A stretch of 64,000 nucleotides of DNA from the human T2T-CHM13v2.0 reference genome, Homo sapiens. The notes beneath the pieces are model-generated. The model was not told the DNA's origin, ran no database searches, and saw only the letters and a list, made by a program, of their open reading frames with translations. Position 1 is the first letter of the stretch. Each line of letters begins with the position of its first letter. Below, in pieces: positions 1 to 64,000 of this stretch. Location of the stretch: NCBI RefSeq assembly GCF_009914755.1, contig NC_060938.1; one strand, 5' to 3'. A program made the position numbers and the translations under genes.

Positions 1-243
<243 letters not shown>

Positions 244-1629
244 GACCTGATCTTACGCAAATTTAAGCAGAAGAGAAGCAACCTGAGGAAAAACAACATT
301 AGTTAAGCAAAACAAAATAAACAGTAATATTGGGTGGTTAGAGTGAGGTCCCTGACCCACATTCGCGTCTTCATCCATAGGGGAGAGTTAGCCATTGGGA
401 GTTGATTTGACATGATTGTACTCCCCGCGAAGACATTGGTAATCAGAACACTGAGCTTCAAATTAGGGAAGAGTTAGGTGTAGCTCTGCAGAATCAGGAA
501 GTACCACTGGTGTCGGCTATTCTCCACTGTTATACACAGAAATAGCAAGAACCAAGACATCCCCTCTTATTGTTGTAAAAAATGTGAACGTCCTCTGAGT
601 GACAGTGCCGGGAAACTGGCAAAGTCTCCAGACCGGTGCCGGTAAAACCCCTGAGAATGAGACTTAACACTGAGTTTGAGCTGTGTTCCAGACGTTTCTG
701 GCACTTTAATAAGGGTAGTGAAGGCTGAGTAAAAATCTGAGTAGGATTTATGAGAAATGAATGCCAAGTGATACTGGACAGTAATCAAGTTACCACAACT
801 TCTAACCACTGGAGTGGCTTTTGATCTATGTTTTTGTACAAAGTTATAGCTATTTATATTGACTACAAACAAATTTCAAAATTCCGGAGAAAAGTTTGTT
901 GAAATTGGATTTTTGCAAAGAGATTATGCAGACTACATAGTAATGGCCTTTCTGCAAGAGTGTATCTACAATCAAAAAGTGATTGCATAGATGGTCCATA
1001 TTGGATCAACTAAAATTTATTGTTTATGCTGCCCCTTATTTTGCCTATTGAGAATAATCTTTTGTCACATTCACAGAGCCTTGGGAGAAATGCCAGGAAG
1101 CACTGTATACAGTTTTCTGAGACATTTAAGGAATATTTGATTTCGATGTTTTCTGATCCCCTGAGTTTTTAAAAGGGTAGTTAGAAAATAAGAGTACGTT
1201 TCTATCTTTATAAGTGAGACATGATCTTCTTAAAAAGGAAATAGTGCTTGATAGGGTAAAAATAATCCAAAATTTTGAGGAGTGCTGTAGAATGATTGTT
1301 TTCTCTAAGATCACTTTTTCTAAGGTGAGCAGAAGCTTTTAATTAATGTCGTTAGCTTGTAGTGTGGTAGGTATCATGGGTCACTGAATATAGGAATGCA
1401 TAATAAATCTCTCAAAATTTGAATATATGTGGATAAAAGAATACTGAAAAAAAAAAAAACAGAATGAGAGTGATCATCACATCATCAGAAGTCCAGGATG
1501 TACTTACTCTTGTGCAGCATGAATAGTTTCAGTCTTAACATTTAAAGAGTAGGTGTAAGCAGATAGACATTATAAGAAAAAAAAAAAAAACTTCTCTTCA
1601 GAAACCCAAAGGAGAATTTAATGCAGCAT

Positions 1630-1950
1630 ATGCATCTTAAAATTAACATGCATACAACTGAATTTTGCTATTATCTCAAAAATGGCTCCCCTTGCATGTT
1701 CATAGCTGTAAATGGTAACTCTGTTATATTTGTTCAGGTCAGAACTTTAGATTGATTCTTCACTCACTTTTCTTTATAATTTCCCATTTCATTAGCAAAA
1801 TCTATTTGACCTTTTTTTCAAAATTTATCCAGACTTGTAAAACCTCATACCACCTCCAGAACTTACCTGAATCCCTTCCACATCCATCTCACTCCTGGGT
1901 TATTCCAGTACACTCTTATATGGTCTCCCTTGCTTCACCCTCTTTCATCA
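1630..1950 (+). mobile_element. L2 LINE 3' fragment, left part, interrupted by an MLT1 element
   Basis: catcttaaaattaacatgcatacaactgaa...tcaaaatttatccagac resembles the L2a 3' region; L2-like sequence resumes near 3965. Confidence 0.6.
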
Positions 1951-3960
1951 TGGTATTCGTTAGGACTTTTTGCTAACATCACTTCTTTTAGCACTGGCCA
2001 TAGAGGAGGAATCTGCTTCTCTACTCACTTAACCTCAGACATGGCCATGTGACTTGTTTGGCCAGTGAAACGTGTAAGAATTGATCTGCATCCTTTCTGG
2101 GCTATAGCTTTAAGAACCAGAGTGACAGATGGAGCTTCCATAAGCCCTTCACTAAGATTTCTGTTAGGAGCCTAACTCCCTTGAGAACACTGGGTAGATT
2201 TGAAGAATAAGAGAAAAAATAAATGTAGCTTTAAACCACTGAGACTTTCAGGTTGAAAAACAGCTTAGTTTAGCCTATGTTACCTGAGACAGGAATTGTT
2301 TCAGGAGTTACCAAAGAACAAGACAGCAGCAACAAAATACCTGGCATTGGTTATGGTGATGGATGGTAGGTGTCAAAGAGATATTATTGACAGCTGGAAG
2401 GATGGTGGTTCATGTTCACATGTAGCAATGTGGAAATTAAAGGTTGTAACTACTGGATTTATAGCTTCAGAAGAAAGAATAAGAAAGCATTAGAAGATTG
2501 AGTTTCTTACTTTTGACTGTATTTTGACATGATATTTAAGGGAAGAAATTAATTAATTAATTTGCAACAAAGAATGAAAAGGACTAAAAGAAAGTAAAAC
2601 AATGTGGGAGCTTGGAAGTTCCCATGTATAACTAATTTCCATCTCTATCTAGTAAAAATAAAACTGTGAAGGCCTTGAAAAAGCAGAAACTAATTGAAAT
2701 GTAGTTTAGCAGCAGCAAGGGTCAAAACAAAGGCGTGGCCATCACATCCATTTAATAATCTCTGAATGGATTAGTTTCTCACCTAGCAAATCGTTTCAGT
2801 TGAACAGGTAGACATAGAGAAAAATACTGGGGGTGTGCTTTTCCCAGGATATCTGTTGTTTATACCTGCAAAGAAGTCGGGAGAGAGGAGTATAGTGCCA
2901 AAAAAAATTTGAGTGAGATTATTGGCACATGAAACTGACTGAAAACAAATAGGAAATAGGTGACTGTAGCTTTAAGAGCATTGTGTGTTAAAAGAACCAT
3001 CAACCTTTGAAACTGATTATTAGAAACTTAAAATAGTTCTTGGGCCCTGAACTTTCTAGAGGTAAGGAAAGCTTAGAAAGCTACTCCTGTCTGAATGAGG
3101 ACACCTTTTCTGATATCCTCTTCAGAAATATCCAGTGAGGACAATTTAAAAAGAGAGATCAGAGCCTGGGACCCCTGAGAATTACAGGTTGGAGATCTAC
3201 TCTTAGGAAGAAACCCTCATAATATCTGCTTAGTGGGAGTGCAAAATTTCTATGATTCAGTGGCTTCTAGGTAGCCCTGCATTCTTCCCCTTCCAAAATA
3301 AGAATTTTTATTCCAATCTTTCCATTTCACTTTCTTCAGACAAATGGGAGTGGCGGAGTGGGGAGGGGAATGATAATATAAATTGTGTTTTTTTTCCCCT
3401 TAAGTCTCTAAAACAAGAGGTGCCACATCTAGACTTCTATAGACATAATCATTAAATTTTGTTCTTTTAAATCTTAATATTAATTTTATTGTATAGGACT
3501 TTTGGCTTTTCTTCTTGGAGAGGGAATTTTGCAATCAAAAAAGAAAGTAAACCCAACATTTGTGACCATAAGGGAAGAACATTGATCAGTTGGGGTGTTC
3601 AAAAATAGCTAGTTGTTGTTAGGCATTTTTTACTATTAAAATTCTCTAACAAGTTGAATTCAAGCAGCGTCATGTGATTTTGCATGGACCAGTGCAATAT
3701 GAGCAGAATTGATGGTGTCACACAGAGAGGCAGAAGCTTTAAGAGCCAATGTGTGGTGTGTCACAGTATTTTCTTTGTACTCTGCTTATGGAAGCAAATT
3801 CACTTGTTTAGACCCCTGAGTAACTATTATGTATACAATCTCCTTTCCGACTAACAATGTAGATGTAGAACAAATGAGAGATAGCTTCATGGTTGTAATC
3901 AACTGAAATTTTTAGGATGTTTTCACTGCAGCATAACTTAGCCTATCCTAATTACTATTA
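1950..3960 (+). mobile_element. MaLR MLT1I/J-like element, LTR-internal-LTR
   Basis: Two diverged direct repeats (~1950-2290 and ~3590-3960) share catgtga...gccagtg...agctttaaga(a/g)cca and end in ttagcctat; ~1.3 kb internal region. Confidence 0.7.
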
Positions 3961-3964
3961 ACTC

Positions 3965-4500
3965 AAATTTTACCCACAACATAGAATACACAATGATCAC
4001 TTAAAAATCTGTCATGTTATCTGTCCTTCTTCATAAACCCCTTCAATGGCTCAGGGTAAAAGACAAAACCATAATATAAATTGTCTTTATGACAACATTC
4101 TGTCCGAATTTCTTTTGACTCTCCATTTCATTCTTTCCTGTGTAAACAATATTTCTGCCCTTACTTTTCTTTGCACGTGGTTAGAATAGTTGCTCTTCCC
4201 CTTTGCTGCGATTTCGACCTAGAACGCTCTTACTCCAATTATACACACAAATTTTTCTCTCACTTCCTTCATGTGTACTCAAGTATCTCTTTAACTGTAA
4301 AACTTTCCTGACCATTTTTATAAAATAGCAGTAACACCTGCTCTTATGTATTCATCTTAATTTACTTCCCTTTTCTCCATAACAGAACATAGTCTTGATC
4401 CACATTTTACCTCCTTTTCTTCCCACACCAAGTTGCATCTTGTAGAGTGAAGGCCTTTTGTACATATATATGCCTGCTTCATCTTGAATACTTAAGCTTT
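3965..4500 (+). mobile_element. L2 LINE 3' fragment, right part
   Basis: ctgtcatgtt...aaaccccttcaatggctc...agggtaaaagacaaa is typical of the L2 3' region. Confidence 0.55.
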
Positions 4501-5567
4501 ACATGCAGTCCCTGTAAACCCCTGATCCCTTAGCCATCCTTAGGGACCAGGGGTACACATACGTCTTTCGGAGAAAAGATTCAGGCAGGGAAGAGGCTAG
4601 AACAGGTACTAGAAACAAAGTTGGATCATTTATGCAAAGAATTCATCGACCTTAGGTATGCATCGTCTAGAAATGGGTGGTATGTTCTTTGTGTAGATCC
4701 AACCCCTGATCCTGCTACTTTTTTTTTTTTTTCCTATGTGGGCAAAAGGTAGGAAATTGGCCAGAGAAAGTCTGAAGTAGGACTTTCTATACCACAGGAC
4801 TCAGGAAAATGGCCTTTCTTCTAAGTCTAAGGGCATTGTGGTGCCAGTAAAGTTGTTTTCCAGAGACTCTTCCACAAAATGTTATCAGTAAGATCTGTGT
4901 GTTTTATAATCATAAACTCTTGTTGAGTTAGAGCTCAATAGGGGTACTTAAGGCTTTAGGTGGTAGTGGAAAGCAAAAATTGAGTCTTTTAGGAGGTAGC
5001 AGATGGTTAAACACAAATAATTCTTCTTTAGGAAAAGTAGGACATTTAATTTATTAAAGAGGTTTTTAATGAATAATTTGGAGCTTCATAAATGTGCAGC
5101 AAAGGCAATTGGTGCTGATTCAGAGACAACATTCTGCAAAATAACATTTCATGCAAAATAACTTTGGAACCTTGGGGAGGAAATGGAGGCCATTAATAAA
5201 TAGAGTATGGTTTTTCTAGCCAATGATGGTAGCAGAGGGTCAGAAAATCATGTTAATTGTACAGGAACTATTCAGTGCACAATATTGTATACCAAGATGT
5301 TCTATCTCCTGATGAGGCACATCTTCCTGTGAACCTCTGAAGTAGACATACATTAACTTTGTTTATTAAAACAAGATATCCTGATGCTGAGTAACTTGCT
5401 GGTGCTAAAAAAATTATTACATTTCCTGTGTGCCTGAAATCCTCCAGAGTAGCATGGCTATTAAAGGACAAGTGCTCTTTTAACAAATGGAATATGACCT
5501 AGGATAACATGCCAATTATTATTTAATTGCTATAGAAACATTTTTACATGTTTTGGATCATTCCCTT

Positions 5568-5667
5568 CATACTCATGGAATACTCATGGGATCATACTCA
5601 TGGAATCATGGAATACTCATGGAATCATACTCATGGAATACTCATGGAATCATACTCATGGAATCAT
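5568..5667. repeat. Compound minisatellite (ACTCATGGAAT with optional CAT)
   Basis: About 8 tandem copies of a TCATGGAAT core in units of 8, 11 and 14 bp. Confidence 0.9.
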
Positions 5668-5759
5668 TCAACTCAAAAAAAAAATAGCAAACCTTTGTTA
5701 ACCATGCAAGGAATTCTTTTATAATAAAATTAGCAGTAGAATTATTGGGCCTTCCAGTC

Positions 5760-6558
<799 letters not shown>

Positions 6559-6619
6559 TCCTAATTTTATGCATTTAATGACTGTAGAACGGCACTACTG
6601 TGTAAGATCTCTAAGACTC

Positions 6620-6805
6620 GTGTTATCTATTTAAATATAAGTTGATTATAATTAAATAAAACTGTAAAATTTAGTTTCTTATTCTCACTAACCTCTTTTT
6701 AGGTGTACAGCAGCTACATGTAATTACTGGCTACTGTGTTGGGTAGCATACAGATTAAACATTTTCCTCACCATAGAAAGTTAAGTTGAACAGCATACTG
6801 CTCTA
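6620..6805 (-). mobile_element. MER3/MER33-like hAT MITE
   Basis: gctacatgtaattactggctactgtgttgg...catagaaagtt matches the MER3 reverse complement. Confidence 0.65.
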
Positions 6806-6815
6806 TTCTTTATGA

Positions 6816-7127
<312 letters not shown>

Positions 7128-7169
7128 TATTTTTCTACTTTTTAGGAGAGAGTCCTTCCCTTTGGTCAG

Positions 7170-9552
7170 TGTCCGTTCATTTTGGCTGCTGTTAGAGAAT
7201 ACCATAAACTAGATGGCTTATAAACAACAGAAGTTTATTTATCACATTTGTGGAGGTTAGGGGGTCCAAGACCAAGGTGCCAGAAGATAAACTATCTGAT
7301 GGAGTCCTGTTTCCCAGTTCATAGACAGCAGTTTTCTTGATGAAACCTCACTTGGTGGAATGCAAGGAAATTCCCTTGAGTCATTTTTTAATAGGAGCAC
7401 TAAATCCATTTGTGAGGCTTCCACTCTCATGACTTAATCAACTCCCAAAGGCCTCATCTTTAAATATTATTATATTGGGGATTGGGTTTCAACATATAAA
7501 TCTGGGGGACAAAAATCTTCAGTTTATAGCATTTTAAGAATAATCCTCTTTGACTCAGTGGTCTGCCTTCCAGGATGACTGGGGCAAAAGTTTCAACTTC
7601 TGAACTTGCTGAAGCAGCAACCCTGCTCCCTCAGCTTTGCTGGCTAGGGCTTGGACTCTGACATAGTTCTGATGTGTGTCCTGGCCCAAATTGCGTGTTG
7701 AACTGTCATCTCCATTGTTGGAGGTGGGGCCAGGTAAGAGGTGATTGGATCATGAGTGTAGATTTCTCATGAAAGGTTTACCACCATTCCACATACTGTC
7801 CTCACGATAGTGCGTGAGTTCTCACAAGATCTGATCATTTAAAAGTGTGTAGCACCTCATTTCTTATTCCTGCTCTGGCCACGTGATTTGCCTGCTCCTG
7901 CTTCACCTTCCACCATGATTGTAATTTTCCTGAGGCCTCCACAGAAGCCCAGTAGATGCCAGCAGCATGCTTCCTGTATAGCCTGCAGAACCATGAGCCA
8001 ATTAAACCTCTTTTCTTTATAAATTGCCCAGTCTCAGTTATTTCTTTATAACAATGTGAGAATAGACTAATACAGGCCTCCAAGGCCCTGGGCCTAGATC
8101 CTGCACCTATGATGAATCCCTTTTTGGGCCCAGCTGCTCTCCAGGGATGGGATGCTAAGCCTGTGGCTCTTCCAGGAGGCCCTATCCTTTGAAATGGAGA
8201 TGAAGATAGCCACAGCCTCCTGCTGTTCTGGGTGCAGTCCATGGCACATTGGGCTCCATCTGAACCACTCCCAAGGCAGCTGGGGAATATAATGCTGGAG
8301 TGAGGGGAACAGAGCTCATAATTTGAGATACTGTCAAAGCAGAGTGTACCAAAGTTCTACATGTGCTGGTGACATGCCTCTCTCCCCCTGCATCCCTCCA
8401 ACCCCTGTTTAAAACTGCTCTGACCCCAGTGTTTGCACTCTGGGCCCATAATAGGAGTAGCAGCTCTGAAGATCTCTGAATTGCCATTATCCATTGTCTT
8501 GAACAATAGCTCCTACCTTCTGTTGAAATGCTTGATGATCTTCTTTTTGGAGGTGCCTTGCCCACATCCTTAGTGTTCTCCCATGAAGCAGGCTTTCTCA
8601 TTTCCTTCAACACAGGCAGGCTGAGAATTTTCCAAATCTTCAAGCTGTGATTCCCTCTTGATGAACAATTCCATGTTTAATTTGTTTCTCTCCTCTCATA
8701 TTTTACTATAGCTGTCAGGAGAAACCAGGCCACTCCTTCCATATTTCACTTAGAAATGTCCTCAGCCAAATATCTGATTTAATCACTCGCAAATTCTACC
8801 TTCCACAAAACACTAGGACACAAGCACAATTCAGCTAAGTTCTTTGTCACTTTATAATAAGTCTCACCTTTCCTCCAGTTTTCAATAACAGTTTTTTTTT
8901 TTTCATTTTCATGAGACCTCATAAGAATATTGTTTACACTCTGTGTTCAGCTCATGATTACTTAGGTATTCTCTAAGAAGATTAAGGCTTTCTCTACACG
9001 TTCCTCTTTTCTTTCCAGGCTTCCACCACAATCATCCTTAATGATTTATTCTTAGTAATATAGACTTTTTCTAGCATCAATTTCAAAACTTTTCACCTCT
9101 CTACCCATTACCCAGGTTCAAAGCCACTTCCACATTTGTAGGTATTTGTTACAGAAGTACCCCACATCTCAGTATCAATTTCTGTCTTAGTACTTTGGGG
9201 TTGCTAAAATAGAATACCATAGACTGGGTAACTTACAAACAGCAGAAACTTATTTATTACAACTTTGGAAGCTGGTAAATCCAGAATCAAAGTGCTGGAA
9301 GTTTTGGTGTCTGAAGAGGGCTCAGTTCTTGGTTCATACACAGACATCTTCTTACAGTCACATCACAGAGCAGAAGGGGCAAGAGAGTTCTCATGGATCT
9401 CTTTTATGAGAATATTCTTCCCATTACTGAGAGCTCTGCCCTCTTGATGTAATCACCTCCCAAAGACCTCATCTCGATTATCTTCACATCTGAGATTTTA
9501 TTACAGCATATGAATTTTAGGGGGACACAAACATTCAATTCAGTTTATAGCA
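7170..9552 (-). mobile_element. MaLR MLT1A/MLT1A0 element with both LTRs (~7170-7531 and 9183-9552) and internal region
   Basis: Two direct repeats share aataccata(a/g)act...cttataaaca and end in ggggaca...ttcagtttatagca. Confidence 0.85.
7659..8074 (+). mobile_element. MSTA-like solo LTR nested antisense in the MLT1A internal region
   Basis: tgacatagtt...gtgattggatcatg...agaaccatgagccaattaaacctcttttc...ctaataca; flanks ggactc/ggcctc. Confidence 0.88.
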
Positions 9553-10957
9553 CTTGCCTTAATTCCTGAGTAAAGAAACAGCATGCAGATGTGAAATTCT
9601 TATTCTGCCCTACCCTGGGGAACTGCCCGAGGGCAGAAAAACCTCCAAACAGATTATTAGTAGGTATCATGCCCTGATAATATTAATTGGAAATATAACT
9701 CTGGAATGGTGCTAAGGGCTATCCAGTGTTTCTTCAGCACACTCTGATAGAGCTAAATTAGCAGGCACCAATGTTTAGTGGTGGTGAAGTTAGATTTCTT
9801 ACCAGTTATAACAAAATGCTACTATAGGTGATATATTTTAAGATGTAAAATGTCTGTAAAATTGAATGTAAGTTTGCCACTTATATTGAGAAAATAGACA
9901 ATGATTATTTTATTGGGTAGGGCTGAAACATGACAGAATTATTCTGAAGGCATTTGATGGTGTTTTCGCTTCTTTGAATGCCTTGATTTCCATGCTCTGA
10001 TGATTTAGTTTTATAGCACTATAAATCACTTTGGTCTTTAGAAGAGATTTTAAAATAATTTATGTTAGAACTATTTTCTTTCATTTTTATTTTAACATTA
10101 TTTATGGTATTATATTGTAAGTCAGTATTGTGACTGATTTCGTTGCTGGCTTCTCTGTATTTCTGTTAGACTGCAAACTCTGAAAAGACAGGAACTTAGC
10201 CCAGAGTTTGACGCAAAACATAACACTTTTTGTGTTGCTTGACTGATACATTTAAGCCTCTTAATGTAGTAGCTTAAGGCTAGCCTCTCTGTTTCTGACT
10301 CACCAGCTCATCATCCACTTTAATTTTCCCTTTCCTGGCCCTTCTCTCTACCTACCTAAATACTCCATTCAGGATCTCTTGCTCAGCCCTCTCAACATGA
10401 AATATTAGATACCTTTGATGAGCGGTGATTTGTCCTGTTTCAAACCCTAGTGTTGCCAACATTCAGCTATGAACATTTGGGCAAGTCACTTATATTATCT
10501 GGGTCTAATTCCTGCACCTTAGATTATTTCTATCTAAACCCAACTATAAAATTGTACAATCTTCTAATGTCTTTGTATTATGTTATTATGAAACATACTA
10601 ATTTTTAATTCTATCATGTCTGCTATTTTTATAACCAAAAAAATCACCAAGCCTAAATAACTGTTTCTGATTAATTAGTAGAGATTATATAGTTACTATT
10701 TAACTTCATAATTTATATGATACAGTTGCATCTATTAATAAAGAAGATATATCACATAATGACAATGTATTTTATTGTCACAGCCCCATTACCAGAAGTA
10801 GAATAAAGAAAGCAAGAAGATACGTATAAGCACAACAGAAAAGAGGTAGAATAATATTAAATCGCATTATCATTAAAAAATATTTTTTGACCAAAATGAA
10901 GAGGTCATGGTGCCACTGGAACAGGAAAAACACAAGGGCATAAAAGTCATGAAAGGA

Positions 10958-11366
<409 letters not shown>

Positions 11367-12407
11367 TCAGTTGCTGTAACTATATGGCCAATCTTTCTGA
11401 AACCCTAGCTTAGCTACTTCCTGGTGCTTGCCTTTTGGCTTGAAAACACCTTGAAATAACCCCTTTTAGTACTTTCCTTGGCTGCAGGAATGCTTAAAAG
11501 GATTCTGTCAGACTTACCACTCAGAGAGGAAACATTTGAAGTGCACTGTCTGGTTTAGATAATACATTGGCAGCAAGTATTTTATTTCAAAGAGAAATCC
11601 ATCAATTAACAAGTGAACATGACAGATACGGTTACAGTGTTTCTCTGCGCTCAAAAGAGGTAGCTAAAGAAAAGGGAACTCTAGATATCTGAAGAAAAAA
11701 ATCACCCCTGGGGAAGAAAAAAGAGTCCCCTGAGAATGCAAAAGGCCCACAAAATAGATCTGTCAGATCCTTTCAGACTTTGATGAAAGACACAGAGCTT
11801 GATATTAGGAAAACTCTGAGCCAAAACAATTCTTCACTGTAGATGAATTCTAAACCCATCCAAAGGGCGAGATTAACACAAAAGGAAAAATGAACCAAAA
11901 TTTGGAGATAAGTGCAATGAAGAATATTTTGCCAACTCCGTAATTCGCTCAGGATATAATTTACCTACCTCCAAATCAGAGTTGAAACAACAAAACTTAG
12001 ATATTGAGATATTTCTGGGTTGTTCATCTGTATATGCACACTATTGAATACCAATGTATCTTAGCAAGAGCAGCATGAAAATTAACGTATGTTTTCTCAG
12101 AAGATTTTTCTCTGAATGTTAATAATATAATTTAGCAAACATTTACTGTTGCTTTTTGTGCAGAGTAATACATAGGTACTGTCAGCATTGTAGTGGTAAA
12201 TGACAAAGAACTTGTCGTCATAGAAGTTCCAGTTGAGTAGGACAGCTATTATACAGAGGCAATATGCCTGGACTTAAGTGGACATTTTTATTCCTGGAGT
12301 TGTAAAAGGTTATATAATTAGCAGACTCCTAAACATATAATTAATTATAGGGACATTAGAAATTATTTTTTAGTCTCTTTTGCCATCTTAATGTTTCAAA
12401 ACACATA

Positions 12408-14879
12408 CAGGTTGAATATTCCTTATCTAAAATGCTTTGAGCCGGAAGTGTTTCATATTTCAGATTATTAGAATTTTTGAATATTTGCATATACACAATG
12501 AGATATATTGGGAATGAGACTCAGATCTAAACCCAAAATTCATTTATGTTTCATGTATACCTTATATGCATAGCCTCAAGGTGATTTTATGAAATATTTC
12601 AAATATTTATTGCAGGAAACAAAGTTTGTATACACTGAACTATCCAAAAGCAAAATTGTCATGTCTCAGCCACCTATATGGACAATCTGTGGCTGTGTGG
12701 CATTGCCATTTTTTCTGACTCTTGATTCATATGCTACTAATAAGGCATCATTTATACTTATTCACACTTAACTACTTAATAGTAAAAAATATAACATACC
12801 ATTAATACAGTGAAAAAATAACAGCAACAACAAACAATGGCAGGCTTTCAGTCTCCACCTCAGACACTATGTTTTGAATAAGAGGTTACTTGATTCTATT
12901 GTTTTAGATCAGGAGAAACATCAGAATCACTTGAGGGACCAGGAAGTGTTCCTCTAGGGTTGAGGAGGCATTCTTCTGGATGACTTTTTCAAATGTTTCC
13001 ACCAGAGTCATCCGTCTCATTCACAGTGGTTTTAGTCTTAAAAGTCTCTCTTTGATTTTATAAACTGACATCATTTCTTGTTGTGTTATAAATGCACGGT
13101 GCTCTTATCCTTCCATAAGCCCATCACACAGTATCACCGTGTCATTTATGAGCACTTTTTCTACACTGTTAACATAATCTTCATCATCACTCTTACTACT
13201 ATCACATATATATATATATATCTCAACTTAGGAAAGGAGGTCACTCATCACTTTTTTCTCACTTGACATATGGAATCCTTCAAAGTCACCATCTTGTTTA
13301 TCATTATCACCAAACATAGTCACAGAGGTTGTACCAGGTATACACAACTATGTCTTTAGCCATCGTGTACCAAGCATTGACAGCAACATATAATGGCATC
13401 CTTCATGGTAAATTCCTTTTGAAAACCCTCCATATTTTTACCTCTGTTTACTGCTGTCAGCATACTGTTCAAGAAAGCACTTTTATATTTATTCTTCATT
13501 GATCTAAGGATACTCTGGCTACATGGCTGAATTAATGAAGTCACATTTGGGGAAAAGTGCATGCCATAAGTGTTATTTTTGATGACAGTTTCAGCTGGAG
13601 GATTATCAGAACAGTTGCCAACGAATAATAAAATCCTGCAGTTGTCATCCAGTCCCACTTTCCTGCAGGGAGCACAAGCTGCTGGTATAAAATGTTTGTG
13701 TAACCAATCAGAAGGCATGTCCCTGATGATCCATGCCTTTGTTAGGATACTTATGGACTGGTAAGAAATTTACTCCTTGAAAACAGCAAGTACTGGGGTG
13801 TACGGTTTTCCTTGTTGTGTGCCTTTGGCAAAAGCACACCCCAGCACAGTTATTCTGTCTTTGGCAGCCTTAGTTCCTGTAGTCACTGTCTCTCTGGTGC
13901 AATAATGCATTATAGACTTGTTCCGGCATCAGATTTTTATCAGCAGTGACCTTTGCAAACTGGTCAATGAATTTCTCTGTTGCTTTATTATCACCACAGA
14001 TGCAGCAGATGCTTTATCACCTCAAATCTTTAAAACTTTAATGTTGTGTCTTTTCTTAAATTTCTGTGATCAGCCTGTTGAATATTCATAGTTCCCTTCA
14101 ATTTTCAATTCGTCATGATAGATATTTGCTTCTTTCATGGTCAGCATACCATTAAGTGGCATGTGTTCACAGCGATGCTGATGGATCCATTCTTTCAATA
14201 CAAGATTGAGATCTTCATTTTTAGCTTTATGCAGTATTTTTTTTAATGTTTTATTAATGTCTTTCACGTTCAACAGAAAACTTCAGCAATTCGTCCTTCT
14301 GTTTTTCGGGTCATATATGGTGGTCATTCCAACACCATACTCTTCTGTAATATGTTTCATACTTACACTGCTGTCCAGTTTCTCCAAGAGCTTGACTTTC
14401 CATGCTATAAACATAAATGCTTCCTTTTTTTATTCTTACCACTCTTACTCATAGGTGTATCTGCAGGCCTTTTTGAAATTTTCAACAATGTCTTTATATC
14501 ACAAAGTGGAAATTGTGAAAAAAAAACCACAAAAATTCACAGTGGGTAACGCACATAGGACTCAATCCCATATATGGGGAGCCTACTATTGGTGCACCTG
14601 GCTTGCATATATGCTATTTTATTAAACTTTATGGGTGTGCTAGTGTGGGAAAATCTAGCATGTATGGAACAGATATATTGCAGTTGAAGGGGACTGGCAG
14701 GGTCTTTTTTCTTTTGGCAATGCCTAATAATCTGTATTTTTTATTTGTCTTTGACTGCCTCCTGTCACATGAGGTCAGGTGTGGGATTTTCGACTTGCAT
14801 TGTCATGGTGAAGCTCAAGAAGTTTCAGATTTGGGCGTATTTAAAATTTCAAATTTTCAGATGGAGGATGCTCAACCTT
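12408..14879 (-). mobile_element. Tigger4 (Zombi/MER46 family) DNA transposon, near full length
   Basis: TIRs caggttgaatattcctt... and ...ggatgctcaacct with TA flanks; internal transposase remnants on the minus strand. Confidence 0.9.
13356..14480 (-). pseudogene. Decayed pogo/Tigger transposase (CENP-B-type HTH and DDE domains)
   Basis: ORF 14070-14273 (KAKNEDLNLVLKEWIHQHR...PLNG...EYSTG, HTH-like) and ORF 13356-13718 (ILLFVGNCS...PNVTSLIQPCSQSILRSMK, DDE-like); broken by frameshifts and stops. Confidence 0.85.
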
Positions 14880-14972
14880 ACCATATTAATAAGCATTTGT
14901 TGGCTATTATCTACTTTTAATGAAAGGAATGATAAAAAGAATAATTATTGCTTTGTTTTTTCATTTTTTACT

Positions 14973-15146
14973 TTTTTATGAGCAATATTGACATTTTATA
15001 ATAATACTGATTTCCTAAAAACCCAACCTATGGTAAGCCACTTCCCAAATTCTCCACTGATTCTTTTCTCTTAGTATTGACACTACTGTGTAGTCCTCAC
15101 TCACAATGAGTATTGGTGGTCTATGTAACTATTGGAATATTGAAGA
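14973..15146 (+). repeat. Donor copy of the 174-bp direct duplication (copy at 21133-21306)
   Basis: Offset 6160; 4 mismatches counted by eye. Confidence 0.95.
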
Positions 15147-15564
15147 AATAAAGTATGTTTTCTGAGGTAACATTAAAATAGCTACTGTGGCTTCTGTCCT
15201 GCTCTCTCATGGATCCCCATCTCTAGAGAAAGCCAGTTGTAGTATTGTGAAAACATCCAACTGGCTGAAAGATAGATCCATATGGCAGTAACTAATGTCC
15301 ATTGACAACAGCCAGCATCAACTCACGAGCCATTGTGTAGTGAGCCATCTTGGAAGTGATTCCTCTAGTCCATTCAAACCTTCATATGACTGTAGTCTGC
15401 ACTGATATCTTCACTACAACCTCACAAAAAAACCTGTGGGAGAACCACCCAGATAAGTTGTCTGGAATTCTTGTCCCAGGGAAACTACATAATGAGAAAA
15501 GAGTATTATTTGAAGCACCTAATTTTGGGAGTGATTATTTATGTAGCCCTAGATAACTAATACA
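15030..15564 (+). mobile_element. MLT1F-like MaLR solo LTR
   Basis: acagccagcatcaact...gtgagccatcttggaagtg...ttttgggagtgattatttatgtagc...taactaataca. Confidence 0.75.
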
Positions 15565-17289
15565 AAATATTAACCCATTTATTTACATCTCTTACTAATG
15601 CAGAATTTGTCTTTAATCAGGCAGAAGTGTGGTGCTGCAAATATTCAATTTTTCCTTTTGGTTCAGCAGTGTCAAGTGTGACATTCTTGACAACTATTTC
15701 AGTTTCTCTAATAGCTGGCAAAAGTGCCAATTTCAGCTATGATTTTTTTTCTAGCTATTACCTTTAGAGGACTGCCAGTTAAGCTAACATTAGTTCATTA
15801 TAAACAAATGTTGCTTTATTACACAGTTAAGCTTCTCAGACTCAGTAAAATATATTTTCCTTGTATCTGTTCTTCTAAACATAATGCATGATAATGTAAT
15901 ACATATCTTCGATTACAATAAAATGAAAGTGATGGAATAGTGTACCTAACTATAATGAAAACATCAAGAAAAATTTAGTCACACACAAATGCAATTTGAG
16001 CAAGGTAAAATATATTGTATTTAAAGAAAACATATGAGCATATTGTATTTCCAAAAGGTCAGTGATGCCTTTTAAAGGAATTGTTATTATATTCCAAATG
16101 TAATAAATGAGATAAACATTGTCTTTATGTTCTTATAAATCTATTTCAATTTTGAGCTTCTAAAGCCTGACTACTTCCAACCTATACTAATCTCTGAATT
16201 TATATAACATGACTATAAGCTAAAACATAAATTATATTTAGCTTATAAATTCATAAATTTCTTCAAAATAACTTATTGGTCACTTACTATGTCTTCAATA
16301 TAAAATATTTAGTTACTACTTTATAAGAATTAATTTTCATATGTGTGTTTGTAGCTTTTCTCTCACCAATCTGGGTTGTATGTTCCGAAAGGTGTAATTT
16401 TGAAATTTCAATTCGCTACCCTGAGCTGATATAAGTGCTTAAAAAAGACAGAATATTTTTAATGTATGTTGTAAATTAGTCATTTTGAATATTTTTCCTA
16501 AATATATTTTTGTAAATTCAGTTTATTTCAATCAGTATGAACACAAGCAACCATTTCAACAAAAAATGAAATCTATAAAGCAGTATTAAAGATTTAACAT
16601 ATAAAATTTACCACTGCACAAACATACTCTACAAATTTATGTTTGCAAGTGCTAACTTTAATAGAAAATTAAGGCAAAATTCCCTTTCTCTTCGAATTAT
16701 TCAGATGTTTGCTTAATTCCTTCACTCTAGTGTACATGTATAGATGTGGCCTTAATCCCTAATGTTGGATGGCAAAAACGTAAATTAGTCCAGCTGAAGC
16801 TAACGAAGTGAGTGTTTTATGCTCTATTATTCTCCAAAAGGTCTATTTATGTGTATTGCACTTCAATCCAAAGGATAAATCTTGCAGCTCAAATTGCCAT
16901 AGGTTCAGAATTTTAGTACAGGTGAGCACAGTAAGACCAGCTGTTATTGCTCTAAATAATGATATCACGTAAATAAGAGAAAGTACTGACTGAAAATGAA
17001 TGAACAAATGCCACCTTTTCAGATTAGAAAAAACGGCATTTGAAAAACAATGGCTATTGTAAGAAGTCCATTCTTTACATATTCTTAATGTTGTTTTATC
17101 TAAGTTTAAGATCGTGATTGCCCTCTGGCTTTTGTTGATTGGTTAGTTGCTTTGGCTTTCAAAAACCGCTTTTAAATGGAATACATGTTACATACATGTA
17201 TGTATGTATATGTGTATATGCATATATTTATGAAATTTAAAAATAACAGTAATGCTACTGGCTCTGAAGGGATAAGTAAATATATCAGT

Positions 17290-18375
17290 ATAATGAAACA
17301 GAAAAATATAAATTTCAATACAAATAAAAATTTTGCAGATGATAAGGTTAACAACTCAAAAACTCAAAACTCAACTTAAAAACAGAGACAAATATATATT
17401 ATTAAATACTTTGAGGTAAATAGTTTTGGGGTAACTGGATAGCCATTTGGAAAAAGATTAAATTAGATCTGTGTCTTTCACCATACATAAGAATAAATTC
17501 CAAATTCATTAGATATGTAAGTGTTTAAACATTTATTTGTACAGGTATCAGAAGAAAACATGGGTGAATGTCTATTTAACGGTGACCCAAATTCAAAGAT
17601 TGTGAGAAAAATTGATAAATCTTAAGACGTAATTTTTTTAAATGTGTGACAAAACAAACAAATCACCACACAAACAAAGGCAGAACACATCTGATAAGCT
17701 GAGAAGAAATATCATGCAAATAAAAAGATAAGAAGAACTTGAAATTCAGAGACTCAAAGGCTAATATCATTACTGAAAAATCAATAAAAAAGCTAATATC
17801 ATTAGTATATAAATATATATATAAATTCTCTTAAAACTGAGGAGCAAATGATCAAAAGCATAGAAGAAAATAAGTAAAGTACATGAAAATACAACTCAAT
17901 AAAAGTACATACATGACCAATAACATGAAAATATTTTCAAACTCAGTCATTATTAGAGAAATACATATTAAAAGAAAACCATTGAAATATTTTTTCTTAC
18001 CTACAAAATAGTGAATATTTTAAAATATGACAATACTTTTATTGAGAAAATAAGCTATTTCACACATTGCTTCGGGGAATTCAAAATGGTACAACTTTTC
18101 TGAAGGGGAATTTGGCAATAGCTGAGAAATCCTTAGATGAACTTACTTCTGATATAAGCAATTCCACTTCTAGGAATCTACTATGCTGATACATCTTCAA
18201 CAATATGAAAATAAATGTGATCAAAGTTATTCATTGTAGCATTTTTTTGAATTTCAAAAAACTGTAAATAAGTCCCCATATATTGGATACTGTTTTAATA
18301 AATTATGATACATCCACACAATGGGTTACTATGCAGCTATGAAAAAGAATGAAGAAGATCTCTGAACTGAGAAAG
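17290..18375 (+). mobile_element. Old L1M (L1MC/ME-like) 3' region
   Basis: aactggatagccatttggaaaaag...aattccacttctaggaatcta...tactatgcagctatgaaaaagaatga. Confidence 0.75.
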
Positions 18376-18414
18376 CTGGGACCCATAAGTTAATGCCTTG
18401 TCAAGGACTTTTTA

Positions 18415-18748
<334 letters not shown>

Positions 18749-18789
18749 TAACACTCTCATTTTATAATTTTTGCAGTATATGAAGATGA

Positions 18790-19003
18790 AGAATGCAGTG
18801 CCTACTGGAATATTTTAGTGCCAATGTCTTGATTTATGCCACAGTACCTGCAGTTTTCCCAACTGTTGCTGTTGCATTATCAGTACAAATGACAACACAG
18901 TAGGAAAGGCATTAAAATTTGAGAAAATAGTGAGATAGCTGACAAAAAACAGTCTCAGGGATGCCCAATGTCTTCAGCTCCTACATTAAGAAAACTTGTT
19001 CTA
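18790..19003 (+). mobile_element. hAT-Charlie fragment
   Basis: gttgcattatcagtacaaatgacaacacagt...tctcagggat resembles a Charlie4-group end. Confidence 0.4.
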
Positions 19004-19479
19004 TAGGATATAATATATTTCCAGACAAATAAAAATATTTGAAAAACTTCTAGAGGATATACTCAAAGAAGAATGTATAGTAAGGACAAAACAAGCTATG
19101 ACATATAAGAATGAATGCTGAGCAAACATTAATGGTAACAATCTTAGTAAATAAAAATAAATTTTGGAGGTATAAAACAAGCCAGAACACAATTCTGGTT
19201 TGCTTTACAAAGGACTTCATAGTCAATATTTTTTCCTAACTTTGTAGCCCTAGTCATGACCTAGCATGTAATCCCATCCATTTGAAATATTGTTTTGATA
19301 GCCTCTTTGTTTTTCTTCCTTCCTTTCCTTAGTAATTCACCTCTAAACTATGTGTAGCAATAATTTAGGCCCTGTTTCATGTTCATCTTATCTTTTTTTT
19401 CATGAATCCATTTGCTTTAAGGTCGCAAAGTATTCTTTGGTTTGACTTTTCTACTCAAAAATTTGAATAAAATATTATT

Positions 19480-21132
<1,653 letters not shown>

Positions 21133-21306
21133 TTTTTAGGAGCAATATTGACATTTTGTAATAATACTGATTTCCTAAAAACCCAACTTATGGTAAGCCT
21201 CTTCCCAAATTCTCCACTGATTCTTTTCTCTTAGTATTGACACTACTGTGTAGTCCTCACTCACAATGAGTATTGGTGGTCTATGTAACTATTGGAATAT
21301 TGAAGA
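21133..21306 (+). repeat. Templated direct copy of 14973-15146
   Basis: agcaatattgacatttt...gaatattgaaga is near-identical to the donor. Confidence 0.95.
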
Positions 21307-21631
21307 TATATAATAAATACATACATTTAATATAATTTATATTATAATTACATATATTATAATTACATATAAATATATGTAATTATTATAATATATGTAA
21401 TTATAATAATTACATATATTATAATTATATGTAATTATTATAATTACATATATTATATAAATATAATATATGTATATTATATTATAATATATTATACATA
21501 TTATATATACATATATGTATATATACATATACATATTATATAAATAATATATGTATATTATAGTAATATAAATATAATATAAATATAAACATATATTATA
21601 TTATATACATATATAATAAATACATACATTT
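21306..21631. repeat. AT-rich low-complexity block bounded by 23-bp direct repeats
   Basis: atatataataaatacatacattt at 21306-21328 and 21609-21631. Confidence 0.9.
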
Positions 21632-21930
21632 TTTCTGAGTATTGCTTTTGCATCTTCCCATGTATTTTGAAGTTTTGTGTTTTCAATAATATTTTATTCA
21701 AATTTTTGAGTAGAAAAGTCAAACCAAAGAATACTTTGCGACCTTAAAGCAAATGGATTCATGAAAAAAAAGATAAGATGAACATGAAACAGGGCCTAAA
21801 TTATTGCTACACATAGTTTAGAGGTGAATTACTAAGGAAAGGAAGGAAGAAAAACAAAGAGGCTATCAAAATAATATTTCAAATGGATGGGATTACATGC
21901 TAGGTCATGACTAGGGCTACAAAGGTAGGA
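21620..21930 (-). repeat. Templated inverted copy of 19234-19544
   Basis: Reverse complement of the donor, same length (311 bp). Confidence 0.95.
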
Positions 21931-21968
21931 TAGCCCTACAAAGGTAGCCCTACAAAGGTAGGGCTACA

Positions 21969-22241
21969 AGTCCGGTGTTGGAGGGCAGGAAGCATCCAGC
22001 TCCAGAGAAAGATGTAAGCTGGGAGGCTAGGCCTGTCTAGGCTTTTCCCATTTTTCTGCATGCTTTATATTCGCTGGCAGCTGATTAGATGATGCCCACC
22101 CAGATTAAGAGTGGGTCTGCCTTTCCCAGCCCACTGACTCAAATGTTAATCTCCTTTGGTAACACCCTCACAGACACACCCAGGATCAATACTTTGCATC
22201 CTACAATCCAATCAAGTTAACACTCAGTATTAACTATCACA
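21969..22241 (-). mobile_element. MLT2A1 LTR 5' part, displaced 5' LTR of the HERV-L at 34512-38099
   Basis: Reverse complement aligns to 37677-37949 (~20 mismatches in ~273 bp); outer flank reads gtagg versus gcagg after the 3' LTR. Confidence 0.9.
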
Positions 22242-22349
22242 CCTACTCTGTTCCTGTAACTTATAACAAAATATGTTGAAAAAAGCAAATCCGTATTTAT
22301 TAATTAGCCTGTCTGCTATCTGGGAGGAGAAAAGAAAAACATAGCACAA

Positions 22350-22540
22350 TTGGAATAAGATGTGTTAATTCTATTTATGCCTTTCATTACTTTGGAATCT
22401 TGGGCAACTGACATAGGCAGTAAGACAGTTCTGTAATTACACAAAACAAAATAGAATAGCACTAACAACACGCACTTTATGAATTACTGTGAAGATTAAT
22501 TTGTGGTGTAGATTTTTAAAATCTAGAACATGATAGAATG
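22350..22540 (+). mobile_element. MIR fragment
   Basis: cttgggcaactgac...ctgtgaagattaa, weak MIR core similarity. Confidence 0.4.
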
Positions 22541-22734
22541 ACTAACCAAACAGGCATATGGTAATAGTTTCACAGATTTAAATGTAGACTAAAATTCTAC
22601 TAGCAAACAAAATAAAATGCTTATCTCATTTTATAAGAATTGAAAGATTACATATGAAATAAATTTCTACAAATATTATCATATCTGTTTTACTGTATAT
22701 TAATATATAGAGAAAAATAGTAAAGGGTAGATGG

Positions 22735-25700
22735 GTTATTATTAGTTTGTTGCTATTGAGTTGTAGTTTTTCATACGTTTATGCTATAACCCATTCTCAG
22801 TTATATGGTTTGCAAATATTTTCTCTCATTGCATAGGTGCATAGGTTGCGTTTTCACTTTATTTCCTTTGCTGTTTAGATTTTTTGCTTGATGAAACCTC
22901 ATGTGTCTATTTTCTCTTTTGTTACCTGTGCTTTTGGTATTATATCCAAAACATCTTTGTCCAGAACAATGTCAGGAAGATTTTCCCCTACGTTTTTTTC
23001 TTGTAATTTTACTGTTTGAAGTTTTATGTTTAATTCTTTCATTCCTTTATTTCTTTCAAGTTTTGTTTTTTTGGTATATGGTGTAAAATAAGAGTTCCAT
23101 TTTATTCTTTTGCTTGTTGACATCCAGTTTTCCCAACATCCTGTACTGAAGACTCTCTCTTCTTCACTGTATAATCTTGATACCTTTTCAAAGATTAGTT
23201 GATCATATATGTGTGGGTTTATATCTGGGCTCTGTATTCTGTTATATCAGTCCACATGTCTGCTTTTATGCCAATATCATACTGTTTTGATTACTGTAAC
23301 ATTGTAATATATTTTGAAATCAGAAAGTGTGATGCCTCCAGGATTTTTCTCCTTTCTCAAGACTGAATTGGCTATCCAGTTCTTTCCTGGCTCTATACGA
23401 ATTTTAGGGCTTTTCTTTCTATTACTACAAAAATACTTTTGGGATTTTGATAGAAATTGCATTGAATGTATAGATGACTTTGGTAATATAGACTTTGAAA
23501 CAATATTAATTCTTGCAATTCATAAATTTCTTTCCATTTATCTTTGTCTCCTTTAATTTCCTCCATTAATGATTTATAATATCCAATGTACGAGTCTTTC
23601 ACTCTTTTGATTAAGTTTATTCTTAAGTATTTTGGTTTTTGCTGTTATTACTCTTGTGAATGGGATTGTTTCTTAATTTTCTTTTTGGATAGTTCTTTGT
23701 GTATAGGAACAGCAATGATTTTTTGTTGATTTTGTATTCTGTAACTTTACTGAATTCACTTATTAGTTATACATATTTTCTGGTGGCCCTTAGGGTTTCG
23801 TACATATATGATTATGTTATCTACAAAGACAGATAATTTTGCTTCTTTTTTTCTGATTTGGATGCTTTTTTTTTTTCTAGTCTAATTGCTCTGGCTAGGA
23901 CTTCCAGTACTGTGCTGAATAAAATTGGTATGAATGGGCATCCTTGCCTTGTAATAAATCTTAAAAGGAAAGCTTTCAGTTTCCTCCCATTGATTATGAA
24001 GTTAGCTTCCTACCTTTTTCTATATGGTCTTTATTGTGTTGAAATAATTTCCTATTCTACCTATATCATTGAGCATTTTACATGAATGTATATTTAGTTT
24101 TGTAAAATATATTTTCTATATCTTTATAGTTGATCATAGTTACATTTCATTCTGCTGATGTAATATTTCACATTAATTGATTTGCATAAGTTGAACCATC
24201 TTTGCATCCCAGCGATAAATTCTGTTTGGTCATGATATGAAATCTATTTAATGTGCTGTTGAATTCAGTTTGTTAGTATTTTACTGATAATTTTTGCATC
24301 TATGTTCATGAGTAACATTAATGAACAGTTTTCTTTTCTTGTGATATATTTATCTGGTTTGGTATCAGGTGATGGTAGCCTCTTGACACGAATTTAGAAG
24401 TGTTACCTCTTCTATTTTTTGGAATATTTTAAGAAAAATTAGTATTAATTATTCATTGAATGTTTGGGAGAATTCACTTATGAAACCATTTGGTCCTAAG
24501 CTTCCCAAGCTTTTTTCTTTGTTGAGAGGTTTTTAAAATTATGAATTCAATCTTCTCATTTGTTATTCCTATGTTAGGACTTTCTATTCCTTTTTGAATC
24601 AGTTTGTATGTTTCTAAGATGTCATCCACTTCTTCTAGGTTATCCAATTATTCACCTATGTTTGATCATAAGATAGTCTCGTATGATCCTTTTTATTTCT
24701 GAGGCATCTGTTGTAATGTCCCCTTTTTCATTTATGATTTTGTGTGCTTGTAGCTTCTCTTTTTTCTTACTTAGTCTAGCAAGGGTTTCTTTATCTTCTA
24801 AATAAAACCAACTCTCAGTTTAGTTGATTTTTAATTTTTAATATTATTTTTATGATGTATTTGTAGTATTAAGTTAGGTGGTTTATTTTATATATTTTTC
24901 TTTTTTTAATGTAGGCAATTACTACTACAACTTCTCTTTTAGTACTGTTTTTGCAACATTTTGTTTGTTTTGGTATTGTGTTTTCATTTTCTTTTGTCTT
25001 TAGGTATTTAAAAATTTTCCTTTAATTTCCCCTTTAATCCAATGGTGTGTTTAATCCAAAAGTGTGTTGCAAATTTTCATGTATTTGTGAATTTTCTTAT
25101 TTTTTTGTTATTGATTTCTAATTTAATTCCATTGGGTTGGAAAAGATTCTTAGAATGATATCCATCTTTTAAAATTTGCTAAGACTTGTTTTGTAATCTA
25201 ACTTGTGGTCTGTCTTGGAGAATGCTGTACATTTGAAAATGTATGCTCTTCTGCTATTGGGTGAAAGTTCTGTATATGTTGGCTAGGTCAATTTAGTTGA
25301 TAGTATTGTTAAAGTCAGCTATTTTTTAAAATTAATTATCTTGTGAGTTTTGTATCTATTATTATAAGAGGAGTATTAAAGTCTCCTACTATTATTGTAT
25401 AATAGCAATTTCTCCCTTTGGATCTGCCAGTGTTTGCTTTACATATTTCGGTGTTCTCATGTTAGATATGTATATATTGATACTTGTTATATGTTTCTAT
25501 TTAATTGACCCTTTTATCATTTATACAATAAACTTCTTTGGCCATAAAAACAATTTTACTTAAATTCTATTTTTTCTGATTTAAGCATAACCATCTCTGA
25601 TTTCTTTTTGTTAAAATTTGCATGAAATATCTTTTTATAGTCCTTCACTTTTATACTCCTTCACTTTTAGCCTATTAGTGTCCTTAATTCTAAAGTGAAT

Positions 25701-26085
25701 ATCCTGTAGATAGATACCAGATCTTGGTTTATCCACTCAGCTACTCTATTGCTTTATATGGGGAATTTAATTCATTTACACTTAAAGTAATTGCTAATGT
25801 GTGAGAAGTTACTATTGCCATTGTGTTTACTATTTCTGTTTTGTGGGTGATTTGATCCTCTCTTGTTGTTTTCCTTTGTTACTTGATGATTTTTGTAGGG
25901 ATTTGTTTTGACTGTTTTCTCTTTATATTTTGTTTCTCTATTCTATATTTTTCTTTGCAGTTACCTCAGCATTTGCATAAAATATCTTGTATTTGTAAAC
26001 ATTTATGCTGATTTCATAACAACTTAACTTCAATTGTACACAACAATACTATACTTTCTCACCCCCTAACTTTGTTGAGTTTTTA
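22735..26085 (-). mobile_element. L1M (L1MA/MB-like) ORF2 region, decayed
   Basis: Minus-strand ORF fragments translate to L1 ORF2-like peptides (GGITLSDFKIYYNVTVIKTV; VKLQEKNVGENL). Confidence 0.88.
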
Positions 26086-26088
26086 GTC

Positions 26089-26090
<2 letters not shown>

Positions 26091-26123
<33 letters not shown>

Positions 26124-26399
26124 ATAGAGTCTGGCTGTTGCCCAGGCTGGAGTTCAGTGGCTGATCTCAGCTCACTGCAACTTCTGCCTTCCGAGTTCAA
26201 GTGATTCTCCTGCCTCAGCCTCCCAAGTAGCTGGGATTACAGGCATGCACCACCATGCCCAGCTAATTTTTGTACTTTTAGTAGAGACAGGGCTTTACCA
26301 TATTGGCCAAGCTGGTTTTGAACTCCTGACCTTGGGTGACCCACCCACCTCGGCCTCCCAAACTGCTGGGATTACAGGCATGAGCCACCATGCCTGGCC
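26091..26399 (-). mobile_element. AluS with a long T tract
   Basis: ~T32, then Alu body to cctggcc; cagttt on both flanks. Confidence 0.93.
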
Positions 26400-26459
26400 C
26401 AGTTTGCTTTTTTTAACTTTATCTTTAACATGCAAGGACATTGCAATACCAGAAAAAAA

Positions 26460-26720
26460 TCTAGGATGGGGATTGACTTCCAAGATGGCTTCTTCACACA
26501 CGCGTATGGAGACTTGATGATCTCTTTTTTTCATGGCTTTCTCTGCCTGGGCCTCTTCATGTGTACTGGACTTCTCAAAGCATGGCTTTTTACTCTTTTT
26601 ATATAACAATTGGCTTTCGAATATCTAAAAGTGTAAAAATACAGGCCAGTTAAGGGCTTCACCAAGAAGTCATGCAGCATCAAGTCCACTTTATTTTATG
26701 AAGCAAGACTATTATAACTG
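26460..26720 (-). mobile_element. Old MLT1-like LTR fragment
   Basis: ttccaagatggcttcttcac...cttctcaaagcatggc. Confidence 0.4.
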
Positions 26721-26839
26721 TCATTATATATATTATAATGGCCATTAATCTGGAAGAAATCACAGTTTTCAAAGGTATATAAATATCATAATAATTACAT
26801 TTAAACAAACATCTCTGATTAGTTGTGATAAACTAGAGG

Positions 26840-26990
26840 TAAAAGAAAGATAAAAAGGAAGAAAAAAGAAGGAAGGAAGGAAGGGGAAGGGAAGGAAGGA
26901 AGGGGAAGGGAAGGAAGGAAGGGGAAGGGAAGGAAGGGAGGAAGGGAGGGAGGGAGGGAAAGAGAGAGTGAGGGAAGAAAGAAAGAAGGT
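26840..26990. repeat. Purine-rich (GGAA/GGGAA)n simple repeat
   Basis: Direct inspection. Confidence 0.9.
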
Positions 26991-26999
26991 CAACTAAGA

Positions 27000-27450
27000 A
27001 GATATTGCAATATCTTCCAGTTGTGATATGATACAGGTCTAGATCAGGGCAACAGCCACAGAAATGAAAAAGTGTGGGTATGGGAACTCTTGTGCAAGGA
27101 AACAGATGCTTTTGATAGTTGAATTTGATGAAATTGGAAAAGCTACATATAACTTAAATTGCACTTTATAATCCAGATGAGATGATTAAAATAATGCACA
27201 GTTGATATAGGGAGCACTTGGAAACAGACAAGTTTGTTGGATATGAAGTACAATTTGAACAGAGTATGTTGCTGTCAAATTGTGCAATGGAAAACATAGG
27301 CCCAAAGCTTCTAGCTAGGGACTTTGAGATGAAAGTCATCAGTAAAGAGGTGACGGTTGAAAAGTCATGAGACTAGATAAAATCACACTTTGATTGAGTA
27401 ATGAGAAAAAAAGACAAGGCCTGAGGGTAAAACAAGGACCAATGTAACTT
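27000..27450 (-). mobile_element. L2 fragment
   Basis: Purine-rich L2-like motifs (agtcatcagtaaagaggtgacggttgaa...gactagataaaatcac). Confidence 0.5.
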
Positions 27451-27733
27451 TTTCAGCCTTCCCTTTGGATGGAGGCTTTGAAGTTCTTTAGGTGGCACTA
27501 ATGTTGATTAATTTGAACATCAATCAGTTCTTAGGTCCACAAAGTGTTTTAGTTCTTAATATACATGCCAGAGATATTTTCGTGTAAAATTATTTCTATT
27601 TTTTTCAAATAATATTGCAAACACTTAAATTTCAAGTTATTATTTCTGAATCAAAGATCTTGTTTAGCTTTAAAGGATTGATATTGGAACATAATTATTT
27701 TGAATTTTTAAATAACTATAGTATTACATTTAA

Positions 27734-28124
<391 letters not shown>

Positions 28125-28214
28125 AGTCCCAGACTTTGTATATTGTGATACATAAAAACCTAGAAAAAATTATCAAACTTCCTCATGAAAGTCATAAGTA
28201 ATAAACTTAAAAAA

Positions 28215-28627
28215 ATTAATTTTTTAGAACAGTTTTAGGTTGACTGCAAAATTAGAGAAAAGTACAGTGATTTCCTATGTACTCCGTGCCCCTCCTCCCC
28301 ACATGTTTAGCCTCCCCCATTATCAACATCCCCCACCAGTGATACATTCATCAAGCAGAGTCTACAATTTACATCAGGTTTCACTCTAGGTTTGTACATT
28401 CCTATGGCTTTAGACAAATGTGTAATCACGTATATCCACCAAGATAGTATCATACAGCATATTTTTACTGCCCTAAAACTCCTCCATGCTCCTGCTGCTT
28501 ATTCTTTTCTCCTCCCTAACTCCTGGAAATCAATTTTTTTTCCTGTCTCTATAGTTTTGCTTTCGCCAATAAGTAGTCTTTTCAGATTGGCTTCTTTCAT
28601 TTAGTAATACGCATTAAGATTTCCCCA

Positions 28628-28666
<39 letters not shown>

Positions 28667-29650
28667 CATAATAGCTTATTTCTTCTTAGCACTGAATAAT
28701 ACACTGTCTGGATGTCTGACCATTTATTTATCCATTCACCTACTGAAAAACATTTCGGTTGCTCCCATGTTTTGGTAATTATGAATAAACATGCTGTAAA
28801 CATCTTTGGGAAGGTTTTTGTGTAGACATTATTTCAACTGCTATGGGTAAATAGCAAGGAATGAGATTGCTGAACAGTTTAGTTAACGGCATGTTTAGTT
28901 TTGTAAGAAACTGCTAACTGTCTTCCAAAGTGATTGTACCATTTCACATTCCTACAAGCAATGAATGAGAGCTCCTATTGTTCCACGTCCTAATCAGCAT
29001 TTGGTATTGTCAGTGTTCTGGATTTTGTTTATTTTAACAGTATTTTGTAGGTATCTCATTGTTTTAATTTACTTAGTCCTAATAACATGATGTGGAGCTT
29101 TTTCATATGCATATTTGCATCTGTATGTCTTCTTTGGTGAAGTGCCTGTTAAGATCTTTGACTAATTTTTTAATTGGGTTGTTTTTCATTATTGAATTTT
29201 AAGAGTTCTTTGTATATTTTGAATCACACTTCTTTCCCAGATATGTCTTTTGAAAATATTTGCTCCCAGTCTGCAATTTATTTTTTTCATTCCTTGAACA
29301 GTATCTTTTGCAGAGCCAAAATGTTTAATGTTCATGAATTCTACCTTATTAATTCTTTCTTTAAAGAATCATGCCTTTGATGTCATATCTAAAAAGTCAT
29401 TGCCAAACAGAAGGTCATCTAATTTTCTCCCATATTATCTAACAAACGCTTATAGTTTCATATTTTACATTTAGATCTGTAATCCATTTTGAGTTATTTT
29501 TTTGAAGGGTATAAATCTGTCTAGATTTACTTATTTTTGCATGTGAAAGTCCAGTTGTTCTAACACCATTTGTTTAAAATACTATTTTTCCCCATTCATT
29601 TCCTTCACTGTTTTATCAAAGATCAGCTGACTATAAATATGTGGGGTAAT
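28215..29650 (-). mobile_element. L1MC/MD-like 3' end
   Basis: tttttagaacagttttaggtt... 3' UTR; minus-strand ORF MFTACLFIITKTWEQPKC resembles the ORF2 C-terminus. Confidence 0.85.
28630..28665. repeat. (TG)n microsatellite
   Basis: About 18 units. Confidence 0.95.
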
Positions 29651-30101
29651 AAGCTTTTGAGGACTTTTGTATGAAAGTATGTCAATGTTTAACTCTGTTT
29701 CATTAATCAATACAACTTCTTTTATTTCTCATTTCCATTATAGTCCTTGTTCATCTCAGTTTTAAAATAGACTTTTTTAGAGTGTCTCCTTTAAATATGT
29801 TTTCCCAAGCAAGCATTATTCTAATGTCCCCAGAAGTCTATTGTTATTATTATCAGTTTTGAGCAAAACAATTGTGGTGAAAATTATCCAGCATCATGTG
29901 AAGTGAAACTAAAGCAGGTGCATTAAGGAATTGGCGTTCAATTTTTTTCTTTTATCGTCCATATGTGTTTTAAGAATTTTGATTATTTTTAGATTAATGC
30001 CTGTTTCATGTCAAGTATTTTGCCAATAGAAAGAGAATTGTGTATACAATCTGTAACCAAGTTGTCTGCATTTCCGAAGTCTGAATACAGACAATGTAAA
30101 G

Positions 30102-30104
<3 letters not shown>

Positions 30105-30142
<38 letters not shown>
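30105..30142. repeat. (AT)n microsatellite
   Basis: About 19 units. Confidence 0.95.
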
Positions 30143-30144
<2 letters not shown>

Positions 30145-30278
30145 TTAAAAATAGATTCTAAAATTTTCTTAGAGTAGCAGGTTTGCATATTAACATTGTG
30201 TAATTTGCATTTCACATCAAGAATTTGGCTTTAGAAAATATGAAAAGGTATTAGTGAAGTTACTATGGCTGATACATT

Positions 30279-30965
30279 TGTTAGTTAGGCATTAGCAGCC
30301 AGGCAGGGGTGAAAGAAAAGAGCAGAAGGGCTGTCACTAAGACAGGCTCTAGCCCACTTAAATTCAGCCTGCACACTGCCCTAACTTGACCCTAAGGATG
30401 GAGTCTGTGGTAACGTCTGTGGTTAGCACATCCTGGAAAAAATATACTAGGCCACAGATAATCTCTTAAAGTGGTGAATATCCAGACCATCTAGGCTGCA
30501 ATCCCAGGTAACCTCATCCTAATTATGCAGTCATTATAATAAAATTTACCTGTGTTTTTGCCCTCCCCCTACCAAAATGGGCTTTTCTTAATGGATTGTG
30601 GGTAAGAATATATGTGGTTTAACTTCAGTTATATAGCCAAAAACTGGCAAGCAAATGACATCATCCTGTCACTCAAATACAGCCCAAGCCTTAACTCCTC
30701 CCCACAAACCGGATGAATGCACCCTAAGCTCCATAAAGAGGGACTGATTTCATGTCACAGGAACCAGCCCACTCTCCCTCTGAGGGTGTATGACTGTACT
30801 TCAGTAAACTGTGCTTTGAGTTTGCATTTTGGCGTTAGTTTGCAATTCTTTGCTCACTATCACAGGAACTGAGATTGCTGCTCCAGAGCTCTGGCCTTGT
30901 TTCTCTCCAGCCTTGCTGATCTCCTCGGTTGGAGAATTCATCCCAATGCAGAATCCTTGGTAATA
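30279..30965 (+). mobile_element. Solo LTR (ERVL MER54/MER73-like)
   Basis: Starts tgttag; cataaa TATA-like and agtaaa polyA-like signals; acatt repeated on both flanks. Confidence 0.7.
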
Positions 30966-31268
30966 CATTGACAAAAAATAACAACATACAGCTATTCAAA
31001 TGATACAGAAAAGAATATTTATTGAGGTAAAAATATCAAGCTTAGATTATTAATATAAGTATGGTTACTAAGTAGTATTTCTGGTTAAAGATGAGCAATT
31101 AAATATATTGAATGCTCCTTCCAAAAATATATTTGAATATGCTGAATAAATGTAAAAATCAAAAGAAATTAATCACAGGAATGGGAAGCAGAATCAATGC
31201 CACTAACCAGGAAAGAGAATCTTCTTGCAGAAAATTAGCTGTTCAAACACCTTAAAGAAAAACACCCG

Positions 31269-31590
<322 letters not shown>

Positions 31591-31825
31591 AACACCCAGG
31601 CTGTAGGCCCCTGCTCTTCCTTTCCGGGCCCAAACTACGAAGCCAGGGACTCTGCGATCAAAACATTCCTAGACATTCCCAGGTGAGCTAAGGAAGTACT
31701 GTGTTCTCCATTTTCCCATATTGTTTAAATTCTAAATCTGATTAGTCAAAGATTGCAAAGCATAAGATACAATGCAGACAGCTAGAAAGAAAGGGCACAC
31801 TACTAATAGATTAATCATTGAACTC

Positions 31826-31997
31826 TTTTTTTTTAATGTAAATTTTTTTTATTATACTTTAAGTTTTAGGGTACATGTGCACAACGTGCAGGTTAGTTAC
31901 ATATGTATACATGTGCCATGTTGGTGTGCTGCACCCATCAACTCATTTAACATTAGGTATATCTCTTAATGCTATCCCTCCCCCCTCCCCCCACCCC
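31826..31997 (-). mobile_element. Young L1PA 3' terminal fragment (~170 bp)
   Basis: ttattatactttaagttttagggtacatgtgcacaacgtgcaggttagttac...ccctcccccctcccccc. Confidence 0.9.
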
Positions 31998-32619
31998 TGT
32001 GATAAAATCATAAAGCAGAAAACAGGAAAAAAGCTTTAAAGTAATTATAATTAGTAATTAATATTTTCAGAAACTTTTGAGAAACTATCATACCCAAGAA
32101 ATGGAAAATCTCAGAAGAAAAATTATAACAGCTTTTGAAAACTGAAATATACTTGTTGAAATTAAGACAGTAACACTTTTTTACAAATGGTCTGAATATT
32201 CTAATTAAAGATTAAATTAAGAAATTATTTGAGGATGCAGAATAAAAAACAGAGATGGGAATATGAAATAACTATTTATAAATATGAAATACAGAGCCTA
32301 AAATTCCTACATACATTCTTCTAATTCCTGTTATGAGTTCTTGAAAGAAAAAAATACTAAAGATAGAGAACAGAAAGTAAAGTAATTTAAGACGAAAATC
32401 ACTGTGTGCTACAAAAAGACCAAATTAACACATTAAATATAACACAGAAAAATTGATCAATAATTCTCATTTTGGCATATCCACCTGAGATTTCTGAACT
32501 CCAAGTTAAAGAAAAAATACACAGAGCATGGGCATAATTTCAGAAGCACTTATGTAGATTAAAAAATTACTTAAAAATACAAAAAGGAGTAACAGCCTGA
32601 CCTGTGAATAGTGAAATTA

Positions 32620-33907
32620 TATTTTTATTTTTTAATTTATTAAAATATCAAGTATTTATAATAAAAAGTGCCCATTATAAAGTTACAAGTTCATTAATGT
32701 AAACATCTATTTAACTTCTAACCGAAAGAAGATACGTACTTGCATTTCACTCAAAAATTTACTTATCCCTATTCTCAATCAGCCCATCTCCCATCTCTGA
32801 TATCAGGAAACCAATGACATGCTTTTTATATCCAGTGGTTGGTTTGCCTGTTCTAGAATTCCATATAAATTTATTATATAATATATACTGTTTTATGTCT
32901 GGATTCTTTCACTCAGTATACTGGTTTTGAAGTACCACAGTGCAGCAGCATATATCAATAGTTTAATTAAATATGTATATTACAATTCACTGAATGATTA
33001 TACCATGACTTCGTCATCCATTCACCTGTTGGTGTGTATTTGGGTTCTTTCAATTTGCGCTCCTATAAATTAATATGTTTACTAGAAAAATTATTTTCCA
33101 AGACATTTTCTGGACAGATATTTTAATTTGTCTTTGATATTAATTTCTCCTGTAAGTGGAATTGCTAAGTCATATGGTAAGTGCATATTTAATTGTATAA
33201 GTAATTATCAATTTTTAAAAAATCTATAAGTCCAGGTAGCTCGATATCCTTGCCTACTTTCTATCATCAGTCCTTTAAATTTTAGGAAATCTAGTGATTG
33301 TGCAGAGAAATCTAATTACAATTTTAATTGGCATTTGCCTAAACAATAATAAAGTTAATAATTTTTATATGTGTAACAGCTGTTTTTATATTCTCTTTTA
33401 AGTATATGGCCAAACCTTTGTTGTATTTTTAATTGAGTCATGAGTCTTTTTCTTATTGGGTTGTAATATTGCTGTATATATTAGAATTAAAATGATTTGA
33501 GATATATATATTTCACTATATGAAATTTAATAATATATGAATGAATATGAAATATGAAATTAATATAAACTATAAAATTAATATGAAATATATAATGGAT
33601 ATAAAATATATACTATAGTATATGAGCATAAGAGAAATAAAATATATACTGAAGATTTTTTTTATCCTGAGTGCCCTTCAAATAAAAACTTTATTCTAAT
33701 TTGATTAAGTTCAACTTAACCTATTTTTTTATGGTTAATGTTTTTGGTGACCTGTTGATAAAAATCTTGGCTTATCAAAAGTTACACATCTTCTTTCTTA
33801 AGGGACTTATATTGTTGACTTCATCTTTAGGTCTATAGTTTACTTTACATTGCTTTTTATCTACAGTGCGAACATGAGTTGAAACTTATGTTTCCTGTAT
33901 AACTATA
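32620..33907 (-). mobile_element. Old L1M(E-like) 3' part, continuation of the 19480-21132 element across the inversion
   Basis: Reverse complement begins in the ORF2 stretch leading to tatagacctaaa and runs through the 3' UTR. Confidence 0.75.
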
Positions 33908-33910
33908 CAC

Positions 33911-34511
33911 ATATATATATTATATATATCCATATATATTATATATATCCATATATAATATATATATCTATATATTATATATATCCATATATATTATATA
34001 TATCCTATATATTATATATCTATATATTATATATATCTATATATTATATATATCCATATATATTATATATCTATATATTATATATATCCATATATGTTAT
34101 ATATCTATATATTATATATATCCATACATATTATATATCTATATATATTATATATATCCATACATATTATATATATCTATATATATTATATATATCCATA
34201 CATATTATATATATCTATATATATTATATATATCCATATATATTATATATATCTATATATATTATATATATCCATATATATTATATATATCTATATATAT
34301 TATATATCATATATTATATATCCATATATTATATATCATATATTATATATCCATATATTATATATATCTATATATATTATATATATCCATATATATTATA
34401 TGGATATATATATATATCCATATATATATATGGATATATATATCCATATATAATATATATCCATATATATAATATATATCCATATATAAAATAAACTAGT
34501 ACGATATATAT
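33911..34511. repeat. AT-rich minisatellite (~15-19 bp TATATATCCATATATAT-type units) with perfect palindromes
   Basis: Direct inspection; 36-bp perfect palindrome at 34408-34443. Confidence 0.92.
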
Positions 34512-34560
34512 ACATCCTACTAGTTCTGTCCCTCTACGGAACCCTGACTAATACAGATTT

Positions 34561-34578
34561 TGGTACCAGGAGTGGTTC
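34561..34578 (+). promoter_or_regulatory. Primer-binding site (tRNA-Leu type) of HERV-L
   Basis: tggtaccaggagtggttc just downstream of the LTR end. Confidence 0.75.
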
Positions 34579-35478
34579 TAGAGGAACAGAATATTAAGGA
34601 TGGAGTTCTTTCATTGGTTTTGGGGTTTCTGGAGTTGTCTGCTTAATATGATTAGACCCAAAAATGCTAAGGACTCTACTTCTAATAGTATGGAAAACAC
34701 TGATATTCCTTGATGTGGACTGTTTAGAGAGTTATGCATAATAAACACATTTGACACTCCTGACTCACTGCTTGTGAGAGGCAAGGAGTTTAGTGACTCT
34801 ATGCATAATACCTCTGACCATATGTGGAGAACCAAGGAACATAATGAAGCTGGTTGGTTGCTCCTAAGTTCAGTGGACAAAGTGATAAAAGAAAATGATT
34901 AACTCGGGGATTCTAACTCCCGGCTTCAGAAGCAGGTATTGAACCCCAAATCTGCTAAAATTGACCTGAGCGAGAGTCTTATCTCCTGTAAAGAAAGAGC
35001 TGAAATTGTGGAAAAAGAGACACAGGTGCTTATTGTGCAAGTGGGTGACCTGCAATGAAAGGTGCAAGCAGAGCCTTGCCTCGTGTTAATCTTTCTCCCC
35101 AAGGACAACTCTATCCTTTTACTAGGGTAACTGTGCATTGGGGAAAAGGAAATGATCAGATACTTAGGGACTACTGGACACTGGCTCTGAGCTGACGTTG
35201 ATTCCTGGGGACCCAAAACATCACTGTGGTCCTCCAGTTACAGTAGGGGCTTATGGAGGTCATGTAATTACTGAAGTTATAGCTCAGGTCCAACTAAGAG
35301 TGGGTCCCTGGACTCATCCAGTGCCAGAATGCATAATTGGCATAGACATACTTAGAAGCTGGCAGAAACCCCATATTGGCTCCCTGACTGGTAGGGTGAG
35401 GGCTGCTATGGTGGGAAAAGCCAAATGGAAGCCATTATAGCTGCCTCTACCTAGAAAAATTGTAAATCAAAAACAATA

Positions 35479-35988
35479 TTGCATCCCAGAGGGATTGCGG
35501 AGATTAGTGCCACCATCAAAGACTTGAAAGATGCTAGTCTGGTGATTCCCACCACACCACCCTTCAACTCTCCCATATGGGCTGTGCAGAAGACAGGTGG
35601 ATCTTGGAGAATGACAGTGGATTATCATAAGCTTAACCAAGTGGTGACTCCAATTGCAGCTTCAGTACCAGATGTAGTTTCATTGCTTGAGCAAATTAAC
35701 ACATCTCCTGGTACCTGGTATACAGTCAATGACTTGGCAAATGCCTGTTTCTCCATCCCTCTCCATACAGCCCACCAGAAGCAATGTGTCTTCAGCTGGC
35801 AAGGCCAGCAATATACCTTTACTATCCTACCTCAGGCGTACATCAACTCTTCAGCTTTGTGTCAAAATCTTATTCAGAGAGAACTTGATCACTTTTTGCT
35901 TCTGCAAAATATCACACTGGTCCATTACATTGATGACATTGTATTGATTGGATCCAGCCAGCAACAAGTAGCAAACACATTGGACTGA
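35479..35988 (+). pseudogene. pol: HERV-L reverse transcriptase remnant (169-codon open stretch)
   Basis: FNSPIWAVQKTGGSWRMTVDYHKLN, DLANACFSIP, YTFTILPQ and YIDD motifs. Confidence 0.92.
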
Positions 35989-36054
35989 TTGGTGAGACAA
36001 CAGCATGCCAGAGGAAAGGAAATAAATCTGACTAAAATTCTGGGAACTTCTAGC

Positions 36055-37330
36055 TTTTATAATCAAGTGGATAGGATGACTCGTTCTGTGGACACCACTC
36101 AGCCTCTTTCCTTAGCCACCCCTGTCATTGCCCAGTGGGCCTATGAACAAAGTGGCCGTGGTGTCCAGGGTGGAGGTTTTGCATGAGCTTAGCAACACGG
36201 ACTTCCACTCACCAAGGCTGACCTGGCTACAGCCACTGCTGAGTGCCCAATTTGCCAGCAGCAGAGACCAACACTAAGCCCTCAATATGACACCATTCTT
36301 CAGGGTGATCAGCCAGCTACCTAGTGGCAGGTTTATTATATTGGACCTCTTCCATCATGGAAAGGGCAGAGATTTGCCCTCAGTGGAATAGACGCTTACT
36401 CCAGATATGTGTTTGTCTATCCTGCATGCAATGCTTCTGCCAAAACTACCATCTGTGGACTCATGGAGTGCCTTATATCCACTGTCATGGTATTCCATAC
36501 AGCATTGCCTCTGACTAAGGCATTCACTTTGCAGCTAAATAAGTGCAGCAGTGGGATCATGCTCATGGAATTCACTGGTCTTACCATGTTCCCCATTATC
36601 CTGAAGCAGCTGGATTGATAGAATGGTAGAATGGCCTTTGGAAGTCACAATTACGACCCCAATTAGGTAACAATATTTTTCAGGGCTGGGGCAAAGTTCT
36701 CCAGAAGGCAGTGTATGCTCAAAATTAGCGTCCAATATATGGTACTGTTTCTCTCATATCCAAGACTTATGGGTCCAGGAATCAATGGCAAGTGGAAGTG
36801 GCACCACTCATCATCACCCCCTAGTGATCCACTGGCAATATTTTTGCTTCTGTTCCTGTGACATTACGTTCTGCTGGACTAGCGGTCTTAGTTCCAGAGG
36901 GAGGAACACTGCCACCAGGAGGAACAACAATTCCGTTAAACTGGAATTTAAGATTGCCACCTGGTTACACTTTGGGCTTCTCCTATCTTTAAGTCAACAG
37001 GCTAAGACAGGAGTTACAGTGTTGGCTGGGACAACTGATCCAGACTATGAGATGAAATCAGTCTACTAGTCCTCAATGGAGGTAAGGAAGAGGATGCATG
37101 GAACACAGGAGATTCGATAGGACATCTCTTAATATTACCATGCCCAGGAATTAAGGTCGATGGGAAACTAAAATAGCCCATTCCAGGCAGCACTACAAAT
37201 GGCCCAGACCCTTCAGGAATGAAGGTTTGGGTCACTCCACAAGGACGAAAATCATGACTTGCTGAGGTGCTTGCTAAAGGCAAAAGAAATACAGAATGGG
37301 TAGTGGAAGAAGGTAACCAATACCAGCTAT
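36055..37330 (+). pseudogene. HERV-L integrase and dUTPase remnants
   Basis: CPICQQQRP zinc-finger half, WQVYYIGP-type core start, and dUTPase-like HFGLLLSLSQQAKTGVTVLAGTTDPDY; frameshifted. Confidence 0.8.
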
Positions 37331-38434
37331 GACTATGTGACAGTTGCAGAAACGAGGACTGTAATTGTCATGATTGTTTCCTTCTTCTTTTGTTAAAAAC
37401 ATATTTGAACACTTATACACTTATACTAAGACAATATCTTCATTTTATTTCCTTTTTCCTTTATAATGAGACATAAGATTTATTGACTTCATATCAGCAT
37501 GTAAGTATTGTTAACTTTATGTAATGGCATTTGAGTTGGGAATTGGTGCATTTTTGGTTGTACGAAAGATAGTTGTATTATCTTAGGCATAATTATGAGC
37601 TTATTATTGTCTTTATTTGAAGATTATGTATGATCTCAGGAGATGTATATGTGTTCAAGTTGACAAGGGGTGAACTTGTGATGGTTAATACTGAGTGCCA
37701 ACTTGATTGGATTGAAGCATGCAAAGTATTGATCCTGAGTGTGTCTGTGAGGGTGTTATCAAAGGAGATTAACATTTGAGTCAGTGGGCTAGGAAAGGCA
37801 GACCCACTCTTAATCTGGGTGGGAGTCATCTAATCAGCTGCCAGCAAATATAAAGCAGGCAGAAAAATGGGAAAAGGCTAGACTGGCCTAGCCTCCCAGC
37901 CTACATCTTTCTCTGGAGCTGGATGCTTCCTACCCTCAAACATCACACTCCAAATTCTTCAGTTTTGGGACTCAGACTGGCTCTCATTTTTCCTCAGCTG
38001 GCAGATGGCCCATTGTGGGACCTTGTGATCATGTGAATTAATACTTAATAAACATATATATATATAATTAGCTCTGTCCCTCTAGAGGGCCCTAATACAG
38101 CAGGTATGATTGGAACACTTCACATTGTATAGCGTTTTGTACCCTGTGACATATTATAGATTGATAAATGGATGCCTACATATACCTAGAGACAAATAGA
38201 TATATAGATACATAAAGGTATACATACATGTGACATCTATCTATCTATATGTATATATATTTACATATATATATATGTACTACAATTCATTCATTCATTC
38301 ATTCTTTTCTGCTTCCTTTTGTGATCGGAAAACTCTTACCAAACTTTTAGAAAATCATCAAATTCCTAAACTTCTTAGAAACCATAATTTACTCATCCCC
38401 AAAGTAAACTCTCAATTATTTAAAACATTAATGA

Positions 38435-38685
38435 TAACAATAATAAACACAGTAATTTAACGCTGTTAGTATCTGACATTTATGGTGGGCAGTTACTGTT
38501 TTATGTGCTTAAAACCTCATTTAATCGCCAACATTCTACGAGGTAGTTACAATTGCTGTCTCACTTTTAATGACAAGAAAACAGTGTCATAGGAAAGTTC
38601 ATTAATTTGTTTAGTCTGCTAGCTAACAGTGACAATACTAGAACGCTAAACCTAGGCAGCCTGGCTCCAGAGCCCATACTCAGAT
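38435..38685 (-). mobile_element. MIR
   Basis: cctcatttaatc...gaggtag...cctaggcagcctggctccagagccc. Confidence 0.7.
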
Positions 38686-38804
38686 GATATTCTATACCTG
38701 TACTTTGATAATACTTTCATTTTTACAGTACTTACAGTACTTACGACATTGTGTATTGTGTTGTAATCATATGTTGGCACTTTTTTAGTTTTTAAATGCT
38801 AAGA

Positions 38805-39890
38805 ATACAGCAGAAATCTATTGAATAAAATTGAAAACAGGAAAACAATAGAAAATGAGTGAAACATCAGTATTTTAAATATCAAAACCTCTAACAAAAC
38901 TGATAAAGAAAAAATAAAAGAGACAAATTATCAATATCAGGAATGAAACGTAGAGTATCAGCATAGGCCCTGCAGACATGAAAAAGTGAAAAAGAGAATA
39001 TTCAAAGCACACATAATTGGTCAACCTCGATGAAATGGACTAGTTTATCCAAAGCACAAACCACCAAGAAACTCACCCAACATGAAAAAAAAATTTGTAT
39101 AGCAGTAACTATTAAGACAATTGAAGTCATAATAAAAAGCTCCTAAAAAAATGTCTCCAGGTCCAGAGGGTTTCACTGGATGAGTCTATGAAACATTTAG
39201 AGAAGAATTAATGCCAAAATCTCCACAATCTTGTCTAGAAAACTCAAGATAAAGGAACAATTCCTCACATTATTAACAGCTAGTATTATCCTGATACCAA
39301 AACCAGACAAAGACAATTTTAAAAAACTCAAAATATAGACTAATATTTCTAATAAGTACAAATGTAAACCCTTAAGAAAATATTAACAAATTGAATTTAG
39401 TAATAGGGGAGGCTAAGGTGGGAGGATCACCTGAGCACAGTAAGTGGAGGCTGTAGCAAACTGTGATGGTGACACTGCACTCCAGCCTGGGTAATGAGAG
39501 TAAGACTCTATCAAAAAAAAAGATGAAAAAGAAAGAGAGAGAAAGAGGAAGGAAGGAAGGGAAGGAGGAATGAAGGAATGAAGGAAGGAAGGAAGGAAGG
39601 AAGGAAGGAAGGAAGGAAAGAAGGAAGGAAGGAAGGAAGGAAAATTATGTATCATGACAAAGTAAGGTTTATCCCAGAGATGCAAGGCTGGTTCAGTATT
39701 CAAAAGTAGAACCATATGAACAGGCAAAGAAAGAAAAATCATATAATTATACTTGATTATATAAATTTATGCAAAGGTAGCAATGGACAAAACTCAACAC
39801 CCATTCATTCATTATAAAAACTGTCAGAAAACTAGGGGTGTAGGCGAATTTTTCCAATTTCATAAAGAATATCTACCAAAAACTTATGAA
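38805..39890 (+). mobile_element. L1M ORF2 fragment
   Basis: ccaggtccagagggtttcactgg; ctgataccaaaaccagacaaagac; atcccagagatgcaaggctggttc. Confidence 0.85.
39407..39643 (+). mobile_element. Truncated AluJ/FRAM right monomer with a tail expanded to (GGAA)n
   Basis: gggaggctaaggtgggaggatcacctgag...cactccagcctggg, then a GGAA array. Confidence 0.85.
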
Positions 39891-42814
39891 TTATTGCTAT
39901 TCCCCAAGTACCACAAGACTGCCAACACTTTCGCTTAAGGCCTTCTGTTTGGCTTCTTAGCTTTGTGCATCATACAGCTTAGATCTCAGCAGAAATCTTG
40001 AAGGGAAAATAAGCCTTGGGCTTAGTTGTCCTCCTCTTCTCCTTTTCCGTCATGATCCTGACACTTCAAGTCTCTAATTTTTGTCTCCTTATCCCCATGA
40101 CACTGCCAAGGTTCTGTTTTTTCTGCCTCTTAGTAGAATCCTTTTTTTCTAGGCTCATTGCCAGATCTTCAGTTTCTTGCCTCATGCCTGGAATTTTGAA
40201 TGCTATGAGGAAAAACAAATGGCTACAGGTTGTTAACTAAGCTCTTCATGGTTTCCCCCTCTTCAAGATTCTTTCCCTGTGAGTTCTGGCAGCCTCAAAG
40301 TCTCTCTCATATATTCAGAAATTCATTTATTAGTTTTTAATCATACTTAGCATTTCTAGCTGTTTTTGGAGGGAGTGTCAGCTTGCTGCAAGCTATTTCA
40401 TCTTAGCTAGAAGTGGGAGTCTCAAAGCAGAGGTTTCCCAAAAGGTAAAGAATTTATGATCTAAAAGTGACATTGGGAAGTGAAGAAGACACTGACACTG
40501 TATTCTGATCCTGAAAACCATCAACTGCTGGAGAATGAGTAGCTTTGACTACAGGGTCAAAAAGGAAAACTGAGTGTCAGTTAATGCAGTGAAAAAGAAG
40601 GAACAGTTAACAGTCACTCTAGAGAATTTTATAAAATGGATTTAAAGCAATGGTAAAGCACATTTTAACTATTTCTTTCCAAACTGTTTCATTAGGCTTG
40701 CTGCTTCCATGACTTTAGGTTAGCCCTAGTGCAATTTATTCCCTCCACATTAAACTCAGTGGTTGCTCTTCTAGTTATAGACTAAACCACGTATTGTGCA
40801 TTTTAGATCCAGTAATGTTCTCCATAAGAATTCCTGGATGCTCTGTTTATTCAAAAAGATTGCATTTAATGAAAAAAGTTTATTGTTGAATTTGAGAAAA
40901 AAGAAAAAAATAAGAATTATACTTTTTTATAAGTGAGAATAAATAATTTCTAAAAGGGGATTTTTTTATTTTTTAAAATGCTCTTCTTTATCACAAATTG
41001 AATTGACTTAACATATATTTTAAGGATGAAAGCTAATGCTGATCCCAGAATTATGAGTGTGCGTGTTCTCTTTAAATGAAGACCATAAAATGTGTTTATT
41101 ATACATGAATATAGGCTAATTTTCATATGCATTATGTATATTTTATGCTAATATAATGTATTACTTTAGATGTTTGTGGTTTCAAGTTGTTAAAATTTTC
41201 TTTCTGTTTCAGACTAGCTTAAACAAATAGAAAATGTATTTATGCAACTGAAGATGGTACAACCAATTATGTCATTAAGGTCCTAAGTTCCTTCCATTTG
41301 TCCATTTTGGCAAATGCAATAGAAGTTCCATCAAAAGACTTATCCCCTTGTGTTTGCAATATTACTAACAAATAGCAGGAATTTTCTAGTGAATCAGCAC
41401 TTCCCAGGAGCAATCATTTCCAGCGTTTTTTTTTTTTTTCAGGAGTGAAGAAGCTTTTCCTAAAATTATAATAACATCTTATTTACCAGCATTTTATCCC
41501 CCCATGCCTAGCTATACCAGTTACTGGCAGGGGAGATAGTCATGAACACATCAGATCACTCAGACATATCTCATGAGGTTAGGAATAGAACCAGTCTCCT
41601 TGGGAGCAAATGGTCGAAGGCAAGGAGTGGAGGAGTGTAAATATCCTAATATAGTCAGGTTTCTGTTAGAAAGGATGCAAACAGAAGATGGATGTTGTTA
41701 ATTTCATTAAGTGCTCAATAAATAACCATTGTTTTATGTCCCTTATTTTCTAAATACCTTTACAATTTTAAACTTTTCTTTATAACACTATCTTTACAAC
41801 TACTCTGTCATTTTATAGATTAGAGAATAGGTGGGATATGTAAAATGCATTTTACATGTAACTTGCTCTTTTGTCAAACTTATTCTTTCATAGCAAGATC
41901 TGGAAACTGAGCTAAGACTTCCCTTCTGCTACTGCTTTATTTTTCTGTTCTTTTCTGTATGCTTCTTGAAAAGAAATAGACTTTATTCACAGAAGCTTTT
42001 CACTATTATCCCTGTTCCACTGTAAGTACTTGAACTTTTTTCTCATGATAATTTCTCAGCATTACTGGATAAAAGAAAGCTACCCTCATTTGAGCTAAGA
42101 TTTGTGGAACGGACTTTCCCATTTACATCAGCTCTTCCTTGAAAACCAAAGTAGGTAGACTCAAATCAAAGAAATAAGATATAATTTATGTTTTATACAG
42201 TTTCACTTCTTAACAGTTTATTATGCTCTTATTAAAAATTATTTTTCTTCATACAGAACTGAAATGGTTTTAGAAGATTATGGTTTCATAATCCTTCCAG
42301 ATGTAGCTCACTTTAATGAATATATGAGTTTGTGAGGAGTTGTATATAGAGTGACTTCAATCAAGTAATCATTTAAAATTCAGTTGGGTGCCTCATTGGT
42401 GTAAAAATAAATCATTCTTTAGACGTATAAGAACTATTCTTCTTTTCGTTCTAAAAATTTTAAATTTATTTCTTATATTGTATAAACATACGTTCCCAAA
42501 ATTTGTTTGTTTTTACTTGCACAATCTCTTTTCCTTACAAGCATACTTTTCGGTGATTATTTCCCACCAGACCATAGGATTAATGAGAACGTGAAACCTA
42601 TAAACTTGATCATCACTGTGTCCCCAGGCATGGGTTCTGAAAACAAGTAGGTGTAAAATAAATGTTCATAAGCTACAAAAACATTATCTCTTTGTACCAC
42701 AAATATTTTGGATGTGGTTAGATACTGGCCAATTCTGTATATCAGTTGTTTTCACTCATTTATTCTTGTTGTTTTTTTTTTTTTATGTTGGCTAAAATGA
42801 CTTTACTTTTCTAT

Positions 42815-43170
42815 TTTTTCTTTTCTTTTTTTAAATTTTTTTTAAATTATACTTTAAGTTCTAGGGTACATGTGCACAACGTGCAGGTTTGTCACATATG
42901 TACACATGTGCCATGTTGGTGAGCTGCACCCATTAACTTGTCATTTAACATTAGGTATATCTCCTAATGCTATCCCTCCCCCCTCCCCCGACCCCATGAC
43001 AGGCCCCGGAGTGTGATGTTCCCCTTCCTGTGTCCAAGTGTTCTCATTGTTCAATTCCCACCTATGAGTGAGAACATACAGTGTTTGGTTTTTCGTCCTT
43101 GCTATAGTTTGCTGAGAATGATGGTTTCCAGCTTCATCCATGTCCCTACAAAGGACATGAACTCATCCTT
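42815..43170 (-). mobile_element. L1PA 3' end (~350 bp)
   Basis: Primate L1 3' UTR: ttatactttaagttctagggtacatg...aaggacatgaactcatcc. Confidence 0.92.
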
Positions 43171-43295
43171 TCAATTTTTATTTTAGATTCAGGAGGCACA
43201 TGTGTGGGCTTATTGCAAGGGTAGATTGTGTGATGCTGAGGTTTGGGCTTCTGTTGATCTTGCCACTCAGATAGTGATCATAGTACCCAGCAGCG
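43171..43295 (-). mobile_element. Older L1PA16/17-like 3' terminal fragment
   Basis: ttttagattcaggaggcacatgtg...tgatgctgaggtttggg...catagtaccc. Confidence 0.75.
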
Positions 43296-45321
43296 AAGTT
43301 TTATTTTTATGTTTTCAATCATATCCAAAAAGAGAGATTATTTTTGAAAGCAATATTAGTTTTAAAGTATGATATTTTTATTTGGATTTTGTTTTTGTAG
43401 CTTTCTTATTGTTTGGAACTTAAGCCCACTTTTAATCACTTATTGGAGAGATTTATTTAACTTAAGTAGGTAGCATCCTTTCTATGGATGACTTAAAACA
43501 ATGCATTTAGTCCGCCTTTGGGTGAGAGTGGTGGTTGTGGTCAAGTCGTGTGTGTATATATTACATAGATGTTTGTACACAGATGTGCGTGTGTGTGGTA
43601 TAGACGCTGAATGCAGAGATAGATGCAGCAATCTCCACCAAAAGAGCTTCTGTTCAAGTACTTCATAGTTGCCATACCTACTGTTATTTTTTGAAAATAC
43701 CATGAATAATTCACGCTTCTTTGGAATTAAATATTTACATATATTTTTTCCAGGAAGATACTTGAACTTTACTAGATCAAGACAGGTAAATTAAAATAAT
43801 TAAGATTCATATCATCTGGTGGCCTCAATTAACATCTGGATTACATGGCAATCTCTGTTTTTTGTTTTTCACTTTACAATGTTTGCTCTTTGTTGTTCTC
43901 TTCAGAATTCTAGTTGGCTATGAATGCTAGAGCTTTAATTTGAATTCTCCATTTATTAGAACTCTATCTGTCTCCTTGTCTTTTATCATATAACCTATTG
44001 CTTGTTCTCTTTATGCTGTACAATTCTAGCCATATCGGTATCTTTTTTAGGCTCATGCCTGCTACTCCCTCAACATATTAAAACTTTTCTAAATTGCACA
44101 TGAGTTTGCCATGGCCAATGGATGTTGTATTAGGTGTCCTATTGACATTGGACCAGTTTGAGACAGTATCTTTTTTCCTCAACACATTAATCTCAGGCAA
44201 ATAGAAGTGTCTGTGCCCATTTTTGTCATTCCTGTGGAGAAATACTGATTTTGCAAAATATTTTGCTTCCAATTCTAACCTATTTAAGATAAGCAGGTGG
44301 ATTTTGTTGACAACTTATTTCAAAATATAAATCTATGGCAAGTGAGTTATATTTTACTTTCATTAGTATTAAAGTTGAAAGCAAGTTATTCAAATTTATT
44401 TAGTAAAAAATGAATACACTTTGTGACAGATATCAGCTTCCAAAAATCTAGCAAGGTCTGGCATCATGTAATATTCCGTGTACCCAAACTGACAATAAAG
44501 GATTTTGGAAAGAAATAAAATCAGCATCTCTGTGCTATCCTTAAATTGGCCTGAGGTCTCACTAATTCTGGTAGTCAAATCCTCTTGGCTGAGCATGTAG
44601 AAAATATAAAACTTGGTCACTGTGTGGATGCGCATGCAGAAATTTCATCCTTAGAGAAGAAAAAAAGAGATTGGTGGGAATAAATATTAGACAATGATAA
44701 CAGTGTTCTTTATAAGAGCATTTTAAGTATGTATTTCCCATTAAACTGAGAAAAAGTTGTGATGCTGCTCCTAACAATAAAATATTATCTCAAATTTCTT
44801 CAGAGCTTGTTACTCTGACTTAAATGGAGAATGTGCCTTTGGGGTGTGGATGTTACTCACATTGTTAGAGATACAGACATGTACAAGATGCTTGCTGTGC
44901 GGTGGGGTAGAGCACCCGAACATCAAAAAGTGTGAGCCTTCCAAAATAGTGCAGATCTATGAGGACAGCAAATCCTTTCAAAATCAGATACATAGATGCT
45001 CTTGGTTTCTCACTATTATTAACATGGAAAAGTGAGCATTTTTATTATTCCTTTGCAAAGGATGAAACAAATATTTCATTGGGATATCCTAAATGAATGA
45101 TAAATCACTGTCATAACATAACATCAATTATGTTTAGACTCAAGAAACCAGTGATCTATCCTTTTTTGCTCACAAATAAAACGTATAAAGACTTAGTTCA
45201 ACAACTCTTTATATGTCACGAAGATTGTTTTCCCCTAATACAAACCATTAGACAAACATTATAATTTTTTTTGGGAAGGATGTTTTAATCAAAAGTTTTT
45301 AGCAGCTTTCTTACCACTATC

Positions 45322-45614
45322 TTTTTTTTTTTTTTAAGACAGAGTCTCCCTCTGTTGCCCAGGCTGGAGTGCAATGGCGAGATCTTGGCTCACTGCAACT
45401 CTGCCTCCTGGGTTCAAGCGATTCTCCTGCCTCAACCTCCTGAGTAGCTGGGACTACAGGCGCCTGCCACCATGCCCGGCTAATTTTTGTATTTTTAGTA
45501 GTGACGGGGTTTCACCACGTTGGCCAGGGTGGTCTCGATCTCTTGACCTCATGATCCGCCCACCTCGGCTTCCCCAAGTGCTGGGATTACAGGTGTGAGC
45601 CACTGCACCTGGCC
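45322..45614 (-). mobile_element. AluSc-like with TSD
   Basis: TSD accactatc at 45313-45321 and 45615-45623. Confidence 0.95.
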
Positions 45615-46704
45615 ACCACTATCCATTTTTATAATGTCAATTTTGTACTTTATCTCATGCCTCCCCATGCCTACCTCCAGGAAGGTAAAATAAGGCTATG
45701 TTGTTAATACAGCAACACAATGAATTATAAACAAATGCAAGCAAGCCCTCATTTTGTATCACATTAACATATTTAGAAGTTTTACAACTTGTATGATAAA
45801 ACAGAAAATATTTCAGACTTAACAAACTCTTGCCTTTATTAGTGTTTCAATGATAAAAGTAGGTAAGTTCCTCTCCTATTTTTAAGATTGACAGAAAACT
45901 TATTTGTGACCTGGTTCCAGTTTTACAAGAAAATTTTCATACATAACTACATTTCTATATTCTACAATTAAGTGGTTTTTTTTTTGCCATATATCATCAG
46001 TGGATCTGAAGTAGTTCATCATAGTCTAGACTACAATGCTTGTTGTTCTCAAAACTATTCAATAATCTCTGTGTTAATGTTTCATTTGTCAAACTAAATC
46101 ATCTCATTTTCATAATTGTAAAATAGGTTTTACACACAAACACATACATATGCATTTTACTCATTTAAGTTTAATATTAATCTCTGTAAATTTTCAATTT
46201 TGTCTCAGTAATGACTGATGGTGTTTTAATATTTTTTTCCGTAATTCTTTAGAACGTGTTCTGTTATTTTCATTCCATTTCTTAGAGTTATCTACTTTAG
46301 TTGTAAAATGTTTTGCTACATAGAAAAACTTGAATAAAACATGGTTCATTTTTAGAATCTTGTAGTTATATATAATAGTTGTAATGTAAAAATATATGAA
46401 TTCTTTTTTCCCTTTTTCTTGCAACTTCAAGGGTACATGTGCAGGTTTGTTATATGGTAAATTGCATGTCACAGGGCTTTGGTGTACAGATTATTTTGTC
46501 ACCGAGATGATGAGCATGGTACCCAAGAGGTAGTTTTTCAATCTCCACTCTCCTATCACTCTCCACATTCATGTAGGTCCTGGTGTCTACTGTTCCCTTC
46601 TTTGTGTCCATGTGTACTCAATGTTTAGCACCCACCTATAAGTGAGAAACTGTGACATTTGGTTTTCTCTTGTTGCATTAATTTGCTCGGAAAAATGGCC
46701 TCTA

Positions 46705-47106
<402 letters not shown>

Positions 47107-48512
47107 TTATGGCTATGCAGTATTCCATGGTGTATATGTAACGCATTTTCTTTATCCAGTCAACCATTGATCAGTCAACCATTGATAGGCGTTTAGTTTG
47201 ATTTTGTGTCTTTTCTATTTTGAAAGTGCTGCAGTGAACATACACGTGCATCTGTCTTTGTGGTAGAACAATTTATATTCCTTGGGAGTATATCCAGCAA
47301 TGGGACTGCTGGGTCGAATGGTAGTTCTCTTAAGTTCTTTAAAAATCTCCAATCTGCTTTCCACAGTGACTGAACTAGTTCACATTCCCTCTAGCAGTTT
47401 ATGTGTTCCCTTTTCTCTGCAGCTTTGCCAGAATCTGGGATTTTTTTTTTAACTTTTTAATAATGGCCATTCCGACGGTGTGAGATGGTGTCTCATCATA
47501 GTTTTTATTTGCATTTCTCTAATGATCAGTGATGTTAAGCCTTTTTTTTCATATTTCTTGGTCGCATGTATGTCTTCTTTTGAAAAGTGTCTGTTTAGTT
47601 CCTTTGCCCACTTTGCTTTTTTTCTTGTAAATTTGCTTAAGTTCTTTATAAACGGCCACATATTAGGCTTTGTTGGATGCATAGTTTGCAAACATTTTGT
47701 CCCATTCTGTAAATTGTCTGTTTACTCTGTTGACAGTGTCTTTTGCTGTGCAGAAGCTCTTTAGTTTAATTAGGTCCTGTTTGTCAATTTTTTTTGTTTT
47801 GTTGTCACTTCTTTTGGTGTCTTTATCATGAAATTTTTGCAAGGTCCTATGTATAGAATGGTATTTACTAGGTTTTCTTCTAGAGTTTTTAAAGTTTTAG
47901 TTTTTACATTTAAGTCTTTAATGTATCTTGAGTTGATTTTTGTACATGGTGAAAGGAAGGGGTCCAGTTTAAGTCTTCTGCATATGGCTAACCAGTTATC
48001 CCAGTAAAATTCATTAAATAGTGAGTCCCTTCCCTGTGGCATGTTTTTGTCAGCTTTATTGAAGATAAAATGATTGCAGGATCATAGCTTTATTTCCTGG
48101 TTCTCTAATCTGTCCCATTGGTCAATGTGTCTGTTTTTGTATCAGTACCATGCTCTTTTGTTTAATGTAGCCTTGTGGTACCGTTTGAAGTTAGGTAGTG
48201 TGATGCTCTGGCTTTGTTCTTTTTGCTTTGGATTGTTTTGACTATTTGGGTTCTCTTTTGGTTCCATATGAATTTTAGAATATTTCTTCTAATTCTGTGA
48301 AAAATGTCATTGATAGTTTGGTGAGAATAACATTGAATTTGTACATTGCTTTGGGTAGTGTGGCCATTTTAACAATATTAGTTCTTTTTAATCCGTGAAA
48401 ATGGACTGTTTTTCCATTTATATATGTCATCTCTGATTGCTTTGAGCAATATTTTGTAATTCTTGTTGAAGAGATTTTTTTTTACCTCCCTGATTAGCTG
48501 TATTAGCAGGTA

Positions 48513-48514
<2 letters not shown>

Positions 48515-48545
<31 letters not shown>
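48515..48545. repeat. (TG)n microsatellite
   Basis: About 15 units inside L1. Confidence 0.9.
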
Positions 48546-48546
<1 letters not shown>

Positions 48547-49115
48547 CGTATGTGTTGGCAGGGGCGTTAGCTTGTGAATGGGATCGCATTCTTGATTTGG
48601 CTGTCAGCATGAATATTGTTCATGTATGGAAATGCTACTGATTTTTGTACATTCATTTTTTTTTATCCTGAAACTTTGCAAAAGTTGTTTAACAGCTGTA
48701 AGAGCTTTTGGGTAGAGACTATGGGGTTTTCTAGGTAAAAATCATATCATCTTTGAAGAGAGATTATTTGACTTTCTCTCTTCTTATTTGGATGCTTTCA
48801 TTTCTTTCTCTAGCTTGACTGCTCTGGCTGGGACTTCCCATATTGTGTTGAATAAGAATGGTGAGAGTGAGCATCCTTGCCTTGTTCTGGTTCTCAGTGG
48901 GAATGTTTCCAGCTTTTGCTTGTTCAGTATAATGTTGGCTGTGTGTTTGTCATAGATAGCTCTTATTATTTTAAGGTATGTTCCTTCAATACCTAGTTCT
49001 TCGAGGTTTTTCATCATGAAGAGTTGCTGAATTTTATTGAAAGTCTTCCCTTCATCTGTTGAAAGAATCATGTGGTTTTTGTTCATAATTCTGTTTATGT
49101 GATGAATCACATTTA

Positions 49116-50680
49116 AAAAAAATTTATTTTATTTTATTTTAAATTCTAGTGTACATGTGTAGGATGTGCAGGTTTCTTATGTAGGTAAATGTGTGCCATG
49201 GTGGTTTGCTGCACCCATCACATCGGTATTAAGCCCAGTATGCATTAGCTATTTTTGCTGATGTTTTGACTCCCCCTTCCCTTGAAAAGCCACAGTGTGT
49301 GTTGTTTTACTCCCTGTGTGCCTATGTGTTCACACTGTTCAGCTCCCACACATAAGTGAGAATATGTGGTGTTTGGTTTTCTGTTCCTGCATTAGTTTGC
49401 AGAGGATAATGGCTTCCAACTCCACCTATGTCCCTGCAAAGGACATGACCTTGTTCCTTTTTATGGTTGCATAGTGTTCCATGGTGTATATGTACCACGT
49501 ACCACATTTTCCTTAGTCTATCATTCATGAGCATTTGGGTTAATTCCGTGCCTTTGCTATTGTGAATAGTGCTTCAATGATCATATGCGTGCATATATCT
49601 TTATAAAAGAATGATTTATATTCCTTTGAGTACACACCCAGTAATAGACTTGCTGGGTCAAATGATATTTCTGGTTCTAGGTCTTTGAAGAATCACCACA
49701 CTGTCTTCCACAATGGTCGAACTAGTTTACATTCCCGCCAACAGCGTAAAGGTGTTCCTATTTCTCCACGGCCTTGCCAGCATCTGTTTTTCTTGGCTTT
49801 TTAATAATAACCATTCTGACTGGTGTGAGATGGTATCTCATTGTAGTTTTGATTTATATTTCTCTAATGACCAGTGATGTTGAGTTTTTTTCATGTTTGT
49901 TGGCACCATAGATGTCTTCTTTGGTGAAGTGACTGTTCATGTCCCTTGCCCACTTTTTAATGGAATTGTTTGGTCTTTTCTTGTAAATTTGTTTAAGTTC
50001 CTTGTAGACTCTGAATTGTAGACCTTCGTCATATGGATAGACTGCAAAATTTTTCTTCCATTTTGTAGGTTGTCTTTGGCTGTCTGGTTGTCTGTTGGCT
50101 CTGACAATAGTTTCTCTTGCTGTGCAGAAGCTCTTTAGTTATAATAGATCCCATTTGTCATTTTTTGCTTTTGTTGCAATTGCTTTTGGCACTTTCATCA
50201 TGAAATCTTTGCCCATGCCTATGTCTTGACTATTTTAAAATTCATCCGAAACCAAAAAAAGAGCTTGAATAGCCAAGAAAATTCTAAGCAAAGAAAAAAG
50301 AAAAGGCTAGAGGCATCACACATCACACTACTTGACTTCAAACTATACTACAACAAGTAGTCTAGTATGGTACAAGTACAGTAACCAAAACAGCATGCTA
50401 CTGGTAAGAAAACAGACACATAGATAAATGGAACAGAATAGAAAACTCAGAAATATGATCTCACATCTGCAACTGATCTTTGACAAACCTGATGAAAATA
50501 AGCAATGAGGAAAGGATTCTCGATTTAATAAATGCTATTGGGAGAAATGGCTAGTTGTACGCAAAAAAAAAAAAGAAAAGAAAAGAAACTGGACCCCTTC
50601 CTTATACCGTATACAAAAACTAACTCAAGATGGATTAAAGGCTTAAATGTAAAACCCAAAACTACAAAAACCCTGTAAAA
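49116..50680 (-). mobile_element. Nested L1PA with 5' inversion (minus 49116-50229, plus 50230-50680)
   Basis: TSD gaatcacattta at 49104-49115 and 50681-50692; strand switch near 50230. Confidence 0.9.
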
Positions 50681-52010
50681 GAATCACATTTATTAATTTG
50701 TATATGTTGAACCAACCTTGCATCCCAGATAAACAACCTACTCGATCATAATAGATTAGCTTCGTGCCACTGGATTTGGTCTGCCAGTATTTTTTTGAGA
50801 ATTTTTTGCACTTATGTTCATCAGAGATATTGGCCTGAAGTTTTCTTTTTTGTTGTGTCTCTGGTAGGTTTGGGTATTAGGATGATGCTGGTCTCATATA
50901 GTGAGTTAGAGAGGAGCCCCTCCTCTTTTTTGGGAATAGTTTCAGTAGGATTGGTACTAGATCTTCATATGTCTGGTAGAATTAGGCTATGAATCCATCT
51001 GGTGTAGGGCTGCTTCTGGTTGGTAGGCTTTTTATTAGTGATTAAATTTTCACACTCATTATTGGTCTGTTCAGGGTTTCACTTTCTTCCTGGTTCAAAC
51101 TTGGGAGGTTGTATGTCTCTAGGAATTTTTCCATTTCCTCTGGGTTTTCTAGTTTGTGTGCATAGTGATATTCATAATGTCTCTGTTTTTTTTTTTTATG
51201 TCTGTGAGATCAATAGTAATGTTCTCTTTGTCATTTCTGATTATGCTTATTTGTAGCTTGTCTCATTTTTAATTTATTAGTCTAGCTAGTGATCTATCAA
51301 TCTTATTTATTCTTTCAAAAAACCATCTTTCATTTTCTTGGGCTTTTGTATCCTTTTTCTCATCTCAATTTCATTCATTTCAGCTCTCATTTTGGTTATT
51401 TCTTTTCTTTTGCTGGCTTTCAGGTCGGTTTGCTTGTCTTTTTCTAGTTTCTCTTACTTTAAAAGATATTTGAATTTGGCTTAATTATTATGGACAAAAC
51501 TTTGCAAAGAATAATTTAGTAAATGAGTTACCAATTCAGAGCAACTCCCACTTCATTGGACTACAGTGAATATTCTTATTAATGGGAGTAGAAGACGGTT
51601 TCTTTTTCCGATATAATCACTTCTTAACTTCTTTCTCAAGTAAAAAAGTGCATTTACTTTAGAGATTATGCTATAAGTTGAAATTTCCTTTGAGAATTCA
51701 TCTTATACCATGAAATGAACATGCAAATAAAATTTAGATAAAATATGTTTTTAAGTAATCTGTGTTTGAAAATAAACATTTTATACAGACAAATATTCCT
51801 TCTTTTGGTTATATTTTGTTGAGAATCACTGAATAAGAATTCTTAAATTACGTGGGGTGAGTGACATTTGTACTAAAGATGTTTTCCTTTTCTAGTTGAT
51901 CTAGGGTTCTTTTAATTTATTTTCCCCTACTTTATTGAGATATACTTGAAAAATAAGAATTACGTATATTTAAGGTATACAATATGGTGTTTTGATATAC
52001 ATATAAATTA

Positions 52011-52335
<325 letters not shown>

Positions 52336-52779
52336 ATATACATGTACATTGTGAAATTATTACTATAATGGAACTAATTAACAGGCATAAATTAGCATTT
52401 TTACTTCAAAAACTGTTGCACTTGCTTTACCATAAATAAATGGCTCTAAAACACCTTTGTAGTATGGAAGAAGTAATTTTTCATAGTTATTTTGCTGTGA
52501 TTAGCTTGCCCATATTGCAATTGATCTTTAATTCAAAGCCATTAGGAGGTCAAGAATAGGAGTTTGGTTTAATTACTATGAGAGATTATATACCCAGCTG
52601 AATAGACTGAAAAGGTACAGGATTAGAAGGCAAGATATATAACTTGGAAAGTGCTTCTAGTTATATTACTTTCTTGCTTGTTAAATGTTATATTTTAGTC
52701 TAATATTAAGGGTAATCATAATTATTATTATTATTGCTTGTATAATAGTTATATAATTACTTATATAATAGTAATTATT

Positions 52780-53010
52780 ATGGTTTACTATGTGTCTTCT
52801 AAGTTCTTTACATGGATTGTTTCATAATTATTATCACCATAAGCCTCCAGAGAAACCTAAAGATCTGTACTTATTTTATTCCCATTTAATGAGAGAAAAC
52901 TTATATAAAGTCTAGGTAACTTTCTAAAATGTCATAGCTAACACATCGCAGAATCAATATGTGTACATTGGTATGCTTCCTCCAGAGAATAACCTCTTAC
53001 ATACCATGCA
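52780..53010 (-). mobile_element. MIR
   Basis: attcccatttaatgagagaaaact...aggtaactt. Confidence 0.5.
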
Positions 53011-53699
53011 TTCCCGCCTCCCAGTATTGTGCAAACCGCTGTGAAAGTAGTCATTCTAAATTTTCTTTCATCATGTTATTCTTTTACTTACAATTTATAG
53101 TGCCTACCTTTTACTGAGAAATGGACAAATATAGGTTCAAATCCTGGTACATTGATTCTTATTTAAACTGTTTTATTTTCAAGTCTTACACTAAATTTAG
53201 ACCTAAAATTCCATACTATATTTGTGATGTGTGAAGTCCATTATAGCATTGATTTAAGAGAAACATTATTACATGATATCTTATTTAATATAGACATATT
53301 TGTTGAAATACTGAAGTGCAAAGGCTTCGTGTGTCAGAACTGAAGCATTTCATAGTTTTTCTTATTTATAAAATTAACTTCATGCTGCTACTTTCCTGAG
53401 AATGAAACCAATCAGCTGATCCTATGATCCTGTAATAGACCTGCTTGATGAATTTGAAATTCAACTAATTTCATTATAATAGAAACCTGCTTCTTCAAGG
53501 GAGATCCACATAAATCATGTAAATCTCTATTGAATCTGGATACTTAATTAATTTCATGCAGAATTCAGGCTTCAAGAATGCCTGTGCAGATATTCCTTTC
53601 CAATTCTTCTATCTTTTCACTGAAGGTGGACTTTCAAATGCCAGGCTGTGGAAAGGACTTACAGCAGAGATTGGGCAGGTTTTTTAAATTTTATTTATT

Positions 53700-53703
<4 letters not shown>

Positions 53704-53758
<55 letters not shown>
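53704..53758. repeat. (TC)n microsatellite
   Basis: About 27 units. Confidence 0.95.
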
Positions 53759-53760
<2 letters not shown>

Positions 53761-54101
53761 TGCAGCCCATATCTTTTCATATTTCCTCAGGGAAAACCTA
53801 TTGAGTCAGAAATTAAAAGTTTAACTGATTTTGTCTGGTCAAGTTGGGATTAATTACTTGTAAGGAAGGGTACAATGTTTTTCTTAGAATTCCCAGTGAC
53901 TAAAAGAGAGAAACAGATAAGCAAAACAAATAAACCTATGGTTATATCATGTCAATTAATGATTTTGTTTTGATTATTTTAACATTATTTTCATAGTTCA
54001 TTTTCATTTATATTATGTTATAGGCAGTTTAAATTTTTGTTTAATTGTGTTACTTAAATTTTATCATCCATGACATATTTATTAAATGCTTCATTCTAAC
54101 C

Positions 54102-54287
54102 CAGCAGTTTTTAAGTTTTATGATGCATTAGAATCACTTGGAGGGCTTGGTACACTACATATAAATAGCTAAATTACTTCCCCCGAGTTCTAATTTAGTA
54201 GGCCTTGTTTGGTACCCAGGAATTGGCATTTTCAAGGTGGTGCTAATGCTGCTGATCAAGAGTCACCTCCTCACTGAGAACCACTTA
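54102..54287. mobile_element. MER5A hAT MITE inserted in an L2 fragment
   Basis: gcattagaatcacttggagggctt...gctaatgctgctg...tgagaaccact. Confidence 0.8.
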
Positions 54288-55126
54288 TCTAGGCTTTGAG
54301 GATATAGTAGGGATCAAGAAAAAGTCATTTTTCTCATTGGGCGATACAGACAACAAATAACTAAACAAATAAGCAAAATACTGATGGTGATAAGTACTGT
54401 GAAAGGACCCATGGTCATAAAATAGAGATTAACCAGGGATGGAAGTTAAGGGTTATATTAACCACTATAGCCAGAGAAGGTCTCTGTGACCAGGCATGGT
54501 CATTCTGAGGACTTAAATGTAAAAAGCCAAATGTGGTATATACCTGGCATGTTAAAACAACAAAAGAGGTTTGGCATGATTTTGTCAGGTTAACTCATCC
54601 TGGCTCTGACACTCCCTAGTTCTAGGACTATGGATAATTTATGTTTTCACATGTGTCAAAGGAGTGAAATTATTCCTGCATAGAATTTTTGAGGATTAAA
54701 AAAGAAAAAAAAATTAGACTATTCCAGTTTCTGGCAAGATAGTCAATACATTTCTTTTTCTTACCCTTATAATATGTAATATGTCATCTATATATTGATA
54801 CTAGCTATCAACATTTCAAATGTGTGTAATTTGGTAGTGATTTTAAATTTATTTGAATTATCTTCTCTGTTACCTTTGTCACTGGAGAAATAATTACAAC
54901 CTGAGTGCATTTTGGCTGGCCTGTATTATTCCTTAGTTTACCTTTGACACAGTAATAACTTCAAAACTGGTTACAACTGTTGAACTGAATTCACAGAAAA
55001 TTATCTATGTGGTGGACTTTTTTAAATGTATAATGTATATCATACAATATACACTATCCACCAATTTATGTCTTAATATATATGTTTTTTCTTCACAATA
55101 AAATATTATACAAAATTTACTGATAG

Positions 55127-55308
<182 letters not shown>

Positions 55309-57254
55309 TAATGATAATTTTTTCACACTAAGAAACTCAGAACTCCTACTAAATATTCATTTATTTTTTCATGCCCATATATTTGTTAGTAACATAAATT
55401 ATGTTTCTATGAGTCTTGATAAACATTTATTATTGACTTTTGTGTTATAAGTTTCTATGAATCTTGATAAACATTTATTAATGACTTTTGAGTAGATGCA
55501 GAGCACCACACTAGTACTTATTAGAGATGTAAACATAGGAAAAACATGATAAGTTTGCTGAAACTTACAGGCTAGTTGGTGTCAATTTAGACTTCAGCAA
55601 TTTCTAGAATGAAGAGTGTAATATAAAAGATGCTTTAACCTAAAGACAAATTATATGAGAATTAAAAGGAGAGGTTACCACTAGGTGAAATTGAGGCAAA
55701 AGGCAAAAAAGCACTTTCTGAAAGAAATTCTATTTTAGACGAAGCTTCAAGGATAGTTAGGAAAAGGTTCAAAGATAGGGGTAATCATTCTGTTAAGTTA
55801 TTTCATGTACAAAGATAAAAAGCTGAAATGAATAGGGTATATTTAATGAATACTAAGTACATGACATTATCTAATATTGGAAATAAGAGTGCAAAGCCAA
55901 ATCGTAGCCGTGTATAGCAGTGAATGTTAGGTTGTCAGGTTCATTCAAATGAACACACAATGGATAGTCACTGAAGCTTTGTCAACAAGTGGATAACATT
56001 TATAATGTCAACAAATTTCAGCCTGAACCAATTGTAATATATGAGAAGTATAGAATAGGAAAAAGAAATAGTAGGATACCCTTCAACTTTAAATTACTTG
56101 CTTGTGAGGATTTAAATGTGACCCTTAATATCCTGATCTATTTTTAGGCAAATTAGTTATTAGCACAACAGGCAAAAGTGGATTAGCCAAGTATTCTCAT
56201 GAGTATTATGAAAAGTTTTATTTCAGCATGAAACTTACTGTTATAATATATGTGTTTTGCAATGAATCACCTACCTAAACAGCAAGACTTAAAGATGCTA
56301 TGCTTTGATGATTAAATGCAAGTACAACTTGCTAATTATTTCAGTATCAGGTTCATTAAACAATAATATATTAAACTAATTCATTCAGAGTGCAATCATC
56401 TTATGTCTTATTGAGTTATAAAAACAATGAGGTTGTCATTAACTATATGTGAAATTTTTGTGAATTAAACTTTATTAAAACAAGTGCTTCTCCAAAATAA
56501 TACTTTTTAAAATGAAAGAGGATCCAGTTTCCTTTACAAATCCATGTGAGTGGAAACACATATAATATAATTTTAATAATGAGAAATATACTGAGTTCAT
56601 GATATACAAGGATTTATGTATGTGATTTTAAAAACCTATCTGAGCATGGCAAGAGGGAAGTGACTACAGAGGTTATTTGATGCATACGGTCAGGTTATGC
56701 CTCTTAACAAAGTTTTAAGTTGTTTTATATTTTCTAATTCAGAATTTTGGATTGCAAAACCAGATTCATCTCAGTGAAATAACTTAATGTACTGTATGGA
56801 ATAAAATTACGTAATAATAGAAACAATACATATAATACTAATTATATATTATATATGAATATATATTTAAATGTGGGTATGTGTAAACATTTAGCAAAAC
56901 AATGTGCCTGAGGGGGATTGGTAATAATAAATGCCAAATTTTCTTTATTACAGTACTGGTGAAAACTTTATGAAGTATGAGTGTCTAAATATTTTGCTCT
57001 GTCATCGTGCTGAGTCTATATTTTTGTCTACTAGTTTGGCAATGTTTCATAAGCTTTCCTACATCTGCTAGTCCATATTATTTATCTTTTTGATCCACTT
57101 ATTAATTCATCTTTTAATTTATTAAAAAATATTATTGTTAAGATGGAAATTTCAAAGGGCAGGGAAGATTATCTGGTAACACCTAATATTTGATGTTTTT
57201 CCCTTTATTTCAATGCCTATTTTTTTGCTTTTTAATTTCACATTAAGCTAAAAA

Positions 57255-58247
57255 GCTACCTTACAGCAAACAACTAACAAACCAACAATCAAAGTGAAGA
57301 GAAACCAATAGAATGGGAGAAAGTGTTTGCAAACTACCCATCTGACAAGGGATTAATAGCCAAAACAGATAAGGATCTTGAACAACTCAATAGGAAAAAA
57401 TTAAATAATCTGAGTTAAAAATTAGCAGAAGTTCTAAATAGACATTTCTTAAAAGAAGACATAGAAATGGTCAAGAAGCATATGCAAAAATGCTCAGCGT
57501 CACTAATCATCAGAGAAAAGCAAATAAACACTACAACGATATATCATCTCACCCCAGTTAAAATGGCTTTTATCCAAAAGACAGAAAATAGCAAATGTTG
57601 GTGATGATGTGGAGAAAGGGGATCCCTTGTACAGTGTTTTTGGGAAGGTAATTTAGAACATCCACTATGAAGAACAGCATGGTTTCTAAAGAAACTGAAA
57701 ATAGATCTTCCATATGATTCACCAAGCCAGGTGTGTATCCAAAAGAAAGGAAATCAGTATATTGAAGAGATATCTGTACTCCTCTGTTTATTGTAGCACT
57801 ATTGACAATAGCCAAGCTATGAAATCAACTTAAGTGTTCATCAATTAAATATATGATTTAAAAAATGTAGTACATATACACAATGGAATATTATTCTACC
57901 ATAAAAAAGAATGAAATCCTGTTATTTGCAACAACATGAAAGGAACTAGAAAGCATTATGTTATGTAATATAAGCCAGGTATAGAAAGACAAATATTACA
58001 TGTTCTTACTAATATGTGGAAGCTAAAAAAAAATGAACTCATGGGGATGGTAGAATGATGATTACTGGTACTAGAGGGTGGGAAGTGTAGTGGGGAGGGA
58101 AAATAAAAAGGGAGTGGTTAGTTAATGGGTACAAAAATACAGGTAGATAGAAAGTATGACATGTAGTATAAGGCAGCAAAATAGGACAACTACAATTAAC
58201 AGTCATTTATTGAATATTTCAAAAAAACTAAAGAAGTGAAATTGGAA
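57255..58247 (+). mobile_element. L1MA-like 3' region
   Basis: gaatgggagaaagtgtttgcaaactacccatctgacaaggg...gggtacaaaaatacag. Confidence 0.88.
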
Positions 58248-58299
58248 TTTTTTTTTAAGAGACAGACTCACACACATTGCCCAGGTTGGAGTGCAGAGA

Positions 58300-58950
58300 A
58301 GATGTTGAATAAAGTTGATTAGAAATTCTGAAATTCAGGGGAGAGGATCATACTGGCAATGTAAACATGAAATTAGTCAGCATACAGTTTCTACTTAAAG
58401 TTATTTAACAAACTGAGATTTTTAAAGCAAGTGTAGACAGAAAAACAATATCAAAAGACAAGTCTTGTACTCCAAAAGCTGGAAGTCAAGGAAAAATGCA
58501 GGTATCAACAATGAAAACTAAGAAGCACATACTTTTAAAAGTAGGGGGAAAACCAGAGAGCCGGAGTCTCAGAAGTCAAATTAATTGTTTTTAGGGATAG
58601 TAAATGAATAGCCACATCAGAAGTTGATGATAGGATATGACCATCAATAGAGTTAACAGGTCATTGAAAGAGAAAATTTGACAGTGTGTTTGGGAAAAAT
58701 TTATTTTCATGAATCTAAGACAGAGTAAGAGGAGAGACAGTGGCACAGAAAATGTAGATATTTCCTTCAATAAATTTAGCAATAAAGATAAATACAGAAG
58801 TGGGGCTAATGGCTAAAATTTTAAAAAATGAGGCTTAGATGACTATTTTGTTTGTTATCATGTAAGAAAAAAATGGCAAGTCTATGTGATTAAAGGAATG
58901 ACCTAGGAGGGAGAAATTGATGATATAAAGAGATACAGAAAAGGGTTGAT
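58300..58950 (-). mobile_element. L2 fragment
   Basis: tctgaaattcaggggagagg...agtcagcatacag, purine-rich L2 motifs. Confidence 0.55.
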
Positions 58951-59949
58951 GCAGCACTGCTCCAATATAGTTAAAATAATAATAAAAAATGACCCTAGCA
59001 GCTGGCAGCTAACAACAGCCAACTGAACACAAACAAATATTGCAGAATATAAACATCTTTCAAAGAGTTTTGCTTCTTTCCCAATGACAGTGCTAGTCCT
59101 GATTCATTTCTCCTGCATCCTAGATAAGAATTATTCAGATAGCACGTTGTTGAATTGCCCCCATTTGTTGACAGCACTCAATCCAGAACAGATTCCACTT
59201 CTTTAAGCCTACTCCAATTCACACAGCACAAACCCAAAGCATATAAAAAAGGCCTCCCAGCTCCCTATGTTCTGATACTTCCTAGAGCCTTGGTATATAC
59301 TAATTTGTCACAAGAAGCTAATACACCTAGATTTTACTTTAGGTGTGTCTCTGGTAATCTTCAGTTGGTCATCTTTAACAACTCTGGATGAAGTAGGATC
59401 TGCTACATAAGCAGTTGGCTGCCTTAGATAGGGACAAGGGAAAGAAGGCAATATATGTGCTTAAGGACACTAGTAAGTGGGCAAACATGATGATATGTTT
59501 GTGTAACTTTTTTTTTGCTCATGGTCATTAGTTGACAGTGAGGATACAGTGGTAGTTTTGAAAATTGGAGATGAGAAAAAATTGTAATATAATCATTTTG
59601 ACAAGAGAAATAATAAATAATCTAAAGCAATGATTGTTGGGCGTCATAAAAGATCCACCTGAGGTTCATGATCAGGAGTTTAAAGTGACTCCAGTCCGCA
59701 AGGCAATGACTTTTTCTCCAATAACTTCAATTGCAGGGGTTCAGGCACAGAAGAGTTAGAATTTTTGTTGTTGTTGATATTGTTGTTTTGACAAATCAAA
59801 CCTGAGTTGTAGTTTGCCAAAAGATAAGTACAAGTCAGTTAAAGATATAGGCAGAGGGGAGAATAATATGATGTATCATTTAATTATTGCAGGTAGGAGG
59901 CAAAAAGAGGAAATTGAGAAGGCTCTGGAGGATTAGGGTAAAATGGTAA

Positions 59950-60504
59950 AATAATTTTATTTTGTTTTTAATTTTTATTTTTAATTGACAAATAATATAT
60001 GTATACATTGTGAAATAACTGTATCAAGCTAATTATTTATTACCTCACATACTTTTGATTTTCTGTGGTGAAAATTTTTAAATTCTTCTCTTTTAGCAAT
60101 TTTAAAATATGAACTACATTATTATTAGTTATGTTCACCATGCTATGCAATAGATCTCGAAAATGTATTCCTCCTGTCTAACTGAAATTGTGCTGCATGA
60201 TTCCCAGTAACCAAATACAGAATCAACCTGAGTGTTGATGGAAAAGGAAACGTGTTATAAACATACAAAATGATATACTATTTAGCCTTAAAAAAAGAAG
60301 AAAAGTCTGTTATCTGTGACAACACGGATAGACCTAGAGGTTATTACTGTAAGTGAAATAAGCCAGATACAGGAATATAAACATGCATGATTTCACTTAC
60401 ATATGGAATCTAAAAAGTCACACTCATAGAAATGGGGAGTACAATAGTGGTTACCAGAGGTTAGGGTAGGGTGGGGGAAATGTTGGTACGATGGATACAA
60501 ACAA
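59950..60504 (-). mobile_element. L1MA 3' end with 5' inversion (minus ~59950-60194, plus ~60195-60501)
   Basis: The two halves are adjacent in L1MA consensus order (tacaaa | tttcagttagacagg). Confidence 0.75.
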
Positions 60505-63500
60505 AGGGTACAATGAATGTTTTGTAGGCTCTGGTACAGTCAAGGAAAACTGGTTGGGGTAACTGAGGGAATATTTATAACAGGGATGGCTGAAATCAAA
60601 ATTATGTAGGCTTGCAGATCATGATAACCAGCAACTGAGGTAGGGTGGGATAGAAAACTATTGACAGATTTTTATCTATAGATTCATTTTTGTTTACTTT
60701 AAGAATTGCATTTTATTTCAAGTTTGCTAGCTTTATAAAATAAATATGGACTTTTCCACCTTTTTTAATTACCTGCAAAATTTAAATGAGATTGGAGTTC
60801 TTTGAATATATGAAATTTTAACTATGAATCCACCTGGACTTGAAGTCTTGTACATCGTATGACTTATACTAATTTTAAATTTTGCAGTGGTAGTAGACTT
60901 GTTCACATTTATTTCAATTTTTGATCAATTTTAGAGGCTTACATTTTGCCAAAAAATCATTCATAGAGTTATTTGTAGCATTCCCATAGAATACTATCAT
61001 TAATTTTTATATTTATGGCTTTCTTTGCTTATTATATATGTCATTCTTTTCTCTTTTGAATTTTGTATTTGCAAGTTACTTCTCTTTATTTGCAGTTAAT
61101 GAATGTTGTAAGTGAAAAGTTCTAGTAGTTTGTCACAAGGATAAAAATTATTTTGCAAAACTACAAGTCCCAGAATGGCTATAGAAAAATGTCAGATTAG
61201 ACTGTGTGGGATGAGATTTTAGAATTTCTTGGACTTCAAATTTATTCTTTATCTCCTACCTAAAAATATTGCATGCCACCATGCTAAAGTTACAGGCCAT
61301 TTAAAAACCATTTACATCATGACATCATGCTTATCTGAAATATATATCCTCCTCTTCCGAATGTATTTCTCCAACCTAGCTATTTTGCTCTGTTTTTGCT
61401 TGTATCTGTTGCTGTTTAGAAATGACATATGCTTCCACTGTGGACAATAGATTTTCTTTTGGTCTCGTTTATCTGAAAAGGCATTCTTGGATCAGGTAAG
61501 TGAAAAAACAAACATAATTTCTGACATCTGCAAACTTGATAGGAGACAAAAACCAAATATGGTCACCGGGCACTTAGATCTTTACTATAATAAAGGACAG
61601 AATGTAGCTATTTTGAAATTATCAGATTCATTAGTTTATAAAGGATTATATATTTAAACTGCTTAACTATACTTCCATTTAATCTTTATAATTGTTTTAT
61701 TGCTATTATTCTTTCTGTTTAAAATATTTAAAGAAAGTAACAAATGAATATAGCCAAAATGTCAGCATTGGATATTTACTTAATATCACTATCTAGGAAA
61801 GGTCTTAAAGTCACAAGAATTTACACCGATTCCTTCATCTGTGTTCAAGGCTAACGCTGAAAATTATGATCTTTAAGGTGCGATGGGTCATCAAGAAATA
61901 TTTCAGTAATTCTCATCCTTCAATTGGTACCGAAGCACAAAGTTAAAATTGTGTATAGATAAGATCATTGATAATGCCTAGGAAGACCTGGGTTACTAAT
62001 TATATTTTCACCAACATTCTTTTACTTAATGGTAGTAATCTGCTGTCAAATGAATACTGGAATGCTTCCTCAACTCCCAGCAAAACCAAGAAAATGAACA
62101 AAATCGTTGGTTGATGTCATTTTATTTGTATGAGGAAGCATTATTAAATATAATCCATGGTTTGCAAAGCTAATTTGCTAAAAGTTAACCCTATATACGA
62201 ATGTAAACATTTCAAATACTAAAGTTATTTTTTACATTTATTTTTAAAATAATGTTTATCTGAATGAGTAATGAAAAATAAGCTCTTGTTTTGTAAAAAC
62301 TTATTCTGATATACAGTGACCATTCATACTTTTCAGTTCAATATAAAGCAATGCCCTCACACTGTAAAATGAAAGAATAAGATGAGTTTGGGACATTAAA
62401 GTATATAAACAAGTCTCCCAAACTCAGAGACTACAAGGTAACCACTACCTTCAGGAGTGCCTTGTTTGATAATAATTGGTTATTTTATTTTTAATTTAAA
62501 TCATTCCATTTTAATTTTAATATTTTTATTTAGGGCACACATTAGATCCACTGCCTTTTCCCTCATTACCTAATACAGGGCAGGCTATATTTATGAACTG
62601 ACTAATATCTAGGAGCATGTGTATTTTAATGTTCTAATCTAGAATATTTATTCAGTGGGTCTAAAGTATGGCCCCCCAAAAAAACTGTGTTTGTAATAAA
62701 CACCACTCCTACATCTCTCTTTGATTAATTCAAATGCAAATCTCCTAAAAATCATAGCTTTAAAAATAAAATGATTACACATTTGACCTAGGATTAAGTC
62801 AGGTATTTTAAATGCATACAAGGTTAATGTATATAAATTTTTGACTCTGTGGTCATCATCCAAAACTCTGTCAAGATATTAGGTCAACATGGCTACAAAT
62901 AAAGCAGTTTAACATTTATGTTTCTTGCTTAGTTGGCAAAACAGGCTTGTGTTCTTTGTGTCTAGAAAAAGTCACACAAAATAAAACAAAACAAATAAAA
63001 AAACTATTAAAAATATCTTCAAAAATCTTCACAATGATTGGTTCACAATATTCTCAAATATTGAAGTCTTTGGTATGCACCAAGTGATATTTTGTGTTCT
63101 AGAAATAAAAAAAGTTAAATAAGTTACTATTTTTGAACTAATTAAGGTCAACTTAAACATAGCCATAAAGACAGCAGATTTATATTTACTACTTCCTGCT
63201 TTTGTTTTTCTATCCACATTATATCTGATAAACCCTCTTTTCTTCCCCCCTTTTTGAGACTATTGTATTAAGTGTTTTCAAACTGATTAAAGAGGTTCCT
63301 CTACTATCATGCACAGCTTCCTGCCCAAGCTTGGTCCAAAGCTCCTCTCATCTACCCCTGCCTGTATTTTTATTATATTTTTCCTACACTGATGGATATT
63401 CACAAAGATTTGGCTATAAGATTTTTAATTATAGAATAATTTTCAATAATTTGAAACATCTGAATTTTCAAAAACAAAGAATTGCTTGATAAAATTGGGG

Positions 63501-64000
63501 AATATTTTTTGGTCATAGAATTTTATAAAATCATATTTTTACAGAAATGTTTTTAATGAATAGAGAAAATAGTCACAATGTTTATAAATATTGACAAACT
63601 TAAAAGTATTTATAAGGAGTAACATTTGATTCTAATTGTGCATATATTTGTGAAGCTAATTGAGCTAATTGGTAATTTATGATCTCATGTCTTTCAGATC
63701 AAGTGACTTGTCTTGCATCTGTTACAGTGCAAATTTCAGATCCCTTATTCAAGAATTTCCTGACCATATGAAAAAATTCAAGCTAATTACAAAAATGTGT
63801 ATATCTTCATCTTATTTACCAGCATTACTGCAGCTCACTACCTCTCCAATGTAGCTTGAACTTCCGCATAGAGAAAATCATAAATCCTATTCTTGATTTC
63901 CTAGTATAACATCTACCTTACTGATTATATACGTGATACATTGATATTTCTTTCAATTATAGATTAAAGGCCATTATTTAGGAGGCTGACAGGATTTTTG

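What the first reader, a model, noticed from the sequence alone, without database searches (positions are those of the whole stretch)
21969..33910. Cryptic ~12-kb inversion shown by two split retroelements
Seen in sequence: the HERV-L at 34512-38099 (+) keeps only the last ~45 bp of its 5' LTR, while an MLT2A1 5' part lies 12 kb upstream on the minus strand (21969-22241). The 5 bp outside that piece read gtagg on the minus strand (22242-22246); the 5 bp after the 3' LTR read gcagg (38100-38104). The two LTRs share variants such as ctttctctggagctgg and aaaaatgggaaaag. Independently, an old L1M stops at caatgtggaaag (21132, +), and an L1M on the minus strand resumes at ~33907, a few tens of bp further along ORF2. 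Established: ERV-L elements make 5-bp TSDs. Inference: flipping 21969-33910 restores both elements, with ~100 bp of LTR and ~40 bp of L1 lost.
Basis: partly seen in the sequence, partly recalled or inferred. Interest (0 to 1): 0.85.

Follow-up and report, generated by a model that had tools for sequence, protein, structure and literature searches.

The report
Old 12-kb inversion with copied-in filler
A roughly 12-kb stretch of a human chromosome 14 gene desert was flipped long ago, cutting an ancient retrovirus copy in two and leaving short copies of nearby DNA at one seam; it is a clear but ordinary example of how small inversions form.

Summary
The LTR piece at 21969-22241 (-) is the missing front of the 5' LTR of the HERV-L at 34484-38099 (+). 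It is 93.6% identical to that provirus's 3' LTR. The 3' LTR is also its best match in the whole genome among the 40 copies scored, and its sister in a tree of 31 copies. The two pieces do not overlap, and the 5-bp flanks match 4 of 5.

The "junk" at the left seam (21133-21968) is not junk. It holds a direct copy of 14973-15150 (97.2%) and an inverted copy of 19234-19544 (98.7%). Between and beside them lie an AT-rich array and a 14-bp mini-repeat. These copies differ from their sources by 1.8%, against 6.4% for the LTR pair, so the flip is about 3.5 times younger than the provirus. This points to repair or replication with template switching, not recombination between repeats.

The L1 evidence is weaker than claimed. 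The two L1 pieces fit in orientation and position, with a 28-52 bp gap. However, a third L1 piece at 17409 fits the broken end even more closely, and I could not tell which one is the true partner. No ape genomes could be searched, so the ancestral state is untested. This is a new member of a known kind, of modest interest.

The parts
14973..15150 (+). Source of the direct templated copy found at the left seam
   Evidence: 97.2% identical (5 mismatches in 178) to 21133-21310. In the whole genome this sequence matched only these two places (2 candidates, 2 scored).
17409..18415 (+). L1 3' part 'U', a rival partner for the broken L1 end; probably a separate 5'-truncated L1
   Evidence: Profile positions 293-1211 at 17418-18353, E 2.6e-30. 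It aligns with ORF2p residues 931-1239 of chain 8uw3_A. There is no L1 signal upstream of it.
19234..19560 (+). Source of the inverted templated copy; lies inside or just before L1 piece A
   Evidence: 19234-19544 is 98.7% identical (4 mismatches in 311) to 21930-21620 in reverse complement. With gaps allowed the match runs on to 19560 (96.6% over 328).
19587..21132 (+). L1 piece 'A' (ORF2, with an Alu at 20031-20353), ending at the left breakpoint
   Evidence: ORF2p residues 716-925 aligned at E 4.8e-07. Profile positions 2-276 at 20882-21123, E 7.3e-37. Genomic L1 hits cover 19586-19829.
21133..21310 (+). Filler 1: direct copy of 14973-15150
21306..21631 (.). AT-rich array at the left seam, bracketed by a perfect 23-base direct repeat
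   Evidence: Tandem Repeats Finder rows with periods of 15-81 bases. The 23-mer occurs only at 21306 and 21609 in the window.
21603..21930 (-). Filler 2: inverted copy of 19234-19560
21931..21969 (.). 14-base unit repeated 2.8 times, with small palindromes, derived from the end of filler 2
   Evidence: sequence read.
21969..22241 (-). Displaced front part (positions 1 to about 266-273) of the HERV-L 5' LTR
22242..22246 (-). 5' target-site duplication, gtagg
22247..32876 (-). Body of the inverted segment (old L1 pieces, Alus, unique DNA)
   Evidence: The flank 22242-22800 is unique in the genome. An L1 lies at 22732-24828 on the - strand.
32877..33907 (-). L1 piece 'B' (ORF2 3' part), starting at the right breakpoint
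   Evidence: Profile positions 329-1296 at 33892-32877, E 8.8e-42. It gave no match to solved ORF2p structures.
33911..34488 (.). 19-base AT-rich microsatellite (31 copies) at the right seam
34484..34556 (+). Remnant of the 5' LTR (3' LTR positions 355/378 to 423)
34557..37676 (+). HERV-L internal region, only about 3.1 kb; reverse transcriptase at 35584-36045
   Evidence: RVT_1, E 3.4e-15, residues 343-496 of the frame that starts at 34558.
37677..38099 (+). Complete 3' LTR (423 bp, TG...CA)
38100..38104 (+). 3' target-site duplication, gcagg

Best explanation
A HERV-L provirus integrated on the + strand with a 5-bp target duplication. Much later, one rearrangement broke the DNA at two places: inside its 5' LTR, and about 12 kb upstream inside an old L1. 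The segment between the breaks (now 21969-33907) was rejoined upside down.

About 81-100 bp of LTR and 28-52 bp of L1 were lost. At the left seam the repair or replication machinery copied two nearby stretches before rejoining. One lies 6.0 kb upstream and was copied in direct orientation. The other lies 1.6 kb upstream and was copied in inverted orientation. This is the signature of serial template switching (FoSTeS/MMBIR-type, or synthesis-dependent end joining). AT-rich arrays then grew at both seams.

What is shown: the inverted state of the LTR front part, the two templated copies, and their younger age. What is inferred: that it was one event, that the whole 12 kb flipped as one block, that L1 pieces A and B were one element, and the replication-type mechanism.
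For: LTR pair:
- The LTR piece and the 3' LTR are 93.6% identical over 266 bp.
- Genome-wide, the piece's best match other than itself is this 3' LTR (94%, 404 bits). The next best is 91%, 380 bits (40 scored of 2910 candidates).
- In a set of 31 sequences (the two pieces plus 29 of the copies most similar to the 3' LTR) the two are reciprocal best matches and sisters, with FastTree support 0.968. They share 8 non-majority sites, 3 of them seen in 0 of the 29 others.
- The LTR pieces are complementary: positions 1-266 and 355/378-423.
- The flanks match 4 of 5. In the family control, 10 of 29 related copies had both ends reached, and 9 of those 10 have 4 or more of 5 flank bases matching.
- The upstream flank is unique in the genome, so this is not a segmental duplication.

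Left seam:
- 21133-21310 is a direct copy of 14973-15150 (5 mismatches in 178). 21620-21930 is an inverted copy of 19234-19544 (4 mismatches in 311).
- The two copies are compatible in age (Fisher p 0.30).
- Together they differ from their sources by 9/489 = 1.8%, against 17/266 = 6.4% for the LTR pair (Fisher p 0.0026).
- No inverted repeat of 90% identity or more, other than the LTR pair and the copied-in filler, lies at the two breakpoints.

L1:
- A ends at profile position 276-285. B starts at 314-329 on the opposite strand, exactly where a simple inversion predicts it.
Against: - No outgroup genome could be searched, so the un-inverted state has never been seen.
- Identity alone does not single out the LTR pair. 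Other copies in the set are on average 91.0% identical to each other and reach 95.8% (406 pairs).
- L1 piece U starts within -1 to 16 bp of A's end, closer than B does. There is no L1 signal upstream of U.
- B and U are equally decayed: 63.4% and 63.3% identical to the commonest base of the 25 copies. A looks less decayed: 75.7%, or 71.8% against 12 copies not chosen for likeness to A. A and B therefore cannot be shown to be one copy.
- Microhomology at the switch points is short and uncertain in this decayed DNA.
- That the two copies and the flip arose in one event is an inference from their position and similar age.
Confidence: 0.7

Rival explanations
1. Multi-break local shuffle. The original L1 was A followed by U. 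In one complex event three neighbouring segments were re-ordered from [..A][U-block][B...LTR front] to [U-block][..A][filler][B...LTR front, inverted]. On this reading B is an unrelated 5'-truncated L1.
For: - U abuts A in L1 coordinates with almost no loss: ORF2p K928 against L931, and profile 276-285 against 284-293.
- U has no L1 sequence upstream of it.
- The event is already known to be complex, with two templated copies.
- The inverted copy stops at 19225-19234, which would be a broken end in this model.
Against: - It needs four breaks instead of two.
- It leaves unexplained why the sequence at the right seam is an L1 in the right orientation that begins only 28-52 bp past A's end. I estimate roughly 0.1% by chance. 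A chance 5' truncation of U near that point I estimate at 1-8% once other L1 pieces in the window are allowed for.
- U is no better matched to A in decay than B is.
Confidence: 0.15
2. Inverted transposition of a smaller block. Only the LTR front part and some of its flank were cut out and re-inserted upside down about 12 kb upstream. The rest of the interval, including B, never changed orientation.
For: The LTR evidence alone does not say how far the inverted block extends.
Against: - It needs a third breakpoint inside 22247-33907. I found no trace of one, but I made no systematic search for a split element there.
- It makes the A/B fit in orientation and coordinates a coincidence.
Confidence: 0.05
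3. No rearrangement. The piece at 21969-22241 is an unrelated truncated solo LTR, and the provirus lost most of its 5' LTR by deletion or microsatellite growth.
For: - The family is abundant (2910-4066 candidate matches).
- Unrelated copies can be up to 95.8% alike.
Against: - The pair are reciprocal best matches, with sister support 0.968 and 3 variants unique to the pair.
- The truncations are complementary.
- The flanks match 4 of 5.
- The LTR piece's inner end abuts young templated filler.
- The L1 pieces fit.
Confidence: 0.03
4. L1 twin priming or recombination between inverted repeats produced the opposite-strand L1 pieces.
For: Twin priming is common. In a preprint on 41 human genomes about 85% of inversions under 2 kb arise this way (10.1101/2021.12.20.472354, abstract). 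A real example lies in this window at 49378-50683.
Against: - The pieces are 12.7 kb apart.
- The inverted 5' piece lies beyond the 3' end of the other piece, not directly upstream of it, so the topology is wrong.
- The LTR split cannot be explained this way.
- There are no homologous inverted repeats at the two breakpoints.
Confidence: 0.01

Closest known systems
Human inversions formed by MMBIR/FoSTeS with templated insertions (Pettersson et al. 2020, PMC7702065; abstract and passages of sections 16, 18 and 20 read)
   Same: Breakpoints lie in non-homologous sequence. There are small deletions at the breaks and templated insertions at a junction. In that study 5 of 13 resolved inversions were assigned to replication-based repair.
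   Different: Those are megabase-scale events in living carriers, and the templated insertions quoted are 9-59 bp. Here the event is 12 kb and probably millions of years old. It has two long copies (178 and about 311-328 bp) taken from 6.0 and 1.6 kb away, both at one seam.
Interspecific ape inversions over 10 kb (Yoo et al. 2025, PMC12058530; passages of section 13 read)
   Same: The size class matches, and there would be a lineage difference if the event postdates an ape split. In that study 1,140 inversions were curated.
   Different: 63.5% of those have segmental duplications at one or both ends, which suggests recombination between repeats. This one has none.
L1 twin-priming inversions (Porubsky et al. 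preprint, 10.1101/2021.12.20.472354; abstract and section 11 passages read)
   Same: Opposite-strand L1 pieces with nearly adjacent L1 coordinates and a short deletion at the joint.
   Different: Twin priming puts the inverted piece directly 5' of the 3' piece within a single insertion, usually under 2 kb. Here the pieces are 12.7 kb apart in the wrong order, and a provirus is split as well.
Staggered-break inversions with inverted duplications at both ends (described in Drosophila; recalled, no paper read)
   Same: An inversion accompanied by an inverted duplicate of nearby sequence.
   Different: That model duplicates DNA adjacent to the breakpoint and places it at the opposite end. Here the sources lie 1.6 and 6.0 kb from the break, one copy is direct, and both copies sit at the same seam.

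Membership tests
Chromosomal inversion (two-break) | An element is split into complementary parts that lie on opposite strands at the two ends of the interval | tested here: met
   LTR positions 1-266 are on the - strand at 21976-22241. Positions 355/378-423 are on the + strand at 34484-34556. The piece is sister to the 3' LTR.
Chromosomal inversion (two-break) | The second junction also joins sequences that were neighbours before the flip | tested here: inconclusive
   L1 pieces A and B fit in strand and coordinates, with a 28-52 bp gap. Identity as one copy is not shown, and a rival partner U exists.
Chromosomal inversion (two-break) | The un-inverted ancestral state is present in an outgroup or in other haplotypes | not testable with these tools
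   No primate genomes or human pangenome are held. The held supplement text of PMC10150506 has no number beginning 3620-3625. That is only weak evidence against a polymorphic call.
Template-switching rearrangement (FoSTeS/MMBIR type) | Templated insertions copied from nearby sequence at a junction | tested here: met
   Two copies, 97.2% and 98.7% identical to sources 6.0 and 1.6 kb away. One is direct and one inverted.
Template-switching rearrangement (FoSTeS/MMBIR type) | Microhomology at each switch point | tested here: inconclusive
   A short T-run is shared at 21133. The other joints are blurred by array growth and decay.
Inversion by recombination between inverted repeats (NAHR) | Homologous repeats in inverted orientation at both breakpoints | tested here: not met
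   A self-comparison of the window at 90% identity or more finds only the LTR pair, the two filler copies and one unrelated L1 pair.
L1 twin priming | The inverted 5' piece lies directly upstream of the 3' piece inside one insertion | tested here: not met
   A lies 12.7 kb away, beyond B's 3' end. A true case at 50231-50235 serves as the contrast.
ERV-L type provirus (HERV-L with MLT2A1-like LTRs) | LTRs with TG...CA ends, 5-bp target duplication and a retroviral reverse transcriptase between the LTRs | tested here: met
LTR ends read. RVT_1 at E 3.4e-15. 9 of the 10 relatives with both ends reached show 4 or more of 5 flank bases matching.

The most novel reading that the evidence does not exclude
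The locus records one local multi-break, chromoanasynthesis-like germline event that became fixed in the human lineage. Three neighbouring segments within about 17 kb were re-ordered (U-block and A swapped, the 12-kb block inverted), and two stretches were copied in by template switching. The whole event can be dated from the divergence of its own paralogous copies.
Probability: 0.15. Interest if true: 0.45.

Novelty: new member of a known kind. Interest (0 to 1): 0.3.

Why it matters
This is a clean case in which a small, copy-neutral inversion can be recognised and roughly dated from a single genome. Split retroelements show the flip, and the copied-in filler carries its own clock.

The filler copies differ from their sources by 1.8% (95% interval 0.8-3.5%). 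Commonly quoted figures, which I recall and did not check here, are about 1.2% for human-chimpanzee divergence and about 3% for human-orangutan. The filler figure falls between them. The LTR pair's 6.4% is near the recalled human-macaque figure of about 6%.

This gives a sharp, cheap prediction. The provirus should be intact and un-inverted in monkeys or gibbons that carry it. The flip should appear somewhere between the great-ape ancestor and the human lineage.

No gene or annotated functional element lies in the window, so no functional consequence is expected.

Tried and rejected
- Pfam on read-through frames of the L1 pieces gave 0 families for 6 of 6 frames.
- Solved-structure searches placed A and U on ORF2p. 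They found nothing for B in two frames, for the stretch upstream of U, or for A's 5' part.
- Single-sequence nhmmer and Smith-Waterman with shuffles did not recognise B as L1. Only the 25-copy profile did.
- I had read by eye that the L1 at 22732-24828 continues across the provirus insertion site into 38105 onward. This was not supported. The flanks gave no shared repeat: the upstream flank is unique and the downstream one hits only simple repeats. I dropped this idea.
- Four attempts to decide whether B or U is A's partner had no power:
  - identity to 25 loci, means 51.1% against 51.3% with no correlation with A;
  - calibration on contiguous copies;
  - identity to the commonest base;
  - 3' UTR likeness, 1 weak hit for B and 0 for U among 29 loci.
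- I also looked for target-site duplications of the old L1s by eye. Nothing was convincing.


Full report
**What is there.** The window is AT-rich (34% G+C) and lies in a gene desert of chromosome 14.

A HERV-L-type provirus lies on the + strand:
- a complete 423-bp 3' LTR at 37677-38099 (TG...CA);
- an internal region of only about 3.1 kb, with a reverse-transcriptase match at 35584-36045 (RVT_1, E 3.4e-15);
- at its 5' end only the tail of an LTR. 34484-34556 aligns with LTR positions 355-423, and only 378-423 align firmly.

Twelve kb upstream, on the minus strand, 21976-22241 matches LTR positions 1-266 at 93.6% (17 mismatches, no gaps). The two 5' LTR pieces do not overlap, and about 81-100 bp between them is gone.

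**Is the upstream piece this provirus's own LTR?** The whole assembly can be searched.
- With the 273-bp piece as query, the best match other than itself is the 3' LTR of this provirus (94%, 404 bits). The next best are 91%, 380 bits (40 scored of 2910 candidates).
- With the 3' LTR as query, the 39 other full-length copies scored are 84-89% identical (40 scored of 4066 candidates).
- I aligned the first 266 bp of the two pieces with 29 of those closest copies. The two pieces are reciprocal best matches and sisters in a FastTree tree (support 0.968). They share 8 sites that differ from the commonest base of the others, and 3 of these are seen in none of the 29. They carry 6 and 9 private changes.
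- Identity alone would not be enough. The other copies are on average 91.0% alike and reach 95.8% (406 pairs).
- The 5 bases outside the piece (gtagg on the minus strand) and after the 3' LTR (gcagg) match 4 of 5. As a family control, blastn reached both ends in 10 of the 29 relatives, and 9 of those 10 have 4 or more of 5 flank bases matching, 4 of them perfectly.
- The flank next to the piece is unique in the genome, so this is not a duplicated block.

I take the inverted position of the LTR front part as shown.

**The left seam is structured.** It has four parts:
- (i) 21133-21310 is a direct copy of 14973-15150 (5 mismatches in 178). In the genome this sequence matched only these two places.
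- (ii) An AT-rich array follows. It is bracketed by a perfect 23-base direct repeat that occurs only at 21306 and 21609 in the window. This suggests the array grew by tandem duplication of the original joint.
- (iii) 21620-21930 is an inverted copy of 19234-19544 (4 mismatches in 311). With gaps allowed it runs to 19560. By eye, the L1 reading frame runs on across the right edge of the stretch near 19560, although one search found no ORF2p match there. I therefore take that copy as the source and the seam copy as derived.
- (iv) 21931-21969 is a 14-base unit repeated 2.8 times, with small palindromes, built from the last bases of copy (iii).

The right seam is a 19-base AT-rich microsatellite of 31 copies at 33911-34488.

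A self-comparison of the window at 90% identity or more finds nothing else relevant. In particular there are no inverted repeats at the two breakpoints.

**Relative age.** The two seam copies are compatible in age (Fisher p 0.30). Together they differ from their sources by 9/489 = 1.8% (95% interval 0.8-3.5%). The LTR pair differs by 17/266 = 6.4% (3.7-10.2%). The difference is significant (p 0.0026), and only 1 of the 17 LTR differences is in a CpG context. The rearrangement is therefore about 3.5 times younger than the integration.

Set against commonly quoted species divergences (recalled, not checked here), the provirus is about as old as the human-macaque split. The flip falls somewhere between the human-orangutan and human-chimpanzee splits.

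**The L1 evidence.** Pfam did not recognise the decayed L1 frames. A solved human ORF2p structure (8uw3) places the + strand piece A at residues 716-925, with the L1 reading on to about K928 at 21132.

I built a profile from 25 genomic L1 copies that match A's end and continue past it. On this profile:
- A covers positions 2-276 (20882-21123; E 7.3e-37).
- The minus-strand piece B covers 329-1296 (33892-32877; E 8.8e-42).

Allowing for the unaligned ends, 28-52 bp are missing. The strand and position are what a simple flip of 21969-33907 predicts. The same profile recovers a textbook twin-priming L1 elsewhere in the window: positions 22-432 on the + strand meet 442-1283 on the - strand at 50231-50235. 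This shows that the method finds adjacency. It also shows that the A/B layout, 12.7 kb apart and in the wrong order, is not twin priming.

A third L1 piece, U, lies on the + strand at 17409-18353.
- It begins at ORF2p L931 and profile position 293. That is within -1 to 16 bp of A's end, closer than B.
- I found no L1 signal upstream of U. The structure search found nothing. The best profile hit scored -11.4 bits, worse than the mean of 200 shuffles. Genomic L1 matches to U start at 17415-17417.
- B and U overlap in L1 coordinates and are only 48% alike, so they are different copies.
- I could not tell which one belongs to A. Their identity to the 25 copies is the same (51.1% and 51.3%), and so is their identity to the commonest base (63.4% and 63.3%).
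- A looks less decayed than either: 75.7%, or 71.8% against 12 copies that were not chosen for likeness to A. With only about 230 aligned bases for A, this is a 2-3 sigma discrepancy. It is a caution, not a refutation.

My rough estimates, not computations, are these. A chance 5' truncation of a neighbouring L1 that close to A's end has a probability of about 1%, or up to 8% if any L1 piece in the window would have caught my eye. The chance that the right seam is flanked by an L1 in the right orientation beginning within about 50 bp past A's end is about 0.1%.

I therefore prefer the simple two-break inversion, with U as a separate truncated L1 lying just upstream of A. The four-break shuffle (A+U as the original element) stays a live rival at about 15%.

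**Mechanism.** Recombination between inverted repeats is excluded by the lack of such repeats. Plain end joining does not explain two long copies of nearby DNA at one seam, one direct and one inverted, followed by a stuttered mini-repeat with palindromes.

The best fit is serial template switching during break repair or replication (FoSTeS/MMBIR type). This mechanism has been inferred for 5 of 13 sequence-resolved human inversions, from templated insertions and local complexity (PMC7702065; abstract and passages read). Microhomology at the switch points could not be established in this decayed, AT-rich DNA. That the copies and the flip arose in one event is inferred from their position and similar age.

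**What is known, and what could not be checked.**
- The complete ape genomes paper curated 1,140 interspecific inversions over 10 kb, 63.5% of them with segmental duplications at the ends (PMC12058530; section 13 passages). If this flip postdates an ape split it may be in their Supplementary Table XII.67, which I could not open.
- The held supplement text of a T2T-based survey of 41 human genomes contains no number beginning 3620-3625. No polymorphic inversion call is therefore listed there for chr14:36.20-36.26 Mb. The held text may be cut, so this is weak evidence (PMC10150506).
- The macaque inversion paper mentions only one chromosome 14 inversion in its main text, and it is tied to a different locus (PMC7605249; one passage).
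- My three literature searches found no description of this locus. That does not show that none exists.

**Verdict.** The inversion reading is well supported by the LTR and by the newly found seam copies. The L1 support is real but ambiguous. The ancestral state is untested. This is a new, well-preserved example of a known kind of event, in DNA with no annotated function.

Noticed in passing
window 49378-50683: An L1 with a twin-priming layout. The 3' piece is on the - strand (50235-49378, profile 442-1283). The inverted 5' piece is on the + strand (50231-50683, profile 22-432). They meet at 50231-50235 with about 10 bp missing.
   Followed up: partly
window 17409-18353 and 21123-21132: L1 piece U begins almost exactly where L1 piece A ends in L1 coordinates, although U lies 3.7 kb upstream of A's end on the same strand. 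This is either a coincidence or a sign of a more complex shuffle.
   Followed up: yes
window 21306 and 21609: A perfect 23-base direct repeat brackets the AT-rich array at the left seam. The array probably grew from the original joint by tandem duplication.
   Followed up: partly
window 33911-34488: A 19-base AT-rich microsatellite with 31 copies sits exactly at the right seam. The LTR family itself carries a short TA run near this point (3' LTR around 38055-38068).
   Followed up: no
window 18416-18730: A minus-strand Alu inside L1 piece U, with a clear target duplication (tgtcaagga) on both sides.
   Followed up: no
window 31824-31997 and 42819-42995: Two G-rich L1 3'-end fragments, 90.5% alike. 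They are much younger than the surrounding L1 pieces.
   Followed up: no
window 34557-37676: The provirus interior is only about 3.1 kb, with many stops in all three frames. Only the reverse transcriptase is recognised by Pfam. By eye an integrase-like and a dUTPase-like stretch follow it (motifs recalled, not tested).
   Followed up: partly
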